Assembly (NCBI GenBank): GCA_964518765.1
Contig: CAZFJC010000001.1
Coordinates: forward strand, 11,595 to 75,594
Length of the DNA stretch: 64,000 nucleotides
Source: an uncultured bacterium
GTDB lineage: Bacteria > Edwardsbacteria > AC1 > EtOH8
Direction: 5' to 3'
A model generated the notes under the pieces. It did not search any database. It worked only from the letters and a program-made list of their open reading frames with translations, and had not been told where the DNA came from. Made by a program: the position numbers and the translations under genes. Positions within the stretch are counted from its first letter, which is position 1. Every line of letters starts with the position of its first letter. Shown piece by piece: positions 1 through 64,000 of this stretch.

Positions 1-423
1 GGCATCGCCGAGGAGGAGACCAAGAAGGGCCTGGATGTGGGCCATGACGAGTTCTCCTTCTCCAACGACGCCGGATGGGACCAGACCCTGGCCGGCAAGG
101 CCACCCGCAAGGCGGTGAACAAGGTGGTGGAGCTGGTCACCAAGTCCATGGACAAGCTCCCCTGGTGCGGCAAGGTTCTGAAAGCCGGCGCAGGCAGCAT
201 CATGATCAAGCCAGGGGCCGACGGGGGCGTCAAGGTGGGAGACGTTTTCGTGGTTTACTCCCAGGGGGAGGAGATCATAGACCCCGACACCGGGATATCG
301 CTGGGAAGCGAGGAGAAGAAGGCGGGTAGCATCGAGGTGGTGGAGGTCAAGGACAAGTACGCCACCGCCAAGCTGGTGACCGGCTCCGGGCTGAAGGCGG
401 GGGACCTGGTGAGGGAGAAGTAG
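1..423 (+). CDS. Hypothetical protein, 3' partial (the reading frame is open from nt 1). Its C-terminal roughly 75-aa domain is homologous to the C-terminus of the 1392..2726 protein.
   Basis: The frame is open from position 1 to the TAG at 421-423. The motif pattern G-x-VKVGD-x-V ... DPDTG-x-L ... VVxVKDKYA ... KLxxG...LKAGDLV is shared with residues about 350-444 of the CsgG-like TPR lipoprotein. Confidence 0.5.
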   Translation, partial: GIAEEETKKGLDVGHDEFSFSNDAGWDQTLAGKATRKAVNKVVELVTKSMDKLPWCGKVLKAGAGSIMIKPGADGGVKVGDVFVVYSQGEEIIDPDTGISLGSEEKKAGSIEVVEVKDKYATAKLVTGSGLKAGDLVREK

Positions 424-475
424 CCCCGGCGCCGCGGTGGATCAGACACTACTAATGCATAGTGGAGCACAAGAC

Positions 476-1249
476 ATGAAAACACGCCATATCCGGGCCA
501 ACCCGGCGGTCTGGTGGGCCCTGGCCCTGGCGGCGGCCGCCCTGCTGTTCGGCTCGGCCCAGCTTTGGGCCAAGGCCTCCTCCATCGCCAAGATCACCTT
601 CTACACCGGCGATGTCAGGACCCAGCCGCCCAAAAAGGACGACTGGAAGAAGGCCATTTACCAGCAGCCGCTGACCAATGGAGAGAAGGTGAAGACCGAG
701 GACCAGTCCCGGGCCGAGATCGGCTTCTCCGACGGCAGCATCATCCGTATCGACGGCAATTCCTCGTTGGACATCGTCGACACCAAGAAGGATAAGTCTG
801 GCCAGCAGGTGAAGGCCAAGGTATGGAGCGGCAAGGTCTGGGCCAACGTCAACAAGATGAGCAAGAAGTCGAAGTTCGAGCTGGAGTCCCCCACCGCCGT
901 GGCCGCGGTGCGGGGCACCGTCTACCGGATGGCGGTGATGCCGGACCGCACCACCAAGATCGCGGTCTACTCCGGGGCGGTGGCGGTCAAGCCCCACCCC
1001 GACTTCTTTATGGAGCAGAAGGCCAAGGCCGGAGGCCGTCCCGGGGAGATCGAGGGCCCGACCCAGATCGCCGGGCCGACCGAGGTCACCCTGGAGCAGT
1101 GGATCCAGATCGTCAAGATCCACCAGGAGATCACCATCAACCCCGACGGCACCTACGGCATCGTCCAGTTCAACCCGCAGTTGGACGCCCAGGACGACTG
1201 GGTGAGGTGGAACCAGGAGCGCGACCGGGCGCTGGGCAGGATCAAGTAG
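476..1249 (+). CDS. FecR-domain protein with an N-terminal signal-anchor.
   Basis: GGAG sits 8 nt upstream of the ATG at 476; alternative GTG at 437 or ATG at 455. The hydrophobic N-terminus is WWALALAAAALLFGSA. A FecR-like core is present (RAEIGFSDGSIIRIDGNSSLDI ... VWANV ... FELESPTAVAAVRGTVYRM). Confidence 0.6.
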   Translation: MKTRHIRANPAVWWALALAAAALLFGSAQLWAKASSIAKITFYTGDVRTQPPKKDDWKKAIYQQPLTNGEKVKTEDQSRAEIGFSDGSIIRIDGNSSLDIVDTKKDKSGQQVKAKVWSGKVWANVNKMSKKSKFELESPTAVAAVRGTVYRMAVMPDRTTKIAVYSGAVAVKPHPDFFMEQKAKAGGRPGEIEGPTQIAGPTEVTLEQWIQIVKIHQEITINPDGTYGIVQFNPQLDAQDDWVRWNQERDRALGRIK

Positions 1250-1391
1250 GGCGTCCGTCTTTCTCTGATCGTGAAGCTTCGAGGTCTAGGGTAGCGTCCA
1301 TGGAGCCGCCCCGCCTGTTGGGGCGGCTCCATGCAGGTGCCGCGGCATAAAAGCCGGGGCCAACATCAACCAGAAGGATTTTTCGCAGATC

Positions 1392-2726
1392 ATGAACGTC
1401 AAGAGAATCGGATTGATGGCGTCGCTGGCCGTTTTCACGGCCGTTTCCTGCGGCCCGGTGTTCGTGTCTATCAAGCGCCTGGAGCGGGCCCGGCTGCAGA
1501 TCCCGCCGGTAAGCCGGGTGGCGGTGGTGGACTTCGACGATGCCACCGGACAGGGCCGGGGGGCGGCGGTCGGCAGCCGGCTGGTGGCCGAGCTGGCTTC
1601 CCAGGGCTACTATCAGGTGCTGGAGCGGGCCAAGATCCAGTCGGTGATGAAGGAGCACGCCTTCAACCTGACCGGGGCGGTGGACCCGGCCACCGCCAAG
1701 GAGCTGGGCGGGCTTCTGGGGGTGGACGCCATCATCACCGGCGAGGTGCTGTCCTACGACGTCCAGACCACCAAGCGCACCGTCAAGGTGGAGAAGAAGG
1801 AGGGCACCGGGCAGTACGAGGAGGTGGAGAAGACCAACCCCTTCACCAAGAAGAAGTACAAGGTGAAGGAGGAGATCATGAAGACGGTGCTGGTGGACGA
1901 GGACCGCTTCGACAAGAGCGGCACGGTCTCGGTCAACTACCGGATGATAGACATCGCCTCCGGCCAGGTGGTGGTCACCAAGACCCACACCAAAAGCTAT
2001 CAGAAGGAGCTGAAGAAGAACACGGTGGGCGACGACGAGGTGCTGGCCGAGCTATTGACCGGCGTCACCTCCGGCTTCGTCGGCGACATCAGCCCCCATT
2101 ACGTCACCGTCTCCAAAAGGCTGCTGTCGTCCAAGTCCGACCCCAAAAACCTGGGGCAGGCCTACGCCAAGCAGGGGGAATGGCAGCGGGCGGTGGAGAT
2201 CTGGGAGCGCTCGGCCGCCCAGGCTCCCAACGATCCGGCCCTGTGGCACAACATCGGGGTGGGCCAGGAGGCTATGGGGCGCATCGAGCAAGCCGAGCAG
2301 GCCTACAACAAGGCCCTGCAGATCGATCCGGGCAATAAAACCTTCATCGAGAACGTGGCCCAGATCAGGAACGCCTTCCGGGGAGGCCTGCCCACCGGCC
2401 AGGGGGGTTCCCAGGCTCTGGCGGCCGAGCCTTCCGGCCAGCCATTGGAGCTGGACCCCAGGATAATCAAGTTGGAGGCGACCGGCGAGGTCTATATTAA
2501 CATCGGCAACAAGAGCGGGGTCAAGGTCGGGGACCGGTATATGGCCGTAGGGGAAAGGGAGATCAGAAACCCGGACACCGGAGAACTCCTGGACACCGAT
2601 GTCTACGACAAGGCCGAGCTGGTGGTGGCCAAGGTCATGGAGAACATCTCGGCCTGTCGGGTGGTGAAGCTCTTCCCCGGCCAGAAACTGGCGATCAAGG
2701 ACAAGGTGAAGCCGGTCAAAAAATAG
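1392..2726 (+). CDS. CsgG/LpoB-fold lipoprotein with TPR repeats and a C-terminal beta-rich domain.
   Basis: Lipobox (FTAVSC-G). CsgG-family pattern RVAVVDFDDATGQG...YYQVLERAKIQSVMKEH...GAVD...LGGLLGVDAIITGEV. TPR region (LGQAYAKQGEWQRAVEIWERSAAQAPNDPALWHNIGVGQEAMGRIEQAEQAYNKALQIDP). The C-terminal domain is shared with ORF 1..423. Confidence 0.6.
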   Translation: MNVKRIGLMASLAVFTAVSCGPVFVSIKRLERARLQIPPVSRVAVVDFDDATGQGRGAAVGSRLVAELASQGYYQVLERAKIQSVMKEHAFNLTGAVDPATAKELGGLLGVDAIITGEVLSYDVQTTKRTVKVEKKEGTGQYEEVEKTNPFTKKKYKVKEEIMKTVLVDEDRFDKSGTVSVNYRMIDIASGQVVVTKTHTKSYQKELKKNTVGDDEVLAELLTGVTSGFVGDISPHYVTVSKRLLSSKSDPKNLGQAYAKQGEWQRAVEIWERSAAQAPNDPALWHNIGVGQEAMGRIEQAEQAYNKALQIDPGNKTFIENVAQIRNAFRGGLPTGQGGSQALAAEPSGQPLELDPRIIKLEATGEVYINIGNKSGVKVGDRYMAVGEREIRNPDTGELLDTDVYDKAELVVAKVMENISACRVVKLFPGQKLAIKDKVKPVKK

Positions 2727-2749
2727 AAATAACATCTGCAGTCTGGGAA

Positions 2750-2775
2750 GGGGAGAGAGGCTCTCCCCTTTTCTT
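2750..2775 (+). terminator. Putative rho-independent terminator (GGGGAGAG-agg-CTCTCCCC + TTTTCTT) directly abutting the next start codon.
   Basis: Perfect 8-bp GC-rich stem with a 3-nt loop, followed by a T-tract. The ATG of the next CDS starts at 2777. Confidence 0.4.
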
Positions 2776-2776
2776 C

Positions 2777-4060
2777 ATGAAGATAGAATCGGTTATCAGG
2801 GGATCGTCCGCCGACAGGGCCGGCCTGAGGCCGGGGGACCGCATCCTGTCTATCAACGGCCACCCGGTAAAGGACGAGATAGATCTGCGCTTCCATACCT
2901 CGGACGAGCTGCTTGATTTTATCGTCGAGAGGTCGGGGAGGGTGCGAAGCTTTCGTGCCTTACGCAGGCCGGGGCGGCCGTTGGGGATGGTGCCCGAGGC
3001 CTGGCGGGTCCGACGCTGCGGCAACCGCTGCCTTTTTTGCTTCGTGGACCAGATGCCCAAGGGGTTCAGGCCATCGCTCTACGTCAAGGACGAGGACTAT
3101 CGGCTTTCCTTCCTTCACGGGAACTACCTGACCCTGACCGGCTTCTCCGGCGCCGACCGCGCGCGGGTGATCGCACAGAGGCTCAGCCCGCTCTACGTCT
3201 CTGTCCACGCCTCGGATGAAAAGGTGAGGGGGAGGCTTCTGGGGGCCGGGCGCCCGGTGCCGATCATGCCGCTGTTGAGCGATCTGGTCAGGCACGGGAT
3301 CGAGCTGCATACTCAAATCGTCCTCTGTCCGGGGATCAACGACGGCAAGGTTCTGGATAAAACCATCTGTGACCTGGTCGCCCTGCACCCTGGCGTGGCC
3401 AGCATCGCGGTGGTCCCGGTCGGGCTGACCAGCCACCGTCTCGGACTGCCTAGGCTCGATCCTGTCAGCGGGAGATTGGCCAGGCAAATCATTGTTAAAT
3501 ATAAACCAATCCAGAAGAAGTTAAGGGAGAAGTTCAACAGAACGATACTTTATTTTTCGGATGAATTCTACCTCCTAGCCAGCCTTGACATACCTAATTC
3601 CATTTGGTATGATGATTACCCACAGATCGAGAACGGTGTCGGCATGAGCAGGCTTTTTATTGACAGTATCGAAGAAAGTTCTTTAAATTTGCCTTCCAAG
3701 CTTGCAAGCCCCAAAAAAATAGCCTTGGTGACCGGGATGCTGGCTAAACCTCTACTTGAACCTCTCGTTAAAAAATTCTTGGGTATAAAAAAATTAGAGG
3801 TACGCTTGATTGCCGTGGAAAACCGGCTTTTTGGTTCCAGCATCACGGTCAGCGGCCTGTTGTCCGGCAGGGACATTCTGAACGTCTTGTCCCGGGAGTC
3901 CGGATTAGACCTGGTGGCGTTGCCTGAGAATGTGGCCAACGCCGAGGGCATATTTATAGAGGGGATGACCGTTAGAAGATTCAGAACGATGGTGGCGCCA
4001 ACCAGGGTTGTTTTCGGCCTAGAAGGTCTGGTTAAAAGGATCGCTTCATGGGCCGGATAA
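2777..4060 (+). CDS. PDZ plus DUF512 domain protein (radical-SAM-like CxxxCxFC motif).
   Basis: N-terminal PDZ (IRGSSADRAGLRPGDRILSINGHPV); CGNRCLFCFVDQ motif; DUF512-like remainder. The 3' part (about 3480-3850) is markedly AT-richer than the rest of the gene. Confidence 0.65.
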   Translation: MKIESVIRGSSADRAGLRPGDRILSINGHPVKDEIDLRFHTSDELLDFIVERSGRVRSFRALRRPGRPLGMVPEAWRVRRCGNRCLFCFVDQMPKGFRPSLYVKDEDYRLSFLHGNYLTLTGFSGADRARVIAQRLSPLYVSVHASDEKVRGRLLGAGRPVPIMPLLSDLVRHGIELHTQIVLCPGINDGKVLDKTICDLVALHPGVASIAVVPVGLTSHRLGLPRLDPVSGRLARQIIVKYKPIQKKLREKFNRTILYFSDEFYLLASLDIPNSIWYDDYPQIENGVGMSRLFIDSIEESSLNLPSKLASPKKIALVTGMLAKPLLEPLVKKFLGIKKLEVRLIAVENRLFGSSITVSGLLSGRDILNVLSRESGLDLVALPENVANAEGIFIEGMTVRRFRTMVAPTRVVFGLEGLVKRIASWAG

Positions 4061-4932
4061 GGTTGAAGCTGGCCTCGATGATGAAGCCGGTCGATTGGAT
4101 GGTTGGGGCATACCAGCTGCTGGTGGCCGCGGTGGCCCTGGTCTTCAGGGACAATTTCGACAACTGGGCCATGGTCTTCGTTCGCCATCTGCTGGCGCTG
4201 GCGGTGGTGGTCACCATCAGGGGGCTGGCCCTCAAATACCCCAGGAAATGGCTGGTGGTGGTCTCCGACTGGTACCTGGGGCTGTCGCTGCCGCTGGCCT
4301 ACACCTGGGCCGGGGATTTCGTCCACGCCATCTTTCCCTGGAAGATTGACCGGACGCTCCACGCCATCGACCTCTGGCTGTTAGGGGTCGACCCCACCGA
4401 CTTCCTCCAAGGTTTCGCCCGGCCGTGGCTCACCGACCTGATGCAGCTGTCGTACTGTTCTTTTTTCCTGCTGATCTTCTCCGGTTACCTGATCATCTAC
4501 CTCAAGGGGAACAGGCGGCATTACCAGAACTTCGAGATGGTGGTCCTCTCTGGGCTCTACGGCACCTACCTTTGGTTCATGCTGCTGCCGGCCCACAGCC
4601 CGCGCTTCATCACCTGCCCCGAGCTCATGCTTCAGGGGGGCAGGATCACCGACATCATTAACCACTTCCTGGCGGACAACGCCTATGCCGGCGGCGCCTT
4701 CCCCTCGGGGCACGGGGCGGTCTCGGTGTCCATCTGCGTCTTCATCTGGCGCTACGCCCGGCGCTGGGCACCGCTGTTCATTCTGCTGACGGCCATGCTG
4801 CTGGTGTCCACGGTCTACGGAGGATACCATTACGTCATCGACCTGCTGGCCGGCCTGGCCCACGGAGCCCTGGCCAGCCTGATGGCTGTCCTTTGGAACC
4901 GGGAATGGCGTCGTCGGGGATTGCTGTCCTGA
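4048..4932 (+). CDS. PAP2-family membrane phosphatase.
   Basis: Multiple TM helices; PAP2 signature FPSGHGAVS ... YGGYHYVIDLLAG. It overlaps the upstream gene by 13 nt; alternative ATG at 4078. Confidence 0.65.
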   Translation: MGRIRLKLASMMKPVDWMVGAYQLLVAAVALVFRDNFDNWAMVFVRHLLALAVVVTIRGLALKYPRKWLVVVSDWYLGLSLPLAYTWAGDFVHAIFPWKIDRTLHAIDLWLLGVDPTDFLQGFARPWLTDLMQLSYCSFFLLIFSGYLIIYLKGNRRHYQNFEMVVLSGLYGTYLWFMLLPAHSPRFITCPELMLQGGRITDIINHFLADNAYAGGAFPSGHGAVSVSICVFIWRYARRWAPLFILLTAMLLVSTVYGGYHYVIDLLAGLAHGALASLMAVLWNREWRRRGLLS

Positions 4933-4970
4933 TAACCCGGCATCGATAACCGCCTTGAGCTTAGTGGCCG

Positions 4971-5735
4971 ATGTTCATAGTAAAAAAAATTCTATCGCCT
5001 TTGTTGATGCCACTTCCCCTGGCCTTCATTCTGCTGGCGGCCGGATTGATTATGCGATCGAGCAAGCGCCGGCAGAGGCCGGGGACCGTGCTTTTCATGG
5101 CCGGCATCGGCATCATTCTCGTCACCTCGTACGGATTCACCGGACGGCCTCTACTGGAGAGGTTGGAGTATCGGTATATCCCCAGGCCCGAGGCTGGTGA
5201 CCTGGCCGGGGTGAAGTGGGTGGTGGTGCTGGGCGGTGGGGTTTGGGACGATGGACGGCTGTCCAGCACCGCCAGGCTCACCGAGAGCTCGGTCTGCCGG
5301 CTGGCCGAGGGCATCCGGCTGTGGCGCCAGATCCCGGGCTCGAAGCTGCTGTTGTCCGGCGGCCGGGTCTTCACCCCGGTCCCCGAGGCGCAGGCCATGG
5401 CCGAGCTGGCCAGGGAGCTGGGGGTGCCGGATTCATCCCTGGCCCTGGAGACGGAATCCAGGGACACCGGAGAGCAGGCCCGGCTGGTGGCCGGGATGGT
5501 GGGCGATCAGCGGATGGTGCTGGTGACCTCGGCCGCCCACATGCCGCGCTCCATGGCCCTGTTCCGCAAGCAGGGGATCAGTCCGGTGCCGGCCCCGTCC
5601 AACTTCATGGTCAAGCGTGGGCAGAGCGGCGACCCGGGGAGGTTCTTTCCCAGCTCGGTGGGCATCGAGGTCTGGGAGACGATCATCCACGAGACGGCGG
5701 GGATGGCCTGGTCGAGGATCGTCGGGGGGATCTGA
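4971..5735 (+). CDS. DUF218 (ElyC/SanA/YdcF family) envelope protein.
   Basis: N-terminal TM region, then a DUF218-like core (VVVLGGGV ... LLSGG ... EAQAMAELARELGVP...SRDTGEQA). Confidence 0.6.
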   Translation: MFIVKKILSPLLMPLPLAFILLAAGLIMRSSKRRQRPGTVLFMAGIGIILVTSYGFTGRPLLERLEYRYIPRPEAGDLAGVKWVVVLGGGVWDDGRLSSTARLTESSVCRLAEGIRLWRQIPGSKLLLSGGRVFTPVPEAQAMAELARELGVPDSSLALETESRDTGEQARLVAGMVGDQRMVLVTSAAHMPRSMALFRKQGISPVPAPSNFMVKRGQSGDPGRFFPSSVGIEVWETIIHETAGMAWSRIVGGI

Positions 5736-5789
5736 GTTCTATATATCATATGTTTTATACTATATAATTATGGTTAAGGGTATATAAAG

Positions 5790-7172
5790 GTGAGCCTTCC
5801 GGTGGTGGCCATCATCGGCCGTCCCAACGTGGGGAAGTCCACCCTGTTCAACCGGGTGCTGCGAAGGCGGGCGGCCATAGTGGACGATAGGCCCGGCGTC
5901 ACCCGCGACCGCCACTACGCCCTGGCCGACTGGGCGGGGCGCAGCTTCTACCTGGTGGATACCGGCGGCCTGGTGCCCCACAGCCGGGACCGGATGGAGA
6001 AGGCCATCAGGCGGCAGGTCGAGGCCGCGTTGGCCGAGGCCGACCTGCTGTTGATGGTGGTGGACACCAAGGAGGGTCTGACCGACACCGACCGCCACAT
6101 CGCCCAGCTGGTGAGGAGGAGCGGCAAGCCGGCGGTGCTGGCCGCCAACAAGGTCGATTCGGCCAAGGACGAGCCCGGCATCTACGAGTTCTTCCAGCTG
6201 GGCCTGGGTGAGCCGTTGGCGGTGTCGGCCTCGTCGGGGCGGGGCTCCGGCGATCTGCTGGAGGCGGTGACCGCCAAGTTGCCGGCCTGCGACGCGGCCG
6301 AAGCCGGGCCGGCAGGGATCAGGGTGGCCCTGCTGGGCAAACCAAATGTGGGGAAATCGTCCCTGGTCAACGCCATCACCGGACAGGAGAGGGTGATCGT
6401 GGATGCGGAGCCGGGCACCACCCGGGACGCGGTGGACACCGCCTTCGAATGGCAGGGGAACAGCCTGGTGCTGGTGGACACCGCCGGCCTAAGGCGCAAG
6501 TCGCGGGCCGACGATCTAGAGTTCTACACCAGGCTTCGGACCGAGCGGACCATCGAGCAGAGCCAGGTAGGGGTTCTGGTGCTGGACGGCAGCCAGGGGC
6601 TGACGCACCTGGACCTGTCGTTGGCCGGGATGCTGGACGCCTCGGACCGGGCGGTGGTGCTGGCGGTTAACAAATGGGATCTTTCAAGCCAGGACAGGGC
6701 GAACTACGTCGGCTGGCTGAGGCGGGAGATGCCGTTTCTGGCCCACGCCGAGCCGGCTTTCACCTCGGCCCTCAAGGGCGAGGGCGTCCCGCACCTGCTG
6801 CAGGCGATAGTTTCGGCCTACGGGCAGTGGCGCAAGTGGCTAGAGCCTGAAATCCTGAAGGCGGCCTTCGAGGAAGCGGTGTCCAAGAACCAACCTCCGG
6901 CCCCGAAGGGCAAAGAGCTGCTGCTCTACTCCATACGACAGACGGGCGTCGAGCCTCCCTCCTTCGAGGTGCTGGCCAACCAGCCCCGGCTGGTGCCCGA
7001 GTCCTACCAGCGGTACCTGGCCGGCGGGCTCAGGAATAGGCTGGGCATCAGGGGAACCCCCATCAGGATTTCCTACGGTAAATCGGCCCCTCCCCAGGAC
7101 TGGCAGAAAAGGCGCTATGTGGCTTACGGCCAGAGGCCGAGGTACCGGGCAGGCAGCATGGAAACCGAATAG
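5790..7172 (+). CDS. der: Ribosome-biogenesis GTPase Der (EngA); GTG start.
   Basis: Two tandem GTPase domains (VAIIGRPNVGKSTLFN ... VALLGKPNVGKSSLVN) plus a KH-like C-terminus. An AT-rich promoter-like stretch at 5736-5789 precedes it. Confidence 0.9.
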   Translation: MSLPVVAIIGRPNVGKSTLFNRVLRRRAAIVDDRPGVTRDRHYALADWAGRSFYLVDTGGLVPHSRDRMEKAIRRQVEAALAEADLLLMVVDTKEGLTDTDRHIAQLVRRSGKPAVLAANKVDSAKDEPGIYEFFQLGLGEPLAVSASSGRGSGDLLEAVTAKLPACDAAEAGPAGIRVALLGKPNVGKSSLVNAITGQERVIVDAEPGTTRDAVDTAFEWQGNSLVLVDTAGLRRKSRADDLEFYTRLRTERTIEQSQVGVLVLDGSQGLTHLDLSLAGMLDASDRAVVLAVNKWDLSSQDRANYVGWLRREMPFLAHAEPAFTSALKGEGVPHLLQAIVSAYGQWRKWLEPEILKAAFEEAVSKNQPPAPKGKELLLYSIRQTGVEPPSFEVLANQPRLVPESYQRYLAGGLRNRLGIRGTPIRISYGKSAPPQDWQKRRYVAYGQRPRYRAGSMETE

Positions 7173-7186
7173 AGCCGAATCAAAAG

Positions 7187-7855
7187 ATGGACATTTTTCT
7201 CAGGTTCATTTTCGCCCTGGCTTCCTATCTTATCGGCGGAATGCCCTTCGGCTATTTGATAGGCAGGCTCGTCAGGGGAATAGATATCAGGGAGCACGGC
7301 AGCCGGAACGTCGGGGCCACCAACGTCTTCCGGGTGGTGGGCAAGGGGGCGGGGATCGCCGTCTACGCCCTGGACGCCCTCAAGGGGCTGGCCCCGGTCC
7401 TAGCGGCCAAGGCGCTGTGGCCGGCCGTCACAGCCGGAGGAGAGTGGTACTATATAATTATAGCATTGGCCGCCATCTTGGGCCACGTTTTCACGCCGTA
7501 CCTCAACTTCAAGGGAGGGAAGGGGGTGGCCACCGCCTCCGGCTCCATGCTGGCCCTGGCGCCGCTGCCGGTGCTGGCCTCGCTGCTGGTCTTCGCTGTG
7601 GTGCTGGCCCTGTTCGGATGGGTTTCCCTGGGCTCCCTAGCCGCTGCCTTCGCCTTTCCCATATCGGTGGCGGTGGAGCTGGCCCTGAAGAACCGGTACC
7701 CCTTCACCCCGGTGCTGGCGGCCGCCTGGTTCTTGACCATCCTGGTGCTCGTCACCCACCGGGCCAACATCGTCCGGCTGCTGCAGGGCAGGGAGCCGAG
7801 GCTCTTCCGCAAGAGGGGGCCGGAGGCCCAGGAAAATGACGGACAAAAGCAATAA
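7187..7855 (+). CDS. plsY: Glycerol-3-phosphate acyltransferase PlsY.
   Basis: LIGGMPFGYLIGR ... HGSRNVGATNVFR ... FKGGKGVAT; classic der-plsY-gpsA synteny. Confidence 0.9.
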   Translation: MDIFLRFIFALASYLIGGMPFGYLIGRLVRGIDIREHGSRNVGATNVFRVVGKGAGIAVYALDALKGLAPVLAAKALWPAVTAGGEWYYIIIALAAILGHVFTPYLNFKGGKGVATASGSMLALAPLPVLASLLVFAVVLALFGWVSLGSLAAAFAFPISVAVELALKNRYPFTPVLAAAWFLTILVLVTHRANIVRLLQGREPRLFRKRGPEAQENDGQKQ

Positions 7856-8846
7856 AGAAATAGCAATCCTAGGTGCCGGCAACTGGGGGACCACCCTGGC
7901 GGTGATGCTGGCGTCTCGGGGGCACCGCGTCCGGCTCTGGGAGTATCGTCCGGAGCTGGCCCGGGAGATCGAAAGCCGGAGGGAGAACGCCGCCTTCCTG
8001 CCCGGGGTAAAGCTGCCACCGCAGGCCAGGGCCACCTCCGAGCTGACGGAGGCGCTGGGCGGCGCCGACGCCTGTCTGGTGGCCCTGCCCTCGCAAACGG
8101 TGCGCCAGGTATGCGAAAAGGCTTCGGCCCACCTGGCTCCGGGCACCCTGGTCATCTCCTGCGTCAAGGGGCTGGAGCACCAGACCCTGCTGCGGATGTC
8201 GCAGGTGATCGGCGCCTGTCTTCCCGTGGAGCAACAGAAGCTGGCCGCCTTATCCGGGCCCAACATCGCTCCGGAGATTGCCCAGGGGATGCCGGCCACG
8301 GCGGTGGCGGCCGCTTCAGGTCCCGAGGCGGCCCGGGAGGCTCAGGCGCTGCTTCATTCCGACCGGTATCGGGTCTACACCAGCCTTGATCTGCCGGGCG
8401 TGGAGCTGGGTGGGGCGCTGAAGAACGTCATCGCTTTGGCCGCCGGGATGGTCGAGGGCCTGGGCCTGGGGGCCAATACCAAGGGGGCGCTCTTGACCCG
8501 TGGATTGGCCGAGATCATCCGGCTGGGCATCGCCATGGGCGCCAGGGCCGAGACCTTCGCCGGTCTATCCGGGCTGGGTGACATGGTCGCTACCTGCATG
8601 AGCGACCGTAGCCGCAATCGCCAGGTGGGACAGCAGGTGGGGAGGGGCAGGCCCCTGTCCGAGGTGCTGGAGGGGATGTCCATGGTGGCCGAGGGCGTGC
8701 CGACCACCAGGTCGGCCTGGGAGCTGGCCCGCAAGCATGGGGTCGACATGCCCATCACCCAAGCGGTGCACCAGATCCTTTTCGAGGGCAAGACACCGAG
8801 GACGGCCATCGGGGAGCTGATGGCTCGGGAGGCCAAGGCCGAGTGA
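7836..8846 (+). CDS. gpsA: NAD(P)H-dependent glycerol-3-phosphate dehydrogenase.
   Basis: IAILGAGNWGTTLA Rossmann motif; GGALKNVIALAAGM. GGAGG is 9 nt upstream. It overlaps plsY by 20 nt. Confidence 0.9.
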   Translation: MTDKSNKEIAILGAGNWGTTLAVMLASRGHRVRLWEYRPELAREIESRRENAAFLPGVKLPPQARATSELTEALGGADACLVALPSQTVRQVCEKASAHLAPGTLVISCVKGLEHQTLLRMSQVIGACLPVEQQKLAALSGPNIAPEIAQGMPATAVAAASGPEAAREAQALLHSDRYRVYTSLDLPGVELGGALKNVIALAAGMVEGLGLGANTKGALLTRGLAEIIRLGIAMGARAETFAGLSGLGDMVATCMSDRSRNRQVGQQVGRGRPLSEVLEGMSMVAEGVPTTRSAWELARKHGVDMPITQAVHQILFEGKTPRTAIGELMAREAKAE

Positions 8847-8890
8847 GCGGGGCGGGCTGGCGGCTGGACCGAGAGGAAGGGCTGTTGATA

Positions 8891-9583
8891 ATGCGTTTCC
8901 GCCTGCTGGAGGATAGGGGCATCGGCCACGGACTGGCGGTCCGCCAGCGGGGCGGCAATCTGGATGCCGAGCAGGTCTATCGGGCCTTCTCCGCCCGGGC
9001 GCCGACCGCGGTCACCGAACAAACCCATTCCACCAGGGCCGTATCGATAACCGCAGGAACCGGTCTATTCTACCCGGAGCGCATCCCAGCCGACGCCTTG
9101 ACGACCACCGAGCCCCGCCTGCGTCTCACCATCCATACCGCCGACTGCGTGCCGGTCTTCCTGGCCTCGGCCGACGGCCGAGCGGTAGGTTTGTTCCACT
9201 GCGGCTGGCGGGGGACCGCCGAGAAATTTCTGGAGAAGGCCGTCAGGATTTTCGAGACGGAGTACCGGGTGGGGACGGATATGTTGCTGGCTGTCATCGG
9301 GCCATGCATCGAGGCCGGCTGTTACCCGGTGGGGCCGGAGGTGGCCGAAAGGTTCGGACGGGACGTCAAACAACCGGCGCCAGATGGGAGATGGTTCCTG
9401 GATCTCAGGGCTGAAAACCTGCGACAGCTTTCAGCCGCGGGCCTTAGCAGGGAAAACATCCAGGTGACGTCATTGTGCACCAGGTGCCGCCAAGATCTGT
9501 TCCATTCCTACCGCCGGGAGGGGGCGGGGCTTGGGGGGAAGATGGTAGCATTTATTGAGGCTGGCCATGAAGAACAGCGCTGA
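8891..9583 (+). CDS. pgeF: Peptidoglycan editing factor PgeF (YfiH/polyphenol-oxidase family).
   Basis: TADCVPVFL ... LFHCGWRGT ... GPCIE motif set. GGAAGG is upstream of the ATG at 8891; an alternative GTG start at 8843 overlaps the gpsA stop. Confidence 0.75.
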   Translation: MRFRLLEDRGIGHGLAVRQRGGNLDAEQVYRAFSARAPTAVTEQTHSTRAVSITAGTGLFYPERIPADALTTTEPRLRLTIHTADCVPVFLASADGRAVGLFHCGWRGTAEKFLEKAVRIFETEYRVGTDMLLAVIGPCIEAGCYPVGPEVAERFGRDVKQPAPDGRWFLDLRAENLRQLSAAGLSRENIQVTSLCTRCRQDLFHSYRREGAGLGGKMVAFIEAGHEEQR

Positions 9584-9974
9584 TAACGGACGTAGGTCGG
9601 GCGATTCCGAGGTCCTGGCCAACCTGCCGACCAAGGTCTACTACAGCATCCGCGAGGTGGCCGAGATTCTAGAGATCAAGGCCTATATTCTGAGGTTTTG
9701 GGAAAGCGAGTTTCCCCAGCTGCATCCCCGAACCAGCAAGGGGGGGCGCCGCCAGTACCAGCTGGACGACATCAAGCTGTTGTTGCTGATCAAAAGGCTG
9801 CTTTACCGCGAGGGCTACACCATCGCCGGAGCCAGGGCCAGGCTCAAGGAGATCAAGCTGCACGAGCCCAACCAGCTGGACATCCCCTTCGATGAATGGC
9901 GCAAGAAGGTCCGGGTGAAGGGCATAGCCGCTGAGCTGAGGCAGGTGATCGACATCCTGGGCGGGGCTAAATAG
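9567..9974 (+). CDS. MerR-family HTH transcriptional regulator.
   Basis: YYSIREVAEILEIKAYILRFWESEFPQL helix-turn-helix. The TTG at 9555 reported in the track is a less likely start. Confidence 0.6.
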   Translation: MKNSADNGRRSGDSEVLANLPTKVYYSIREVAEILEIKAYILRFWESEFPQLHPRTSKGGRRQYQLDDIKLLLLIKRLLYREGYTIAGARARLKEIKLHEPNQLDIPFDEWRKKVRVKGIAAELRQVIDILGGAK

Positions 9975-9977
9975 GGG

Positions 9978-10006
9978 TTGCTTTTCGGGCCAAGGTGTCG
10001 TATAAT
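9978..10006 (+). promoter_or_regulatory. Sigma70-like promoter candidate (TTGCTT - 17 nt - TATAAT).
   Basis: -35 at 9978-9983 and -10 at 10001-10006 with an exact 17-nt spacer. It lies about 145 nt upstream of tRNA-Pro on the same strand. Confidence 0.3.
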
Positions 10007-10156
10007 TATTAAAATATGTCCGTGAGCTATCAACTTTTTTCACCACTTACTAGGGACGTCGCCCGGGACGGAATCAATCCGGTTTATTTCACTCGACTGG
10101 GGCCAGGGCAGCTCCAAATTAAGTAATTACCCTAAACCAGGTTCGATATATCAGGT

Positions 10157-10235
10157 CGGGGCGTAGCGCAGTCCGGTTTAGCGCACTTGACTGGGGGTCA
10201 AGGGGTCGGTGGTTCGAATCCACTCGCCCCGACCA
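10157..10235 (+). tRNA. tRNA-Pro (anticodon GGG), CCA encoded.
   Basis: Manual fold: acceptor CGGGGCG/CGCCCCG, D-arm GCGC/GCGC, anticodon stem CTTGA/TCAAG with loop CTGGGGG (anticodon GGG), T-arm GGTGG-TTCGAAT-CCACT, discriminator A, then CCA. Confidence 0.85.
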
Positions 10236-10271
10236 ATTACGAAAAGACACTTCATCGCCGGCAAAAGTCTC

Positions 10272-10305
10272 CAGTGGTCTCCACTGAGGATTTTGCTTTT
10301 TTTTT
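10272..10305 (+). terminator. Hairpin plus long T-tract downstream of the tRNA.
   Basis: CAGTGG-tct-CCACTG followed by aggaTTTTgcTTTTTTTTT. Confidence 0.4.
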
Positions 10306-10330
10306 AGCCGGCAAAACGCAGCCGAAAGGT

Positions 10331-12334
10331 ATGACCGTAAGCGGTCGGCGCATGGCCTTCACCGAGTCGGAATTCCTCTCCAAATCATTCGCTAAGCTCC
10401 GGGGCCTTCTGCTGGGCAAGCCCAAGGACGTAGAGGACCCGAAGATATTCCACAAGATATCGCTGGTGGCCCTGCTGGCCTGGATAGGCCTGGGGGCCGA
10501 CGGCCTCTCCTCCTCCTCCTACGGCCCTGAGGAGGCCTTCCGGGCCCTAGGTCAGCACACCTACCTGCTGGTGTTCATCGCCCTGGCGACCACAACGACC
10601 GTCCTTATTATATCTTACGCCTATTCCCGAATCATCGAGCATTTCCCCCACGGCGGCGGAGGATATATCGTGGCCACCCACACCCTGGGCCGGAGGGTGG
10701 GGGTGGTCTCGGGATGCGCTCTGCTGGTGGACTACGTGCTGACCATCACCGTCTCCATCGCCGCCTGCGGCGACGCCCTGTTCAGCTTCCTGCCGCTACA
10801 GTATCACGTCTACAAAATACCTTTCTGCGCCCTGCTGATCATCGTCCTCATCGTCCTCAACCTGCGTGGCATAAAAGAATCGGTAACATTCCTGGCGCCT
10901 ATATTCGCCACCTTCTTCGTCACCCACGTGCTAATGATCCTCTACGGGATCTTCAGCCATTCTGCCCAGTTCGTGCCGGTGGTCCAGGGTATCGGGGAGG
11001 GGCTGCGCACCGACCTGGCCGCCATCGGTATATGGGGGGTGTTGGCTATTTTCGTCCGGGCCTACTCCATGGGGGCCGGCACCTACACCGGCATCGAGGC
11101 GGTGGCTAACGGACTCCAGGTGATGAGGGAGCCCAAGGTCCAAACCGGCAAGCGCACCATGGCCCTGATGGCGGGATCGCTGGCCTTCACCGCCGGGGGG
11201 CTGTTGATCTGTTACCTGTTGCTCAAGGTGCAGCCCCAGACGGGCAGGACATTGAACGCCGTCCTGGCCGACGCCCTGTTCGGCAGCTGGCCGCTGGGAA
11301 ACGTTTTGGCGCTGGTGACCATCGTCTCCGAGGGCGCCCTGCTGTTCGTGGCCGCCCAGACCGGCTTCATAGACGGACCCCGGGTGATGGCCAATATGGC
11401 GGTGGACTCCTGGTTCCCCCATCGCTTCGCCTCGCTCTCGGAGCGGCTGACCATGAACAACGGGGTGCTGCTGATGGGCCTGGCATCGCTGGTGCTGCTC
11501 TTCTACACCGGTGGGCACATCACCACCCTGGTGGTCATGTACTCCATCAACGTCTTCCTGGACTTCTCCCTCTCCCAGGCCGGCATGGCCCGCTACTTTA
11601 TTAAGAACCGGGAGGTGGAGAAGGACTGGCGGAAGGAGGTGTCCATATTCAGCGTCGGTTTCGCCCTGTGCGCTACCATCCTGACCATCGCCGTGGTGGA
11701 GAAGTTCGCCCACGGCGGCTGGCTGACTCTGGTGATCACCACCGGCCTGATCGTGATCTGCTACCGCATCCGCAACCACTACGAGACGGTGCGCCGGGGG
11801 GCCCGCCAGCTGGATGAGATCCTGCTGGACATTCCGGTGTCCGAGAGGAAGAAGGTTCTTCCGGTCAACCCCAGTGAGATGACGGCCATCGTTCTGGTCA
11901 ACGGCTACAACGGTTTCGGGGTCCACACCCTGATGTCAATCATCAGGAACTTTCCCCGCCTTTACAAGAACTTCATCTTCGTCTCGGCGGCGGTGGTGGA
12001 CTCCGGCGCCTTTAAAGGCTCCAAGGAGATAGACTCCCTCAAGGCCTCGGTGGAGAAGTCGCTCCAGCTTTACGTGGACTTGGCACACGACTTCGGCTTG
12101 GCGGCCGATTACCGTTTCGACACCGGGACCGAAGCGGTAGAAACAGTCAGCGAGCTGTGCCTGTCGCTGGCTAGGGATTTCCCCAGGTGCACTGTCTTCA
12201 CCAGCCGGCTGATATTCTCCCGAGAGAGCGTGTTCCAGCGCTTCCTACACAATGAGACGCCGTTCGCCATCCAGCGGCGCTTGCAGTGGCAGGGGATCAC
12301 CACCGTGGTACTGCCCATCAGGACTCAGATATAG
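10331..12334 (+). CDS. APC-superfamily amino-acid/cation permease with a C-terminal cytoplasmic domain.
   Basis: About 12 hydrophobic segments and APC-like motifs. The ORF-track start at 10187 lies inside the tRNA; the ATG at 10331 has AAAGG 7 nt upstream. Confidence 0.65.
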   Translation: MTVSGRRMAFTESEFLSKSFAKLRGLLLGKPKDVEDPKIFHKISLVALLAWIGLGADGLSSSSYGPEEAFRALGQHTYLLVFIALATTTTVLIISYAYSRIIEHFPHGGGGYIVATHTLGRRVGVVSGCALLVDYVLTITVSIAACGDALFSFLPLQYHVYKIPFCALLIIVLIVLNLRGIKESVTFLAPIFATFFVTHVLMILYGIFSHSAQFVPVVQGIGEGLRTDLAAIGIWGVLAIFVRAYSMGAGTYTGIEAVANGLQVMREPKVQTGKRTMALMAGSLAFTAGGLLICYLLLKVQPQTGRTLNAVLADALFGSWPLGNVLALVTIVSEGALLFVAAQTGFIDGPRVMANMAVDSWFPHRFASLSERLTMNNGVLLMGLASLVLLFYTGGHITTLVVMYSINVFLDFSLSQAGMARYFIKNREVEKDWRKEVSIFSVGFALCATILTIAVVEKFAHGGWLTLVITTGLIVICYRIRNHYETVRRGARQLDEILLDIPVSERKKVLPVNPSEMTAIVLVNGYNGFGVHTLMSIIRNFPRLYKNFIFVSAAVVDSGAFKGSKEIDSLKASVEKSLQLYVDLAHDFGLAADYRFDTGTEAVETVSELCLSLARDFPRCTVFTSRLIFSRESVFQRFLHNETPFAIQRRLQWQGITTVVLPIRTQI

Positions 12335-12377
12335 GAATACGGGCCCGGCAAGCCGAGCCCTAGCAGGGAGGGGATAC

Positions 12378-13478
12378 ATGAACCGGATGTTGGAAAAACA
12401 GGCCGAGGTCGTCACCAGGTACTCGCTGGGCCTGAAAAGGGGGGACCGGGTTCTGATCCAGGGGGAGGTGGTCACCCTGCCGCTGGTGACCGCATGCTAC
12501 CGGCAGGCGGTTGTCCAGGGTGCCTACCCAACGGTAAAGCTTTTCAGCGACGAGATGAAGGAGCTCCTTCTGCGCCTGGGAAACGAGGACCAGATCAAGT
12601 ACACTCACGGTTTCGAGCTGGAGGCGGTCAAGAGCTTGGATGCGGTGTTGACCGTCTGGGGCGGCGCCAACACCCGGATGCTGTCCAGCGTCCCGGGGGA
12701 GCGGATGAAGTGGGCCTCGCAGGGAACGACCGAGTACCGGAAGATATTCTTCGAACGCATGGCCAAGGGCGAGCTGCGCTGGTGCGGCACCCAACATCCG
12801 ACCCAGAGCCATGCCCAAGAGGCCAGCATGTCCCTGGCCGAGTACCAGGATTTCGTCTACGGCTGCTGCCTGCTGGACGACCCGGAACCGGTGGCCAAGT
12901 GGCGGGAGGTGGAGCGGGAGCAGGGCCGGATCTGCGCCCTGCTGGACAGGGCCAAAAGGTTGCGCATCACCTCTAAGGACACCGACCTCACCATGTCGGT
13001 GGAGGGGCGCAAGTGGATCAATTGCTGCGGCCACGAGAATTTTCCGGACGGGGAGGTTTTCACCTGCCCGGTGGAGGACTCGGCCCAGGGACGGATCCGC
13101 TTCAGTTTCCCAGGCATCTACGGAGGACGGGAGATAGAGGACATCCAGCTGGAGTTCGATCGGGGCCGGGTGGTCAGGGCCGAGGCCGCCAAGGGCCGAG
13201 ACCTGCTGGAGCAGCTTCTGGAGACCGACCCCGGCGCCCGCCTGCTGGGCGAGGTGGCCGTCGGCACCAATTACAATATAACCCGGTTTACCCGGAACAT
13301 GCTGTTCGACGAGAAGATAGGCGGCACGGTGCACCTGGCCATCGGGCAGGCCTTCGCCGAGGCCGGCGGCAAAAATCAGTCATCTGTCCATTGGGATATG
13401 CTGTGCGACATGAAGCAGGGCGGCAGTATAGAGGCCGACGGCAAGGTGATCTACCGGGACGGAAGGTTCACCATCTGA
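12378..13478 (+). CDS. Aminopeptidase, M29 (AmpS/PepS)-like.
   Basis: GGGAGGGG RBS before the ATG at 12378. Length and motif pattern are consistent with thermophilic metalloaminopeptidase family M29 (by eye only). Confidence 0.55.
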   Translation: MNRMLEKQAEVVTRYSLGLKRGDRVLIQGEVVTLPLVTACYRQAVVQGAYPTVKLFSDEMKELLLRLGNEDQIKYTHGFELEAVKSLDAVLTVWGGANTRMLSSVPGERMKWASQGTTEYRKIFFERMAKGELRWCGTQHPTQSHAQEASMSLAEYQDFVYGCCLLDDPEPVAKWREVEREQGRICALLDRAKRLRITSKDTDLTMSVEGRKWINCCGHENFPDGEVFTCPVEDSAQGRIRFSFPGIYGGREIEDIQLEFDRGRVVRAEAAKGRDLLEQLLETDPGARLLGEVAVGTNYNITRFTRNMLFDEKIGGTVHLAIGQAFAEAGGKNQSSVHWDMLCDMKQGGSIEADGKVIYRDGRFTI

Positions 13479-13577
13479 CCGGCCCCGACCCTTGCGGGCA
13501 GGTGCGGCCTAACCAGGCTGCCCCTGCCTTTTACATATGGACAAAGGGGCCATAATCCTATATAATACAAGACAATA

Positions 13578-14258
13578 GTGGCAAAGGGCTCGGTGAGATT
13601 TTTTGTCATCATTCCGGCATATAATTCCGAGGCCAGCCTGGGCCGTCTGCTCAAGCGGGTGCTGGAATTCATTCCCAAAAGTGGTATAATTGTGGTGGAC
13701 GACGGCTCGGCCGATGCCACTGTCCGCCAATGCCTTGTCCTGGGAATAGAGCCCATGCGCCATTCCACCAACCTGGGGAAGGGACAGGCTCTGCGCACCG
13801 GTTTTGCCGAGGCCGTCAGGAGAGGAGCGGAGGCGGTCATCACCCTGGACGCCGACGGGCAGCATCGTCCCGAATACATCACCGAATTCGTTAAACAATT
13901 CGAAAAAACCGGAGGTCAAATATTAATAGGTTCGAGGAAGCACAAGTTCTCCGAGCTTCCGCCGGACCGCTACCTGAGCAACCGTCTGACCACAGTGGTT
14001 GTCTCCCTGCTGGCCGGAAGGAGGCTGGAGGACAGCCAGAGCGGGTACCGGCTGCTTTCGGCCGAGGCCATCAGGTACGTTCCTACCCGTGCCTGCCGCT
14101 ACCAGATGGAGTCGGAGTTCCTGATACGGGCGGGAAGAATGGGATACCGCATTGGCCATTTGCCGATCGTCAACGAAACGAGCACCACCAGCCACATCCG
14201 TCGGGGGAGGGACACGCTGAGGTTCCTGGCCATGGCCGTGCGGATGCTGTGGGTGTAA
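13578..14258 (+). CDS. Family-2 glycosyltransferase (polyprenyl-phosphate sugar transferase-like).
   Basis: FVIIPAYNSE ... VVDDGSADAT ... LDADGQH (DxD) ... QSGYRL. Start uncertain: GTG at 13578, or GTG at 13596 with an AAGGG RBS. Confidence 0.65.
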   Translation: MAKGSVRFFVIIPAYNSEASLGRLLKRVLEFIPKSGIIVVDDGSADATVRQCLVLGIEPMRHSTNLGKGQALRTGFAEAVRRGAEAVITLDADGQHRPEYITEFVKQFEKTGGQILIGSRKHKFSELPPDRYLSNRLTTVVVSLLAGRRLEDSQSGYRLLSAEAIRYVPTRACRYQMESEFLIRAGRMGYRIGHLPIVNETSTTSHIRRGRDTLRFLAMAVRMLWV

Positions 14259-14390
14259 TGTCTTTACTGTCACCCTGAGGAGTGTTCCCTGACCGACAAG
14301 TCGAATGGGTGACGCGGGACATCTGTCATCCTTCAGCCTGCCGGGCGGGGAGCAATCTCCGGATGACAACTATTAGTAATCGTCAGGCAC

Positions 14391-15149
14391 ATGGCTAAAA
14401 AACCCATCATCCTCATCACCAACGACGACGGCATCGATGCCCAGGGCATACAGGCGCTGCGCCGCGGCCTGGCCCGTCTGGCCGACACCAGGGTCTTCGC
14501 CCCCATGTCCCAGAAGAGCGGGGCCAGCCACTCCTTTTCCCTGCGCAAGCCTTTGGAGGTGATCTGGCGGGACCATACCACCGTGGCCGTAGACGGCACC
14601 CCCACCGACTGCGTGATGCTGGCGGTGCGGGGCCTGTTAAAAGAAAGGCCGGAACTGGTGGTCTCGGGCATCAACCACGGCCCAAACCTGGGGGACGACG
14701 TCACCTATTCGGGGACAGTGGCCGGGGCCATGGAGGGGACGCTGCTGGGCATACCTTCTATCGCCGTATCCTGCGCCTCCTGGAACGAGTGCCGGTTTGA
14801 GGCCGCGGTCCACTACGCGGTGCGGATAGCCAGGCAGGTGCTCAAAAGGGGACTGCCGCGCAACACCCTGCTCAACGTCAACGTACCCAGCGCCGGCCGG
14901 CGTTCGATAAAGGGGATCAGGTTCACCAAGCTGGGCAAGCGCATCTACCGGGACATGATCGTCGAGACCAAGCGGCCCGACGGACGCCAGTACTTTATGA
15001 TCGACGGAGCCGATCCTGACTGGGAGAGGGAGTCCAACACTGACTTCGAGGCCATCGAACAGGGAATGGTCTCTGTCACCCCCTTCCACTTGGACTGGAC
15101 CAACCACCGGGCTTTAGCCGCCCTGCGGAAGTGGGAGCGAGAGATCTGA
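14391..15149 (+). CDS. surE: 5'/3'-nucleotidase SurE.
   Basis: ILITNDDGIDAQGI ... GINHGPNLGDDVTYSGTVAGAMEG. Confidence 0.9.
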   Translation: MAKKPIILITNDDGIDAQGIQALRRGLARLADTRVFAPMSQKSGASHSFSLRKPLEVIWRDHTTVAVDGTPTDCVMLAVRGLLKERPELVVSGINHGPNLGDDVTYSGTVAGAMEGTLLGIPSIAVSCASWNECRFEAAVHYAVRIARQVLKRGLPRNTLLNVNVPSAGRRSIKGIRFTKLGKRIYRDMIVETKRPDGRQYFMIDGADPDWERESNTDFEAIEQGMVSVTPFHLDWTNHRALAALRKWEREI

Positions 15150-15215
15150 CCTCTTGGCGCATCGACCATGCCTTTTTTAGAACTGCCTTAACTGAAACCG
15201 GACGGTTTTCCGGCC

Positions 15216-15869
15216 ATGCATGACTTTCAGAACCAGCGTCGTCAAATGGTAGAGCAGCAGCTGATGCGGCGGGGTATAGCCGACCGCCGGGTGCTGGAGG
15301 CCTTTCTCAAGGTGCCGCGCCACCTGTTCGTCCAGGAGGCCATGCAGCACCGGGCCTATGACGACAACCCGCTGCCCATCGGACAGGGACAGACCATCTC
15401 CCAACCCCTGATGGTGGCCCTGATGACCCAGGCCCTGCGGCTGACCGGGGCCGAACGGGTGCTGGAGATAGGCACCGGCTCCGGCTACCAGGCGGCCATC
15501 CTGGCCGAGCTGGCCTCGCAAGTATTCACCGTGGAGCGCATCGAGGCCCTGGCCAGGAGAGCCAGGCAGGTGCTCGACAGTTTGCGCTATCACAACATTG
15601 CCATCAAGATCGGCGATGGCACCCTGGGCTGGGCCGAACACTCGCCATATGACCGGATCATCGTCACCGCCGGGGCGCCGCAGGTGCCCAAGGCCTATTG
15701 GGACCAACTGGCCGAGGGGGGCGTTATGGCCATTCCGGTGGGGGGCTCGTCTTTCCAATCCCTTCAGGTCATCGAGAAAAAGGAGGGCCGGGAGATAAAG
15801 AACGACTACGGGGGATGCGCCTTCGTCCCCCTATTGGGCAAATACGGGTGGAACAGGGATGGCCGATAG
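15216..15869 (+). CDS. pcm: Protein-L-isoaspartate O-methyltransferase.
   Basis: GQTISQP ... LEIGTGSGYQAA motifs; surE-pcm synteny. Confidence 0.9.
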   Translation: MHDFQNQRRQMVEQQLMRRGIADRRVLEAFLKVPRHLFVQEAMQHRAYDDNPLPIGQGQTISQPLMVALMTQALRLTGAERVLEIGTGSGYQAAILAELASQVFTVERIEALARRARQVLDSLRYHNIAIKIGDGTLGWAEHSPYDRIIVTAGAPQVPKAYWDQLAEGGVMAIPVGGSSFQSLQVIEKKEGREIKNDYGGCAFVPLLGKYGWNRDGR

Positions 15870-16332
15870 CACCGTACCGATCAGGATAGGGGTTATCGGT
15901 GGCTCCAGCTGCACCCCCAGGCAGGCGGAGATGGCCTTAAGGGTCGGCCAGCTGATTGCCCGGAGGGGCGGCATACTGGTCTGCGGCGGCATGGGCGGGG
16001 TGATGGAAGCCGCCTGCCGGGGTGCCCGGGAGAACGGCGGCGTCACCGTCGGCATCCTTCCCGGCGGTTCGGCATGCGAGGGAAATAAGCATCTCACCAT
16101 TCCGGTGGCCACCGGTATGGGATACGCCCGGAACGTCCTGGTGGTCATGTCGTCCCAGGCCATCATAGCAATCGGGGGCAAGTACGGGACGCTATCGGAA
16201 CTGGCCTATGCCGCACAATTCGGGGTGCCGGTCTTCGGCCTTTCCACCTGGAAGGTCAGGATGCCGGTCAAGCACGTCCGGACGCCGGCCGAGGCAGTGC
16301 GCCTGGCCTTTGAGGCCGCCAGGAATCGGTGA
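15859..16332 (+). CDS. TIGR00725/LOG-family Rossmann-fold protein.
   Basis: IGVIGGS ... LVCGGMGGVMEAACRGA ... PVATGMG. Confidence 0.55.
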   Translation: MADSTVPIRIGVIGGSSCTPRQAEMALRVGQLIARRGGILVCGGMGGVMEAACRGARENGGVTVGILPGGSACEGNKHLTIPVATGMGYARNVLVVMSSQAIIAIGGKYGTLSELAYAAQFGVPVFGLSTWKVRMPVKHVRTPAEAVRLAFEAARNR

Positions 16333-16608
16333 ATGATGGAGAGGCTTGAGGCCAGGGTTTTCGGGACGGTGCAGGGGGTGGGCTATCGCTACTTCGTCGT
16401 CCGCCACGCCCGCAGGTTGGGGCTGACGGGGTTCGTACGCAACCTGGCTGACGGCTCGGTCGAGGTGGAGGCCGAGGGTGAGGCTGCCGCTCTTAAGGAA
16501 CTTAAAACCCTGCTGGAGGCCGGCCCGTCCGGCGCCGAGGTAGAGAAGGTGGAGGCCAGATGGGGGGGATACGTTAAAAGGTACGAGACATTCGATCTGA
16601 AGTATTAA
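16333..16608 (+). CDS. acyP: Acylphosphatase.
   Basis: VFGTVQGVGYRYF ... GFVRNLADGSVEVEAEG. Confidence 0.8.
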   Translation: MMERLEARVFGTVQGVGYRYFVVRHARRLGLTGFVRNLADGSVEVEAEGEAAALKELKTLLEAGPSGAEVEKVEARWGGYVKRYETFDLKY

Positions 16609-16619
16609 AGGAGCGAACA

Positions 16620-17147
16620 ATGGCCATCGATCTCAGGAAATACATCAGGGAGGTTCCGGATTTCCCCAAGAAGGGCATCGGGTTTAAGGATGTCACCACT
16701 CTGCTGGCCCATGCCAAGGCCTTCAGGGCCGTCATCGAAAGAATGGCCCGGGAGGTACGGGGGCTCAGGTTTGATTCGGTGGCGGTCATCGAATCACGGG
16801 GATTCGCCTTCGGCACCGCCCTGGCCTACAAGCTGCGAAAGGGGGCCATCCTGATTCGCAAGCCCAACAAGCTGCCGGCGAAGAAGATCAGGCAGGGCTA
16901 CGCCCTGGAATACGGGCGGGACTCTCTGGAGATGCACCGGGACGCGGTCAAAAAGGGGCAGGGGGTGCTGGTGGTCGACGATCTGCTGGCCACCGGCGGC
17001 ACCGCCCTGGCGGCGGCCAAGCTGGTGGAGAGGCTGGGAGGCAGGGTGGCCGGACTGGCCTTCGTGGTCGAACTAGACTTCCTGGGCGGACGCAGGAAGC
17101 TGAAGGGATATCAGGTAAGATCGTTGGTGCACTACTTCTCGGAATGA
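16620..17147 (+). CDS. apt: Adenine phosphoribosyltransferase.
   Basis: FPKKGIGFKDVTTLL ... VLVVDDLLATGGT PRPP-binding motif. Confidence 0.9.
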   Translation: MAIDLRKYIREVPDFPKKGIGFKDVTTLLAHAKAFRAVIERMAREVRGLRFDSVAVIESRGFAFGTALAYKLRKGAILIRKPNKLPAKKIRQGYALEYGRDSLEMHRDAVKKGQGVLVVDDLLATGGTALAAAKLVERLGGRVAGLAFVVELDFLGGRRKLKGYQVRSLVHYFSE

Positions 17148-17548
17148 GACGGCATTTGGAACGCTTGCGCCTATGGTTGCTGGCGGCGGCCATCATGGCC
17201 CTGGCGACCGAGGGGGGCGGGGCCCAGGATCTGGCGGCCGACACCGCGGACGTTTTCTACCAGGAATACCTAAACCGGCTGGTGGAGGACCTGCGTCTCA
17301 GCCAGATCCAGGACCTGGCCAGGAACTGGGGGGTGGTGGTCGGAGGACGTCAGCTCCGCATGAACCGCAGCTTCTGGGAGCAACGCCTCAGCCTCAACCT
17401 GTCCCTGGGGCTGTCGCCGGGCAGCGATTTCCAGACGGCCGTGGTCGAGTACCAGCTGCTTCCCCATCTGATGATGAGGGGCGAGGTGGGGCGGCGGGCG
17501 GACCACAGCGAGGCCTGGATCGATTTCATCTTCCATACCGAATATTGA
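17144..17548 (+). CDS. Small secreted hypothetical protein (signal peptide), immediately upstream of the HExxH-PD40-Omp85 protein.
   Basis: N-terminal RLRLWLLAAAIMALA signal-like segment; no recognisable domain. It overlaps the apt stop (ATGA). Confidence 0.4.
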   Translation: MRRHLERLRLWLLAAAIMALATEGGGAQDLAADTADVFYQEYLNRLVEDLRLSQIQDLARNWGVVVGGRQLRMNRSFWEQRLSLNLSLGLSPGSDFQTAVVEYQLLPHLMMRGEVGRRADHSEAWIDFIFHTEY

Positions 17549-17572
17549 GAACAGGATGGGGGGCGGTTTCCC

Positions 17573-20449
17573 ATGAGATTATATGGTGTTTTGATCGCGG
17601 CAATTGTCCTGGCCACCATGGCACCGGGGCTTCGGGCCCAGGACGGATATTTCGGCAAGAACAAGGTGAACTACCGAAACTTCGAATGGCGGCAGCTGGA
17701 GACCGAGAATTTCGTCGTCTACTACTACCAGGGTGGCGACAGCCTGGCCCTGATCGCCGCCCGCTTGGCCGAGGAGGCCGGAGGCCGCCTCTCGAAAATG
17801 CTGGACCACCGCCTCACCGGACGCGTCCCCCTGGTGGTCTACTCCTCACACAATGACTTCGCCCAGACCAACATCACCACCGAGCTCATCGAGGAATCGG
17901 TGGGGGGGTTCACCACCGTTTTCAAGAACCGGGTGGTGGTGCCCTTCACCGGGTCCTATGCCGACCTGAAGCACGTTATCGCCCACGAGCTGACGCACGC
18001 CTTCATGTTCGACCTGTTCTTCGGCAAATCTCTGGAATCCGTCCTCTCCCGGCAAAGCCTAGCGTCGGTGCCGCTGTGGTTCGCCGAGGGCTTGGCCGAG
18101 TACTGTTCTCGGGGCTGGGACCCGGAGGCCGAGATGATCATCAAGGACCTGGCAGTCAACCAGCGGCTGATACCCATAGACCAGCTGGACAACTACGGTG
18201 GAAGCTACCTGGTCTACAAGGAGGGCCAGGCGGTAATGCGTTACATCGCCGAACGCTACGGTCCGCGCAAGATCCCGGAGATGCTGCACATGTTGCGCAC
18301 TACCCACAGCATCGATCGCACCTGCCGCTCCCTGTTCGGACAGGGCCTGGAGAGGCTTTCCGAGGAGTGGATGCGGAGCGTCCAGCGCCAGTACTGGCCC
18401 GCTTTGTCCCAGCACCAGGAGGTCCCCGAGTTTGCCAAGCAGCTGACCGAGCACCAGAAGAACGAATCCTACTTTAACCTCAGTCCGGTGCTTTCGCCTC
18501 AGGGGGACAAGATCGCCTACATCTCGGATCAGGGAGGGTATGCCGGTATCTATGTGGTTTCCAGCATAGACGGGCACCGCATCAGCCATCTGGTAAAGGG
18601 CGAAAGGACCTCGATGTTCGAGGCCATGCACCTGGCCTGGTTCCGTGGCGGACTCTCCTGGTCGCCGGACGGGAGCTGGCTGGCCTTCGCCGCCAAATCG
18701 GCGACCGGGGACAGGCTCTATATCGTGGACACCGAGCGGGGGCGGGTGGTTAAAGAGCATCGGTTCGACCTAGACGGTATCTACTTTCCCAGCTGGTCGC
18801 CCACGGATAACCGCATAGCCATCTGCGGGATAAAGGATGGCAAGGCCGACCTCTATCTGACCGGGGCCTTCGAGGGAGGTCTCTTGAGGTTGACCGACGA
18901 TTTCTACGACGACCGCCATCCCTGCTGGTCCCCAGACGGCAGCCGCCTCCTGTTTTCGTCCGACCGGCCGTCCGAAGCCGACAGCAGCCAAACAGGCGGG
19001 CTTTCCTTTGGCCGATACCGCCTTTTCGTTCTGGCGGCGCCCTCCGATTCAACCGGCCAGGCGCCTGATACCCCGGCCTGTGTCACCCCCGATGAATGGG
19101 GCGCCAGCGATCCTTCATGGTCCGCCTCTGGCATCTGCTATGTCTCCACCTTCAACGGGGTCCCCAACATCTTCTATCTCGACGCGCCGGGAGGAACGCC
19201 GTCGTTGATGACCAACGCTCTGACCGGATGCCTCCAGCCCCACTGGTCGCGCGACGGAAGTCGGCTGGCCTTCATCGGTTACCACCAGACTGGGTGGAAC
19301 GTGAGCCTGATGAGGAACCCGCTGGAGTCAAAACCGGTATTAAAACCGGCCGAGGAGGATGCCGGCGACACCACCTGGCACCGGCCCCGGAGGTTCACCG
19401 TGGTTTTGGGCGACAGCACCGCCGGCACCAGCCGCAAGGCCTCAACGCGCTTCTCCATCGACTGGGCTAGGGGGTCCATCGGCTATAGCTCCCTGATTGG
19501 GTTGGCTGGACAGGCCGAGATCATGGTCACTGATATGCTGGGCAACCATCTGTTCGCCTGGCAGTCGGACATGGTGATCAATCTGGAAAACTCCGACTAC
19601 CAACTTACTTATTTCTACCTGCCGCGGCGCCTTGACTACGGGCTAAGCTATTACCAGGGACACAACTACTACCTGGCCAACAACGACGACATCGTCATCG
19701 AGAAAGTTAACGGAGTCCAGGGAATCGTCTCCTATCCCTTCAACAAATACCAGCGGGCCGATCTGGTGACCAGTTGGAACCACTACCGCCAGAGCTATTA
19801 CTACTACTCGCGTCCCGACGCCAGCCTGGACATCATCGTTCCCACCCTGATGCTGGTACACGACGACGCTCTTTGGGGCCACACCGGTCCGGTGGTGGGT
19901 CGGCGGTGGCTGGCGGCCGGGGAAGCCAGCCGCAGGGTCTGGGGGAGCGATCTGGACTTCGTCACCGGCTATCTCGACCTGCGCAACTACTGGAGGCTCT
20001 CCCGGCGCGTCAGCTTGGCCTCCAGGCTGATGGGGGGAGCCTCGGTGGGTCCGGATCCCCAGCGATTCTATCTCGGCGGCAGCCAGACCCTTAGGGGCTA
20101 CGGCTACGAGTCTTTGTACGGCACCAGGATGGCTCTGGGAAACCTGGAGCTGAGGATACCCTTTATCGACCGGATGGAGATGGCTTTTCCGCCACTTCAC
20201 ATCTACGGCATTAGGGGGGCATTCTTCTATGACATGGGCGCAGCCTGGAGCGACGACCGCGGCTTTCAGGGGGCCGCCCGGCCCGAGGACGCCCTGCTCC
20301 GCCTTCATGATCTGAAGGCCTCGGTGGGAACCGGGGTGCGCATCGGACTCTATCCCTTCGTTATCAAGCTCGACCTGGCCTGGCCCACCGACCTCTCCAG
20401 GCTGGAACGGAAGCCGGTGGTCTCGTTCGCCCTGGGGAGCGAGTACTAG
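17573..20449 (+). CDS. Outer-membrane multidomain protein: signal peptide, gluzincin (HExxH...E) metallopeptidase-like domain, PD40/TolB-like beta-propeller repeats and an Omp85-type C-terminal beta-barrel.
   Basis: Signal peptide (LIAAIVLATMAPGLRA). HELTHAF followed about 25 aa later by WFAEGLAEY. Repeated WSPDG/SPDG blades. The C-terminus (FYLGGSQTLRGYGYESL ... GNLELRIPF ... ASVGTGVRIGLYPFVIKLDLAWP) resembles the Omp85/bacterial surface antigen barrel. It is paralogous to 57702..60533. Confidence 0.6.
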   Translation: MRLYGVLIAAIVLATMAPGLRAQDGYFGKNKVNYRNFEWRQLETENFVVYYYQGGDSLALIAARLAEEAGGRLSKMLDHRLTGRVPLVVYSSHNDFAQTNITTELIEESVGGFTTVFKNRVVVPFTGSYADLKHVIAHELTHAFMFDLFFGKSLESVLSRQSLASVPLWFAEGLAEYCSRGWDPEAEMIIKDLAVNQRLIPIDQLDNYGGSYLVYKEGQAVMRYIAERYGPRKIPEMLHMLRTTHSIDRTCRSLFGQGLERLSEEWMRSVQRQYWPALSQHQEVPEFAKQLTEHQKNESYFNLSPVLSPQGDKIAYISDQGGYAGIYVVSSIDGHRISHLVKGERTSMFEAMHLAWFRGGLSWSPDGSWLAFAAKSATGDRLYIVDTERGRVVKEHRFDLDGIYFPSWSPTDNRIAICGIKDGKADLYLTGAFEGGLLRLTDDFYDDRHPCWSPDGSRLLFSSDRPSEADSSQTGGLSFGRYRLFVLAAPSDSTGQAPDTPACVTPDEWGASDPSWSASGICYVSTFNGVPNIFYLDAPGGTPSLMTNALTGCLQPHWSRDGSRLAFIGYHQTGWNVSLMRNPLESKPVLKPAEEDAGDTTWHRPRRFTVVLGDSTAGTSRKASTRFSIDWARGSIGYSSLIGLAGQAEIMVTDMLGNHLFAWQSDMVINLENSDYQLTYFYLPRRLDYGLSYYQGHNYYLANNDDIVIEKVNGVQGIVSYPFNKYQRADLVTSWNHYRQSYYYYSRPDASLDIIVPTLMLVHDDALWGHTGPVVGRRWLAAGEASRRVWGSDLDFVTGYLDLRNYWRLSRRVSLASRLMGGASVGPDPQRFYLGGSQTLRGYGYESLYGTRMALGNLELRIPFIDRMEMAFPPLHIYGIRGAFFYDMGAAWSDDRGFQGAARPEDALLRLHDLKASVGTGVRIGLYPFVIKLDLAWPTDLSRLERKPVVSFALGSEY

Positions 20450-20494
20450 GGTGGAACGCCCAGGTTCAGGGACTTGAGGCCGGAGGGGCGAACT

Positions 20495-21064
20495 ATGTCC
20501 GCGGCCTTGCGCATCATCTCCGGACGCTACCGTGGCAGAAAGCTTTGCTGCCCCGAAGGGAAGGTGACCCGACCCACCAGCGCCGTGGTCCGGGGGGCGA
20601 TCTTCAACATGCTGGGCGGATTGGTAGATGGCGAGGAGGTGCTGGATCTTTACGCCGGGACCGGGGCCTTGGGGCTGGAGGCCCTCTCCCGGGGTGCGTC
20701 CCACGCGGTGTTGGTGGAGGGAGACCGGAGGGCGGCCGAGGCTCTGCGGAGGAACGTAGCAGCATTGGGGGTTGGGGAGCAGGCTGATATCGTGGCCATG
20801 GACTGCCTGTCCTATCTCCACTGCTGCCGCAGCCAGTTCGGGCTGGTGCTGGCCGACCCGCCCTATGACGAGGGGATGTCCGGAGTTCTGCTGGAGAAGC
20901 TGGACGGGAGCCGGATAATGAAAAATGGGGGCCTGGCGGTCATACAGACGCCGTCCTCCGGCGACCCGGACCCGGGCGGACATCGGCTGCGCCTCTGGAA
21001 GACCAGGGTCCACGGCCGAACCAGGATATCGTTATATAGGTTTGAGGACGGAGGAGAGCCATGA
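20495..21064 (+). CDS. rsmD: 16S rRNA (guanine966-N2)-methyltransferase RsmD.
   Basis: LDLYAGTGALGLEALSRGA ... DPPY. GGAGGGG RBS before the ATG at 20495; the track's 20474 start is a TTG. Confidence 0.8.
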   Translation: MSAALRIISGRYRGRKLCCPEGKVTRPTSAVVRGAIFNMLGGLVDGEEVLDLYAGTGALGLEALSRGASHAVLVEGDRRAAEALRRNVAALGVGEQADIVAMDCLSYLHCCRSQFGLVLADPPYDEGMSGVLLEKLDGSRIMKNGGLAVIQTPSSGDPDPGGHRLRLWKTRVHGRTRISLYRFEDGGEP

Positions 21065-21537
21065 GAGCGGCAGTCTATCCCGGGACCTTCGATCCGGTGA
21101 CCAACGGGCATCTGGATGTCATCCGAAGGGCGCTGGAGGTGTTCGATCGGCTGATTGTGGCGGTGGCCGTCAATCCCCGCAAGACCCCGCTGTTTTCCGT
21201 CGGGGAGAGGATAGGGTTGCTGCAGAGCGCCACCAGGGCCATGCGCGGCGTCGAGGTAGACGCCATCGACGGATTAGTGGTGGATTACGCCCTGAGGAAG
21301 AGGGCGCCGGTGGTGGTCCGGGGGTTGAGGGCGGTGTCCGACTTCGAATACGAACTGCAGATGGCCCTGATGAACCGCAACCTCAATCCCCGGGTGGACA
21401 CCATCTTTCTGATGCCCTCGCAGGACCACATCTATCTGAACTCAGGGTTGGTGAAGGAGATCGCTGGCATGGGGGGTAGCCTCAGGGGACTGGTGCCGCC
21501 GGCAGTGGCCAAGGCCCTCCGGAGGAAGATGGCTTGA
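21061..21537 (+). CDS. coaD: Phosphopantetheine adenylyltransferase.
   Basis: AVYPGTFDPVTNGHLD motif; ATGA overlap with rsmD. Confidence 0.9.
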   Translation: MRAAVYPGTFDPVTNGHLDVIRRALEVFDRLIVAVAVNPRKTPLFSVGERIGLLQSATRAMRGVEVDAIDGLVVDYALRKRAPVVVRGLRAVSDFEYELQMALMNRNLNPRVDTIFLMPSQDHIYLNSGLVKEIAGMGGSLRGLVPPAVAKALRRKMA

Positions 21538-22514
21538 ACAAGTTCGTCGACCGGGCCGAGATCGAGGTATTTTCCGGCCGCGGCGGCGACGGAGCTATCA
21601 GCTTCCGCCGCGAGAAGTACGTTCCCAAGGGCGGTCCCGACGGTGGCGATGGTGGCCGGGGGGGCTCGGTGGTGCTGGAGGTTGATCCCAACCTTTGGAC
21701 CCTGAGGGATTTTCAGTACCAAAGGAGGTTCCGGGCCGAGGACGGCAAGGATGGAATGGGCAAGAAAATGTATGGCGCCGACGGCCGGGACTGTCTGATT
21801 CGCGTGCCTCCGGGGACCCTGGTCTGCGAGGCCGATAGCGGCAGGCTCCTGGCCGACTTGGTCGAACCCGGCCAGCAGGCAGTGGCTGCGGCCGGGGGTC
21901 GGGGCGGCAAGGGCAACGCTCGGTTTGCCACCGCCACCATGCAGACCCCTCGGGTGGCGGAGAAAGGCGAGAGCGGCCAGAAACTGAAGCTCCGGCTTGA
22001 GTTGAAGCTGCTGGCCGACGCTGGTCTGGTGGGTTTCCCTAATGCCGGGAAATCGACCCTTCTCTCCCAGCTGACCGACGCCAGGCCAAAGGTGGCCGGA
22101 TACCCATTCACTACCCTGTCTCCCAACCTGGGTGTGGCTAAATCCGATGATTTCCGATCATACACTGTGGCCGACATGCCGGGGTTGATCGAAGGAGCGC
22201 ACCAGGGAAAGGGCTTGGGCCTTAACTTTCTCAGGCATATCGAACGCACCCGAATACTGATGTTCGTAATAGACGCCTCCGCCAGAGAGCCCTGGCGCGA
22301 TTACGATGTCCTGAGGCGGGAGATGGCCCATTTCAACCCCTCCCTGGCCAGAAAACCCTTCCTGGTTGTTTTCAACAAGATGGACATCGCCGAAGGCAAG
22401 CCGCCGGCCAGGAAAGGCCTGAAGGCTTTATATGTTTCCGCCCTCAAGGGCGACGGGGTTTCCCTTCTAAGGGAAAAAATGATTTCCTTGCTGGAACGCC
22501 ATGCCCGAGGGTGA
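21534..22514 (+). CDS. obg: GTPase Obg (TTG start).
   Basis: FVDRAEIEV ... GGDGGRGG glycine-rich N-domain; GFPNAGKST G-domain. Confidence 0.9.
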   Translation: MNKFVDRAEIEVFSGRGGDGAISFRREKYVPKGGPDGGDGGRGGSVVLEVDPNLWTLRDFQYQRRFRAEDGKDGMGKKMYGADGRDCLIRVPPGTLVCEADSGRLLADLVEPGQQAVAAAGGRGGKGNARFATATMQTPRVAEKGESGQKLKLRLELKLLADAGLVGFPNAGKSTLLSQLTDARPKVAGYPFTTLSPNLGVAKSDDFRSYTVADMPGLIEGAHQGKGLGLNFLRHIERTRILMFVIDASAREPWRDYDVLRREMAHFNPSLARKPFLVVFNKMDIAEGKPPARKGLKALYVSALKGDGVSLLREKMISLLERHARG

Positions 22515-23112
22515 TATCAACCAGGCGGTGGAGCTGTTCAAATCCCGTGATCCGCGGAAAAGACGCTGGGCGGTGGAGCTAGCCGCCGATCTGGGGACCC
22601 AGGAGGCAGCGGCCCTGTTGGTCAAGGCCCTTCAGGATCAAAGCTGGAGCCTGCGGGAGTATGCCATCGTCCAGTCGGCCAAACTAGGGAAACCCATGGT
22701 AGCCCCTCTGTGCCGCCTGCTGAGCTCAGGGGTATGGTTCTCACGGGCGGCGGCGGTCCAAGCCCTCAAGGCCATAGGGGATCCAACAGCCCTGGGGCCG
22801 CTGTGTCGGGTGGCTTTTGATACCAACCGCAGCGTCTCCCAGTCCGCCAGAGCAGCTGCCGGCGATATTCTGCTCGGCCTCGATGCCCAGAAGGTGCTGG
22901 CCGCCGCCGCCTTCATGGACAGGGAGCAACGGAAGGGCCTGGTAGAAATACTGAAAAATAGAGACCCCGATTTGGGACGATCGCTATCTAACCTGGAGAG
23001 CGAGGGCGTCGGGAGGGAGGGCGAGAACGATCCCGAGGTCCTGCAGAGGCTCCGTGCCGCCCTCAAGGCGGCGGCCAAGCAGGAGCCGAAAGACGAAGAT
23101 GAGGAGCCCTGA
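22501..23112 (+). CDS. HEAT-repeat (PBS-lyase-like) protein.
   Basis: Repeating helical LxxALxD...VRxxAxxALxxIGDP units; acidic, K/E-rich tail. Confidence 0.5.
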   Translation: MPEGDINQAVELFKSRDPRKRRWAVELAADLGTQEAAALLVKALQDQSWSLREYAIVQSAKLGKPMVAPLCRLLSSGVWFSRAAAVQALKAIGDPTALGPLCRVAFDTNRSVSQSARAAAGDILLGLDAQKVLAAAAFMDREQRKGLVEILKNRDPDLGRSLSNLESEGVGREGENDPEVLQRLRAALKAAAKQEPKDEDEEP

Positions 23113-24202
23113 GGAATCATTCTGGTGGCTGAGGCTGCTATCGGTGCCCGGCGTCGGCCCGGTGCGCTATCGGGCGCTGCTGTCACTTTTCGGAGGGCCG
23201 GAGCAGGTTTTCCAGACCCCAGCCAAAGAGCTTTGCCGGGCCGATCTGGTGGACGCCAAAACGGCCGGGGCCATCATCGGCCATCGTGATGAATCCTGGG
23301 CCCGGAACCAGGTGGAGGCCATGGCCAAAGCAGGCGCCAGCCTCCTGACCATTGACCAGCCAGATTATCCCGCCATGCTCAAGAAAACAGACGATGCTCC
23401 ACCGCTGCTTTTCGTCTGTGGAAAAGCGGACCTTAATGCCCAACCGGCGGTGGCCGTGGTCGGCTCGCGGCTGGCCACCCAGTATGGCAAGGCCACGGCC
23501 GAACTTTTGGGAAGGGAGCTCTCCTTGGCTGGGTTCCTGGTGGTCAGCGGCATGGCCCGCGGCATAGACAGCGCTGCTCACCGGGGGGCGTTGCAGGCCG
23601 GGGCCCCGACCGTAGCTGTGCTGGGGTGCGGGGTGGACGTGGTCTATCCGCCGGAGAACCGCAAGCTGCGAGACCGGATAGCCGAGTGCGGGGCGGTAAT
23701 CTCGGAGTACCCCATGGGCCAGGGCCCCATGGCCGGCCATTTTCCCAACCGCAACCGGATCATCACCGGGATGTCGTTGGGGGTGGTGGCGGTGGAGGCC
23801 CGGGCCGACAGCGGGGTTTTCTCCTCGGTGCGCTGGGCGGCCGATCAGGGGAGGGAGGTGTTCGCCGTGCCCGGCCCCATCAGCTCGGCGGCTAGCTCGG
23901 GCACCAACCGGCTCATCAAGCATGGGGCCAAATTGGTTCAAGGGGTGGGAGACATTATCGAGGAGCTGCAACCGCAGCTGGCCGGGATGGTCGGCGTTAA
24001 GAAGGCCGGCGGCTCGGTTTCCTTGGTCGGCAACGAGGGGCTGGTTTACGGCCAGCTCTCCGACCAGCCCTTACACGTCGACAGCCTGGCCCAAGGGTCC
24101 GGCCAAAGCGTGGCCGAGGTGTTGCGGACTCTGTTCGATCTGGAGATACGGGGGCTGGTTAAGCAGCTGCCGGGAAAGATGTATGTGAGGGTGCAAACAT
24201 GA
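23099..24202 (+). CDS. dprA: DNA-processing protein DprA (Smf).
   Basis: VVGSR ... GMARGIDSAAHRGAL ... VAVLGCGVD ... FPNRNRIITG. The ATG at 23099 overlaps the upstream stop. Confidence 0.85.
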   Translation: MRSPEESFWWLRLLSVPGVGPVRYRALLSLFGGPEQVFQTPAKELCRADLVDAKTAGAIIGHRDESWARNQVEAMAKAGASLLTIDQPDYPAMLKKTDDAPPLLFVCGKADLNAQPAVAVVGSRLATQYGKATAELLGRELSLAGFLVVSGMARGIDSAAHRGALQAGAPTVAVLGCGVDVVYPPENRKLRDRIAECGAVISEYPMGQGPMAGHFPNRNRIITGMSLGVVAVEARADSGVFSSVRWAADQGREVFAVPGPISSAASSGTNRLIKHGAKLVQGVGDIIEELQPQLAGMVGVKKAGGSVSLVGNEGLVYGQLSDQPLHVDSLAQGSGQSVAEVLRTLFDLEIRGLVKQLPGKMYVRVQT

Positions 24203-24388
24203 TGATCTGTTTACAGATTGCGGCGGCAATAGCATATGTTATCGTGATGCAGCCAGATGTTCAAGCGGGCATAAACAAGTATTCAAACAAACAATATCCT
24301 GATAGTTTGTACAGGGTAACTGAAAAGCAATATACACTTGACTCGATTTCAATAAAAATCATCCAAGTATAACCAAAAAAGGGAAAAT

Positions 24389-24424
24389 ATGCAACCGTAC
24401 CACATATTTGTCGCGCATGGATAA
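24389..24424 (+). CDS. 11-codon upstream ORF (MQPYHIFVAHG) translationally coupled to the low-GC gene.
   Basis: AAGGGA RBS 5 nt upstream; its stop TAA overlaps the downstream ATG as TAATG. Confidence 0.3.
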   Translation: MQPYHIFVAHG

Positions 24425-24969
24425 TGTTAGAGAAAAAAGGCAGGAATATACACACGAAATATTTCGATGATATAGATGCTGTCGGTTATAAATATGGGAT
24501 ATTCGTGCCAAGGGAACAACCCATAAATAATCATTTTCTTATCGTTAAAATCGGCGATTATGACGGACGCCTATTTATTATTGATAAGCGTGGCAATATT
24601 GATGATTTTCCTGGCGGACGGTTCTTTATTACCGATGACAAAAGATATTTGGTCACAGAACATAGTTCCGATTCAGATGACACCCTCACTGTTATAAAGT
24701 TATCTGATGGTGCGAAATATTTTTTAGTTGAGCTGCAACGATGTATCTGGCAATGGTACCGAAATGACGGTAAATATTTTTACACTTTGGCTTCATCTAA
24801 AGACGCCACAAAACGATGGCATGAGATATCTGACACAGTGTGTCTGCTAGATTTTAAAAACCGATGTTTATACCAAAGCCCTTCCTTATTGGCTAATGAT
24901 AAAAATAGTGTAAAAGTGCAATATTACTTTGATTTCAATGATTTAAAAGATTGTGAGTGTGAAAGGTAA
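24424..24969 (+). CDS. Orphan hypothetical protein (181 aa) encoded in a low-GC island (about 35% GC against about 62% in the flanks).
   Basis: Complete ORF with AT-rich codon usage. No signal peptide and no recognisable motif; Cys pair at the C-terminus (DCECER). Confidence 0.5.
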   Translation: MLEKKGRNIHTKYFDDIDAVGYKYGIFVPREQPINNHFLIVKIGDYDGRLFIIDKRGNIDDFPGGRFFITDDKRYLVTEHSSDSDDTLTVIKLSDGAKYFLVELQRCIWQWYRNDGKYFYTLASSKDATKRWHEISDTVCLLDFKNRCLYQSPSLLANDKNSVKVQYYFDFNDLKDCECER

Positions 24970-24971
24970 AA

Positions 24972-26084
24972 ATGGCCAAGGTCTCAATAATCAATTGTAA
25001 GACATACGAACCTGCGGAAGTAATAGCGGCAGTCAACCAAAGCATAAATATACTTGGCGGCATGTCCGCCTTCATCCGGCCCGGGCAGAAAGCGCTTCTC
25101 AAGCCCAACCTGCTCTCCGCCAAGAAACCCGAGGAGGCCATCACCACCCATCCGGCGGTCCTGGAGGCGGCCATCGTCCTGGTCAAGGAGGCAGGGGGCG
25201 TGCCGGTGGTGGGCGATAGCCCGGGCGGCAAGATATCGGACCTTCGGACCTACTGGGAGGCCACCGGCACCGCCGAGGCCTGCCGCCGGCAAGGGGCGGA
25301 GCTGGTCAGCTTCGAGAAATCTGGCGTTTACGAGAAAAGGATCGGCAACCGGAAGTATTACATCGCACGGCCGGTGCTGGACGCAGACGTTATCATCAAC
25401 ATCCCCAAGCTCAAGACCCACAGCCTGACGGTGCTCACCTGCACCGTCAAGAACATGTTCGGCGTCGTGCCCGGCATCCGCAAGTCCATGCACCACCGGG
25501 AGGCTCCCAAGCCGCGCGAGTTCTCCGGCCTGGTGGTCGATATCTTTTCGCTGGCCAGGCCCCACCTGAACATAGTCGACGCCATAGTCGGCATGGACGG
25601 GCCCGGGCCCTCGGCCGGCGATCCCAAGCAGCTGGGCTTCATCATGGCCGGGGCCGATGGGGTGGCGGTGGATGCCGCCGCCTCCCATCTGCTGGATTTG
25701 GATCCCTTTAAGGTCCCTACCACCCAGATCGCGCACCGGAGGGATCTGGGCGAAGGCGACATAAAAAGGATCGAATTGCTGGGCGAGGTGCCGCAGGTCA
25801 GAAAGGACTTCCGCTGGCCACCCTCGTGGATGTACCACCTGGTGCCGGGCGCGCTGGCCAAGGCCGGAGCCAGGCTCTTTTGGATAAGGCCGGAGATCGA
25901 TAGGCAGAAATGCGTCAACTGCGGGGCCTGCGTGGAGAGCTGTCCGGTAAGCGCTCTATCGCCTGCCGTAGGGGCGCCGGTCTTCAACTACCGGCTGTGC
26001 ATCAACTGTCTCTGCTGCCAGGAGATCTGCCCGGCCCACGCCATATCCCAGCGCAAGAGCCTGCTGGCCAGGCTGCTGAGATGA
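24972..26084 (+). CDS. DUF362-family protein with a C-terminal 2x[4Fe-4S] ferredoxin domain.
   Basis: C-terminal CVNCGACVESCP ... CINCLCCQEICP. Confidence 0.65.
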   Translation: MAKVSIINCKTYEPAEVIAAVNQSINILGGMSAFIRPGQKALLKPNLLSAKKPEEAITTHPAVLEAAIVLVKEAGGVPVVGDSPGGKISDLRTYWEATGTAEACRRQGAELVSFEKSGVYEKRIGNRKYYIARPVLDADVIINIPKLKTHSLTVLTCTVKNMFGVVPGIRKSMHHREAPKPREFSGLVVDIFSLARPHLNIVDAIVGMDGPGPSAGDPKQLGFIMAGADGVAVDAAASHLLDLDPFKVPTTQIAHRRDLGEGDIKRIELLGEVPQVRKDFRWPPSWMYHLVPGALAKAGARLFWIRPEIDRQKCVNCGACVESCPVSALSPAVGAPVFNYRLCINCLCCQEICPAHAISQRKSLLARLLR

Positions 26085-27001
26085 AGCAGCTGGGATACCT
26101 GCTCCAATACGGAGCGCTGAAGGCGGCCGGATGGCTGTTCCGGATGCTGCCGCTGCCGGCCTCCCTGGCCGTGGGGTCATGGTTGGGAGCATTGGTGCAC
26201 GCCATCGGCATCAGGCGCGGCGTAGCCCTGAACAATCTAAGGCGCGTCTTCCCCGACAGACCTGAGGCTTGGCGCCGGAATGTTGCGAGGGAACTCTACC
26301 GCAACCTGGGACGGAACCTGGCTGAGCTGCTACGGTTTCCGAGCATGTCACGGAGCGAGGTGCTGAACTCTGTGGAGTTCAGGGGCCTGGAGCATTTCGA
26401 CAACGCCCTCAGAGAGGGAAGGGGAGGTCTGCTGGTAACCGCCCACTTCGGGAACTGGGAGCTCTACGGAGCCGCCATAGCCTGCGCCGGGTATCCCATC
26501 AGCGTGGTGGTTTATCCACAACACAACCGCTGGTTAGACGACAGGCTGAACGGGCTGAGGCGCTCCAAGGGGGTGGAGGTGATATACAAGCGGGACGCGG
26601 CCCGGGACATCTTTCGGGCGCTGCGTCAGAACCGCTTCGTGGCGGTGCTCATCGACCAGGACGCCGGCTCCAATGGGGTCTTCTGCGACTTCCTGGGGCA
26701 TCCGGCTTCGACCGCCCGCGGCCCGGCCCTGCTGGCCTACAAGGCCGGCGCCCCGCTGATACCAGGGGCGATACTGAGGAAACCCGACAGAGGCCACCAG
26801 GGACTCATCCACGGGATCATCCGCCCGAACTGTGCCGCGTCGGTCGATAGCGAGGTGCGACGGATCACCGGGGAGTTGAATTCGATAATCTCGGGCTACG
26901 TCATGGAGCATCCGGACCACTGGTACTGGGTGCACCGAAGATGGAAGACCAGGCCGCCGGACAGCTGTCATCCCGAGAAGATATCGTGCCCGACAGGCTG
27001 A
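26081..27001 (+). CDS. Lipid A biosynthesis (LpxL/HtrB-family) lysophospholipid acyltransferase.
   Basis: TAHFGNWE (H-x4-E/D acyltransferase motif) plus the LpxL-like layout. ATGA overlap with the upstream gene. Confidence 0.65.
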   Translation: MKQLGYLLQYGALKAAGWLFRMLPLPASLAVGSWLGALVHAIGIRRGVALNNLRRVFPDRPEAWRRNVARELYRNLGRNLAELLRFPSMSRSEVLNSVEFRGLEHFDNALREGRGGLLVTAHFGNWELYGAAIACAGYPISVVVYPQHNRWLDDRLNGLRRSKGVEVIYKRDAARDIFRALRQNRFVAVLIDQDAGSNGVFCDFLGHPASTARGPALLAYKAGAPLIPGAILRKPDRGHQGLIHGIIRPNCAASVDSEVRRITGELNSIISGYVMEHPDHWYWVHRRWKTRPPDSCHPEKISCPTG

Positions 27002-27088
27002 GGTATGAACCTAAGGTCACCATTCAACCGGTGAGGCCGGATGCTTGGCTCAGGGTGACATTTCGATAACGAAACGAATAGCGATGAT

Positions 27089-28798
27089 ATGCGCAAAGTA
27101 GAGGACAAGATCAACCGGGCGCTGGGCAGGGAGCCGGTGGACCTGCTGTTGAAGAACGCCCAACTGGTCAACGTCATCTCGGGTGAGATATACAAAACGA
27201 ACCTGGCGGCGGTCGACGGGCGGATCGTAGGCTTCGGGGAATACGAGAGCCACCGGACGGTGGACTTAGAGGGATCCTACCTGGCCCCCAGCTTCATCGA
27301 CGGCCACATCCACATCGAGAGCTCGATGCTGACGGTGACCGAGTTCGCCCGGGCGGTGGTGCCGCTGGGGACCGGGGCGGTCATCGCCGACCCCCACGAG
27401 TTCGCCAACGTCCTGGGCATGGACGGCATCCGCTACGTGCTGGAGGAGCGCGAGGGACTGCCCCTGGACGTCTTTGTGATGCTGCCCTCGTGCGTGCCGG
27501 CCACCGACCTGGAGACCAGCGGCGCCCGGCTTTCGGCCTACGACCTCCACCTGCTGGTCAGCGAGCCGAGGGTGGTGGGGGTGGGAGAGATGATGAACTA
27601 CCCCGGGGTGCTTTTCGCCGACAAGGACATCCTCAATAAGCTCCACGTGGGCCGGGACAAGCAGATCGACGGCCACGCCCCGGGCCTGACCGGCAAGGCC
27701 CTCAACGCCTATGTTCTGGCCGGTCCGCGCTCCGACCACGAGTGCATCGGTCTGGAGGAGGCCAGGGAGAAGCTGAGGCTGGGGATGCACATCCACCTGC
27801 GCCAGGGATCGTCGGAGAAGAACATGGCCGCCCTGCTGCCGCTGATCAACCCGCAGAACTCCCGCAACTTCAGCTTCGTCACCGATGACCGGCACCCGGC
27901 CTCGCTCATCAGCGAGGGGCACATCGACAACAACGTCCGGATCGCCATCGCCGCCGGGGTGGACCCGGTGACCGCCATCCAGATCGCCACCATCAACACC
28001 GCCCGCTTCTACCGCCTTAAGAACGTGGGGGCCCTGCTGCCGCGCTACTGGGCGGATATGGTGGTCTTCGACGACCTGCACGACGTCAGGCCGCGGATGG
28101 TCTTCAAAAAGGGCGAGCTGGTGGCCCAGGACGGCAAGGCCCTGTTTCAGGCGCAGGACATCGACCATACCTACATCCGGGGCACCATGAACGTCCAGTG
28201 GCTTTATGAGTCCACCTTCGCCGTGCCGGCCAAAGGCGAGCGGATAAGGATCATGCAGATGGTTCCCGGCCAGATCGTCACCCGGCATATCAGCGATCAG
28301 GCCAAGGTGGTGGACGGCCTGGCTGTGTCCGACACCGAGCGGGATATCATCAAGTTTGCCGTCATCGAGCGGCATCGGGCGGCCAAGAACGTGGGGCTGG
28401 GTTTCGTCCGCGGCTTTGGCATCAAGCGAGGGGCACTCGCCTCCTCGGTGGCTCACGATAGCCACAACCTGGGGGTGCTGGGGGCCAACGACGCCGACAT
28501 GCTTAAGGCCGCCATCAGGGTGATCGAGATGGGCGGGGGGCAGGCGGTGGTGGCCGACGGCCAGGTGCTGGCCGAGCTGGCCCTGCCGGTGGCCGGCCTG
28601 GTGAGCGACCAGAACCTGGAACACGTATCGCAAAGGGTGAGGGAGCTGAACCAAGCGGCCAAAGACGTGGGCTGCATACTGCCGGACCCGTTCGCGGCCT
28701 TAAGCTTTCTACCTTTGGTGCCCATTCCCGAGCTCAGGCTGACCGATAAAGGTTTGGTTGATGCCAAGGAATTTAAGCTTATTGACTTATTTTATTAA
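27089..28798 (+). CDS. ade: Adenine deaminase.
   Basis: SFIDGHIHIESSML ... amidohydrolase metal-binding motifs; length about 570 aa. Confidence 0.8.
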   Translation: MRKVEDKINRALGREPVDLLLKNAQLVNVISGEIYKTNLAAVDGRIVGFGEYESHRTVDLEGSYLAPSFIDGHIHIESSMLTVTEFARAVVPLGTGAVIADPHEFANVLGMDGIRYVLEEREGLPLDVFVMLPSCVPATDLETSGARLSAYDLHLLVSEPRVVGVGEMMNYPGVLFADKDILNKLHVGRDKQIDGHAPGLTGKALNAYVLAGPRSDHECIGLEEAREKLRLGMHIHLRQGSSEKNMAALLPLINPQNSRNFSFVTDDRHPASLISEGHIDNNVRIAIAAGVDPVTAIQIATINTARFYRLKNVGALLPRYWADMVVFDDLHDVRPRMVFKKGELVAQDGKALFQAQDIDHTYIRGTMNVQWLYESTFAVPAKGERIRIMQMVPGQIVTRHISDQAKVVDGLAVSDTERDIIKFAVIERHRAAKNVGLGFVRGFGIKRGALASSVAHDSHNLGVLGANDADMLKAAIRVIEMGGGQAVVADGQVLAELALPVAGLVSDQNLEHVSQRVRELNQAAKDVGCILPDPFAALSFLPLVPIPELRLTDKGLVDAKEFKLIDLFY

Positions 28799-28861
28799 TT
28801 TCTTAATTATCAAAGTATTATAATATATCATAAAACCATTGCTTTAAATAAATTATAGCTA

Positions 28862-30385
28862 ATGAAAAGCATTAAAATAAGCTTTTACCTTAATGATCAT
28901 GCCGTAACCTATCAGATCGAGCCCGGACAGACGGCCCTGGACCTGATCAGGAACGGTTTGGGTCTCACCGGGACCAAGGAGGGGTGTTCCGAAGGCGATT
29001 GCGGAGCCTGCACCGTGGCCCTGGGAACCATGGAGAATGGGCGGCTGGCCTACCGGGCGGTTGCCTCCTGCATTCTGCCGGCAGCCAAGCTGCATGGCCG
29101 ACATGTCATAACCATCGAGGGATTGGCCCGAGGTGATAAACTGCACCCCATCCAGCAGGCGGTGCTGGAGGAGCACGCCACCCAGTGCGGGTTCTGCACG
29201 CCGGGGATCGTCATGTCTCTCTTCTGCCTCTTCGCCGGGAATACCAGACCAACGGTCGAGGAGCTGAACGCCTCGCTGGAGGGAAACCTCTGCCGGTGCA
29301 CTGGGTACGACTCCATCAGGAAGGCGGCGCTGCGAGTCTCCGATAATTTGGCAAATAAGCTTCTCTCATGCAGCAGGGATATACTGCCTACCTATATAAA
29401 AATGGTAGAAAGGGGGTTAAAGAAAGCAGGCGAGTGCCAAGCGAATGGGTCGGAGACGGCCGATAGGGCAGGGATTTCGGAGTACCATCAGCCTGAGACG
29501 CTACCCCAGCTGTTCGCCGTATTGAGGAAATTCAGGTCCTGCAATCAGTACCGGCTAATCTCCGGCGGCACCGATGTCATGGTAGATCGAAACATAAAGA
29601 AGATCTATCCGGAGCACTTGGTCGACATCTCCGGCATTCAGTCTCTAAGAGGCATTAAGGTGGCCGGCAAGGCCATGTCCATCGGCGCCAACGTCACCCT
29701 TTCGAAGCTGGTTGAGAGCCCGGTGGTCAGGCGTCGGCTTCCGGTCCTGGCCCAAACAGTCGCGCAGATGGCCTCGGCCCAGATACGCAATACCGCCACC
29801 CTGGCCGGCAATCTGGCCAACGCCTCGCCCATCGCCGACGGCAGCGTCCTGATGCTGGCCCTGGGGGCCAGGCTGAAACTGGTATCGCCCAGGGGCTCCC
29901 GGACCGTGTCCATCGACGATTTCTATAAATCCTACCGCCATACCTGCCTGGGGGAGCGCGAGATTATTGCTAGGATCGAGGTGCCCATGGACGGCTCATT
30001 GTGCAGCTTCATCAAGAGCGCCAAGCGCAGGTCGGTGGACATCTCCACGGTAAACTCGGCCGTCAAGCTGAAATTATCAAAGGGTCGGATAACTGAAACC
30101 CGCATCGCCCTGGGCGGCGTTGCCCCGACGCCGGTGTTGGCTCTGAAGGCCGCGGCCAGCCTGGCCGGCAAGGGGTTGACAGAGGAAACGATCGTCAGGA
30201 CCGCCGACATGGCCGCCTCCGAATGCACGCCCATCAGCGACGTCCGCGGCGGGGCGGATTACAGAAAGATGCTGGTGAGGAACCACGTGCTCAGGCATCT
30301 GAGAAGCATAGCGTTGAACCTAACCCCAAATCCCGCTGCCTCGAGGGAAGGGGAAGCCAGGGTTAGATCGGGGGAAAACAGATGA
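28862..30385 (+). CDS. Molybdenum hydroxylase small/medium subunit fusion: [2Fe-2S] ferredoxin domain plus FAD-binding (CoxM/XdhA-like) domain.
   Basis: CSEGDCGACTV ... QCGFCTPG ... CRCTGY iron-sulfur motifs, then GGTD FAD-binding and a CO-dehydrogenase-flavoprotein-like C-terminus. Confidence 0.8.
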   Translation: MKSIKISFYLNDHAVTYQIEPGQTALDLIRNGLGLTGTKEGCSEGDCGACTVALGTMENGRLAYRAVASCILPAAKLHGRHVITIEGLARGDKLHPIQQAVLEEHATQCGFCTPGIVMSLFCLFAGNTRPTVEELNASLEGNLCRCTGYDSIRKAALRVSDNLANKLLSCSRDILPTYIKMVERGLKKAGECQANGSETADRAGISEYHQPETLPQLFAVLRKFRSCNQYRLISGGTDVMVDRNIKKIYPEHLVDISGIQSLRGIKVAGKAMSIGANVTLSKLVESPVVRRRLPVLAQTVAQMASAQIRNTATLAGNLANASPIADGSVLMLALGARLKLVSPRGSRTVSIDDFYKSYRHTCLGEREIIARIEVPMDGSLCSFIKSAKRRSVDISTVNSAVKLKLSKGRITETRIALGGVAPTPVLALKAAASLAGKGLTEETIVRTADMAASECTPISDVRGGADYRKMLVRNHVLRHLRSIALNLTPNPAASREGEARVRSGENR

Positions 30386-32676
30386 AGCCGGAACCCTTCC
30401 ATATCGCCGGGCCCCTGCACGTCACCGGCCGGTCCCGCTTCGTGACGGACGAGCCCAGGCCCGAGGGGATGTGTTTCCTAAAAATATTTTCCAGCCCCCA
30501 TGCCCGGGCCAGGATACTGAGACTGGACACCTCGGAGGCCGAAAGGGCACCGGGCATCCTCGGCGTATTCACCCACCGGGACATCCCCGGCCATAACCAG
30601 ATAGGCCACGCCGCGCTCGATGAGCCGCTGTTCCCGGTCGAGGAGACGGCCTTCTTCGGGCAGCCGATGGCTATCGTCGCCGGCGAAACCGAGGAGGCGG
30701 CCGAGCGGGGGATAAATCTCATCAAGGCCGAGTTTCAGGAGCTGAAGCCGGTGCTGTCAGTCGAAAAGGCCTTAGCTAGAGGGCTTCTTTATGCGCCGGA
30801 GCGCCGCATTGAGGCCGGCGATGTGGAGAGGGGGTTTGCCGAGTCCGAGCACATTCTCGAGGGCAGAATGGAGACCGGGGCCCAGGAGCACGTCTACCTG
30901 GAGACCCAGGCCTGCCGGGCCGTCCCGGGCGAGGATGGCGAGGTCATCCTATACAGCGCCACCCAAAGTACGGCCGAGGTTCAGGAAGTGGCGGCCCGGA
31001 TTCTGGGGGTGGATCGGAAGGACGTGACGGTGGACGTGCGCCGGCTGGGAGGTGCCTTCGGAGGCAAGGAGCGGGCGGCTACCATCTGGGCTTGCCTGGC
31101 GGCGCTGGCCTGCTACAAGCTGAGGAGGCCGGTGGAGCTGTCGCTGTCGCGCCTGGAGGATATGTCTTGGACAGGCAAAAGGCACCCGTACGTCATCAAA
31201 TACCGGGCCGGTTTCGGCGGCGACGGTAGGATCAAAGCGCTTTCGATGGAACTGAACTCCAACGGCGGAGCCTACACCGACCTATCCATGGCCATTCTGG
31301 AGCGCTCCATGCTCCATGCCGACAACGCCTATTTCATCCCCAACGCCAGGATAATAGGCCGGGCCTGCCGGACCAACCTGCCCCCCAACACCGCCTTTCG
31401 GGGCTTTGGGGCGCCCCAGGGGATATTCGCCATCGAATACGTGATGGAAGGGATCGCCCGAAAGCTCGGTCTGGACCCGCTGGAGGTCCGCAAACGCAAC
31501 TCCTATGCCGAGGGGCAGCCTACGCCCTACGGCCAGCCGGTCCATGAAGCGGCGGTAACCGAGATGCTCGAGAGGTTGGAAAAGAAATCGAGGTATCAGG
31601 ACCTTCGGAAAAGCGTGGAGGAATTCAACCTGAACAACTCGGAGCTAAGGCGCGGCATCGGAGTGGTGCCGGTCAAGTTCGGCATCTCGTTCACCTCGGC
31701 CTTCCTTAACCAGGGCTCGGCCCTGGTCCTGGTCTACGGCGACGGAACAGTTTCGCTGTCCCACGGCGGCATCGAGATGGGCCAGGAGGTGAACACCAAG
31801 GTTGCCCAAGTGGTGTCCCGAGAGCTGGGGGTGGGGCTGGAAAGCATCAGGGTGGAGACTTCGAACACCAAGCGCACCGCCAACGCCTCACCTACCGCCG
31901 CCTCGACCGGGGCCGATATCAACGGCCACGCCGCTAGAGATGCGGCCAGTCAGATCAGGGAGCGGCTGGCGCCGGTGGCGGCCGAGATGCTGTCGAAAAA
32001 ATGGGGAACGAGTTTCCCTGCCAACGGGATAGTGTTCGAGGATGACAGAGTGTTCTCCAGGGATAACCCCGAGAAATCGATATCCTTCGGCGAGCTGGCC
32101 CACCAGGCTTACATGGACAGGATCGACCTCTGCGCCCACGGATTCTACGCCACCCCCGGGGTGTATTTCGACCGGGAGAGGGGGAAGGGGAATCCCTTTT
32201 ACTACTTCGTGTTCGGCAGTTGTCTGGTCGTGGCCGAGGTGGACGTGATGACTGGCGCCAGCCGTTTGGTCGAAGTCCACATAGTACACGAAACGGCCAA
32301 GAGCCTGAACCGGGCCATCGATCGGGGACAGATAGAGGGGGCCTTCATCCAGGGCTACGGCTGGTGCACCATGGAGGAGATCAGGTGGGACGACAAGGGG
32401 CGCTACCTAGCGGTGACGCCGTCCACCTACAAGATACCAACCATCCGCGACCTACCGGAGGTCTTCGATATCGAGATGGTGGAAACTAAAAGGAAGCACG
32501 CCAGCGTTTTTGGTTCCAAAGCCATTGGAGAGCCACCGCTCATCTACGGCGAGGCCGCCTGGTTCGCCGTCAAGGAAGCCATCGAGTCGCTTTCGGGGCA
32601 TAGGAAGGTGGCCGACCTGGCGCACCCAGCTACGCCCGAGGCGGTGCTGGCAGCTATCTGGAGAATGCGCTCTTGA
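30382..32676 (+). CDS. Xanthine dehydrogenase/aldehyde oxidase family molybdopterin-binding large subunit.
   Basis: The roughly 760-aa MoCo-binding subunit pattern: GGAFGGK, E-x-x-W catalytic-region motifs, and GEPPLIYGEAA near the C-terminus. Confidence 0.85.
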   Translation: MKPEPFHIAGPLHVTGRSRFVTDEPRPEGMCFLKIFSSPHARARILRLDTSEAERAPGILGVFTHRDIPGHNQIGHAALDEPLFPVEETAFFGQPMAIVAGETEEAAERGINLIKAEFQELKPVLSVEKALARGLLYAPERRIEAGDVERGFAESEHILEGRMETGAQEHVYLETQACRAVPGEDGEVILYSATQSTAEVQEVAARILGVDRKDVTVDVRRLGGAFGGKERAATIWACLAALACYKLRRPVELSLSRLEDMSWTGKRHPYVIKYRAGFGGDGRIKALSMELNSNGGAYTDLSMAILERSMLHADNAYFIPNARIIGRACRTNLPPNTAFRGFGAPQGIFAIEYVMEGIARKLGLDPLEVRKRNSYAEGQPTPYGQPVHEAAVTEMLERLEKKSRYQDLRKSVEEFNLNNSELRRGIGVVPVKFGISFTSAFLNQGSALVLVYGDGTVSLSHGGIEMGQEVNTKVAQVVSRELGVGLESIRVETSNTKRTANASPTAASTGADINGHAARDAASQIRERLAPVAAEMLSKKWGTSFPANGIVFEDDRVFSRDNPEKSISFGELAHQAYMDRIDLCAHGFYATPGVYFDRERGKGNPFYYFVFGSCLVVAEVDVMTGASRLVEVHIVHETAKSLNRAIDRGQIEGAFIQGYGWCTMEEIRWDDKGRYLAVTPSTYKIPTIRDLPEVFDIEMVETKRKHASVFGSKAIGEPPLIYGEAAWFAVKEAIESLSGHRKVADLAHPATPEAVLAAIWRMRS

Positions 32677-32696
32677 AGCAAATCTCCTGACGAAGA

Positions 32697-32722
32697 AGGG
32701 CCCGTTCGCGGGCCTTTTCCGT
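32697..32722 (+). terminator. Rho-independent terminator (GGGCCCG-ttcg-CGGGCC + TTTTCCGTTTT).
   Basis: GC stem with a tetraloop and T-tract, 20 nt after the stop of the molybdopterin subunit. Confidence 0.5.
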
Positions 32723-32813
32723 TTTACCCTTGATATTGATTTGGTGTTGTGATAAAATAAAAAACTATTAAATTACTGATTCAATTAAACTTACCGCAAC
32801 GGAAAGCCGCCGA

Positions 32814-35429
32814 ATGAACCAGTACGACTTTAAAACCATAGAGAAAAAGTGGCAGGCGACCTGGGACCGGGAGAAGACCTTCCGAGTGACGGAGGACACC
32901 TCTGTCCCCAGGGAGAAGCGGGCCTACTGCCTGGAGATGTTCCCCTACCCCTCGGGCAAGGGCCTGCACGTGGGGCACCTCAAGAACTACATCCCCGTCG
33001 ACGCCTACTGCCGCTTCCGCAGCATGCAGGGCTTCGCCGTCCTGCACCCCATGGGGTGGGACGCCTTTGGACAGCCGGCGGAGAACGAGGCCCTGGACAA
33101 GGGGCGCAATCCGCGGGAGATGGTGCCAGAGTATGCCGCCAGCTACAAGCGAACACTTAAGCTGGCCGGCTGCAGTTACGACTGGGATCGGGAGATAAAC
33201 TCCAGTCTGCCGGACTATTATAAATGGACCCAGTGGTTCTTCCTTCTCCTGTACAAAAAGGGCCTGGCCTATCGGGCGACCTCGCCTATCAACTGGTGCC
33301 CCTCTTGCAAGACCGGTCTGGCCAACGAGGAAGTCAAGGAGGGACGCTGCTGGCGTTGCGGCACCCTGGTAGAGAAGAAGCCCATGCCGCAGTGGTTCTT
33401 TAGGATCACGGCCTACGCCGACCGCCTGCTGGCCGACCTGGACAAGCTGGACTGGTCTGAGGGTATGAAGGAGATGCAGCGGGACTGGATAGGAAGAAGC
33501 GAAGGAGCAACGGTAAAATTCAAAATTCATAATTCAAATTCCCAAATAGAAGTATATACGACCAGGCCGGACACGCTCTTCGGGGCCACCTTCATGGTGT
33601 TGGCGCCCGAGCACCCATTGGTCGGGGAGATCACTTCCCCGGAGAGACGGGCGGAAGTCGAGGCCTACGTCAAAAAGGTCCAGGGCGAGAACGAGATAGA
33701 ACGCATGGCCGCCGACCGTAACAAGACGGGCGTGTTCACCGGGGCCCAAGCCGTCAATCCGGTCAACGGCCAGAGGATCCCGGTGTGGATAGCTGACTAT
33801 GTCCTCATGGGCTACGGGACCGGGGCCATCATGTCAGTGCCGGGCCATGACCAGCGGGATTTCGAGTTTGCCCAGAAGTATGGGCTGCCCATTATCCAGG
33901 TTGTAAGCAGGGATGGGACCAAATACGAGCTTTCTAGGGCCGAGCCGGACGAGGGTATAGCCGTCAACTCCGGCCAGTACGACGGCCTGACGACCTCTGA
34001 GTTCAAGAAGGCGGTCACCGAATGGCTGGAGGAGAAGGGGCTGGGAAAGCATGCGGTCAACTACCGGCTACGCGACTGGCTGATATCTCGCCAGCGGTAC
34101 TGGGGGGCTCCCATACCCGTGATCCATTGCGAAAAATGCGGGGAGGTCCCGGTTCCGGAAAAAGACCTGCCGGTGCTGCTGCCCGAAGTCAAGAACTACA
34201 GGCCCACCGGCACCGGCGAGTCGCCTCTGGCCGCCATACCGGAATTCGTCAGGGCCCCTTGCCCCAAGTGCGGCGGCCAGGCCCGGAGGGAGACAGACAC
34301 CATGGGCGGCTACGCCTGCTCCTCTTGGTATTTCTTCCGCTTTACCGACCCTCGAAACGAAAAGGAGTTTGCCTCAAGGAAGGCCATCGATTACTGGATG
34401 CCGGTGGACCTCTATGCTGGGGGCATCGAGCACGCCCGATCGCATTTGCTCTACGCCCGCTTCTGGACTAAGGTGCTCTACGACGAGGGGCTGGTGGGCT
34501 TCGAGGAGCCTTTTTTAAGGCTCAAGAACCAGGGATCGCTGCTGGCCTACACCCCTGGCCGCAGGCCGAAGTCCGAGGGCGATGGGACGGCCGACGAGGA
34601 CCGGATCGTGGACTGGATTGTGCTCAGGCCCGAGGAGCGGGAGGCCTATCCCAAGGACCAGGTGATCTGGCGCTGGGCCAGGATGTCCAAGTCCAAGGGC
34701 AACGTGGTGACGCCTGACGAGATCGCCGAGCGCTACGGGGCCGACTCCCTGCGCGTCTATGAGATGTTCGTGGCCCCTTACGAGGACGACGTTCAGTGGA
34801 CCGAGGAGGGCATCCACGGGTCGTTCCGCTTTGTGGTCCGGGTGTGGCGCTGGCTGCAGGCGGCCCTGCCGTTGTATAAGAATGACTGGAGGGCCGGTCT
34901 GCCCCAGAAGCCGACGGCAGACGAAAAGGCGGTTAGGCGCAAGCTGCACCAGACCATCCGCAAGGTGGGTTCGGACATCGCCGGCTTCCAGTTCAACACC
35001 GCCGTGGCCGCCCTGATGGAGCTGCTTAACTCGATATATGATTACGCCCCCATCAAAAACGAGGCTTTGGGCCAGGGGCTTAACCCGAACGTTGTCTCCG
35101 AGATCGCCCAGTCGCTAGTGTTGATGATGGCGCCGCTTACCCCCCATCTGGGCGAGGAGGTCTGGAGCCAGATGGGGAACAAGAGAACGGTTTACAGGGC
35201 GCCCTGGCCGGAATGCGACGAGAGGGCTGCGGCCGAAGACGAGATCACCATCGCCGTTCAGGTCAACGGCAAGCTGAGGGACACCATCTGCATGCCGGCC
35301 GGCTCTGGGGAGGAGGCCATCAAAAAAGCGGCCCTGGACAGATCCAAGGCGGCCGAACACATCAGGGGTAAGCAGGTCGTCAAAGTAGTAGTGGTGCCCG
35401 GCAAGCTGGTAAACATAGTGGTTAAGTAG
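32814..35429 (+). CDS. leuS: Leucyl-tRNA synthetase.
   Basis: HVGH (HIGH) motif and KMSKSKGN (KMSKS) motif; 871 aa. Confidence 0.95.
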   Translation: MNQYDFKTIEKKWQATWDREKTFRVTEDTSVPREKRAYCLEMFPYPSGKGLHVGHLKNYIPVDAYCRFRSMQGFAVLHPMGWDAFGQPAENEALDKGRNPREMVPEYAASYKRTLKLAGCSYDWDREINSSLPDYYKWTQWFFLLLYKKGLAYRATSPINWCPSCKTGLANEEVKEGRCWRCGTLVEKKPMPQWFFRITAYADRLLADLDKLDWSEGMKEMQRDWIGRSEGATVKFKIHNSNSQIEVYTTRPDTLFGATFMVLAPEHPLVGEITSPERRAEVEAYVKKVQGENEIERMAADRNKTGVFTGAQAVNPVNGQRIPVWIADYVLMGYGTGAIMSVPGHDQRDFEFAQKYGLPIIQVVSRDGTKYELSRAEPDEGIAVNSGQYDGLTTSEFKKAVTEWLEEKGLGKHAVNYRLRDWLISRQRYWGAPIPVIHCEKCGEVPVPEKDLPVLLPEVKNYRPTGTGESPLAAIPEFVRAPCPKCGGQARRETDTMGGYACSSWYFFRFTDPRNEKEFASRKAIDYWMPVDLYAGGIEHARSHLLYARFWTKVLYDEGLVGFEEPFLRLKNQGSLLAYTPGRRPKSEGDGTADEDRIVDWIVLRPEEREAYPKDQVIWRWARMSKSKGNVVTPDEIAERYGADSLRVYEMFVAPYEDDVQWTEEGIHGSFRFVVRVWRWLQAALPLYKNDWRAGLPQKPTADEKAVRRKLHQTIRKVGSDIAGFQFNTAVAALMELLNSIYDYAPIKNEALGQGLNPNVVSEIAQSLVLMMAPLTPHLGEEVWSQMGNKRTVYRAPWPECDERAAAEDEITIAVQVNGKLRDTICMPAGSGEEAIKKAALDRSKAAEHIRGKQVVKVVVVPGKLVNIVVK

Positions 35430-35439
35430 ATAAACCCAG

Positions 35440-37932
35440 ATGAACCCACGAAACTGTGTCTTCCTCACCGATGCCCAGCTCAAATCCGAGCTGGAGAAGT
35501 GCGAGTTCTGCGAGGAGAAGCCCTGCCAGGCTGCCTGCCCCTGCGGCTGTTCGCCGGCCGATTTCATCATGGCGGCCAGGGTGGGCGCCAAATCCGACAT
35601 CAAGCGGGCGGCGGCCCTGATCATGGGCGCCAATCCCCTGGGCGGGGTATGCGGGGCGGTCTGCCCGGACCGGCACTGCATGAAGGCCTGTGTCCGGGCC
35701 ACCTTCGACCATCCGGTCAATATACCGGCCGTCCAGGCCACCATCATCCAGAAGGCCAAAGAGCTGGGGGTGATGCCGGTCTTCAGGCCTGGAAAGACGA
35801 AAAGGCAGAAGGTAGCGGTGGTTGGGGCCGGACCGGCCGGGCTGGCCGCGGCTGGCCTATTGGCGCAGATGGGCTATCCGGTTCAAGTGTTCGAGGAATT
35901 TTCGGAGCCCGGCGGCGCCTGTTGCCTTATACCCGAATTCAGGCTCGACCCCGGGGTGCTGAAGACAGATCTTGAATGGCTGAGGGGGCTGGGAGACGTC
36001 AAGTTCAAGTACGGAGCCAGGGCCGAAAAGCCTGAAGGGCTTATGGCCAAAGGATTCGACGCGGTCATCGTCGCCGGCGGACTTACCAAGCCCATCAGGC
36101 TTAGCGTCAAGGGCGAGGACCTGGCGGTGCCGGCAAGGGAGTTCCTCCGCTACTACATGAGGCGGCGGGCCCGCGGCAAGAGGGTGGCAGTCATCGGCGG
36201 CGGGGCGGTGGCGGCCGACTGCGCCGAGACGGCCGTGGCCGACGGGGCATCACAGGTAGAGCTTTTCATGCTGGAGAAGCCCTCGGAGATGCCTTTGTCG
36301 AAAAAGGAGATGGAGAGCCTAATGGGCTCAGGCGTCCAGCTTAACGGTCGGATGCGTCTCAAACGGGTATTGGCGAAGGGCAAAAAAGTGGCCGGCATCC
36401 GCACCATCCGCGTTCGATTGCCAAGGGGCAAGAAGTTCCACCCCTCCCTGGTGGAGGATGTCAAGGGGACTAAAATGGACAGCGCCTTTGATATAGTGGT
36501 GATGGCTATCGGCTCGCGGCCGGGCATCGAAAAGTCCGACAGGGTGGGAGTGTTTTGGGCCGGGGACATGGTCAACGGTCCGACGACCGTGGTGGAGGCG
36601 GTAGCGGCCGGTAAAAATGCGGCCTTGGAGCTTGACACCTGGCTCTCCAAAGGGGAGACCCTAAAGGCCGAGAAGCCGACTAAAAGCGTCGTGGTTTTGC
36701 CGGGCCGGAAACTGCTTCCGGTCCCGCTGGAAACCGATTTCTTCGGCAGGGAGATCCTCTCGCCGTTCCTGCTCTCGGCCGCGCCGCCCACCGACGGCTA
36801 CGAACAGATGAAGAAGGCATACCAGGCAGGCTGGCCGGGCGGGGTGATGAAGACCGCCTTCGATAACGTTCCGGTGCACATCCCCGGCGAGTATATGTTC
36901 GCCTTTTCACGGGACACCTACGCTAACTGCGACAACGTCTCCGGACATTCGTTGGAGCGGGTCTGCAGCGAGATCGCCAGACTGGTCAAGGAGTTTCCCG
37001 ACCGGTTGACCATAGCCTCCACCGGCGGACCGGTCACCGGACGCGATGAGGAGGACAGGAAGGTTTGGCAGTCCAACACCAGGAAGCTGGAGAGCGCCGG
37101 GGCCATGGCTGTCGAATACTCGCTCTCATGCCCCCAGGGCGGCGACGGCACTAAGGGTGACATCGTTTCCCAGGATCCGGAGCTGACGGCCAAGATAATC
37201 GGCTGGGTGATGGAGGTCTCGCATCCTGGCATTCCCAAGCTGTTCAAGCTGACGTCGGCGGTGACCTCGATCTATCCCATCATAGGCGCCATCAGACAAG
37301 TGTTCGCCAAATATCCGGACAAGAAGTCGGGCGTCACCTTGGCCAACACCTTCCCGGCTATGGCCTTCCGTCGGGGCGCCAAGAAATCCTGGGAGGAGGG
37401 AATAGTTGTCGGCATGTCGGGGGCGGGGGTGGCGCCCATATCTAACCTGACGCTGGCCAACGTCTCCAATCTTGGGATTATCGTTTCCGGCAACGGCGGA
37501 CCCATGGACTATAAGGCCGCGGCCGACTTCCTGGCCCTGGGGGCGCGCACCGTGCAGTTCTGCACCATCGTCATGAAATACGGCTACGGGATAATAGACG
37601 AGCTGCACTCCGGCCTTTCTTTCATGATGGAATCGCGCGGTATAAAATCGGTCGAGAAGCTGATCGGCTATGCCCTGCCCGATCCGATCACCGCCTTCAT
37701 GGAACTGAGCCCGGAGAAAAAGATCTCGGACGTGGACCGCGACCTGTGCCAGCACTGCGGCAACTGCACCCGCTGCCCCTATCTGGCCATCACCCTGGAC
37801 GAGGAGAAAATCCCCAAGACCGACGCCTCCAAGTGCCTCGGCTGCTCGATCTGCGTCCAGAAGTGCTTCTCCGGGGCACTTTTCATGAGGGAGAGGACGA
37901 AGAAGGAGAAAGCATTGTTAAATGAGCGCTGA
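35440..37932 (+). CDS. Dihydropyrimidine-dehydrogenase-like tri-domain oxidoreductase (PreT-like FAD/NAD domain, PreA/DHOD-like TIM barrel, ferredoxin); YgfK-like.
   Basis: N-terminal Cys cluster (CEFCEEKPCQAACPCGC); VAVVGAGPAGLAAA dinucleotide fold; second Rossmann (VAVIGGGAVA); C-terminal CQHCGNCTRCPY ... CLGCSICVQKC. Confidence 0.7.
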   Translation: MNPRNCVFLTDAQLKSELEKCEFCEEKPCQAACPCGCSPADFIMAARVGAKSDIKRAAALIMGANPLGGVCGAVCPDRHCMKACVRATFDHPVNIPAVQATIIQKAKELGVMPVFRPGKTKRQKVAVVGAGPAGLAAAGLLAQMGYPVQVFEEFSEPGGACCLIPEFRLDPGVLKTDLEWLRGLGDVKFKYGARAEKPEGLMAKGFDAVIVAGGLTKPIRLSVKGEDLAVPAREFLRYYMRRRARGKRVAVIGGGAVAADCAETAVADGASQVELFMLEKPSEMPLSKKEMESLMGSGVQLNGRMRLKRVLAKGKKVAGIRTIRVRLPRGKKFHPSLVEDVKGTKMDSAFDIVVMAIGSRPGIEKSDRVGVFWAGDMVNGPTTVVEAVAAGKNAALELDTWLSKGETLKAEKPTKSVVVLPGRKLLPVPLETDFFGREILSPFLLSAAPPTDGYEQMKKAYQAGWPGGVMKTAFDNVPVHIPGEYMFAFSRDTYANCDNVSGHSLERVCSEIARLVKEFPDRLTIASTGGPVTGRDEEDRKVWQSNTRKLESAGAMAVEYSLSCPQGGDGTKGDIVSQDPELTAKIIGWVMEVSHPGIPKLFKLTSAVTSIYPIIGAIRQVFAKYPDKKSGVTLANTFPAMAFRRGAKKSWEEGIVVGMSGAGVAPISNLTLANVSNLGIIVSGNGGPMDYKAAADFLALGARTVQFCTIVMKYGYGIIDELHSGLSFMMESRGIKSVEKLIGYALPDPITAFMELSPEKKISDVDRDLCQHCGNCTRCPYLAITLDEEKIPKTDASKCLGCSICVQKCFSGALFMRERTKKEKALLNER

Positions 37933-37984
37933 ACTTCCCACAACGATGAACATGGTCCCCCGCCTCATGGCGTCTCGGTGAGAG

Positions 37985-39322
37985 ATGAAAAAAGCCGAAA
38001 CGCTGCTCATCAAGAACGGCATCGTCGTTACGCTGGGTGACGGCAACAAGGTGCTGCACGGCCACGCGGTTTTGTGCGAAGGCAAGCATATCAAAAAGAT
38101 CGCCCCGCAGAAGGCGTTCCGCGGCAGTTACCACAAGGTGATAGACGCCGCGGGCCAGGTCGTCCTCCCCGGATTCATCAACGTCCACATGCACTTCTAC
38201 AGCACCATGGTGCGGGGCCTCGGCAAGGCTTCGCCTTCGGCCAATTTTCAGGAGGTGCTGGAGAACCTGTGGTGGCGGCTCGACAAGAAGCTGACGCTGG
38301 ACGACTGTTATTATTCGGCGCTGCTGCCGCTGATAGATGCCGTCAAACACGGGACCACCACGCTGATCGACCACCATGCCTCGCCCTTCGCCGTCACCGG
38401 CTCGCTGGACGTCATCGCCAAGGCTGTGAAGCAGGTTGGACTCAGGGCTTCGCTCTGCTACGAATTATCCGACCGCGATGGTGAGAAGATCGCCCACGAG
38501 GGCATTGAGGAGAACGTGGCCTTCATCAAGCGCTGTCAGCGGGAGGACGACGATCGGTTGCGGGCGCTGTTCGGACTGCATGCCTCATTTACGCTCACCG
38601 ACAGGACGCTGGAGCAGGCCGCGGTGGCGGGGCGGGCGCTGGACGCCGGTTTTCACTTGCACGCCGCCGAGGCGAAAAGCGACCAGGAATACAGCGTCGA
38701 GCACTTTGGCAAGAGAGTGGTGGAGAGGTTCCACGAGTACGGTGTCCTGGGGAAGAAGACCATCGCCGCCCACTGCGTCCACGTCAACGACAGGGAGATG
38801 GAACTGTTGGCCGAGACCGGGACGGCCGTGGCCCACAATCCCCAGTCTAACATGAACAACGCCGTCGGTGTGGCGGATATCATCAAAATGGCTCGAAAAG
38901 GCGTTCTGGTCGGCCTGGGCACTGACGCCATGACCGTCAACATGCTGGAGGAGATGCGGGCGGCCCTCTGGTCTCAGCACCTATCTCATCGCAACCCATC
39001 GTGCGGCTTTATGGAGGCCATGGCTACCCTTGCCTCCAACAACGCCAGGATCGCCAACCGATATTGGGAAGGCAAGTTGGGGGTGTTGAAAGAGAACAAC
39101 TATGCGGATATAGTGCTTATCGACTATCATCCTCCGACGCCGTTCGATGAGAGTACCTTCCTTGGCCACCTGTGTTTCGGGCTTTCCCAATCGGCGGTGG
39201 ACACCACCATCGCTTCTGGCCGGGTGCTGATGGAGAAAAAAAGGCTGAGGCTGGACATCGACGAGGCCGAGGTGGCCGCTAAGTCGCGGGAGCTTTCGCA
39301 GAAACTGTGGTCGAGGTTCTAA
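37985..39322 (+). CDS. SsnA-like amidohydrolase (chlorohydrolase/aminohydrolase family).
   Basis: FINVHMHF metal-binding HxH; about 445 aa, typical of SsnA/guanine-deaminase-like amidohydrolases. Confidence 0.65.
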   Translation: MKKAETLLIKNGIVVTLGDGNKVLHGHAVLCEGKHIKKIAPQKAFRGSYHKVIDAAGQVVLPGFINVHMHFYSTMVRGLGKASPSANFQEVLENLWWRLDKKLTLDDCYYSALLPLIDAVKHGTTTLIDHHASPFAVTGSLDVIAKAVKQVGLRASLCYELSDRDGEKIAHEGIEENVAFIKRCQREDDDRLRALFGLHASFTLTDRTLEQAAVAGRALDAGFHLHAAEAKSDQEYSVEHFGKRVVERFHEYGVLGKKTIAAHCVHVNDREMELLAETGTAVAHNPQSNMNNAVGVADIIKMARKGVLVGLGTDAMTVNMLEEMRAALWSQHLSHRNPSCGFMEAMATLASNNARIANRYWEGKLGVLKENNYADIVLIDYHPPTPFDESTFLGHLCFGLSQSAVDTTIASGRVLMEKKRLRLDIDEAEVAAKSRELSQKLWSRF

Positions 39323-39337
39323 CTAAAGGTAATTAAC

Positions 39338-40555
39338 ATGAGCAGCCTCTATCGGCAGATTATCGATAAATCGAAGGAGTACGAAGCCGCCGTTGTCGAT
39401 TTCCTGATGGACATGGTGCGCATACCGTCCCCGTCCCGCCAGGAGCGAGAGGTGGTCCAGCGGATAAAGCGGGAGATGGAAAAGGCAGGTTTCCCCGAGG
39501 TGAGGATCGATGGGCTGGGAAACGTTATCGGCAGGATCGGTTCCGGTCCCCGCGTCATCGCATTCGACGCCCACATCGATACGGTGGGCCCCGGCGACCT
39601 CGGTGCGTGGAAGGGGGGCGGGCCTTTCGAACCCAGGATCGAAGATGGGAAGGTATACGGGAGAGGCACGGTTGACCAGGAGGGGGGCATGGCCTCGATG
39701 GTATATGCCGGGAAGATCATGATGGACCTAAAGCTCAATGACCAGTTCACCGTTCTCTTCACCGGAACGGTAATGGAGGAGGACTGCGACGGGCTGTGCT
39801 GGCAGTACCTTATCAACGAGGAGCAGATCAAACCCGAGTTGGTGATCATTACCGAGCCCACCAACATGAATATTTACCGCGGCCACCGAGGCCGGATGGA
39901 GATCAGGGTAAGCTTCTTCGGCCGCTCCTGCCACGGATCGGCCCCGGAGCGAGGCGACAACGCCATCTACAAGGCCTCGCGCTGCGCCCTGGAGGTCGAA
40001 AAGCTTAACGAACGCCTGAGATCCGATGCCTTTCTGGGCAAGGGTACGGTAACCGTGACCCAGGCGACCTCTAGCTCGCCCTCGCTCTGCGCTGTGGCCG
40101 ACGGCGCCAGCCTGCATCTGGATCGCCGGCTGACCAAGGGCGAGACCGGGGAATCTGCCGTAGCCGAGGTGGTGGACGCCGCCAAAAGGGCCGGGCTCAA
40201 GGATGGGGACTTCAAGGTCGAGGTCCTGCGATATGCCGAAAAGTCCTATACCGGCTTAGTATATCCCGCCGAAAAATACTATCCCACCTGGTCCATGCCC
40301 GAGGACTCGCCTTTTCTGAAACAGGCGGTGGAGGCCTACCGGGGCATTTTCCACAAGGAGCCGCTGGTCGACAAGTGGACCTTCTCCACCAATGGGGTGA
40401 CCACAGCCGGGATGAAGGGTATACCGACGCTGGGGTTGGGCCCGGGCAACGAGGTCCACGCCCACGCCCCTAACGAGCACTGCCCGGTGGAGCACCTGTC
40501 CGGCGCGGCCGCCTTCTACGCGGCGCTGGTGGGGCGGCTGAATGGAAAGGTCTAA
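39338..40555 (+). CDS. YgeY-like M20-family peptidase/deacylase.
   Basis: M20 dimetallo-hydrolase pattern (AFDAHIDTV ... GRGTVDQEGG ... TEPT ... GHRG). Confidence 0.7.
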   Translation: MSSLYRQIIDKSKEYEAAVVDFLMDMVRIPSPSRQEREVVQRIKREMEKAGFPEVRIDGLGNVIGRIGSGPRVIAFDAHIDTVGPGDLGAWKGGGPFEPRIEDGKVYGRGTVDQEGGMASMVYAGKIMMDLKLNDQFTVLFTGTVMEEDCDGLCWQYLINEEQIKPELVIITEPTNMNIYRGHRGRMEIRVSFFGRSCHGSAPERGDNAIYKASRCALEVEKLNERLRSDAFLGKGTVTVTQATSSSPSLCAVADGASLHLDRRLTKGETGESAVAEVVDAAKRAGLKDGDFKVEVLRYAEKSYTGLVYPAEKYYPTWSMPEDSPFLKQAVEAYRGIFHKEPLVDKWTFSTNGVTTAGMKGIPTLGLGPGNEVHAHAPNEHCPVEHLSGAAAFYAALVGRLNGKV

Positions 40556-40560
40556 GTAGG

Positions 40561-41775
40561 GTGTCGGCATTCTTCTATCGATGCACCAGCTGCGGCCGCA
40601 CTTACGGCCGTACAGAAATACGCTATCTCTGCACGGAATGCGGCAAGAAGTACCGACCGGGACAGCCGTTGTCCGGCGTGCTGGAGGCGGTGTTCGACTA
40701 CAAGGCGATCGCCAGGAGATTCGACAGGAGACGGCCGGACTGGTCGCTGTTCGCGGCCGTCGAGCCGGCATATTACCCCAAATATCCTGTGGGCAAGACG
40801 CCGTTCTTCAAGGCGGAACGGCTGGGTCAGGCGCTCGGCCTCTCCGACCTCTGGATCAAGAACGATGGGCTCAACCCCAGCGGATCGCTCAAGGACCGGG
40901 CCTCTTTCCTGGTGGTGGCCGAGGCCAACCGGCTTGGGGAGAATCGCCTCGTCGCCGCCTCCACCGGCAACGCGGCCAGCGCCCTGTCCGCAGTCTGCGC
41001 CGCCGACGGCAAGCAGGCGGTGATCTTCGTTCCCAGGAACGCTCCCCGGGCCAAGCTGGTGCAGATAATCCTCTATGGGGCCCGGATCATACTGGTCGAC
41101 GGCACTTACGATGACGCCTTCCGCCTATCGCTCGAATATACCAGAAAAAGGGGCGGATTGAACCGCAATACCGCCTATCATCCGCTGACCATCGAGGGCA
41201 AGAAAACCGTGGCCTTGGAGATCTTCGAGCAAAGCGGGTTTAAGGCGCCGGACGTTGTGGTGGTGCCGGTGGGCGACGGGGTGATCATCTCCGGCGTATA
41301 CAAGGGATTTTGGGACCTGAAGCAGGCCGGTTTGATCCGCAAACTACCCGAGCTTGTCGGCGTCCAGGCGGAATCATCTGATGCCATACATAACTATATA
41401 GTAACCGGAAGGTATCGGAACGCCCTAAAACCTTCCACCATAGCCGATTCGATCTCGGTCTCCACCCCCAGCAACGCCCACCTGGCCAGAAGGGCGGTTC
41501 TGGATAGCCAGGGTTTTTCGCTGACCGTAAGCGATCAGGAGATCCACCGGGCGCAGTCGCTGCTGGCGGGAACCGCTGGCGTATTCGCCGAGCCGGCGTC
41601 TTCGGCTGCGGCCGCCGGCCTAGCCAAGGCCGCCAAGCTAGGCAAGATCAAGCGCCAGCAGCAGGTGGTGCTGCTGGTAACCGGACACGGGTTGAAGGAT
41701 ATCGAGCCGCCGTTGTCGAAAATCAGGCTGCCGAAGCCGGTGCCGCCAAGGCTGGATGCCATAACAGCGCTATGA
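40561..41775 (+). CDS. Threonine-synthase-like fold-type-II PLP enzyme with an N-terminal zinc-ribbon (GTG start).
   Basis: CTSCG ... CTECG zinc-ribbon; PLP-lysine motif GSLKDRAS; glycine loop region. Confidence 0.55.
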   Translation: MSAFFYRCTSCGRTYGRTEIRYLCTECGKKYRPGQPLSGVLEAVFDYKAIARRFDRRRPDWSLFAAVEPAYYPKYPVGKTPFFKAERLGQALGLSDLWIKNDGLNPSGSLKDRASFLVVAEANRLGENRLVAASTGNAASALSAVCAADGKQAVIFVPRNAPRAKLVQIILYGARIILVDGTYDDAFRLSLEYTRKRGGLNRNTAYHPLTIEGKKTVALEIFEQSGFKAPDVVVVPVGDGVIISGVYKGFWDLKQAGLIRKLPELVGVQAESSDAIHNYIVTGRYRNALKPSTIADSISVSTPSNAHLARRAVLDSQGFSLTVSDQEIHRAQSLLAGTAGVFAEPASSAAAAGLAKAAKLGKIKRQQQVVLLVTGHGLKDIEPPLSKIRLPKPVPPRLDAITAL

Positions 41776-43103
41776 GACGGACCCTGGTAAGAAATGGCAC
41801 CGTATATCTTGAGGACGGCCCGGAGACAGTCGACCTTCTTATCGAAAACGGGCGAATAGCCGACATCGGCAAGTTCGATCATCCGATCGCCGACTGCCTA
41901 ACCATTGATGCTAGAGGGCTCCACGTCCTTCCCGGGCTGATAGACATCCACACCCATTTGGATGACTCAATAGGCGGCTATAGGCTGGCGGACAGCTGGC
42001 CCAGCGGCTCGGAGATCGCCATAAGAAGCGGGATCACTACCCTCTGCTCATTCATTACTCAGCGTCACGGTAGACCGCTGTCCGAGGCGGTGGAGGAGTC
42101 TCTGGGAAAGGTGGGCGGAAGGTCAAGCTGCGATTATTCTTTCCACCTGACCCCGGTCAGCTTCGAAGCCTCGGATTGGGTTTATATCGAAAAACTGCTG
42201 GCCGACGGGTTCCGGACGTTCAAATTCTACACCACCTACCGTCGGGAAGGGATCCTCACCGATTACCCCACGCTGAAAAGGCTGATGGCCAGGATAAAGG
42301 ACATGGGGGCTAAGGTGCTGGTGCATTGCGAGGACGACGAGATCCTAAACCGGAGCCTGTCGGCCGTGGCCGACAGGACGGCGGCCTTTGGGCATGCTCT
42401 TTCACGCCCTATGCAGGCGGAGGCAGAGGGGATCGAACGCGTGTTGGAAATAGCAGGCCAGACCAGGTGCCCGACGCATATTGTGCATGTTTCCTCCGCT
42501 TCGGGAGCCGGGATAATTGGCAGGCATAAGCAGGACCTGCCGGTGACATGCGAGACCTGCCCGCAATACCTTTTCCTGGACGAGGAGAAGCTCAAGGGAG
42601 AAAACGGACACCGTTTCATATGTTCTCCACCGCTGAGATCGATAAAGGACAAAGAGGAGTTGCGGCAGCTGGCGGCGGCCGGAGCCTTCGACCTTTACGC
42701 CAGCGACCACTGCGCCTTCAGCAAGGTGGACAAGGACCAGAACCGAGGCGACTTTTCTAAAGTCCCCAACGGCCTGCCGGGGATAGGAACCTTGGCGCCG
42801 TTGCTGTATGAACTACATGGTGATTTCGGCATAATAGCCCAGCGGCTGGCAGCCAACCCCGCCAGAGTTGCCGACCTTTACCCGCGCAAAGGGGCGATCC
42901 GTAAGGGATCCGACGCTGACCTGGCCATTTTTACGTCCAATGGCCCAGAGACGCCGGTGAGGTCAAGCCTAGCGGAAGTTTACGAACCCTATGACGGGAA
43001 GTCGACCCGGATTTTGGCGAAGCATGTCCTGCTGCGAGGGCGCCTGGTCGCCGAGGACGGAGCGGTGTTGGAGGAATCAAATCATTTTGGGACGAGAGCA
43101 TGA
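41772..43103 (+). CDS. Cyclic amidohydrolase (D-hydantoinase/dihydropyrimidinase-like, HyuA-like).
   Basis: IDIHTHL metal-binding HxH; FKFY carboxylated-lysine context; about 440 aa. Confidence 0.7.
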   Translation: MRRTLVRNGTVYLEDGPETVDLLIENGRIADIGKFDHPIADCLTIDARGLHVLPGLIDIHTHLDDSIGGYRLADSWPSGSEIAIRSGITTLCSFITQRHGRPLSEAVEESLGKVGGRSSCDYSFHLTPVSFEASDWVYIEKLLADGFRTFKFYTTYRREGILTDYPTLKRLMARIKDMGAKVLVHCEDDEILNRSLSAVADRTAAFGHALSRPMQAEAEGIERVLEIAGQTRCPTHIVHVSSASGAGIIGRHKQDLPVTCETCPQYLFLDEEKLKGENGHRFICSPPLRSIKDKEELRQLAAAGAFDLYASDHCAFSKVDKDQNRGDFSKVPNGLPGIGTLAPLLYELHGDFGIIAQRLAANPARVADLYPRKGAIRKGSDADLAIFTSNGPETPVRSSLAEVYEPYDGKSTRILAKHVLLRGRLVAEDGAVLEESNHFGTRA

Positions 43104-45373
43104 AAGAGAGTTCCAAAGCATGGCGCAACGACGCCTACGCCAAAGTGACGGGAAGGGCGAAGTATACCGGCGACCTAAAGTTTCAGGGTATGCTCCATGC
43201 CGCCCCGGTTTACACCGATTTTATCCACGCCAGGATCAGACGCCTGGACGCTTCCTCGGCCTTGAAATGCGCCGGGGTGGTGCGGGTAATAACGGCCGGG
43301 GACGCTCCGGGATCGGCGGTCTTCGGGCAGATCATCCGGGATTACAGGATCCTGGCCGACGACAAGATACGCTTCCACGGCGACGTGGTGGCGGTGGTGG
43401 TGGCCGAAACCAGGGAGGAGGCGGTCGAGGCCACCAGGCGGGTAGTGGTAGAGGCGGAGGAGCTGCCGGCGGTCCTGGATCCGGAGGAGGCCATGAAGGC
43501 CGGGGTGGTTTTGGTCCACGAATCCCACGGCTCAAATATCATCAGCCATCACAAGATTAGGCGGGGGGACGCCGAGGCGGCGCTGAAAAAGTGCGACCAT
43601 GTCATCGAACATGAGTTCCGCACCCAGCTGGTGGAGCACGCCTATATAGAGCCGGAGGCGGCGGTGGCCGTCCCGAGGCCGGACGGCGTGATGGAGATCT
43701 TCGCCAGCACCCAGCACCCTTTCTCCACCAGGCGCTTTGTGGCCGCCTTCCTGGAAGTTCCCCTGGCTGACGTCGAGGTGAGAACCGTTCCCATAGGCGG
43801 CGGCTTCGGGGGGAAGGACGACACCGCCTCGGTGGTCGCCGCCCGGGCGGCCCTGGCGGCCAGGCTGACCGGACGGCCGGTCAAGATGTCCTACGACCGT
43901 GAGTGGTCGATGCGGGAGAGCTACAAGCGCCATCCCTACCGGATAAGATATCGAATGGGCTTTTCCAAACAGGGGAAAATAGAGGCCTGCCAAGTCCGTG
44001 TGTTGGCCGACGCCGGCGCCTACTGCTCGGTGACCCCCTGGGTAACCTGGAGGTCCACCGTCCAGTGCTGCGGGCCCTACGAAGTGGCCCACGTCCATTG
44101 CGATGTCTACGGGGTCTATACCAACAATGTGGTCACCGGAGCCATGCGCGGATTCGGCTCGCCTCAAATAAACTTTGCCGTGGAGCAGTTGGTGGAGATA
44201 GCGGCTGAGAGGTGCGGCCTTTCGGCCACCGAGTTCCGTAAGCGGAACATGCTGCGGCAAGGGTCGGTAACCATCACCGGGCAGAAGCTCGACGGGCACA
44301 AGGTCAGCCTGGAGCAGGCCCTAGACACCACCCTGGAGTCAGCCGATTTCTACAACAAGTACCGGCGCTGTTCCTTCGGTAAGAGAGACGGCGAAGAGCT
44401 TTACGGCATCGGGTACGCCATGAGCTACCGCGGCGTCAGCCTGGGGGCCGAGGGGGTGGACTTCAACTCGGCGGTGATCAACGTCCAGTTCGACGGCTCC
44501 ATCCTGCTAGAGGCGGCCGTCCACGAGAACGGCCAAGGCTCCGAAAGCGCCATGATCCTGATCTGTGCCGAGGAGCTAGGGGTGGATAGGGCAAGGATAC
44601 GCTACCGGATGCCGTCTACCTCGAACATCCCCGACGGGGGGACCACGGTGGCTTCGCGAGGCACGATCATGGGTGGCGGGGCGGTGGCCAACGCCGCCCG
44701 CGCCCTCAAGACCAAGCTGGCCGGACTGCTGGCGGACAGCCTGGAATGCGCTGAGGGCGAAGTCCGCTTCCGGGATGATATGATCTGGGGACAGGACGCC
44801 AAGCACAAGCTTTCCTGGCCGGAGGCCATGCAGAAGCTGCTGATGATGCAGGAGTGCCCCATCTCCTTCGGCTCCTTTAAGGCGCCGCCGGTGACCTGGG
44901 ACGAGCACACCGGCCAGGGAAACGCCTACTTCACCTGGGTCTACGGATGCCAAGCGGTGGAGCTTACCGTCAATAAGCGGACGGGTAGGGTGAAGCTTAT
45001 TAGCATGATAGCTTCACACGATGTGGGCCGGGCGGTGAACCGGGACATGGTGCTGGGCCAGTTCTACGGAGGCATGGCCATGGGGGCGGGATACGCCTTG
45101 TTCGAGCAGGTCGAAAACGAGCGAGGCCGCATAGAAAATGTTAATTTTGACAGATACCGCATCCCCCGCTCCAGCGACCTGCCCGAGATGAAGGCGGAGA
45201 TCATCGAGAACCCCGACCCGATATCCCCTTTCGGGGCCAAGAGCATAGGCGAGCCGACCAATGAGCTGATGGCGCCGGCCATCGCCAACGCGCTATACAA
45301 CGCCACCGGCCGCCGGCATTTCGAACTACCCATAAAGCTGAAACCGGAGATGCAAGGCGATCGGCAATGGTAA
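43100..45373 (+). CDS. Second molybdopterin-binding molybdenum hydroxylase large subunit (XdhD-like).
   Basis: XDH/AOX-family a/b hammerhead and MoCo-binding domains (GGGFGGK ... GEPT); 757 aa. Confidence 0.8.
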   Translation: MKESSKAWRNDAYAKVTGRAKYTGDLKFQGMLHAAPVYTDFIHARIRRLDASSALKCAGVVRVITAGDAPGSAVFGQIIRDYRILADDKIRFHGDVVAVVVAETREEAVEATRRVVVEAEELPAVLDPEEAMKAGVVLVHESHGSNIISHHKIRRGDAEAALKKCDHVIEHEFRTQLVEHAYIEPEAAVAVPRPDGVMEIFASTQHPFSTRRFVAAFLEVPLADVEVRTVPIGGGFGGKDDTASVVAARAALAARLTGRPVKMSYDREWSMRESYKRHPYRIRYRMGFSKQGKIEACQVRVLADAGAYCSVTPWVTWRSTVQCCGPYEVAHVHCDVYGVYTNNVVTGAMRGFGSPQINFAVEQLVEIAAERCGLSATEFRKRNMLRQGSVTITGQKLDGHKVSLEQALDTTLESADFYNKYRRCSFGKRDGEELYGIGYAMSYRGVSLGAEGVDFNSAVINVQFDGSILLEAAVHENGQGSESAMILICAEELGVDRARIRYRMPSTSNIPDGGTTVASRGTIMGGGAVANAARALKTKLAGLLADSLECAEGEVRFRDDMIWGQDAKHKLSWPEAMQKLLMMQECPISFGSFKAPPVTWDEHTGQGNAYFTWVYGCQAVELTVNKRTGRVKLISMIASHDVGRAVNRDMVLGQFYGGMAMGAGYALFEQVENERGRIENVNFDRYRIPRSSDLPEMKAEIIENPDPISPFGAKSIGEPTNELMAPAIANALYNATGRRHFELPIKLKPEMQGDRQW

Positions 45374-45828
45374 CCTACGTGAACGGCCGAAGGCACCAGT
45401 TGAACGAACGTGACCTGGGAAAGAGCCTTCTTGTTTATCTACGGGAAGACCTGAACCTGACCGGGACCAAGAACGGCTGCGGCATCGGGGTCTGCGGGGC
45501 CTGCACCGTTCTACTGAACAGCCGGCCGGTGCGCTCCTGCCGCTTGAAGGTAGCCGAAATTGTCGACAGCAACGTCTTGACCATAGAGGGCCTATCTCGG
45601 GAGGATGGCACGCTCCACCCCCTTCAACAAGCCTTCCTCGATGCCGGCGCCGTCCAGTGCGGTTTCTGTACCCCGGGCATGGTGCTGACCGCCCACGCCT
45701 TTCTCATACGGAACCCGAGCCCCAGCCGAGACCAGATCCGGCGTGCTATATCCGGGAACCTCTGCCGGTGCACTGGTTACCAGCAGATCATAGACGCCAT
45801 CGAGGCGGCGGCCCCTCATTATCGTTAA
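45367..45828 (+). CDS. [2Fe-2S]-binding small subunit of the molybdenum hydroxylase.
   Basis: CGIGVCGACTV ... QCGFCTPG ... CRCTGY. Confidence 0.85.
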   Translation: MVTYVNGRRHQLNERDLGKSLLVYLREDLNLTGTKNGCGIGVCGACTVLLNSRPVRSCRLKVAEIVDSNVLTIEGLSREDGTLHPLQQAFLDAGAVQCGFCTPGMVLTAHAFLIRNPSPSRDQIRRAISGNLCRCTGYQQIIDAIEAAAPHYR

Positions 45829-45851
45829 GAAGAGTGTTAGACCAAGCTTCT

Positions 45852-47945
45852 ATGGAAAAGTCCTCGATATCTATCTTCGCTCTTGCGCTGCTGGCCGCTG
45901 GCGTATGCGCCCAGCCAATACCGCCAACCGCCAGTACGATCGAATGGACCGACAGCATCCACGGTTACCTCAGGAGGGACGAATACCACTGGCTGAAAAA
46001 CAGGGAGGACCCGGAGGTTCTGGCCTATCTCCGGGCGGAGAACGTCTATGCCGATACCATGCTTTCGCAATCAAGGAAGCTTCGGGAAAGGCTGTATCGG
46101 GAGATGAGAAAAGGGGTCCGCGACGAGGACCTTTCCGTGCCGGTCAAGGTCGACAGCTTCTACTACTACGACCGAACGCTGAAGGGTAAGGAATACAGCC
46201 TCTACTGCCGCAAGAAGGGAAGCCTTAAGGCCCGGGAGGAGGTCCTGCTGGATGAGAACAAATTGGCGGAGGGCAGAAAATACTTTTCCATCGATGGGAC
46301 TAAAATCAGCCCCGACCATAGAATTTTAGCGTATCTGGCCGATACCAGCGGCGCCTTCCTCTACACCATATATTTCAAAGACCTGTCCGAAGGTAGACTA
46401 GTTGATTCTATCTCCTCATCCCTGGGAATGGCGTGGGCTTCGGACAGCCGGACCGTCTTCTACGAGGCATGCGATTCGACCCAAAGAGCGGACCGCATTC
46501 TCCGACACCGTTTGGGAGAACCGGCCGACAGCGACCGGGTGGTCTACCATGAAAAAGATCCGGAGTTCACCTCCAGCATCTACCGGTCCCAGTCCCGCAA
46601 ATACCTTATCATTCATTCCTACAGCAAGACGACCACCGAAGCCTGGCTCTGTCCGGCCGACCGCCCCGATTCGGGCTTTACCTTGTTCCAACCAAGGAAT
46701 CCCGGCATCGAATACTATCTGGAGCACCGCGGCGATTCGCTGTACGTCTTTACCAACGATAGTGCCGAAAACTATCGTCTCCTCTCCGCGCCGATCAGCG
46801 GTTGGCAGCATGTGCCTTGGAACCAGGTCATTCCCGGACGCCGGGACGTTCTCTTGGAGGATGTCCGGCTATACCGCGATTACCTGGTGGTGATGGAACG
46901 GGAGCGCGGCCTCCAGAAATTGCGGGTCATCTCACGGGACGGAACGATCGACAGGTACCTTACATTTCCGGAGCCGACCTACTCAGTCTACCCCTGGCGG
47001 AGCTACGAATTTGATGCCACCCTTTTACGCTATACCTACAACTCCATGGTCACCCCACCGGCGGTATACGACTACGACATGAGATCTGGCTCCTACCTGC
47101 TGAAGAAGCGATACTCGGTGCCAGGCTACAAACCGGAAAGATATGTATCCGAGCGCATCTATGCGCCAGCGCCAGACGGCGAGATGATCCCCGTCTCCCT
47201 GGTCTACCGCCGCGATCTCAGAAAGCCCGGCGGAAATCCCTGTATGCTGAGAAGCTATGGGGCATACGGAACGAGCAGCAATCCCAATTTCAGCTCCACC
47301 GGCATCAGCCTGCTGGACCGGGGCTTCATCCTGGCCATAGCCCATGTGCGGGGTGGCCAGGAGTTGGGCCGCCGATGGTACGTCGACGGCAAGCTGCTGA
47401 AGAAGCTGAACACCTTCACCGACTTCATCGCCTGCGCCGAGCACCTAGTGGCCAAGGGGTACACCTCGCCTTCGCTCCTGGCCATCGGTGGCGGCAGCGC
47501 CGGGGGGCTGCTCATCGGGGCGGTAGTCAACATGAGACCGGACCTGTTCCGGGCCGCGGTCCTCGACGTTCCGTTCCTGGACATGATCAACACTATGCTG
47601 GACCCGACCATCCCGTTGACCACCATCGAGTACCAGGAATGGGGAGACCCAAGGATTAAGCAGTATTACGAGTACATGGCCTCCTATGCACCCTACGAGA
47701 ACATCAGGGCCCAGGATTACCCGGCCATGCTGGTGACCGGAGGGTTGAACGACGCCAACGTTCCCTATTGGGAGCCGGCCAAGTGGGTGGCCAGGCTGAG
47801 AAGGATGAAGACCGATTCCAATCCGTTGCTCCTGAAGATCGATATGTCCAGCGGGCACGGCGGGGCCTCGGGGCGATTCGCCTACCTTAGGGACACGGCT
47901 TTCGAGTTCGCTTTTTTGCTGGACATAATGGGGATTAAAAAATAG
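45852..47945 (+). CDS. S9A prolyl-oligopeptidase-family peptidase (oligopeptidase B-like) with a signal peptide.
   Basis: Signal peptide (IFALALLAAGVCA). N-terminal beta-propeller region and C-terminal catalytic domain with GGSAGGLL nucleophile elbow. The track start at 45657 is an upstream artefactual extension. Confidence 0.75.
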   Translation: MEKSSISIFALALLAAGVCAQPIPPTASTIEWTDSIHGYLRRDEYHWLKNREDPEVLAYLRAENVYADTMLSQSRKLRERLYREMRKGVRDEDLSVPVKVDSFYYYDRTLKGKEYSLYCRKKGSLKAREEVLLDENKLAEGRKYFSIDGTKISPDHRILAYLADTSGAFLYTIYFKDLSEGRLVDSISSSLGMAWASDSRTVFYEACDSTQRADRILRHRLGEPADSDRVVYHEKDPEFTSSIYRSQSRKYLIIHSYSKTTTEAWLCPADRPDSGFTLFQPRNPGIEYYLEHRGDSLYVFTNDSAENYRLLSAPISGWQHVPWNQVIPGRRDVLLEDVRLYRDYLVVMERERGLQKLRVISRDGTIDRYLTFPEPTYSVYPWRSYEFDATLLRYTYNSMVTPPAVYDYDMRSGSYLLKKRYSVPGYKPERYVSERIYAPAPDGEMIPVSLVYRRDLRKPGGNPCMLRSYGAYGTSSNPNFSSTGISLLDRGFILAIAHVRGGQELGRRWYVDGKLLKKLNTFTDFIACAEHLVAKGYTSPSLLAIGGGSAGGLLIGAVVNMRPDLFRAAVLDVPFLDMINTMLDPTIPLTTIEYQEWGDPRIKQYYEYMASYAPYENIRAQDYPAMLVTGGLNDANVPYWEPAKWVARLRRMKTDSNPLLLKIDMSSGHGGASGRFAYLRDTAFEFAFLLDIMGIKK

Positions 47946-47955
47946 GAGAAAACCA

Positions 47956-48714
47956 ATGGATCCCAAAATACGTCAACGGCTTTATTTTTTTGTTGGCGGT
48001 CTGGTCACTTTGTTGTTTCTAGGATCTTCCGCTTCAGCCGCCTTTTTTATCGATCTGGAGGCTGGCGCTGTTTTTAACGGTTATAATGATGTACGCATCC
48101 CGGGTAAGGGAGGCACCCGGATCTCGCTCTCCCGGGAGCTGAACTCGGAAGCAGTCCCCTACGGACGGGCGAGAATAGGTCGAAGCCTTGGCAAACGCCA
48201 CAACCTGAGCCTTCTGGTGGCCCCGCTTCGCATCGAGGCTTCAGGCATCGCGGCCAAAGACATCGTCTATCTGGGGGAGACCTTTACCTCAGGCAGCGCG
48301 CTGACCTCCTCATACCGCTTCGACTCCTACCGTCTTACCTATCGTTGGGATGGGCTCCATAGGAGAAAATTGGAGGCCGGGATCGGATTCACCGCCAAGA
48401 TTCGCCACGCCTCCATAAGCTTGTCAGACACGGACAGATGCGTCGAAAAAAAGAACACCGGCTTCGTGCCCATCGTCAATTTCCGTGTGGCCTGGCGGCC
48501 GTCGGAGCGGCTGACGGCGCTTTTGGAGGGCGACGCCCTGGCCGCGCCGCAGGGCCGGGCCGAGGACGTTTTCGTCGGCGCCGCCTGGAGGCTGGGCAAA
48601 CGTGTCTCGCTCAAAGCCGGATACCGGTTGCTGGAGGGCGGGACCGACAATGACGAGGTCTATACCTTCAGTCTTTTCCATTACGCCGCCATGGGGGCTA
48701 TGATCGACCTATGA
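47956..48714 (+). CDS. Hypothetical outer-membrane/secreted beta-rich protein.
   Basis: Signal peptide (LLFLGSSASAAF); alternating hydrophobic pattern; aromatic-rich C-terminus. Confidence 0.4.
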   Translation: MDPKIRQRLYFFVGGLVTLLFLGSSASAAFFIDLEAGAVFNGYNDVRIPGKGGTRISLSRELNSEAVPYGRARIGRSLGKRHNLSLLVAPLRIEASGIAAKDIVYLGETFTSGSALTSSYRFDSYRLTYRWDGLHRRKLEAGIGFTAKIRHASISLSDTDRCVEKKNTGFVPIVNFRVAWRPSERLTALLEGDALAAPQGRAEDVFVGAAWRLGKRVSLKAGYRLLEGGTDNDEVYTFSLFHYAAMGAMIDL

Positions 48715-49292
48715 CCACTGTCAAGGAGCTTGTCTACAGGAACCGCAGCTTCCGGCGTTTCCGGCAGGAGAGCAGTATTTCGCTGGAGAGCTTGAAGGCC
48801 CTGGTCGACCTGGGAAGGATGTCGGCTTGCAGCGCCAACAGGCAGCCCCTGAAGTATGTGATTTCAACATCTCCGGAAGCGAACTCCTCGATCTTCCCGC
48901 ACCTGAGGTGGGCCAAAAAACTGCCCAACTGGCCGGGGCCGGCTGAGGGGGAGAGGCCGGCAGCCTACATCGTAATCGTTGGGGATAGAGAGGTCAGCCA
49001 AAGTTTCGGACAGGACTACGGCATAGCCGCCCAGAGCATCATGCTGGGGGCGGCCGAGGCAGGCCTGGGGGGCTGCATGATAGCCAACATCGACCGTAAG
49101 GGGCTTCGGGAGTCCCTCAAGCTCGGAATCCGTTACGATATCCTATTGGTTCTGGCCTTGGGCGTGCCAGCGGAGACCGTCGTGGTTGACGAGCTCGAGC
49201 CGGGCGACGATCCGAATTATTGGCGCGACGCTCAGCAGGTGCATCATGTGCCTAAGCGCCGGTTGGACGATATCATCATCGCGCACTACTAG
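48711..49292 (+). CDS. Nitroreductase-family protein.
   Basis: RRSFRRF N-terminal motif and a nitroreductase-like fold signature. Confidence 0.65.
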   Translation: MTTVKELVYRNRSFRRFRQESSISLESLKALVDLGRMSACSANRQPLKYVISTSPEANSSIFPHLRWAKKLPNWPGPAEGERPAAYIVIVGDREVSQSFGQDYGIAAQSIMLGAAEAGLGGCMIANIDRKGLRESLKLGIRYDILLVLALGVPAETVVVDELEPGDDPNYWRDAQQVHHVPKRRLDDIIIAHY

Positions 49293-49301
49293 CGTCGTGG
49301 C

Positions 49302-50437
49302 ATGAAGTGGTCCCCGGATAGTGTTCGCTTCGACCGCAATGAGCTCTCCGGCGCCTTCGGCGATATCGGAACCGATCTGCCGCTGCTGGTGGGCATGGTT
49401 GCCGCCTGCGGCTGGACTCGGCCAGCACGCTGGTGATGTTCGGCCTTATGCAGGTCTTCACTGGCCTATGTTACGGTTTGCCGATGCCGGTTCAGCCCCT
49501 GAAGGCCATGGCGGCCCTGATGATCGCCCGGAAACTTCCGGCGGCCACCCTATACGGGGCCGGGCTATCCATCGGAACCTTGATGCTCCTGCTGACGCTG
49601 ACCGGCACTTTGGAATGGCTGGCCCGGGTCATACCAAAGTCAGTGGTGAGGGGGATTCAGTTCGGGCTGGGACTTTCCCTGGCCAAGATAGCGGCCAGCA
49701 ACTACGTTTTAGCGGAGTCGTGGCCGGGTTACCTCCTGGCGGCGGCGAGCTTTGCCATCGTCGCCGTATTTATGGGGAACCGACGTTTGCCGCCGGCACT
49801 GCTGGTGATCCTTTTAGGGGTTTTATATGCCCTGGTTTTCAGAATGGACCCAGCCGCCCTGGGCCAAGGCATCGGCGTGTCACTGCCTCGGATAAACTTG
49901 ATAAGGTGGCCCGACATCATGACCGGATTCTTGGCCCTGGCGCTACCGCAGATACCCCTGTCCATAGCCAATTCAGTGGTGGCCACTAATCAGACTCTGG
50001 GAGATCTTTTCCCCGATAGGAAGGTTGGCATCAGAAGGATAGGCCTCAGCTATTCGCTGATGAACCTGGTTAACGCCTGGCTGTCCGGGGTGCCCACCTG
50101 CCACGGTACCGGCGGTCTGGCCGGGCACTAAGCTTTCGGGGCGCGCACCGGAGGATCGGTGGTTATTTGCGGGTCCATGTACCTGGCCCTGGGTCTCTTT
50201 TTTCCCAGATCATTTGGCGAGGCCGTCAAGGCTTTCCCCATGCCAGTACTCGGGGTCATCCTTTTATTCGAATCACTGGCGCTAATGATGTTCGTGCGCG
50301 ATATCGCCGCCGACAGCCGGGGGCTGTTCATCGCCTTGCTGGTAGCGCTGTCGTACCTGGCCCTGCCGAACGGTTACGTGATCGGAATTATTCTGGGAAG
50401 CGCGCTGCACTATCTGCCTTTGATCTTTAAACACTGA
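49302..50437 (+). pseudogene. MOT-family (PF16983-like) molybdate/oxoanion transporter gene disrupted by a -1 frameshift near 49412 and an in-frame TAA at 50129-50131.
   Basis: N-terminus FDRNELSGAFGDIGTDLPLLVGM (frame 0) continues as LDSASTLVMFGLMQVF ... PMPVQPLKAMAA only in another frame. Later GTGGLAGH-TAA-AFGARTGGSVV reads through the family's conserved GGLAG-x-Y-x-FGARTGG block if TAA replaces Tyr. Confidence 0.55.
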
Positions 50438-50452
50438 TTCGAGGGAATCCTT

Positions 50453-51649
50453 ATGAGCCTGACGAAGGTAGACCGGATCCTGGTTTCCCTAAAGAGGCTT
50501 AAGGCCAACATGAAGGGTCGGGACTTCCTGCTGACGTGGGAGCAAAGCATCGATGAGATCAAGGCCGTGGCCCTGGTGGCCGAAGCGATGCAGGATCTGC
50601 ACCGGCAGGGGCGGAGCCTGAGGATTTTCGACTCCGGCCTGGCCATCTCCATCTTCCGGGACAAGTCAACCCGTACCCGTTTCTCCTTCGCCTCGGCCGC
50701 CAATCTGTTAGGGCTGTCGGTGGCCGACCTGGACGAGGAGAAGTCGCAGATCGCTCACGGAGAGACGGTGCGGGAGACGGCCAACATGATCTCGTTTCTC
50801 ACCGAGACCATCGGCATCCGTGATGACATGTTCCTGGGCGAGGGCAACAGGTACATGAGAGAGGTGGGGGAGGCGGTGACCGAGGGCCATGAAAACGGGG
50901 TGCTGCACCAGCGGCCCAATATCATCAATCTTCAGTGCGACATCGACCACCCCACCCAGAGCATGGCCGATTTGCTGATGCTCCAGGACCACTTCGGCGG
51001 CTTCGAAAAAATGAGGGGGAGGAAGATCGCCATGACCTGGGCTTACTCCCCCAGCTACGGCAAGCCGCTCTCGGTGCCCCAGGGCATCATCGGCCTGATG
51101 ACCCGGTTCGGCATGGAGGTGGTGCTGGCGCATCCCCCAGGCTACGGTCTGTTGCCGGATGTTCTTGAAGTGGCCAGGAGAAACGCTGCCGCCTGCCGAG
51201 GCCAGTTTCAAGTGGTCGACTCCATGGAGGAAGCCTTCAAGGACGCCGACGTGGTATATCCCAAGTCCTGGGCGCCATACAAGGTAATGGAGCGCCGCAC
51301 CGAGCTGCTGAAGAGCAACGACCGCCCGGGGCTGGCCGAATTGGAGAAGGAGTGTCTGGCCAACAACGCCAAATACACCCTTTGGGAGTGCGACGCCCGT
51401 AAGATGGCGCTGACACGCGGCGGAAAGGCCCTCTACATGCACTGCCTGCCGGCCGACATCAGTGGGGTCTCATGTAAGCAGGGAGAGGTCTCGGCCGAGG
51501 TGTTCGATAAATACCGGCTGCTGACGTACCGCCAGGCCGGATTTAAACCATTCGTCATCGCGGCCATGATATTTATAGCCAAGTTCGACAATCCGGCAAA
51601 GGCCCTGGCAAGGATAGTGAAATCAAAAAGACAGAGGTTGAAAGCTTGA
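50453..51649 (+). CDS. ygeW: YgeW-type knotted carbamoyltransferase.
   Basis: STRTRFSF carbamoyl-phosphate-binding motif and HCLP motif; about 400 aa, typical of YgeW. Confidence 0.8.
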   Translation: MSLTKVDRILVSLKRLKANMKGRDFLLTWEQSIDEIKAVALVAEAMQDLHRQGRSLRIFDSGLAISIFRDKSTRTRFSFASAANLLGLSVADLDEEKSQIAHGETVRETANMISFLTETIGIRDDMFLGEGNRYMREVGEAVTEGHENGVLHQRPNIINLQCDIDHPTQSMADLLMLQDHFGGFEKMRGRKIAMTWAYSPSYGKPLSVPQGIIGLMTRFGMEVVLAHPPGYGLLPDVLEVARRNAAACRGQFQVVDSMEEAFKDADVVYPKSWAPYKVMERRTELLKSNDRPGLAELEKECLANNAKYTLWECDARKMALTRGGKALYMHCLPADISGVSCKQGEVSAEVFDKYRLLTYRQAGFKPFVIAAMIFIAKFDNPAKALARIVKSKRQRLKA

Positions 51650-52011
51650 CCTGTTACATGCTGCAGATAGATCGCTCAGCAAAAGAATAAATTGACTATC
51701 ATATTAATTCAGAAAAACGGAAAACCCACCCTGGCCGGCGGTGTTCGGTCAATCCGATGCACGCCGGCAAAGGGGTCCGGGGGCGCCGAGCGACTGGGGG
51801 AGGGGCCGAAAGCGGAAGCGAAGGCTATTCCCAGCCCAAACCTTGCACCAACTGATGATGATTAATGCCGTAAAACCTGATTATTGTATTGAGCCCTGCG
51901 CCCCCGGCCTGAGCCTGCCGAAGTGTGCCTCTTCGGCCTTTTGAGGGCAGTCAGAAACGGCAGATAGCTTTACCCGAAAAGGCAGGATGGTCTAGAAAAA
52001 AAGGAGCATAG
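51650..52011 (+). promoter_or_regulatory. About 360-nt structured leader upstream of the PLP-enzyme gene, including a nested hairpin (51735-51767) and a terminator-like hairpin GCCGAAG-n7-CTTCGGC + cTTTT (51925-51950).
   Basis: This is the longest non-coding gap in the window. It is GC-rich and structured in the middle, with an AT-rich promoter-like 5' end and AAAGGAG RBS before the ATG at 52012. Confidence 0.3.
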
Positions 52012-53469
52012 ATGTCCCGCATCATTAAGACCATGAACCATGAAGTGATAAAGCGCACCGCCCGACGTTGCCGGGAACGCAACATCATCATTCCTACCTT
52101 CGCCCAAATGAGGGACCCGACGCTGATACCCAACGCCATCAGGACGAAGCTGAAGGGGGTAGGGCTGTGGGATGTCAATCCTCTCAACCTCTTCCGCATC
52201 ACCTGGAAGAACGACGTCGGCACCGGACTGTTCGGCGGCGTAAACTATTTGGAGGTGCCCCGAGAGCTGACCGGAATCCGGGCTCGAGTGATCGGCTTGG
52301 TGGGCAAGTACTTCCCCACCGGAGCGCACAAGGTGGGCGCGGCCTTTGGCTGCCTGGTGCCCAGGCTGGTGAGTGGCGAGTTCGACCCCACCGTTCACAA
52401 GGCGGTGTGGCCGTCCACTGGAAATTACTGCCGCGGCGGGGCGTTCGACTGCGCCCTGTTGAACTGCACGGCCGTGGCCATCCTGCCTGAGGAGATGTCT
52501 CAGGAGAGGTTCGACTGGCTTCGCCAAATAGGCGCCGAGGTCATCGCCACCCCGGGCTGCGAATCCAACGTCAAGGAGATCTACGACAAGTGCCACGAGC
52601 TGCGGACCGATCCGCGCCACGTGATCTTCAACCAGTTCGACGAATTCGGCAATCCCATCTGGCACTACCATGTCACCGGACCAGCCATCCAGGAGGTGTT
52701 CGAGGGGATGAAGGACGATAAGCTGCGGGCCGCGGCCTACATCTCTGCCACGGGATCGGCCGGGACCATCGCTGCCGGCGACTACCTGAGAAAGCTGCAT
52801 CCGCATATTAGGGTGGTAGCCACCGAGGCCCTACAGTGCCCCACCCTTTTCCTCAACGGATTCGGCGGCCACCGTATCGAAGGGATCGGCGATAAGCACG
52901 TGCCCTGGGTGCACAACGTTCGCAACACCGACGCCGTGGCCGCCATCGACGACGAGGACTGCATGAGGGTTCTCAGGCTCTTCAATGAGCCGGCGGGACG
53001 TGAATATATCAGGTCTTTGGGGATATCCGAGGACGCCGCCACAAAAGTGCCGCTGCTGGGGATCTCGTCGATATGCAACCTGCTGTCCGCCATCAAGGCC
53101 GCTAGGTACTACGAGCTAAACGAGCGGGATGTGATCTTCACCGTATTTACCGATTCCATGGAGCTGTACCAGTCGCGGATACAAGAGCAGAAGGAGATAA
53201 AGGGCGACTACGATAGGATGCAGGCGGCCCGCGACTATGAGGGGGCAATAGCCCACCTGCGCGACGACTGGTTCCGCGAGCTTAACTACCGGGAGCGGAA
53301 ACAGATCCACAACCTTAAATATTACACCTGGGTGGAGCAGCAGGGCAAGACCTACGAGGAGATATTGGCGCAATGGGATCCCGAATACTGGAGGCAGATA
53401 TTCGAGGACGAGGTGGGATATTTCGATCGGTTGATCAAGGAATTCAACACCCAGGTGGGCCTCGAGTAA
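52012..53469 (+). CDS. PLP-dependent fold-type-II enzyme (YgeX/diaminopropionate-ammonia-lyase-like or cysteine-synthase-like) with a long C-terminal extension.
   Basis: FPTGAHKVGAAFG lysine context and a glycine-rich loop (SATGSAGT). Confidence 0.55.
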   Translation: MSRIIKTMNHEVIKRTARRCRERNIIIPTFAQMRDPTLIPNAIRTKLKGVGLWDVNPLNLFRITWKNDVGTGLFGGVNYLEVPRELTGIRARVIGLVGKYFPTGAHKVGAAFGCLVPRLVSGEFDPTVHKAVWPSTGNYCRGGAFDCALLNCTAVAILPEEMSQERFDWLRQIGAEVIATPGCESNVKEIYDKCHELRTDPRHVIFNQFDEFGNPIWHYHVTGPAIQEVFEGMKDDKLRAAAYISATGSAGTIAAGDYLRKLHPHIRVVATEALQCPTLFLNGFGGHRIEGIGDKHVPWVHNVRNTDAVAAIDDEDCMRVLRLFNEPAGREYIRSLGISEDAATKVPLLGISSICNLLSAIKAARYYELNERDVIFTVFTDSMELYQSRIQEQKEIKGDYDRMQAARDYEGAIAHLRDDWFRELNYRERKQIHNLKYYTWVEQQGKTYEEILAQWDPEYWRQIFEDEVGYFDRLIKEFNTQVGLE

Positions 53470-53514
53470 AACTAGCTGCCTTCCTTGCCTCAAGGCGGTG
53501 GATAGGATAAAGTC

Positions 53515-54123
53515 ATGGCGAAGAAACTCGCGGCCGTCATCCTGGCAGCGGGAAAGGGGAGAAGGATAGGGCATCCCAAGTTATTCCTGGAGCTGGGCGG
53601 GGTGCCCTTCTGGAGACTGATATCTGGAAGGCTGAGGAAAGCCGGTATAAGGGATATGGTGGTGGTCGTCAGAAGGTCTCAAAAGGGCTCGGTTGATAAA
53701 GATAAAGAAAGGCTGGTGAGGGTAGCAGTCAACAGGAATCCGTCCTGGGGCATGTTCTCGTCAATCCAATGCGGCCTGCGGGCGATGAAAGGGTTTGACG
53801 GGTATCTTCTATGCCCGGTTGACCATCCCGGCGTCAAGGTGCGGACCTATGAGAAACTCCACCAGGGTTTTCAAAAAAATCCAGAGGCCGTGGCCAGGCC
53901 GATTTTCCAGGGGAAAAGGGGTCACCCCATCGTCATTCCGAAAAATTTGGCCGACCGCCTGCTTAACAGCAATCCCAGCAACAGATTGGACTATTTGATC
54001 CAGAGAATGGGATGGCCACTGATCGATATTAAGGTAAAAGATAAATATATAATATTCAACATCAATACATATAAAGAGTTAGAAATTGCAGGAAAACATC
54101 TTAGATCTATTATATGCCGCTAA
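53515..54123 (+). CDS. mocA: Molybdenum cofactor cytidylyltransferase (MocA/MobA-like NTP transferase).
   Basis: AVILAAGKGRRIG nucleotide-binding motif; about 200 aa. Confidence 0.7.
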   Translation: MAKKLAAVILAAGKGRRIGHPKLFLELGGVPFWRLISGRLRKAGIRDMVVVVRRSQKGSVDKDKERLVRVAVNRNPSWGMFSSIQCGLRAMKGFDGYLLCPVDHPGVKVRTYEKLHQGFQKNPEAVARPIFQGKRGHPIVIPKNLADRLLNSNPSNRLDYLIQRMGWPLIDIKVKDKYIIFNINTYKELEIAGKHLRSIICR

Positions 54124-54892
54124 AAGGGATAACAGGAAGCTTTGGTTGGTGACCGTGATTTCCACCCAGGGCTCGACCCCGGGAAAGCCAGGGATGAAAA
54201 TGGTGGTATATCCGGACGGAACCACGGCCGGGACCATAGGCGGCGGCCAGGTGGAGAGGGAGGTCATCGCCGAGGTGATGGAAAAACGTTATCCGGTACT
54301 GACGAAACGCCAATATCAGATGGGCGGGGACTTCGGAGAAAAAGGCGGCATGGCCTGTGGCGGAGCCCAGGAGTTGATCATCGAGCCGTTGGGGACGGCC
54401 ACCCCCCTCTACATCATAGGGGCCGGGCATTGCGCCGTGGAGCTCTCGGCCCTGGCCGGCCGTTGCGGTTTTGCGGTGACGGTGATCGACGATCGTCCGG
54501 AGTGGGCCAACAGGGAAAAACATCCGCAGGCCCATACTTCCATCTGCCAGGGATACTCGGACCTGGAAAAGCACATTGCATTCTCGGAAGATGCTTTCAT
54601 TGTCATCATGACCCACCAGCATCTTCATGACGAGGAAGCGCTCAGGTACTGCATCCGCAGGAAGTGGCGCTATCTGGGCATGATCGGCAGCCGACGCAAG
54701 GTCGGACTTCTCTTCGACAAGCTGGCCGCGGAGGGAGTGGAACCCTCTGTTCTGGGCCGTGTCCGCGCTCCCATAGGTTTGGACATCGGATCGGAGACGC
54801 CGGCCGAGATAGCGGTTAGCATCGCCGCTCAGCTGATCGAGGTGAGAAACGGCAGAAAGGGATATGCGGCGGCCAGGTCTGAGGCGTCTTGA
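54086..54892 (+). CDS. xdhC: XdhC/CoxI-family molybdenum hydroxylase accessory protein (TTG start, overlaps mocA).
   Basis: N-terminal XdhC domain (WLVTVISTQGSTPGKPGMKMVV) and Rossmann-like C-terminal domain (LYIIGAGHCAVELSALA). Confidence 0.7.
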   Translation: MQENILDLLYAAKRDNRKLWLVTVISTQGSTPGKPGMKMVVYPDGTTAGTIGGGQVEREVIAEVMEKRYPVLTKRQYQMGGDFGEKGGMACGGAQELIIEPLGTATPLYIIGAGHCAVELSALAGRCGFAVTVIDDRPEWANREKHPQAHTSICQGYSDLEKHIAFSEDAFIVIMTHQHLHDEEALRYCIRRKWRYLGMIGSRRKVGLLFDKLAAEGVEPSVLGRVRAPIGLDIGSETPAEIAVSIAAQLIEVRNGRKGYAAARSEAS

Positions 54893-55081
54893 AAAAGCTC
54901 ATTCTCGACAATCGATGAAAATGGTCATTGCCGGCGTTTGCTACCAGAAAGCTCCAGGTCCCTGCCGTCGGGCCGAGCCAACCGGGGTTTATCGGTGGGC
55001 TGGGGAGGGGCTGACAGCGCTGAAGGCGCGGCCGGCCCGGTATGATTCGATATCATCTCGAGGCCGATAGGTTTAGCTGGC

Positions 55082-56791
55082 ATGACTATTATTGAACTTC
55101 CCCAAGAGGTTGTAGACAAGATCGCCGCCGGCGAAGTGGTGGAAAGGCCCTCCTCCGTGGTCAAGGAGCTGGTGGAGAACAGCCTGGACGCAGGTGCCAC
55201 GCTCATCGAGGTGGAGGTGCGGAATGGCGGCCTGGACCTTATCCGAGTTTCCGATGACGGCCGGGGCATGCCCCGTGAGGACCTCAGGCTGTCGGTAAAG
55301 CCCCATGCCACCAGCAAGATAAAAAGCTACGAGGATATACTGGAGGCGCACAGCTACGGCTTCAGAGGCGAAGCCTTGCCCAGCATCGCCTCGGTATCCA
55401 GACTGCGCATTACTTCTCGGGCCGCCGGTTATGAAACTGGATGGGAATTGGTCTGTGGTGCCGGCGAGGGACCAAAGGAAAGGGAGGCCGCGGCCGCCAC
55501 CGGCACTTCGGTCGAAGCGGAAGCTCTCTTCGCCAACGTCCCGGCCAGAAGGAAATTCCTGCGTTCGCCCATGACCGAAGGCCGGCGTTGCCTGGAGGAG
55601 GTATTCCATCAGGCCCTAGCCAATCCCGGGGTTGCCTTCCGCTTCATAAACGAGGGCCGGACGACATTGGAGCTGCCTACGGCCGAGCAAGCGGAACGTT
55701 GGCGCCAAGCTTTGGGCAGCGAACTTTTCTTTTCCCTGGTTCCTCTGGAGTCGCGCTCCGGCGACCTGGCGCTGGCCGGGTTGGCCTCCAAGTCCGGAAA
55801 CCTATGGCCTAGGCGCCGGGAGCAGCATTTATACGTCAACGGCCGCCGGGTGGTGCACCGGCTGGTGACCTCAGCCGTCTACCAGGCATATGGCCCAGCC
55901 TTGGAGGGGCGGCACCCGGCCTTCCTGCTCTTTTTAACCATGCCGACGCGGTTAGTGGATGTAAACGTTCATCCGGCTAAGCGAGAAGTGCGATTCCGCG
56001 ATGACGAATTGGTCTTCCGTTTCGTCCGATCGTCGCTGGAGAGAACCTTGTTCGGAAAGAACGAAGGACCTGGGGTAGGCGCTTCGCCCTTCCCCAGGCT
56101 GACGGATGGCCAGCTTCCCGACAACAAGGCCCGGCCTCTGGGGGCGGTGGCCGAAAAACAAACGGTCTTTGACCTAAACGAGGCCGGCTCCCGGCGCCCC
56201 GATCCCAAGATAAATCTGGCTGCATCACCGCCGGTCGCCCAATGCTGGCAGCTTCACAGCCGCTACATCCTGGCCCCTATAAAAAACGGGATGATCCTGG
56301 TAGACCAGCATGCCGCTCACGAGCGCATCCTCTACGAGGAGCTGATGGGCAGGTCGGGAGGGGTCAGTCCCCAGCAGTTGATGTTCCCGGCCACGGTGGA
56401 GCTGACGGCGGCCGAGATGATGGTATTCACCGAACACCAAGAGATCTTTGCCACCCTGGGCTTCGAGCTTAAGAAATTCGGGGGACGAACCATCGTCATC
56501 GAGGGTCTGCCATCAGCCACCGCCGAGGCCGACGCCGAAACCGTGGTGCGAGGCATACTGGGTGACTTGGGCGACAATCGGCAGGCGGTCTCCGACCCAC
56601 GGGAGAGGGTGGCCCGTTCCTTCGCCTGTCATGCGGCCGTCAAAGCCGGCCAACCGCTTTCCCAGGAGGAGATGAACCGGCTGATAGACAGGTTGTTTGC
56701 CACCTCCAGCCCCTACCTCGATCCGCACGGGCGGCCGGCGGTTATCAAACTAACGCTCGAGGATCTGGAGAGGAGGTTCGGCCGGGTATGA
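55082..56791 (+). CDS. mutL: DNA mismatch repair protein MutL.
   Basis: IAAGEVVERPSSVVKELVENSLDAGAT GHKL ATPase motifs. Confidence 0.9.
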   Translation: MTIIELPQEVVDKIAAGEVVERPSSVVKELVENSLDAGATLIEVEVRNGGLDLIRVSDDGRGMPREDLRLSVKPHATSKIKSYEDILEAHSYGFRGEALPSIASVSRLRITSRAAGYETGWELVCGAGEGPKEREAAAATGTSVEAEALFANVPARRKFLRSPMTEGRRCLEEVFHQALANPGVAFRFINEGRTTLELPTAEQAERWRQALGSELFFSLVPLESRSGDLALAGLASKSGNLWPRRREQHLYVNGRRVVHRLVTSAVYQAYGPALEGRHPAFLLFLTMPTRLVDVNVHPAKREVRFRDDELVFRFVRSSLERTLFGKNEGPGVGASPFPRLTDGQLPDNKARPLGAVAEKQTVFDLNEAGSRRPDPKINLAASPPVAQCWQLHSRYILAPIKNGMILVDQHAAHERILYEELMGRSGGVSPQQLMFPATVELTAAEMMVFTEHQEIFATLGFELKKFGGRTIVIEGLPSATAEADAETVVRGILGDLGDNRQAVSDPRERVARSFACHAAVKAGQPLSQEEMNRLIDRLFATSSPYLDPHGRPAVIKLTLEDLERRFGRV

Positions 56792-57711
56792 GCAAGAGGC
56801 CGTCGGTCTTGGTGCTGGCCGGCCCAACGGCGGTGGGGAAAACAGCCCTGGCCTTAGAGCTTTGCCGAAAAATGGGGGCGGATATCATCTCGGCCGATTC
56901 ACGGCAGATATATCGGCATCTCGACATCGGGACCGCCAAGCCCACAGCTGAGGAGCAACGTCAGGCCAGGCATCATCTGATAGACATCCTGGAACCGGGC
57001 CAAAGCTACAGCGCCGGCAGATACGCCCAAGACGCTAGGGCAGCCATGTCCCGTCTGGATACTGAGGGAAGACGGTTTATCGTCACCGGGGGATCCGGCC
57101 TTTACATCCGGGCACTGATCGAAGGATTCTCCGAGATCCCTCCGGTGGATCCCGATATCAGCCAAAGGTTGCGCCTAGAGGCTGATGGGAACGGCAGCGA
57201 ACCTCTATACCGAAGGCTGATGAAGGAGGATGAGACCACCGCCCGACGTCTAAAGCCAGCCGATAAATCCAGGATCGTCCGGGCCTTGGAGGTGCTGGAG
57301 GCCACCGGCCGTCCCATCAGCTATTGGCAGGGATTGCCCCGGGCCGGGGACGGAAGACGCTACCACCTGGTGATCCTCAGCCGGGAGCGCCGCCAGCTGT
57401 ATCGGATGATCGATGACAGGGCAGAGAGGATGATAGCCGACGGCCTTTTAGACGAAGTACGACGTCTGGAGGAACAGGGCTTCCGGCCGGCGATGGAGAG
57501 CATCAAGGCCGTGGGGTATCGGGAGGCCCTGCGGCATCTGGACGGGGAAATCAACCTACCGGCCATGGCCGAGGCCATAAAACGAAACAGCCGCCGCTTC
57601 GCCAAACGCCAGTTGACCTGGTTCCGGGGAATGGCCGACGCCGAGTGGCTTGAGCTCACGGGGACGAAGGCGGCTCTAGCGCATCTGCTGCCACTCTGTC
57701 AGTGGGACTAA
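56788..57711 (+). CDS. miaA: tRNA dimethylallyltransferase.
   Basis: LAGPTAVGKT P-loop; mutL-miaA synteny with ATGA overlap. Confidence 0.9.
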   Translation: MSKRPSVLVLAGPTAVGKTALALELCRKMGADIISADSRQIYRHLDIGTAKPTAEEQRQARHHLIDILEPGQSYSAGRYAQDARAAMSRLDTEGRRFIVTGGSGLYIRALIEGFSEIPPVDPDISQRLRLEADGNGSEPLYRRLMKEDETTARRLKPADKSRIVRALEVLEATGRPISYWQGLPRAGDGRRYHLVILSRERRQLYRMIDDRAERMIADGLLDEVRRLEEQGFRPAMESIKAVGYREALRHLDGEINLPAMAEAIKRNSRRFAKRQLTWFRGMADAEWLELTGTKAALAHLLPLCQWD

Positions 57712-60533
57712 GATCGTGCCGAACATGGACCGCCGTCTGGGCCATCTTTGGAATGGCCGCGGCCGGGTCATTTTTCTCTGGGCCGGCTCTGGGGCAAAAC
57801 CTTTCTCCCGTCCCCTATGGCTGGAGCTGGAGCTTCCTGGAGACCGAGAACTTCAAAGTCATATATCACCGTGGAACGGAGCCGCTGGCCCGACGCGCGG
57901 CTGCCATGGCCGAGCTGGTACACCAGAGGCTAACGAAGACCATGGGCTGGCACCCCAAGCACAGGACCCGATTAGTGATCCTGGACAACACCGACCAAGC
58001 CAATGCCCTGTCCCTAGCCTTTCCCCGGAACACCATCCTCGTCTACCCGGCTCCGCCGTCCGGGGGGCCGGGCAACTACCTGGATTGGCTTTACGAGCTG
58101 CTGCTTCACGAGTACGCTCACATCCTCCACCTCGACCATGTCTCCGGGCTGATGGCCTACCTCAGGTCGGTATTCGGCCGGGTGATAATTCCCAACGCCC
58201 TCCAGCCGATGAGCCAGCTGGAGGGCATGGCTGTTTACGCCGAAAGCCGTTTCTCCTCCATGGGACGGAACAACAGTGCCCTGACCGAAGGCATCCTGAG
58301 GACGGTAGCGGCCGAAGGAGACTGGCCGAGCCTCGATCGAGCCGCAACCTTCAATTCCCGATGGCCCTGGGATGCCCCGTACCTCTTTGGCGGAAAGTTC
58401 ACCCAGTATTTGGCGGATTCCTTCGGCGAGGCCCCATTGGAGAGATATAGCCAAATCCATGGAGGACAACTGATCCCCTTCATGCAGAACCGGCCGGCCC
58501 AAAAAGCTTTCGGAAGCTCCCTCGATCAACTATGGGGCCAGTGGCGTAACCGGTCTCTGAAGTCTTACAAACGGCAATGCGATTCCCTTTCGGCCCCAGC
58601 GGCGGCAAGGCAGGAGAGGATAACCAACGACGGATTTTGGAAATCAGGCCTGGCCGTCTCTGGAGGGACGCGCCAGATAGCCTATTTTGCCAACGACGGC
58701 CGGAGCCATCCAGGGATCTGGCTGATGGAGACATCTGGCGACAAATCTTATTTAGCACACCGATGCTGGATAGATGGAGCCTTATCTTTTAGTTCCGATG
58801 GACGCTCTATATACTTTGGGCGGTTGGATTATGTCAACGACCGGGGGGAGCTTTCTTGCGACCTCTATCGTTTTGATATCGAACAGGACCGGGCAGTAAG
58901 ATTGACGCATGGTTGGCGGGCCAGGGACCCGGCCCCCTCGCCCGACGGGCGATGCCTTTACTTCACCACCACCAGACTGGGGCAGGGCGCTCTCTGCCGC
59001 CTTAAGCTGGACGGAATGGCGGTGGATACCCTGGTGGGCTTCGGCGACTCCTCGGCCATCAGTTGTCCGTCGGTTTCCCCGGACGGCCGGCTGCTGGCCT
59101 TCTCCGCCTGGACGGGAGAGGGGTACCAGGATATATACCTCTATGATTTGGAGAACGGTGCCTGCCGGCCCCTATTCACGGACCGGGCTCAGGAAATCCA
59201 GCCGCGCTGGTCGTCGGACGGGAGGGGCTTGTACTTCAGCTCGGACAGAAGCGGAGTCTGGAATATCTACCGATGGGAGAGGAAGACCGCCAGGATTTAT
59301 AAGACCACCGATCAGATCGGCGGGGCTTTCTGGCCGGCCCCCTCAGGCGACGCCTTGTGGTCGGTCGTCCTGACCGGACGGGGATACGAAATAGCAGAGG
59401 CCAGCCTCGACTCCGGGGTCGCATGCGAGGGGGAATACAGCGATGGTTACTATTATACCGGTCCCCTGGCGGAATTTGACGGCCCAAGCCGGCCGTATCA
59501 TTTCTGGAATAGCCTTCTGCCGGTGGCTTGGCTGCCCTACGGCTTCAGCGACAGAGACGGGGGGCACCTGGGGGCGGCGATTGTGGGGGCCGACGACCTG
59601 ATGCGCCATTACTACCTAGCGGCGATAGCCCCGGGAAAAAGCTTTGGTCGCTGGTATTACGACGGCCTTTATTCCTGCGGCTCACTGCCCGTCGGATTAG
59701 AGTTCAGGGCCAGCGATTATGTGCTGGCCAGAGAGGCGGACGGCAGCTATCTTCATTACCAAAGGGTAAGGGAGGCGTCCCTGGACGCATCAAAGACCTT
59801 CGGTGGATTATACAGAAGATTGAGCTTGGGGATGGGATTGAGCCGGAGGATATATTCCGAGGAATATGAAACGCCCGCCGCATCAGGCAATCATTGGCAG
59901 GGGTGCTTGGTCAGAGCCTCGACCTCCGCTTCATACAACAGCACCCAGCGCTATATTAAATCAATCGGCCCGGAGGACGGCCTGACGGCGTCTTTGTCCA
60001 CCTATTGGTACCGAAAGCTGTTCGGGAGCGACGTGGATCAAACCTGGGTGCAGGCCGGGTTGGCTCAATACCTGAGGCTGCCCTTAGCCAATCATGTTCT
60101 GATGGGATCAGTGATGGCCGGGGGCGGAACCGCCAAAGGGTCTTTCGTCGACGAATTCTGTGATGGATTCCGGGTGCGTGGACAGGATGAGGGGCCTAAC
60201 GGCCGGCGAAAGATAAAAGGCACCATCGAGGCCAGGTTTCCGATCGGCCGGGTGGAAAGGGGTCTAGGCACCTGGCCCCTATTTCTGCATGTCGTCCATG
60301 GCGCCCTTTTCGCCGAGGCCAACTGGGGCGGTGGTAACATGGCGCGGTTGGGATGGAGGCAGATGGGACGCTGTCTGGGGGGCGAGGTCCGGGCCGATGG
60401 GACGATATTCTACGCCGTCGACATGCAGCTCGGCCTCGGCTTGGCCAGGACCTTGGGGGAGGGGGGCGAAATGGTTCCCTATCTATCGCTGTCAACGCCA
60501 TTGGCTATGTTCCATGGATTGGCGCCGCGTTAA
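57702..60533 (+). CDS. Paralogue of 17573..20449: signal peptide, gluzincin HExxH...E domain, PD40-like propeller and Omp85-type C-terminal barrel (GTG start).
   Basis: LLLHEYAHILHLDH ... QLEGMAVYAES. Repeated SPDG/SSDG blades. The C-terminus (GFRVRGQ ... GTIEARFPI ... GALFAEANW ... FYAVDMQLGLGLAR) is barrel-like. Confidence 0.6.
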   Translation: MGLRSCRTWTAVWAIFGMAAAGSFFSGPALGQNLSPVPYGWSWSFLETENFKVIYHRGTEPLARRAAAMAELVHQRLTKTMGWHPKHRTRLVILDNTDQANALSLAFPRNTILVYPAPPSGGPGNYLDWLYELLLHEYAHILHLDHVSGLMAYLRSVFGRVIIPNALQPMSQLEGMAVYAESRFSSMGRNNSALTEGILRTVAAEGDWPSLDRAATFNSRWPWDAPYLFGGKFTQYLADSFGEAPLERYSQIHGGQLIPFMQNRPAQKAFGSSLDQLWGQWRNRSLKSYKRQCDSLSAPAAARQERITNDGFWKSGLAVSGGTRQIAYFANDGRSHPGIWLMETSGDKSYLAHRCWIDGALSFSSDGRSIYFGRLDYVNDRGELSCDLYRFDIEQDRAVRLTHGWRARDPAPSPDGRCLYFTTTRLGQGALCRLKLDGMAVDTLVGFGDSSAISCPSVSPDGRLLAFSAWTGEGYQDIYLYDLENGACRPLFTDRAQEIQPRWSSDGRGLYFSSDRSGVWNIYRWERKTARIYKTTDQIGGAFWPAPSGDALWSVVLTGRGYEIAEASLDSGVACEGEYSDGYYYTGPLAEFDGPSRPYHFWNSLLPVAWLPYGFSDRDGGHLGAAIVGADDLMRHYYLAAIAPGKSFGRWYYDGLYSCGSLPVGLEFRASDYVLAREADGSYLHYQRVREASLDASKTFGGLYRRLSLGMGLSRRIYSEEYETPAASGNHWQGCLVRASTSASYNSTQRYIKSIGPEDGLTASLSTYWYRKLFGSDVDQTWVQAGLAQYLRLPLANHVLMGSVMAGGGTAKGSFVDEFCDGFRVRGQDEGPNGRRKIKGTIEARFPIGRVERGLGTWPLFLHVVHGALFAEANWGGGNMARLGWRQMGRCLGGEVRADGTIFYAVDMQLGLGLARTLGEGGEMVPYLSLSTPLAMFHGLAPR

Positions 60534-62295
60534 GCCCATCCTGTTGGCCGCCCTTCAGGCGGCAGCTTTCAGCAGCCTGGCTCCAGCCCTGGGGTTCGAG
60601 GGAAACGTTCATTACGGCTCATGGCGACTGAGGCGGGAGTTGGGAGTCGATAAAAAATTCGTGTCGAAGCCTGAGAGCCTGGCGGCGGGGATGGAGAGGC
60701 TGACCGCCTTCTACCGCCGAAACGGCTTTATCGACGCCAGGATCGAGTTCTTCAGGGGCGGACATGGCCAAGACGCCGAGAGCCTTAAGATACTGATAAC
60801 CGAAGGTCCGCGCTATACCGTGGGCAGCTTGTCCTTCAAAGGGAACGACAGCCTTGGGCCTACCCTGCTGGCCAAGGGGCTGTCCAACCAAACGGGCAGG
60901 CCCTATAACCCGGACGCCGTCGGGTCCGACGAGTTCAAGCTGCTGATGGCCTACGCCGATCGCGGCTACGTCTTCGCCGGCGCTGAGGCCCAGGTGGAGC
61001 TGATGCCGGACACCACCGCAGCTCTGACCTTCTCCATCAGCGAAGGGAGGCGGGTTAGGGTGGGAGCAGTTTCGGTGAGGGGAAACTCCTTCTCCGCCGG
61101 GGAGGCGCTCATCCGAAGGGTGGGGATCAGGGCTGGAGATTTTTTCAGCCGAAGGGCCATGCTTGACGGAGAGCTGGCCCTGGCGGGCACCGGCCTGTTT
61201 AGTGAGTCAAGGGTCCAGCCCGGGGCGGTCAGCCACGACAGCACGACCATCGAGGTGGAAATAACGGTGGCGGAAAGGCCCCGGAGGCGGTTAGAGACTG
61301 GTTTGGGATACGGCAGCGGCGACGCCTTCAGGGTGATGGCCCGCTGGCTCAACCGCAACGTCGACGGCTGGGGACAGCGACTGGAGATAAGCGGTTTGGC
61401 AGCCGTCCAGCTTTGGCGGGACATCAGGCTGGTCCGGGGGCGGGCCCAGGTGTCATATCAAGAACCATGGCTTTTCCGCCGTGACCTGCCGGCCAAGGCC
61501 GCCGTCTACTATGACGACCACCGCCCTCCCTATACTGACTACCGTTTACAGACGGTAGGTATAGACCTGGACATATACCAGCGGCTGGGGCTTGACAACT
61601 ACCTTGACTGGCGGGCCAGCCAGCAGTGGCTGAGGCTATCGCCCAACTGGCGCGACCCGGAGATCCCGTCGGACACTATCAGGTACCATGGGCGTCGAAG
61701 CGTCTCCACCGGGTGGTTTCTGAACCGCCTGGACGATCCATTGTCCCCTCGAAATGGATATACAGCCCAATTGGCGCTTGAGTACACCGGGGGCTTTTTC
61801 GGAGGCGTCAGCACCTATCAAAGGATCAATGTAAATCTGACAGGATACGCCACCCTGGCCAAGCCCCGCACCACACTGGCCTTCAGGGCCAGGGGAGGTA
61901 TCATCGGAGACTGGGAGAAAAGGCACCTGGTGCCGTACTACGAAAGATATTTTCTGGGCGGGCCGACCACCCTGAGAGGGTATTCCAGCGGCAAGGCCGG
62001 CAGGCTTTCGGTGACAGGGGAGCCGCTGGGCGGCAAGAAGATGATGCTGGCCAATGTCGAGCTAAGGCCGACCATATACCGCCGGTGGGCGGCTAGCTTG
62101 TTCCTGGATGTGGGCATCCTGTCCGATAGTCCGTTGAGGAAAATGTCGTTGAGCGAGGCCTACACCAGCCCGGGGCTGGGGCTCAGGTACGTGCTTCCCA
62201 TGGGGACGGGAAGGCTGGACATAGCCTCGACGGGCACGAGTATGGAACAGATAAAAGAATGGAAGGTTATATTGGCTTGGGGTGAGATCTTTTAA
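60514..62295 (+). CDS. Omp85/BamA-family outer-membrane protein with POTRA-like N-terminal region.
   Basis: Signal peptide (ILLAALQAAAFSSLA); POTRA-like repeats; C-terminal barrel with TLRGYSS ... ANVELRP ... terminal GEIF (C-terminal aromatic). The start overlaps the upstream gene by 20 nt. Confidence 0.7.
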   Translation: MDWRRVKPILLAALQAAAFSSLAPALGFEGNVHYGSWRLRRELGVDKKFVSKPESLAAGMERLTAFYRRNGFIDARIEFFRGGHGQDAESLKILITEGPRYTVGSLSFKGNDSLGPTLLAKGLSNQTGRPYNPDAVGSDEFKLLMAYADRGYVFAGAEAQVELMPDTTAALTFSISEGRRVRVGAVSVRGNSFSAGEALIRRVGIRAGDFFSRRAMLDGELALAGTGLFSESRVQPGAVSHDSTTIEVEITVAERPRRRLETGLGYGSGDAFRVMARWLNRNVDGWGQRLEISGLAAVQLWRDIRLVRGRAQVSYQEPWLFRRDLPAKAAVYYDDHRPPYTDYRLQTVGIDLDIYQRLGLDNYLDWRASQQWLRLSPNWRDPEIPSDTIRYHGRRSVSTGWFLNRLDDPLSPRNGYTAQLALEYTGGFFGGVSTYQRINVNLTGYATLAKPRTTLAFRARGGIIGDWEKRHLVPYYERYFLGGPTTLRGYSSGKAGRLSVTGEPLGGKKMMLANVELRPTIYRRWAASLFLDVGILSDSPLRKMSLSEAYTSPGLGLRYVLPMGTGRLDIASTGTSMEQIKEWKVILAWGEIF

Positions 62296-62460
62296 AGACA
62301 CACTATTCGTTTTTTGCAGGTGTATGGAAAAAAATGCACCTATTTTTATTTATTCACAACATACCAAAGGAATGTATGTTGTAATGCAAGAAGTTAGAAT
62401 TCATTATTTTGGCATAGAATATGCTTAGTGTATTTTTAAACTTATATAAAGGATTAGATT

Positions 62461-64000
62461 ATGAAAAAATTGTTTTACATCCTATTGTTTTCTTTGATGG
62501 CGGGTGTTGCTTTGGGACAGACAATATTGGATAGCTATACAGATGGTAACTTCACGGCGAATCCAACGTGGTCAGGCGATGCATCAAACTGGACAATAGT
62601 AACCTCAAGCGATGTCGCGGCGGGTGCGTCAAATTCCAATACGCTTCGCCTTTCGGCACCAAAAGTTATTCAATACGATTATCTCTCAACACAGATAGCC
62701 AATTGGGGCAGCAGTCAAGAATGGGGGTTCTTTCTTGGGAGAAGGGCGCAAGCTTATACGGCAGCGAATAAGGTATTTATCTGGCTTTATGCAAACGATG
62801 CCAACTTAGAATCTTCAACAGTAGACGGTTATCAAATCGTGATAGGTGATGATTCGGGCAACGATGAAATACTCGTTCAGAGCGTCACAAATGGCGTTGG
62901 CACAACTTTCTTAACTTCGGCGAATTCGATACCGAATGGTCTTACGGATATTGGAATACTGATTAGAGTGACTCGTAGTTCAAGCGGTTTGTGGGAGCTA
63001 TTTACTTCAACTTTGCCAACCGTAAACGGCACCGGGGCCATAGCTTCAATGATACCAAACGCTTCAAATGCTTCAATAAGTCAAGGAACGGCGACAAATA
63101 CGACATATACTCCATCAGCCAATGGTTTTTTTGGGATTGTTGCATATCATAGCACCGGTGACAATGCGATAGCGACCGTAGAATTAGATCAAGTCTATTT
63201 CACCATCCCTGGAACCCCATCAATTAATCTGACCCCTTCATCCATGGATTATGATACCCTTTTGTTAAATGACACGCTGGAATCAAGCTATGTTGTCTCC
63301 GGCGACAACCTGACCGCCGGGATCACGGTCACCGCGCCGTCCTCCGAGTTCAAGGTCTCACTGACCAGCGGCTCGGGGTATTCCAACTCTGTGACCATCC
63401 CCCTGCAAGGGGATTCAGTCCCACCAACCAATGTTTACGCCATCATGGTCCCGACCAGCGAAGGCACAAAGTCCGGCAACATTACCAATGCCAGCGCCGG
63501 TGCCGCCACCCAGAACGTGGCCGTCAGCGGCTACGGGACAAAGATACACCTGCTAAGCAACCTTGCCAGCTTTGGCGGGGTGGAGGTAGGACAGACGTCG
63601 GCAGAGCAGTACTATCGTTTGGCTGCCTCAGGGTTAGGGCCAGAAAGCAATCTTTCGGTGACTGCTCCCTTGCAATATCTTGTATCCCTGACTTCAGGAT
63701 CCGGATATTCGTCGAGTTGCAACATAAGGGCCGATGAGAATGGAAGGATTTTAGAAGATACAGTTTTCGTGCGTTTCTCTCCCTCCAGCACCGGCACCAA
63801 GTTCGACAGCATCAGCCATGTAAGTTCGGGCGCCATCACACGGTACCAGAGGGTGTACGGCCGGGGCGTGGACAGCGAGCCGACCGTCCAGGCCAGCAAC
63901 ATTAACTTCAGCAATATAAACACCTACGACATGAGGGTCAGCTGGAACCGCGGCAACGGGGCCGGATGCGTGGTGGTGGCCCGATGCGAGAACCCGGTGG
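62461..64000 (+). CDS. Secreted surface protein, 3' partial (runs off the window). It is absent from the ORF track because it has no stop in the window.
   Basis: Manual translation: MKKLFYILLFSLMAGVALGQ signal peptide, then a Ser/Thr/Asn-rich beta-type sequence ending in a ...DMRVSWNRGNGAGCVVVARCE FN3-like motif. AAAGGA RBS; the 5' part is AT-rich. Confidence 0.55.
   Translation, partial: MKKLFYILLFSLMAGVALGQTILDSYTDGNFTANPTWSGDASNWTIVTSSDVAAGASNSNTLRLSAPKVIQYDYLSTQIANWGSSQEWGFFLGRRAQAYTAANKVFIWLYANDANLESSTVDGYQIVIGDDSGNDEILVQSVTNGVGTTFLTSANSIPNGLTDIGILIRVTRSSSGLWELFTSTLPTVNGTGAIASMIPNASNASISQGTATNTTYTPSANGFFGIVAYHSTGDNAIATVELDQVYFTIPGTPSINLTPSSMDYDTLLLNDTLESSYVVSGDNLTAGITVTAPSSEFKVSLTSGSGYSNSVTIPLQGDSVPPTNVYAIMVPTSEGTKSGNITNASAGAATQNVAVSGYGTKIHLLSNLASFGGVEVGQTSAEQYYRLAASGLGPESNLSVTAPLQYLVSLTSGSGYSSSCNIRADENGRILEDTVFVRFSPSSTGTKFDSISHVSSGAITRYQRVYGRGVDSEPTVQASNINFSNINTYDMRVSWNRGNGAGCVVVARCENPV

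Follow-up and report, generated by a model that had tools for sequence, protein, structure and literature searches.

The MOT1-family locus at positions 49302-50437 of the window (the whole 64-kb stretch of DNA from an uncultured bacterium that was analysed) is, with a probability of roughly 0.88, a genuine pseudogene, inactivated recently, of a MOT1-family transporter gene of bacterial type. In the sampled population the Gly37 codon has lost one base; translation from the native start therefore stops at 44 residues, with most of the membrane domain still to come, and all of the protein beyond residue 37 is lost. In addition, a C-to-A change has made a TAA of the Tyr277 codon (TAC), within the half-helix motif of TM10, which in the SLC26-type fold helps to form the anion-binding site. 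Either lesion alone should be a null mutation. The TAA is probably best read as neutral decay after the deletion.

The ORF list and two-frame translations of positions 49100-50700 reveal three ORF pieces at the locus, not one ORF:

49302-49436, plus strand: ORF piece 1, frame 0; MKWSPDSVRFDRNELSGAFGDIGTDLPLLVGMVAACG, followed by the out-of-frame residues WTRPARW and TGA
49433-50131, plus strand: ORF piece 2, -1 frame; includes LDSASTLVMFGLMQ and, further on, GTGGLAGH, and ends with the TAA at 50129-50131
50159-50437, plus strand: ORF piece 3, in the frame of piece 2

No single uninterrupted frame thus leads from start to stop in the window copy, and translation from the native start yields a 44-aa product. 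Set against intact orthologues, the locus reads as follows:

49302..49411, plus strand: 5' segment of the pseudogene in the original frame, codons 1-36 and positions 1 and 2 of codon 37 (Gly)
49411..49412, plus strand: 1-nt deletion in the Gly37 codon, TGC GG^C TGG, after which reading is in the -1 frame
49434..49436, plus strand: premature TGA in the original frame, after 7 out-of-frame codons
49412..50128, plus strand: middle segment, residues 38-276 of the repaired protein, readable in the -1 frame only
50129..50131, plus strand: nonsense codon TAA in place of Tyr277, TAC in relatives
50132..50437, plus strand: 3' segment, residues 278-378, ending in its own native stop, TGA (50435-50437)

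The 5' segment includes the FGDIGTD stretch of TM1, as seen in the alignment to intact orthologues. DNA alignment places the missing base at the third position of the Gly codon, at 49411/49412, where relatives have GGA CTG or GGG CTC and the window has GG-CTG. A sequence-only reading of this DNA had proposed the loss of one C near 49412; the loss of one base stands, but C is only one of four possibilities. The TAA at 50129 is a single C-to-A transversion away from the TAC of the relatives and does lie, as had been claimed, on a conserved Tyr: of 120 homologues, 103 have Y in this column, 13 have H, three F and one C, and the column is the one given as (Y/H) in MOT1 signature motif 2 (see below). 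The two-frame translation bears out both positions as well as the peptide strings given for them, and homology to intact homologues runs unbroken across both lesions.

Both lesions recur in sequencing runs that were assembled separately. Exact-protein look-up, with both flanking genes and the 3' fragment of 92 aa as queries, led to Logan assemblies of five runs, which are independent in the sense of separate runs and separate assemblies and may come from one study or site; a literature search on the five run accessions gave no match. Over the length of the gene, their contigs agree with the window at 100% identity. The identical deletion is present in three of them (L006, ERR4534291; L007, ERR4529291; L008, ERR4539293), the identical TAA likewise in three (L006 again; L009, ERR4539747; L010, ERR4549765), and the sole differences from the window lie in L010, within ~30 bp of the contig end, inside ygeW. 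The deletion site, GCGG^CTGG, is outside any homopolymer. None of the other ~55 window ORFs is split; they lie tightly packed on the plus strand and encode full-length Pfam domains, and 13 equal their orthologues on contig L001 in length, which together indicates that the assembly is not generally error-prone. If errors were placed at random, the chance of a second one falling into the same 1.1-kb gene would be about 1136/64000 = 0.018.

The sequence-only reading had offered two sequencing or assembly errors in a truly intact ORF as its other main option. It can be said in favour of this that the supporting contigs are all short-read Logan assemblies at the level of the consensus, and that the run accessions fall within one number range, so that their source could be common; the artefacts would, however, have had to arise identically in three assemblies for the deletion and in three for the TAA, at a site without homopolymer context and in the one broken gene of 64 kb, and no intact allele is on record in the protein collection. 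Error as the source of the lesions is very unlikely. As the same defects occur in five separate runs, the locus is taken as an ordinary young pseudogene, the reading that had been put first from the letters alone, and the assembly of the window as trustworthy at the lesion positions.

A further scenario is a polymorphic population, in which an intact, functional allele persists at appreciable frequency beside the lesioned haplotype. Minor alleles are hidden in consensus assemblies, and incomplete fixation is plausible for a pseudogene that is young; nevertheless, the lesioned haplotype is the one seen in all five assemblies, at 100% identity across the gene, and the 5.8-billion-cluster protein collection returned no intact allele of more than 82% identity. 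Two exact patterns accepting either allele had 0 matches in JGI metagenomes, a result that was also counted against polymorphism but is otherwise regarded as uninformative on allele status; the 203-aa gene call, searched as an exact protein, matched no record. Taken together, a persisting intact allele is improbable, if more readily imagined than an artefact, and a population carrying the pseudogene is the preferred reading.

The tight packing of the window deserves mention in its own right: the ~55 credible ORFs over 1-62295 are all on the plus strand, many with 4-nt start/stop overlaps, and a co-directional stretch of 62 kb is unusually long. An in-frame TGA at 16330-16332 was considered as a second lesion or as a selenocysteine codon and rejected, being the boundary of two different, adjacent genes in the same frame, the second of which starts at the codon after the TGA:

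15859-16332, plus strand: SLOG/LOG-like gene
16333-16608, plus strand: acylphosphatase gene

Elsewhere, a 181-aa ORF (24424-24969) between dprA and a DUF362/4Fe-4S gene has no Pfam match and a strikingly low GC content (0.44/0.31/0.33 at the three codon positions, vs ~0.60/0.45/0.80 elsewhere); it may be foreign DNA or no gene. The sole RNA gene detected in the window with Rfam is the following:

10157-10235: tRNA-Pro(GGG)

An ORF with an amino-acid-permease domain (10187-12334) overlaps it, which indicates that the true start of this ORF is further downstream. Finally, PD40 beta-propeller and Omp85 domains occur together at two loci, 17573-20449 and 57702-62295; one is a single 958-aa ORF with Peptidase_MA_2, PD40 and Omp85 domains, an unusual fused architecture; at the other, a tricorn-like ORF of 943 aa precedes the ORF of a POTRA/Omp85 protein and overlaps with it by 245 nt.

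The family to which the gene belongs was recognised from a repaired translation, in which one base is added to the Gly37 codon and the TAA is read as Tyr, giving 378 aa. It matches PF16983 (MFS_MOT1) with 183.1 bits in two stretches, far above the gathering cut-off of 30, in agreement with the earlier family assignment; NCBIfam holds no model for the transporter. Two signature motifs have been published for MOT1 proteins, PXPVQPMKX(I/L)(A/G)AXA (motif 1) and FGXMPXCHG(S/A)GGLAXQ(Y/H)XFG(A/G)RXG (motif 2) (PMC8959823), and both can be placed in the window:

49481..49522, plus strand: MOT1 motif 1, PMPVQPLKAMAALM; beta-strand and half-helix, residues 64-77 of the orthologue model
50081..50152, plus strand: MOT1 motif 2, LSGVPTCHGTGGLAGH*AFGARTG; beta-strand and half-helix, residues 266-278 of the orthologue model

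In motif 1 the PxPVQP-K core is present, with M replaced by L, (I/L) by M and the final A by M relative to the published form; this variant core, PVQPLKAMA, is invariant across 15 aligned homologues. In motif 2 the CHG-GGLA--(Y/H)-FGAR-G core can be recognised, with the TAA in place of the (Y/H) codon; the Q of the published motif is H in the window and likewise in 118 of the 120 homologues.

A structural model was made with AlphaFold2 for P0001, the intact orthologue of 82% identity (pLDDT 89, pTM 0.87). It has the SLC26/UraA-type inverted-repeat fold of 7+7 TM helices, with TM-scores of 0.74 to the TM domain of SLC26Dg and 0.77 to UraA, and in the fold search also matches the TM domains of AtSULTR4;1 and BicA; it comprises 379 aa, without STAS or any other extra domain. 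A sequence search of the PDB returned no relative of the transporter, which was placed by fold search only. In the SLC26/NCS2 fold two beta-strand/half-helix elements, TM3 and TM10, form the substrate site. Both MOT1 motifs coincide with the two short elements of this kind in the model, the TAA falling on the second. The bacterial MOT1 family forms a branch of the SulP/SLC26 superfamily that lacks the STAS domain; its annotation reads "putative sulfate/molybdate transporter".

A search with the repaired translation against the 5.8-billion-cluster protein collection gave 6303 matches, the best of which, P0001 (82% identity) and P0002 (80%), cover 100% of the query and are both intact at 379 aa. 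P0002 is carried by contigs L001-L003 and P0001 by L004. Altogether, an intact orthologue of 379-385 aa and 70-82% identity is present in five relatives, and it occupies the same slot, nitroreductase-MOT1-YgeW, on contigs L001, L004, L011, L012 and L013. The genes concerned in the window are:

48711..49292, plus strand: intact nitroreductase-family gene, upstream neighbour (Pfam; synteny)
50453..51649, plus strand: intact gene of the knotted carbamoyltransferase YgeW, downstream neighbour (NCBIfam NF005538, 659 bits, cut-off 453; synteny)
27089..54892, plus strand: purine / xanthine-dehydrogenase (XDH)-family cluster, all genes listed below intact (profile matches)

Gene order on L001-L004 is that of the window. 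MOT1 is preceded by genes for an amidohydrolase, an XDH-family Mo subunit, a 2Fe-2S subunit, an S9 peptidase, a 252-aa protein and the nitroreductase, and followed by those for the YgeW carbamoyltransferase, a 485-aa PLP enzyme, MocA-like and XdhC-family proteins, MutL, MiaA, and tricorn-like and BamA-like proteins. In the nearest genomes found by a GTDB scan (UBP2 UBA2255, 74%; Candidatus Edwardsbacteria, 73%; another MAG, 71%) MOT1 is in all three cases intact and in the same slot. The window copy is therefore no stray fragment but orthologous to a conserved member of the cluster; in the UBP2/Edwardsbacteria lineage, MOT1 is a fixed component of a catabolic cluster of the purine / xanthine-dehydrogenase type. 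The window cluster comprises adenine deaminase, the XDH FAD/Fe-S subunit, two Mo-binding subunits, a DPD-like reductase, two cyclic amidohydrolases, an M20 peptidase, two PLP enzymes, YgeW, a MocA-like cytidylyltransferase and an XdhC-family maturation factor.

Two peculiarities of the cluster may be recorded here. The gene for leucyl-tRNA synthetase (32814-35429) lies in its middle, with the first XDH Mo subunit on one side and the DPD-like reductase on the other. A spacer of 362 bp (51650-52011), partly AT-rich, separates ygeW from the gene for the 485-aa PLP enzyme; its counterpart measures ~60 bp on L001 and L004, ~240 bp on L011 and L012, and ~37 bp on L013. The window spacer has no match to an Rfam family at gathering thresholds, and may be a promoter or regulatory region or the remnant of an insertion.

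As for the age of the inactivation, dN/dS values for MOT1 (Nei-Gojobori) are 0.16 between the window and L001, 0.11 between the window and L004, and 0.13 between L001 and L004, comparable to those of the flanking genes (0.08-0.28), at a divergence of the window copy of dS ~0.7-1.0. The likeness to intact relatives indicates that purifying selection acted over almost all of this divergence and that constraint was lost very recently. The gene had been called "decaying" from the letters alone; its inactivation is upheld, and decay is weakly visible, as would be expected when the inactivation is recent. Among six taxa, amino-acid changes unique to the window make up 14 of 364 MOT1 columns, vs 59 of 2807 in seven flanking genes (Fisher p = 0.035), and the window's share of all unique changes is 0.26 in MOT1 vs 0.15 in the flanks (binomial p = 0.025); L001 and L004 have no such excess. 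The window departs from the consensus at four columns with a conservation of at least 95% among the 120 homologues (Q77R, T250S, P259A and Y290C); P259A and Y290C are among its lineage-specific changes and affect near-invariant positions. The median homologue does so at one such column, and 14 of the 120 intact homologues at four or more. The excess of lineage-specific replacements is thus mild and its significance modest (p ~0.03). It fits a short neutral period with roughly half a dozen extra replacements which, by a rough estimate, is about the wait to be expected for a second disabling mutation after the first.

Recoding, which the sequence-only reading had kept as a remote option, finds no support. 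The shift site, GCC GCC TGC GGC TGG ACT, contains neither a slippery heptamer of the type X XXY YYZ nor a homopolymer, and the RNA fold of 49395-49500 (106 nt) has a z of -0.93 relative to shuffled sequences, that is, no stimulatory structure was found there. In the five relatives there is neither frameshift nor stop, the protein being encoded in one frame with TAC at the position of the stop; a conserved recoding signal is accordingly absent. Programmed frameshifting was rejected on these grounds, and a reassignment of TAA on the ground that this codon terminates 14 of 53 window ORFs.

The gene could also still be expressed in pieces, as a split transporter made by termination and reinitiation. 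An ATG of the restoring frame, at 49436, overlaps with the premature TGA (GTGATG, 49432-49438), an arrangement that resembles a termination-reinitiation junction; a GTG start candidate follows 27 nt after the TAA; and the downstream pieces retain a GC3 of 0.71-0.73 and family-level conservation. The TGATG overlap is, however, incidental, as it consists of conserved Val-Met codons present also in an intact relative; a reinitiated product would be without TM1 and would, even so, end inside the binding-site motif of TM10; and retained codon bias and conservation are just what is expected of a young pseudogene. With the points raised against frameshifting and read-through, it is highly improbable that the gene is still expressed by either route, and scarcely credible that the locus still functions, be it as an SLC26-fold transporter split into two or three pieces by reinitiation or as a full-length protein made by -1 frameshifting and TAA read-through. 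An inactivated gene remains by far the better account.

What has been lost with it can be inferred from related proteins and the gene neighbourhood. Molybdate transport has been demonstrated for eukaryotic MOT1 proteins only; none of the bacterial homologues, which are called putative, has been shown to transport it (PMC5840216, PMC10385300), and for this reason the loss of dedicated Mo uptake, as proposed in the sequence-only reading, goes a step beyond the data. Judging from eukaryotic MOT1 and from the surrounding genes, the intact cluster MOT1 would most likely import molybdate for the molybdenum-cofactor enzymes of the cluster: the gene sits among those for the two XDH-family Mo-binding subunits, the MocA-like cytidylyltransferase and the XdhC-family maturation factor. 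The conserved synteny with the XDH/YgeW purine-catabolic cluster in UBP2/Edwardsbacteria supports annotation of bacterial MOT1 as a putative molybdate importer. A purine was considered as the substrate, as the cluster is purine-related and some homologues bear the name "xanthine/uracil permease" at JGI; it is disfavoured by the score with PF00860 (22 bits, below the cut-off) vs that with PF16983 and by the presence of both MOT1 motifs, which make molybdate or a similar oxyanion the preferred putative substrate.

A linkage of this kind is also seen far outside the lineage. Distant MOT1 homologues, from Hymenobacter/Solirubrum and from archaea of the Thermoplasmata, often lie within 10 kb of genes for XDH-family subunits and/or XdhC, at the following loci:

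L031, L032, L037, L041, L042, L044, L047, L053, L055 and L058: distant MOT1 homologues near XDH/XdhC

This suggests a widespread tie of MOT1-family transporters to molybdenum hydroxylases and fits a molybdenum-related role.

Since the Mo enzymes and the maturation genes of the window are intact, molybdate presumably enters the cell by another route, for example through ModABC or a less specific oxyanion carrier, and this natural knock-out beside intact Mo enzymes suggests that the transporter is dispensable. Within the 64-kb window no modABC genes were found, nor was a Moco riboswitch in the Rfam scan. The locus is a clean case of a young, ordinary pseudogene in an uncultured bacterium and as such of little general importance.

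Among known systems, the eukaryotic MOT1 proteins, high-affinity molybdate transporters (CrMOT1 of Chlamydomonas, MOT1;1 and MOT1;2 of Arabidopsis), resemble the window copy in belonging to PF16983, in having no STAS domain, and in the two signature motifs, which are recognisable in the window copy as PMPVQPLKAMAALM and the CHGxGGLAxx(Y/H)xFG(A/G)RxG core. They differ from the bacterial branch in the replacements M to L in motif 1 and Q to H in motif 2, which are branch-wide in the latter, and from the window copy in particular by its frameshift and nonsense codon; the bacterial members described so far are ~26-28% identical to AtMOT1 and uncharacterised (PMC5840216). The SulP/SLC26 and NCS2 transporters of known structure (SLC26Dg, 5IOF/5DA0; AtSULTR4;1, 7LHV; BicA, 6KI1; UraA) have the same 7+7-TM fold as the orthologue model, whereas the orthologue is only 14-18% identical to them, lacks a cytoplasmic STAS domain and is ~380 aa long.

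The cluster is reminiscent of the ygeW-ygfJ-type purine / selenium-associated molybdenum-hydroxylase neighbourhood of E. coli, with which it has in common YgeW (above the NCBIfam cut-off), the Mo and Fe-S subunits of the XDH family, a MocA/YgfJ-like cytidylyltransferase, an XdhC-family factor, cyclic amidohydrolases, an M20 peptidase and PLP enzymes; most of the matches besides YgeW are below equivalog cut-offs. The E. coli region is not known to contain a MOT1-family transporter, whereas in the five relatives of the window MOT1 is a conserved member of the cluster. ModABC, the canonical high-affinity molybdate importer of bacteria, has the same presumed role as MOT1, the supply of molybdate for Moco enzymes, but is an ABC importer of an unrelated family, while MOT1 is a secondary carrier.

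Follow-up and report, generated by a model that had tools for sequence, protein, structure and literature searches.

The window analysed here, a 64,000-nt stretch of DNA from an uncultured bacterium of the Edwardsbacteria, raises the question why a gene for a three-part protein with an HExxH motif, a beta-propeller and a membrane barrel is followed directly by a gene for a POTRA-bearing Omp85 protein. Omp85 proteins serve universally as insertases in the outer membranes of bacteria, mitochondria and chloroplasts. The locus bears on how Omp85 barrels are put to other uses, and on how quality-control proteases reach substrates that are stalled at the insertase. The initial annotation had described a 943-aa protein of this three-part layout, overlapping by 20 nt with a signal-peptide POTRA/Omp85 gene, and this description is confirmed by the open reading frames, Pfam and AlphaFold. 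The main new result of our analysis is that the pairing of the two genes, here called A2 and B, is clade-specific and invariable among the loci examined.

Gene A2 (57702..60533, on the + strand, as are all features given below) encodes a predicted outer-membrane zinc metallopeptidase of 943 aa, as judged from its open reading frame, its homologues (more than 700 in a sequence search) and its AlphaFold model. The protein consists of a signal peptide, an HExxH peptidase domain, a six-bladed propeller and a POTRA-less 16-stranded Omp85 barrel. The N-terminal alpha/beta peptidase domain (57828..58592, aa 43-297) was delimited by the conservation of its zinc ligands and by alignment to the corresponding domain of A1, a second gene of this architecture in the window. 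It contains the zinc-binding motif HEYAH (58107-58121) and the segment LEGMAVYAES (58218-58247), which holds the third zinc ligand. The six-bladed TolB-like (PD40) beta-propeller (58635..59405, aa 312-568) and the 16-stranded Omp85-type barrel (59526..60494, aa 609-931) follow. In the AlphaFold model (pLDDT 87.8, pTM 0.89) the peptidase domain, about 22 propeller strands and a 16-stranded C-terminal beta-barrel with the Omp85 fold are recognizable. Alignment of the barrel of the A family to that of B with hhalign corroborates this fold (probability 95.3%, E 2e-8), and A2 of the window has no Pfam PF01103 match above the gathering score. Patatin, TPS and POTRA domains likewise gave no Pfam match in A2, and the model contains no beta-alpha-alpha-beta-beta unit between propeller and barrel.

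All of 68 family sequences, which represent three subfamilies with 20-74% identity, have H119, E120, H123 and E157, and the EGxAxYxE context is conserved. The family alignment contains both the HExxH motif and a downstream Glu as the third zinc ligand, which is the criterion for gluzincins (clan MA). From this alignment, A2 is most likely a gluzincin-type zinc peptidase, with predicted proteolytic activity. Its assignment by profile is indirect only, because it runs through A1, which matches Peptidase_MA_2 (PF13485, E 5e-12; flagellinolysin, E 8e-10) and to whose PF13485-positive domain the N-terminal domain of A2 aligns; none of the 17 A2-clade members matches PF13485 itself. Searches of the PDB by sequence gave no match for the A2-clade peptidase domain, and no structural neighbour of this domain is among the fold-search matches listed, which are dominated by the propeller and the barrel.

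The stop region of A2 lies over the start of B in an overlap of 20 nt (60514..60533), which is consistent with translational coupling. The two genes are adjacent, with junctions between -20 and +10 nt, in all ten complete A2-clade loci (the window, L002/L011, L004, L005, L010, L012, L013, L015, L016 and L139) and in one truncated locus (L014), all of them in UBP2/Edwardsbacteria-type genomes; besides the -20 nt of the window, junctions of +10, -4, +2 and -4 nt were found in relatives. At every A2-clade locus with downstream DNA, B lies directly downstream of A2. The flanks vary while the pair stays together: it follows mutL-miaA in the window, and in L004 it is situated between an amino-acid permease gene and deoC/uvrC, in a block whose remaining genes are syntenic with those at window positions 5.8-16 kb. 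Other B loci also have neighbours that differ from those in the window. This co-occurrence in related genomes with differing flanks bears out the initial annotation, which had taken the two genes for a module rather than a random fusion. A dedicated adjacent partner is absent at about 55 loci of other subfamilies; the stand-alone relatives are the Nitrospirota-type loci L007, L008, L136 and L137/138, A1 of the window and 47 A1-type metagenome loci. The arrangement is best explained by a conserved, co-transcribed two-gene envelope module, and adjacency and translational coupling prove co-expression only. A programmed frameshift that fuses A2 to B was considered as well, as an open B frame extends back to 60289, and was rejected in view of the gaps or 4-nt overlaps and the independent starts in relatives.

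Gene B (60514..62295) encodes a 593-aa TamA-like Omp85 protein with a signal peptide, assigned by three POTRA matches and an Omp85 match in Pfam. POTRA1 (60589-60801), POTRA2 (60817-61044) and POTRA3 (61057-61275) precede the barrel (61285-62292), and the AlphaFold model (pLDDT 79.6) shows three POTRA units, in agreement with Pfam. The barrel carries the canonical loop-6 motif FLGGPTTLRGY and a terminal Phe, the latter shared by all 21 B-clade members. B is not a canonical housekeeping bamA, and the initial annotation, which had proposed a dedicated partner, was right in this respect. A typical bamA is ruled out by the presence of three instead of five POTRA domains, by a score against the BamA equivalog TIGR03303 of 246 bits (cut-off 297), with alignment to model positions 157-731 only, and by the gene neighbourhood. 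In the same comparison the BamA-type proteins P0151, P0152 and P0154 reached 360-434 bits. None of skp, lpxD and rseP adjoins B at the window locus; mutL-miaA-A2 lie upstream, and a gene for a secreted 1409-aa protein lies downstream.

The affinities of B point to TamA. B matches PDB TamA chains at E 3e-15 and shares with TamA the three POTRA domains, the 16-stranded Omp85 barrel, the loop-6 RGY and the terminal Phe. Against the TamA model NF047950 it scored 100 bits (cut-off 625), but this NCBIfam model discriminates poorly outside Proteobacteria and is also failed by the TamB-linked Omp85s of L018 and L021. HMM scores place B no closer to TamA-type proteins than to BamA-type proteins of about 900 aa. 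The B clade comprises four full-length representatives and one fragment among 1.84 billion representatives (938-439 bits; next match 384 bits). In neighbour-joining analyses it was monophyletic in 200 of 200 bootstrap replicates, and sister to three TamB-linked three-POTRA Omp85s (L018, L021 and L140) in 133 of 200 (66%). In these nearest outgroup loci tamB lies directly downstream of the Omp85 gene, and in L018 and L140 the Omp85 gene follows rseP; L020 has a BamA gene followed by an open reading frame that was read by eye as lpxD, with no HMM check. Three-POTRA Omp85s thus occupy the rseP-adjacent 'bamA slot' in related lineages. With moderate support, given the bootstrap value, B appears to descend from the TamA-like, TamB-coupled insertases of these lineages. 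It differs from TamA in its gene context, since it is invariably adjoined by A2 upstream rather than by tamB; no TamB-like gene (PF04357) adjoins B at any B-clade locus.

The barrels of the partnered clade have lost two hallmarks of autonomous barrels: loop 6 no longer has the LGG half of its motif, and the aromatic residue at the C-terminus is gone. In A2 of the window the loop-6 RG is kept (FRVRGQ, 60168-60185), and R809 and G810 are invariant; none of the 17 A2-clade members has the LGG half. The full motif LGG..RG[YF] occurs in 0/17 A2-clade proteins, as compared with 40/50 Nitrospirota-type proteins, A1, and 20/21 B-clade proteins. A C-terminal aromatic residue, which A2 of the window also does not have, was found in 2/17 A2-clade members versus 31/50 Nitrospirota-type, 5/5 A1-type and 21/21 B-clade proteins. 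Pfam Omp85 was detected in a single member of the 17, by a weak match (E 7e-5), whereas A1 and many Nitrospirota-type relatives do match.

The stand-alone form is represented in the window itself by A1 (17573..20449), which encodes a 958-aa protein that shares this architecture and belongs to a different subfamily. All three domains (Peptidase_MA_2, PD40 and Omp85) can be detected in this protein, the loop-6 motif is canonical (LGG..LRGY), the terminal residue is Tyr, and no Omp85 partner was found near A1 in the window. The initial annotation had regarded A1 and A2 as two diverged paralogues. They are indeed homologous and share the three-part layout, but they do not stem from a recent duplication: their identity is about 20-25%, lower than the 32-34% between A2 and stand-alone Nitrospirota-type proteins, and the split between their subfamilies is ancient. 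Hundreds of relatives with the architecture of A2 lack a dedicated adjacent partner, so that B is dispensable for the protease function as such. A link of the family to outer-membrane biogenesis is suggested by two other lineages, where an A1-type gene is part of the cluster uppS-cdsA-dxr-rseP-Omp85-tamB-A1. The adjacency of tamB and A1 is confined to L018 and L140, and linkage to TamAB was rejected as a general property of the family, as none of the 47 A1-type metagenome loci has a TamB or B-like gene nearby.

Overall, we think the data are best explained by a barrel-anchored protease that works with, or is assembled by, a dedicated TamA-derived Omp85, and we would give this explanation about an even chance. 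The C-terminal barrel of A2 would anchor the zinc peptidase and the TolB-like propeller in the outer membrane. Both ends of an Omp85-type barrel face the periplasm, and because A2 moreover has no POTRA domain or passenger-type linker, peptidase and propeller most likely reside on the periplasmic face. Barrel geometry is joined here by the example of PlpD, whose N-terminal domain, on an Omp85 barrel, is periplasmic (PMC11116518). The propeller may serve as a substrate-binding or gating domain, as in other propeller peptidases. In the A2/B clade, B would be the dedicated partner of A2; we propose that it either acts as the insertase of A2 or remains attached to A2 in an Omp85-Omp85 pair, because the A2 barrel has lost the LGG half and the C-terminal aromatic beta-signal that autonomous relatives have kept. 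The POTRA domains of B could then deal with unfolded envelope proteins, which A2 would cleave.

A functional parallel may be found in the BAM complex of E. coli and its protease BepA, which proteolyses substrates stalled on BAM (PMC13067283). BamA and BepA likewise combine a POTRA-bearing insertase with a periplasmic zinc metalloprotease that has a protein-interaction domain (the TPR domain in BepA, the propeller in A2). BepA, however, is an M48 protease that is soluble or peripheral and has its gene elsewhere in the genome, whereas A2 is a predicted gluzincin of another family that would be held by its own barrel. A quality-control role of A2-B is suggested by analogy only. The 'BAM-associated proteolytic module' of the initial annotation is nevertheless the reading that we prefer, as a reasonable functional guess.

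A more far-reaching version of this proposal holds that the two Omp85 barrels of A2 and B are joined in a stable hetero-oligomer. Here a POTRA-bearing insertase would be coupled for good to a barrel-anchored zinc protease gated by its propeller, as a self-contained 'insert-or-destroy' machine for outer-membrane protein biogenesis. Its origin would lie in a TAM-like system in which TamB was replaced by a protease-Omp85, and the A2 barrel would lack autonomous assembly and lid-lock features because it is docked on B. We regard this version as speculative and rather unlikely. Precedents exist for parts of the main proposal. PlpD (type Vd) also has an enzyme N-terminal to an Omp85 barrel, and its periplasmic enzyme domain and its barrel-barrel dimers set a precedent for the topology and for Omp85-Omp85 contacts, respectively, but PlpD is a patatin lipase with one POTRA domain that forms a homodimer without a partner gene, whereas A2 combines peptidase and propeller, has no POTRA domain and has a partner gene. 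In Bacteroidota, a lineage of the FCB group, BamA binds the integral barrel partner BamG, so that an Omp85 insertase is stably joined to a second integral outer-membrane barrel (PMC12578637). In the abstract of that study no Omp85 or protease character is stated for BamG, and the additional subunits build a dome on the extracellular side.

A2 and B might also be co-expressed yet functionally independent, B being a general insertase (a TamA whose tamB lies elsewhere, or even the only BamA) and A2 a separate outer-membrane protease that shares its operon. The canonical Omp85 features of B, all of which are retained, would suit such a role, as would the 'bamA slot' of related lineages, which implies that a short Omp85 can be the housekeeping insertase; most relatives of A2, moreover, stand alone, and a search seeded with P0151, the best BamA-type hit, gave about 100 BamA-like proteins, none with a taxon name that ties it to the present lineage. 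We still consider independence unlikely. At every locus examined, genes of the A2 and B clades are found exclusively together, the pair moves together between contexts, and the autonomous-barrel motifs of A2 were lost only in the partnered clade. B forms a very small clade on a long branch, whereas an essential housekeeping gene is expected to be conserved and widespread, and it does not have the rseP, skp, lpxD or tamB neighbours of its nearest relatives. In addition, BamA-like proteins with one to three POTRA domains have been reported always to accompany a true BamA (PMC4104836).

Surface display of the type V kind is improbable in our view. Here the peptidase and propeller would be a passenger that travels through or alongside the A2 barrel, with B as a TAM-like helper, and would yield a surface protease for scavenging. 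An N-terminal enzyme on a C-terminal Omp85 barrel fits the original type Vd model based on PlpD, TAM assists the assembly of autotransporters and adhesins (PMC11014939), and the region is rich in genes for peptide and amino-acid catabolism (an S9 prolyl oligopeptidase, M29 and M20 peptidases and an amino-acid permease), with a large secreted protein encoded by the next gene. But the N-terminal domain of PlpD has since been found exclusively in the periplasm (PMC11116518), TolB-like propellers are periplasmic in known systems, and A2 has neither a POTRA domain nor a long unstructured linker to thread the barrel; the folded passenger would measure about 550 aa and include a closed propeller. The initial annotation had also called the pair 'two-partner secretion-like'. 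With two-partner secretion (TpsA/TpsB, type Vb) it has in common two adjacent genes, one of which encodes a POTRA-bearing barrel of the Omp85/TpsB superfamily, but A2 is itself a membrane barrel without a TPS domain and not a secreted soluble cargo, and B has three PF07244 POTRA domains instead of the two-POTRA arrangement and no ShlB-type barrel (no match to PF03865 or PF08479 at E<=0.01), so that strict two-partner secretion is ruled out on domain content. Finally, a non-catalytic scaffold, in which A2 would be a BamB- or TolB-like propeller platform on a barrel and its HExxH domain a degenerate relic, is very improbable: Pfam fails to detect the peptidase domain in every A2-clade member, and Heinz and Lithgow read the family as a BamA-BamB-like fusion (PMC4104836), but the invariance of HExxH and the downstream Glu across 68 sequences and three subfamilies, together with the conserved EGxAxYxE, is unexpected for a dead enzyme.

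That family was named bioinformatically in 2014, when Heinz and Lithgow described a 'WD40-Omp85' subfamily of the Omp85/TpsB superfamily with a POTRA-less barrel after a TolB-like propeller (PMC4104836). A2, A1 and the Nitrospirota-type relatives all fit this definition. The searched passages of the 2014 study describe the propeller only and propose a BamA-BamB-like scaffold; the HExxH...E domain, a POTRA-bearing partner and degeneration of the barrel are unmentioned there. Literature searches on Omp85 with PD40, 'WD40-Omp85' and Edwardsbacteria retrieved no functional study of the A2 architecture. Our results draw attention to this uncharacterised family of hundreds of proteins with an invariant zinc-peptidase motif. 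They also reveal a natural experiment, in which the protease-propeller-Omp85 architecture exists in both stand-alone and obligately partnered forms, and in which the partnered form has lost the loop-6 LGG and the C-terminal aromatic beta-signal, two motifs that are thought to support the function and assembly of autonomous barrels. If a complex of A2 and B is confirmed, it would be the first heteromeric Omp85-Omp85 machine and a barrel-tethered counterpart of BepA, and would imply that a TamA-type protein can exchange TamB for another partner. The pair is at present known from uncultured bacteria alone, through its sequences and predicted structures.

Downstream of the pair, a terminator-like hairpin with a T-run (62318..62351), detected by consensus scan only and situated 23 nt past the stop codon of B, probably marks the end of a transcription unit mutL-miaA-A2-B. 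No RNA genes or tRNAs were found in the low-GC stretch after B, which is the start of the gene for the 1409-aa secreted protein.

The gene at 57702–60533 (+ strand, GTG start, stop codon 60531–60533) encodes a 943-aa protein, A2, with HEYAH at residues 136–140 and LEGMAVYAES at residues 173–182. Pfam recognizes PD40 propeller repeats in A2 and nothing else. The AlphaFold2 model, built from an alignment of 68 sequences, is confident (pLDDT 87.8, pTM 0.89) and comprises an alpha/beta domain (residues 26–280; 926-aa numbering from here on), a propeller of ~22 strands (295–551) and 16 long strands (592–914). H119, E120, H123 and E157 are invariant in 68/68 sequences with 20–74% identity, and by its sequence the family motif HEYxH...EGxAxYxE follows the pattern of collagenase- and flagellinolysin-like gluzincins. 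The window also encodes A1, a stand-alone relative (958 aa, 17573–20449, + strand) in which Pfam finds Peptidase_MA_2 (E 5e-12), PD40 and Omp85, and which matches the flagellinolysin model at E 8e-10. The initial annotation regarded the two proteins as related and alike in their three-part layout, and pairwise alignment bears this out: identity is 25% over ~510 columns (E 9e-19) that include both zinc motifs, with the barrels aligning weakly. From the model domains, the invariant residues, the gluzincin pattern and the peptidase matches of A1, A2 is most plausibly an active zinc peptidase followed by a propeller of TolB type and an Omp85 barrel that lacks POTRA domains.

The next gene, B (60514–62295, + strand, ATG start, 593 aa), overlaps A2 by 20 nt and, as initially described, encodes a signal-peptide POTRA/Omp85 protein ending in GEIF (C-terminal end AWGEIF). 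Public gene calls start both genes later, A2 at 57753 and B at TTG 60640. The starts 57702 and 60514 of the initial annotation are better, because both yield classical signal peptides and agree with homologue lengths (928–942 aa for A2, 593–598 aa for B). Pfam finds three POTRA domains and Omp85 in B, and its AlphaFold model (pLDDT 79.6) contains three POTRA units and ~16 barrel strands. The loop-6 motif is canonical, YFLGGPTTLRGY, and the terminal Phe is common to 21/21 clade members. On the BamA equivalog TIGR03303 (cut-off 297) B reaches 246 bits, with an alignment limited to model positions 157–731 and POTRA1–2 absent; on the TamA model (cut-off 625) it reaches 100 bits. None of skp, lpxD, rseP and tamB flanks B in the window; mutL, miaA and A2 lie 5', and a predicted terminator-like hairpin (62318–62341, consensus match only) and the start of a gene for a 1409-aa secreted protein lie 3'. 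Domain content, TIGR03303 score and gene neighbours therefore exclude a typical five-POTRA housekeeping bamA.

A2 has more than 700 homologues. Those at least 36% identical form 18 clusters, all without a precomputed Omp85 match; those at 30–34% identity are mostly Nitrospirota proteins of ~965 aa, usually with such a match. The close relatives of B form a compact set of ~24 clusters at 38–84% identity, after which identity falls to 28% or less. HMMER, run exhaustively against 1.84 billion representatives, gave 30,073 Omp85 relatives, among which only four full-length B-clade representatives and one fragment stood out at 938–439 bits, the next match scoring 384 bits. B lies directly 3' of A2 at every A2-clade locus with downstream sequence (the window, L002/L011, L004, L005, L010, L012, L013, L015, L016, L139 and the truncated locus L014). 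The junctions of –20, +10, –4, +2 and –4 nt represent coupling of the co-transcription type. The records of these loci carry the labels UBP2, Candidatus Edwardsbacteria or unclassified bacterium; TA06 is the label of one clade protein. A dedicated adjacent partner is absent at the Nitrospirota-type loci L007, L008, L136 and L137/138, beside A1 in the window and at 47 A1-type metagenome loci. The flanks of the pair vary: at L004 it lies 3' of an amino-acid permease within a block (der-plsY-gpsA-...-permease ... GT2-surE-pcm) that, the pair apart, is syntenic with positions 5.8–16 kb of the window, unlike in the window, where it follows mutL-miaA. The two genes, adjacent throughout, therefore change context together. 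Their co-occurrence is exclusive, conserved and restricted to one clade, and A2–B is a real, non-random module, as the initial annotation held in arguing against a random fusion.

In one sublineage a TPR_21 (YfgM-like) gene directly follows B (L005/L006, 12718–13389; L139, 9956–10633). In E. coli, yfgM adjoins bamB. The arrangement may be one more sign of a link to outer-membrane biogenesis, or a coincidence. The stand-alone Nitrospirota-type homologues have a conserved neighbourhood of their own: each is followed by a gene for a ~296-aa NAD-dependent epimerase/NmrA-like protein (L007, 11001–11891; L136, 8097–8984; L137, 3849–4745), and at L007 and L136 cation ATPase and Cons_hypoth698 genes lie upstream in differing order.

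The partnered A2 clade has lost barrel hallmarks. The LGG half of the loop-6 motif occurs in 0/17 of its members, versus 40/50 Nitrospirota-type and 20/21 B-clade proteins and A1 of the window. A C-terminal aromatic residue is found in 2/17, versus 31/50 Nitrospirota-type, 5/5 A1-type and 21/21 B-clade proteins; close relatives of A2 end in a non-canonical tail, TPLAMFHGLAPR. Pfam matches Omp85 in 1/17 A2-clade members, and the peptidase motif and loop-6 RG are still invariant. That these hallmarks are lost only where a POTRA-bearing Omp85 is encoded alongside gives the best indirect evidence for a dependence of A2 on B.

A neighbour-joining tree built on the three POTRA domains and the barrel recovered the B clade as monophyletic in 200/200 replicates. 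Its sister group in 133/200 consisted of some or all of the Omp85s L018, L021 and P0162/L140, each of which combines three POTRA domains with a TamB gene immediately 3'. L018 (1130–13599) reads uppS-cdsA-dxr-rseP, a 633-aa three-POTRA Omp85, tamB and an A1-type HExxH-PD40-Omp85 gene. L140 (2–8316) reads rseP, a 639-aa Omp85, tamB and, up to the contig end, an A1-type fragment 54% identical to A1. At both loci the short Omp85 occupies the canonical bamA slot after rseP, is coupled to TamB and has the protease-Omp85 gene following tamB; the A family thus has a genomic tie to outer-membrane biogenesis in two lineages or more. Tree and gene order suggest, tentatively, that B is an offshoot of such a TamB-coupled, BamA/TamA-like insertase, perhaps a TamA-like Omp85 that exchanged TamB for a protease-barrel partner. 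By HMM score, BamA-type proteins of ~900 aa lie just as near B, which keeps the TamA origin tentative.

A 16-stranded barrel has both its termini on the periplasmic side. In PlpD the enzyme domain that precedes the Omp85 barrel likewise lies in the periplasm (PMC11116518). By this reasoning, the A2 peptidase and propeller most likely face the periplasm, tethered beneath the outer membrane. B would then insert A2, remain bound to it, or both, its POTRA domains handling unfolded envelope proteins that A2 would cut. Quality control by BAM and BepA offers a parallel (PMC13067283), and BamA–BamG of Bacteroidota a precedent for a barrel-barrel partnership (PMC12578637). We give this reading as a whole an even chance. 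The two proteins may instead share an operon and function independently, B being the general insertase; the clade-specific motif loss argues for dependence, and we regard this as rather unlikely. Less likely again is that the protease is displayed on the surface in a type V-like manner, B serving as its TAM-like helper. The initial annotation suggested a two-partner, secretion-like module as one possibility; two-partner secretion in the strict form is ruled out by domain content. A non-catalytic scaffold role for A2 is contradicted by the invariant zinc motif and highly improbable.

The A2 architecture was named 'WD40-Omp85' in 2014 by Heinz and Lithgow from sequence clustering; the passages of that paper examined here mention the propeller alone and propose a BamA–BamB-like scaffold (PMC4104836). 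Literature searches returned no functional study of this architecture, and what is new here is its partnered form. The module concerns specialists in outer-membrane biogenesis, and would carry more weight if an Omp85–Omp85 complex were demonstrated.

The gene following the pair (62461–64000, continuing past the window end) encodes the start of the 1409-aa secreted protein, which contains Big_5, Lactamase_B and FlgD_ig domains and, faintly, a C-terminal domain of T9SS type. The GC content here is 37–48%, versus ~61% in the surrounding genes; the same gene follows A2–B in L002, and it is therefore not a recent insertion. A large cluster for the catabolism of purines/pyrimidines and amino acids (24400–54900) encodes two xanthine-dehydrogenase-type molybdoenzymes with an FAD/2Fe-2S subunit, XdhC, a MobA-like protein, adenine deaminase, a dihydropyrimidine-dehydrogenase-like protein, amidohydrolases, an M20 peptidase, a carbamoyltransferase and an S9 prolyl oligopeptidase (45657–47945). 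A tRNA-Pro(GGG) gene (10157–10235) overlaps the listed TTG start of an amino-acid permease ORF (10187–12334), whose true start is probably further downstream. A 444-aa protein (1392–2726) with a CsgG-like domain (curli secretion channel family, E 1e-16) and TPR repeats is another unusual envelope protein. A lipid A biosynthesis acyltransferase homologue (25910–27001; Lip_A_acyltrans, called genes of L009) points to an LPS-containing diderm envelope, consistent with functional Omp85 genes.
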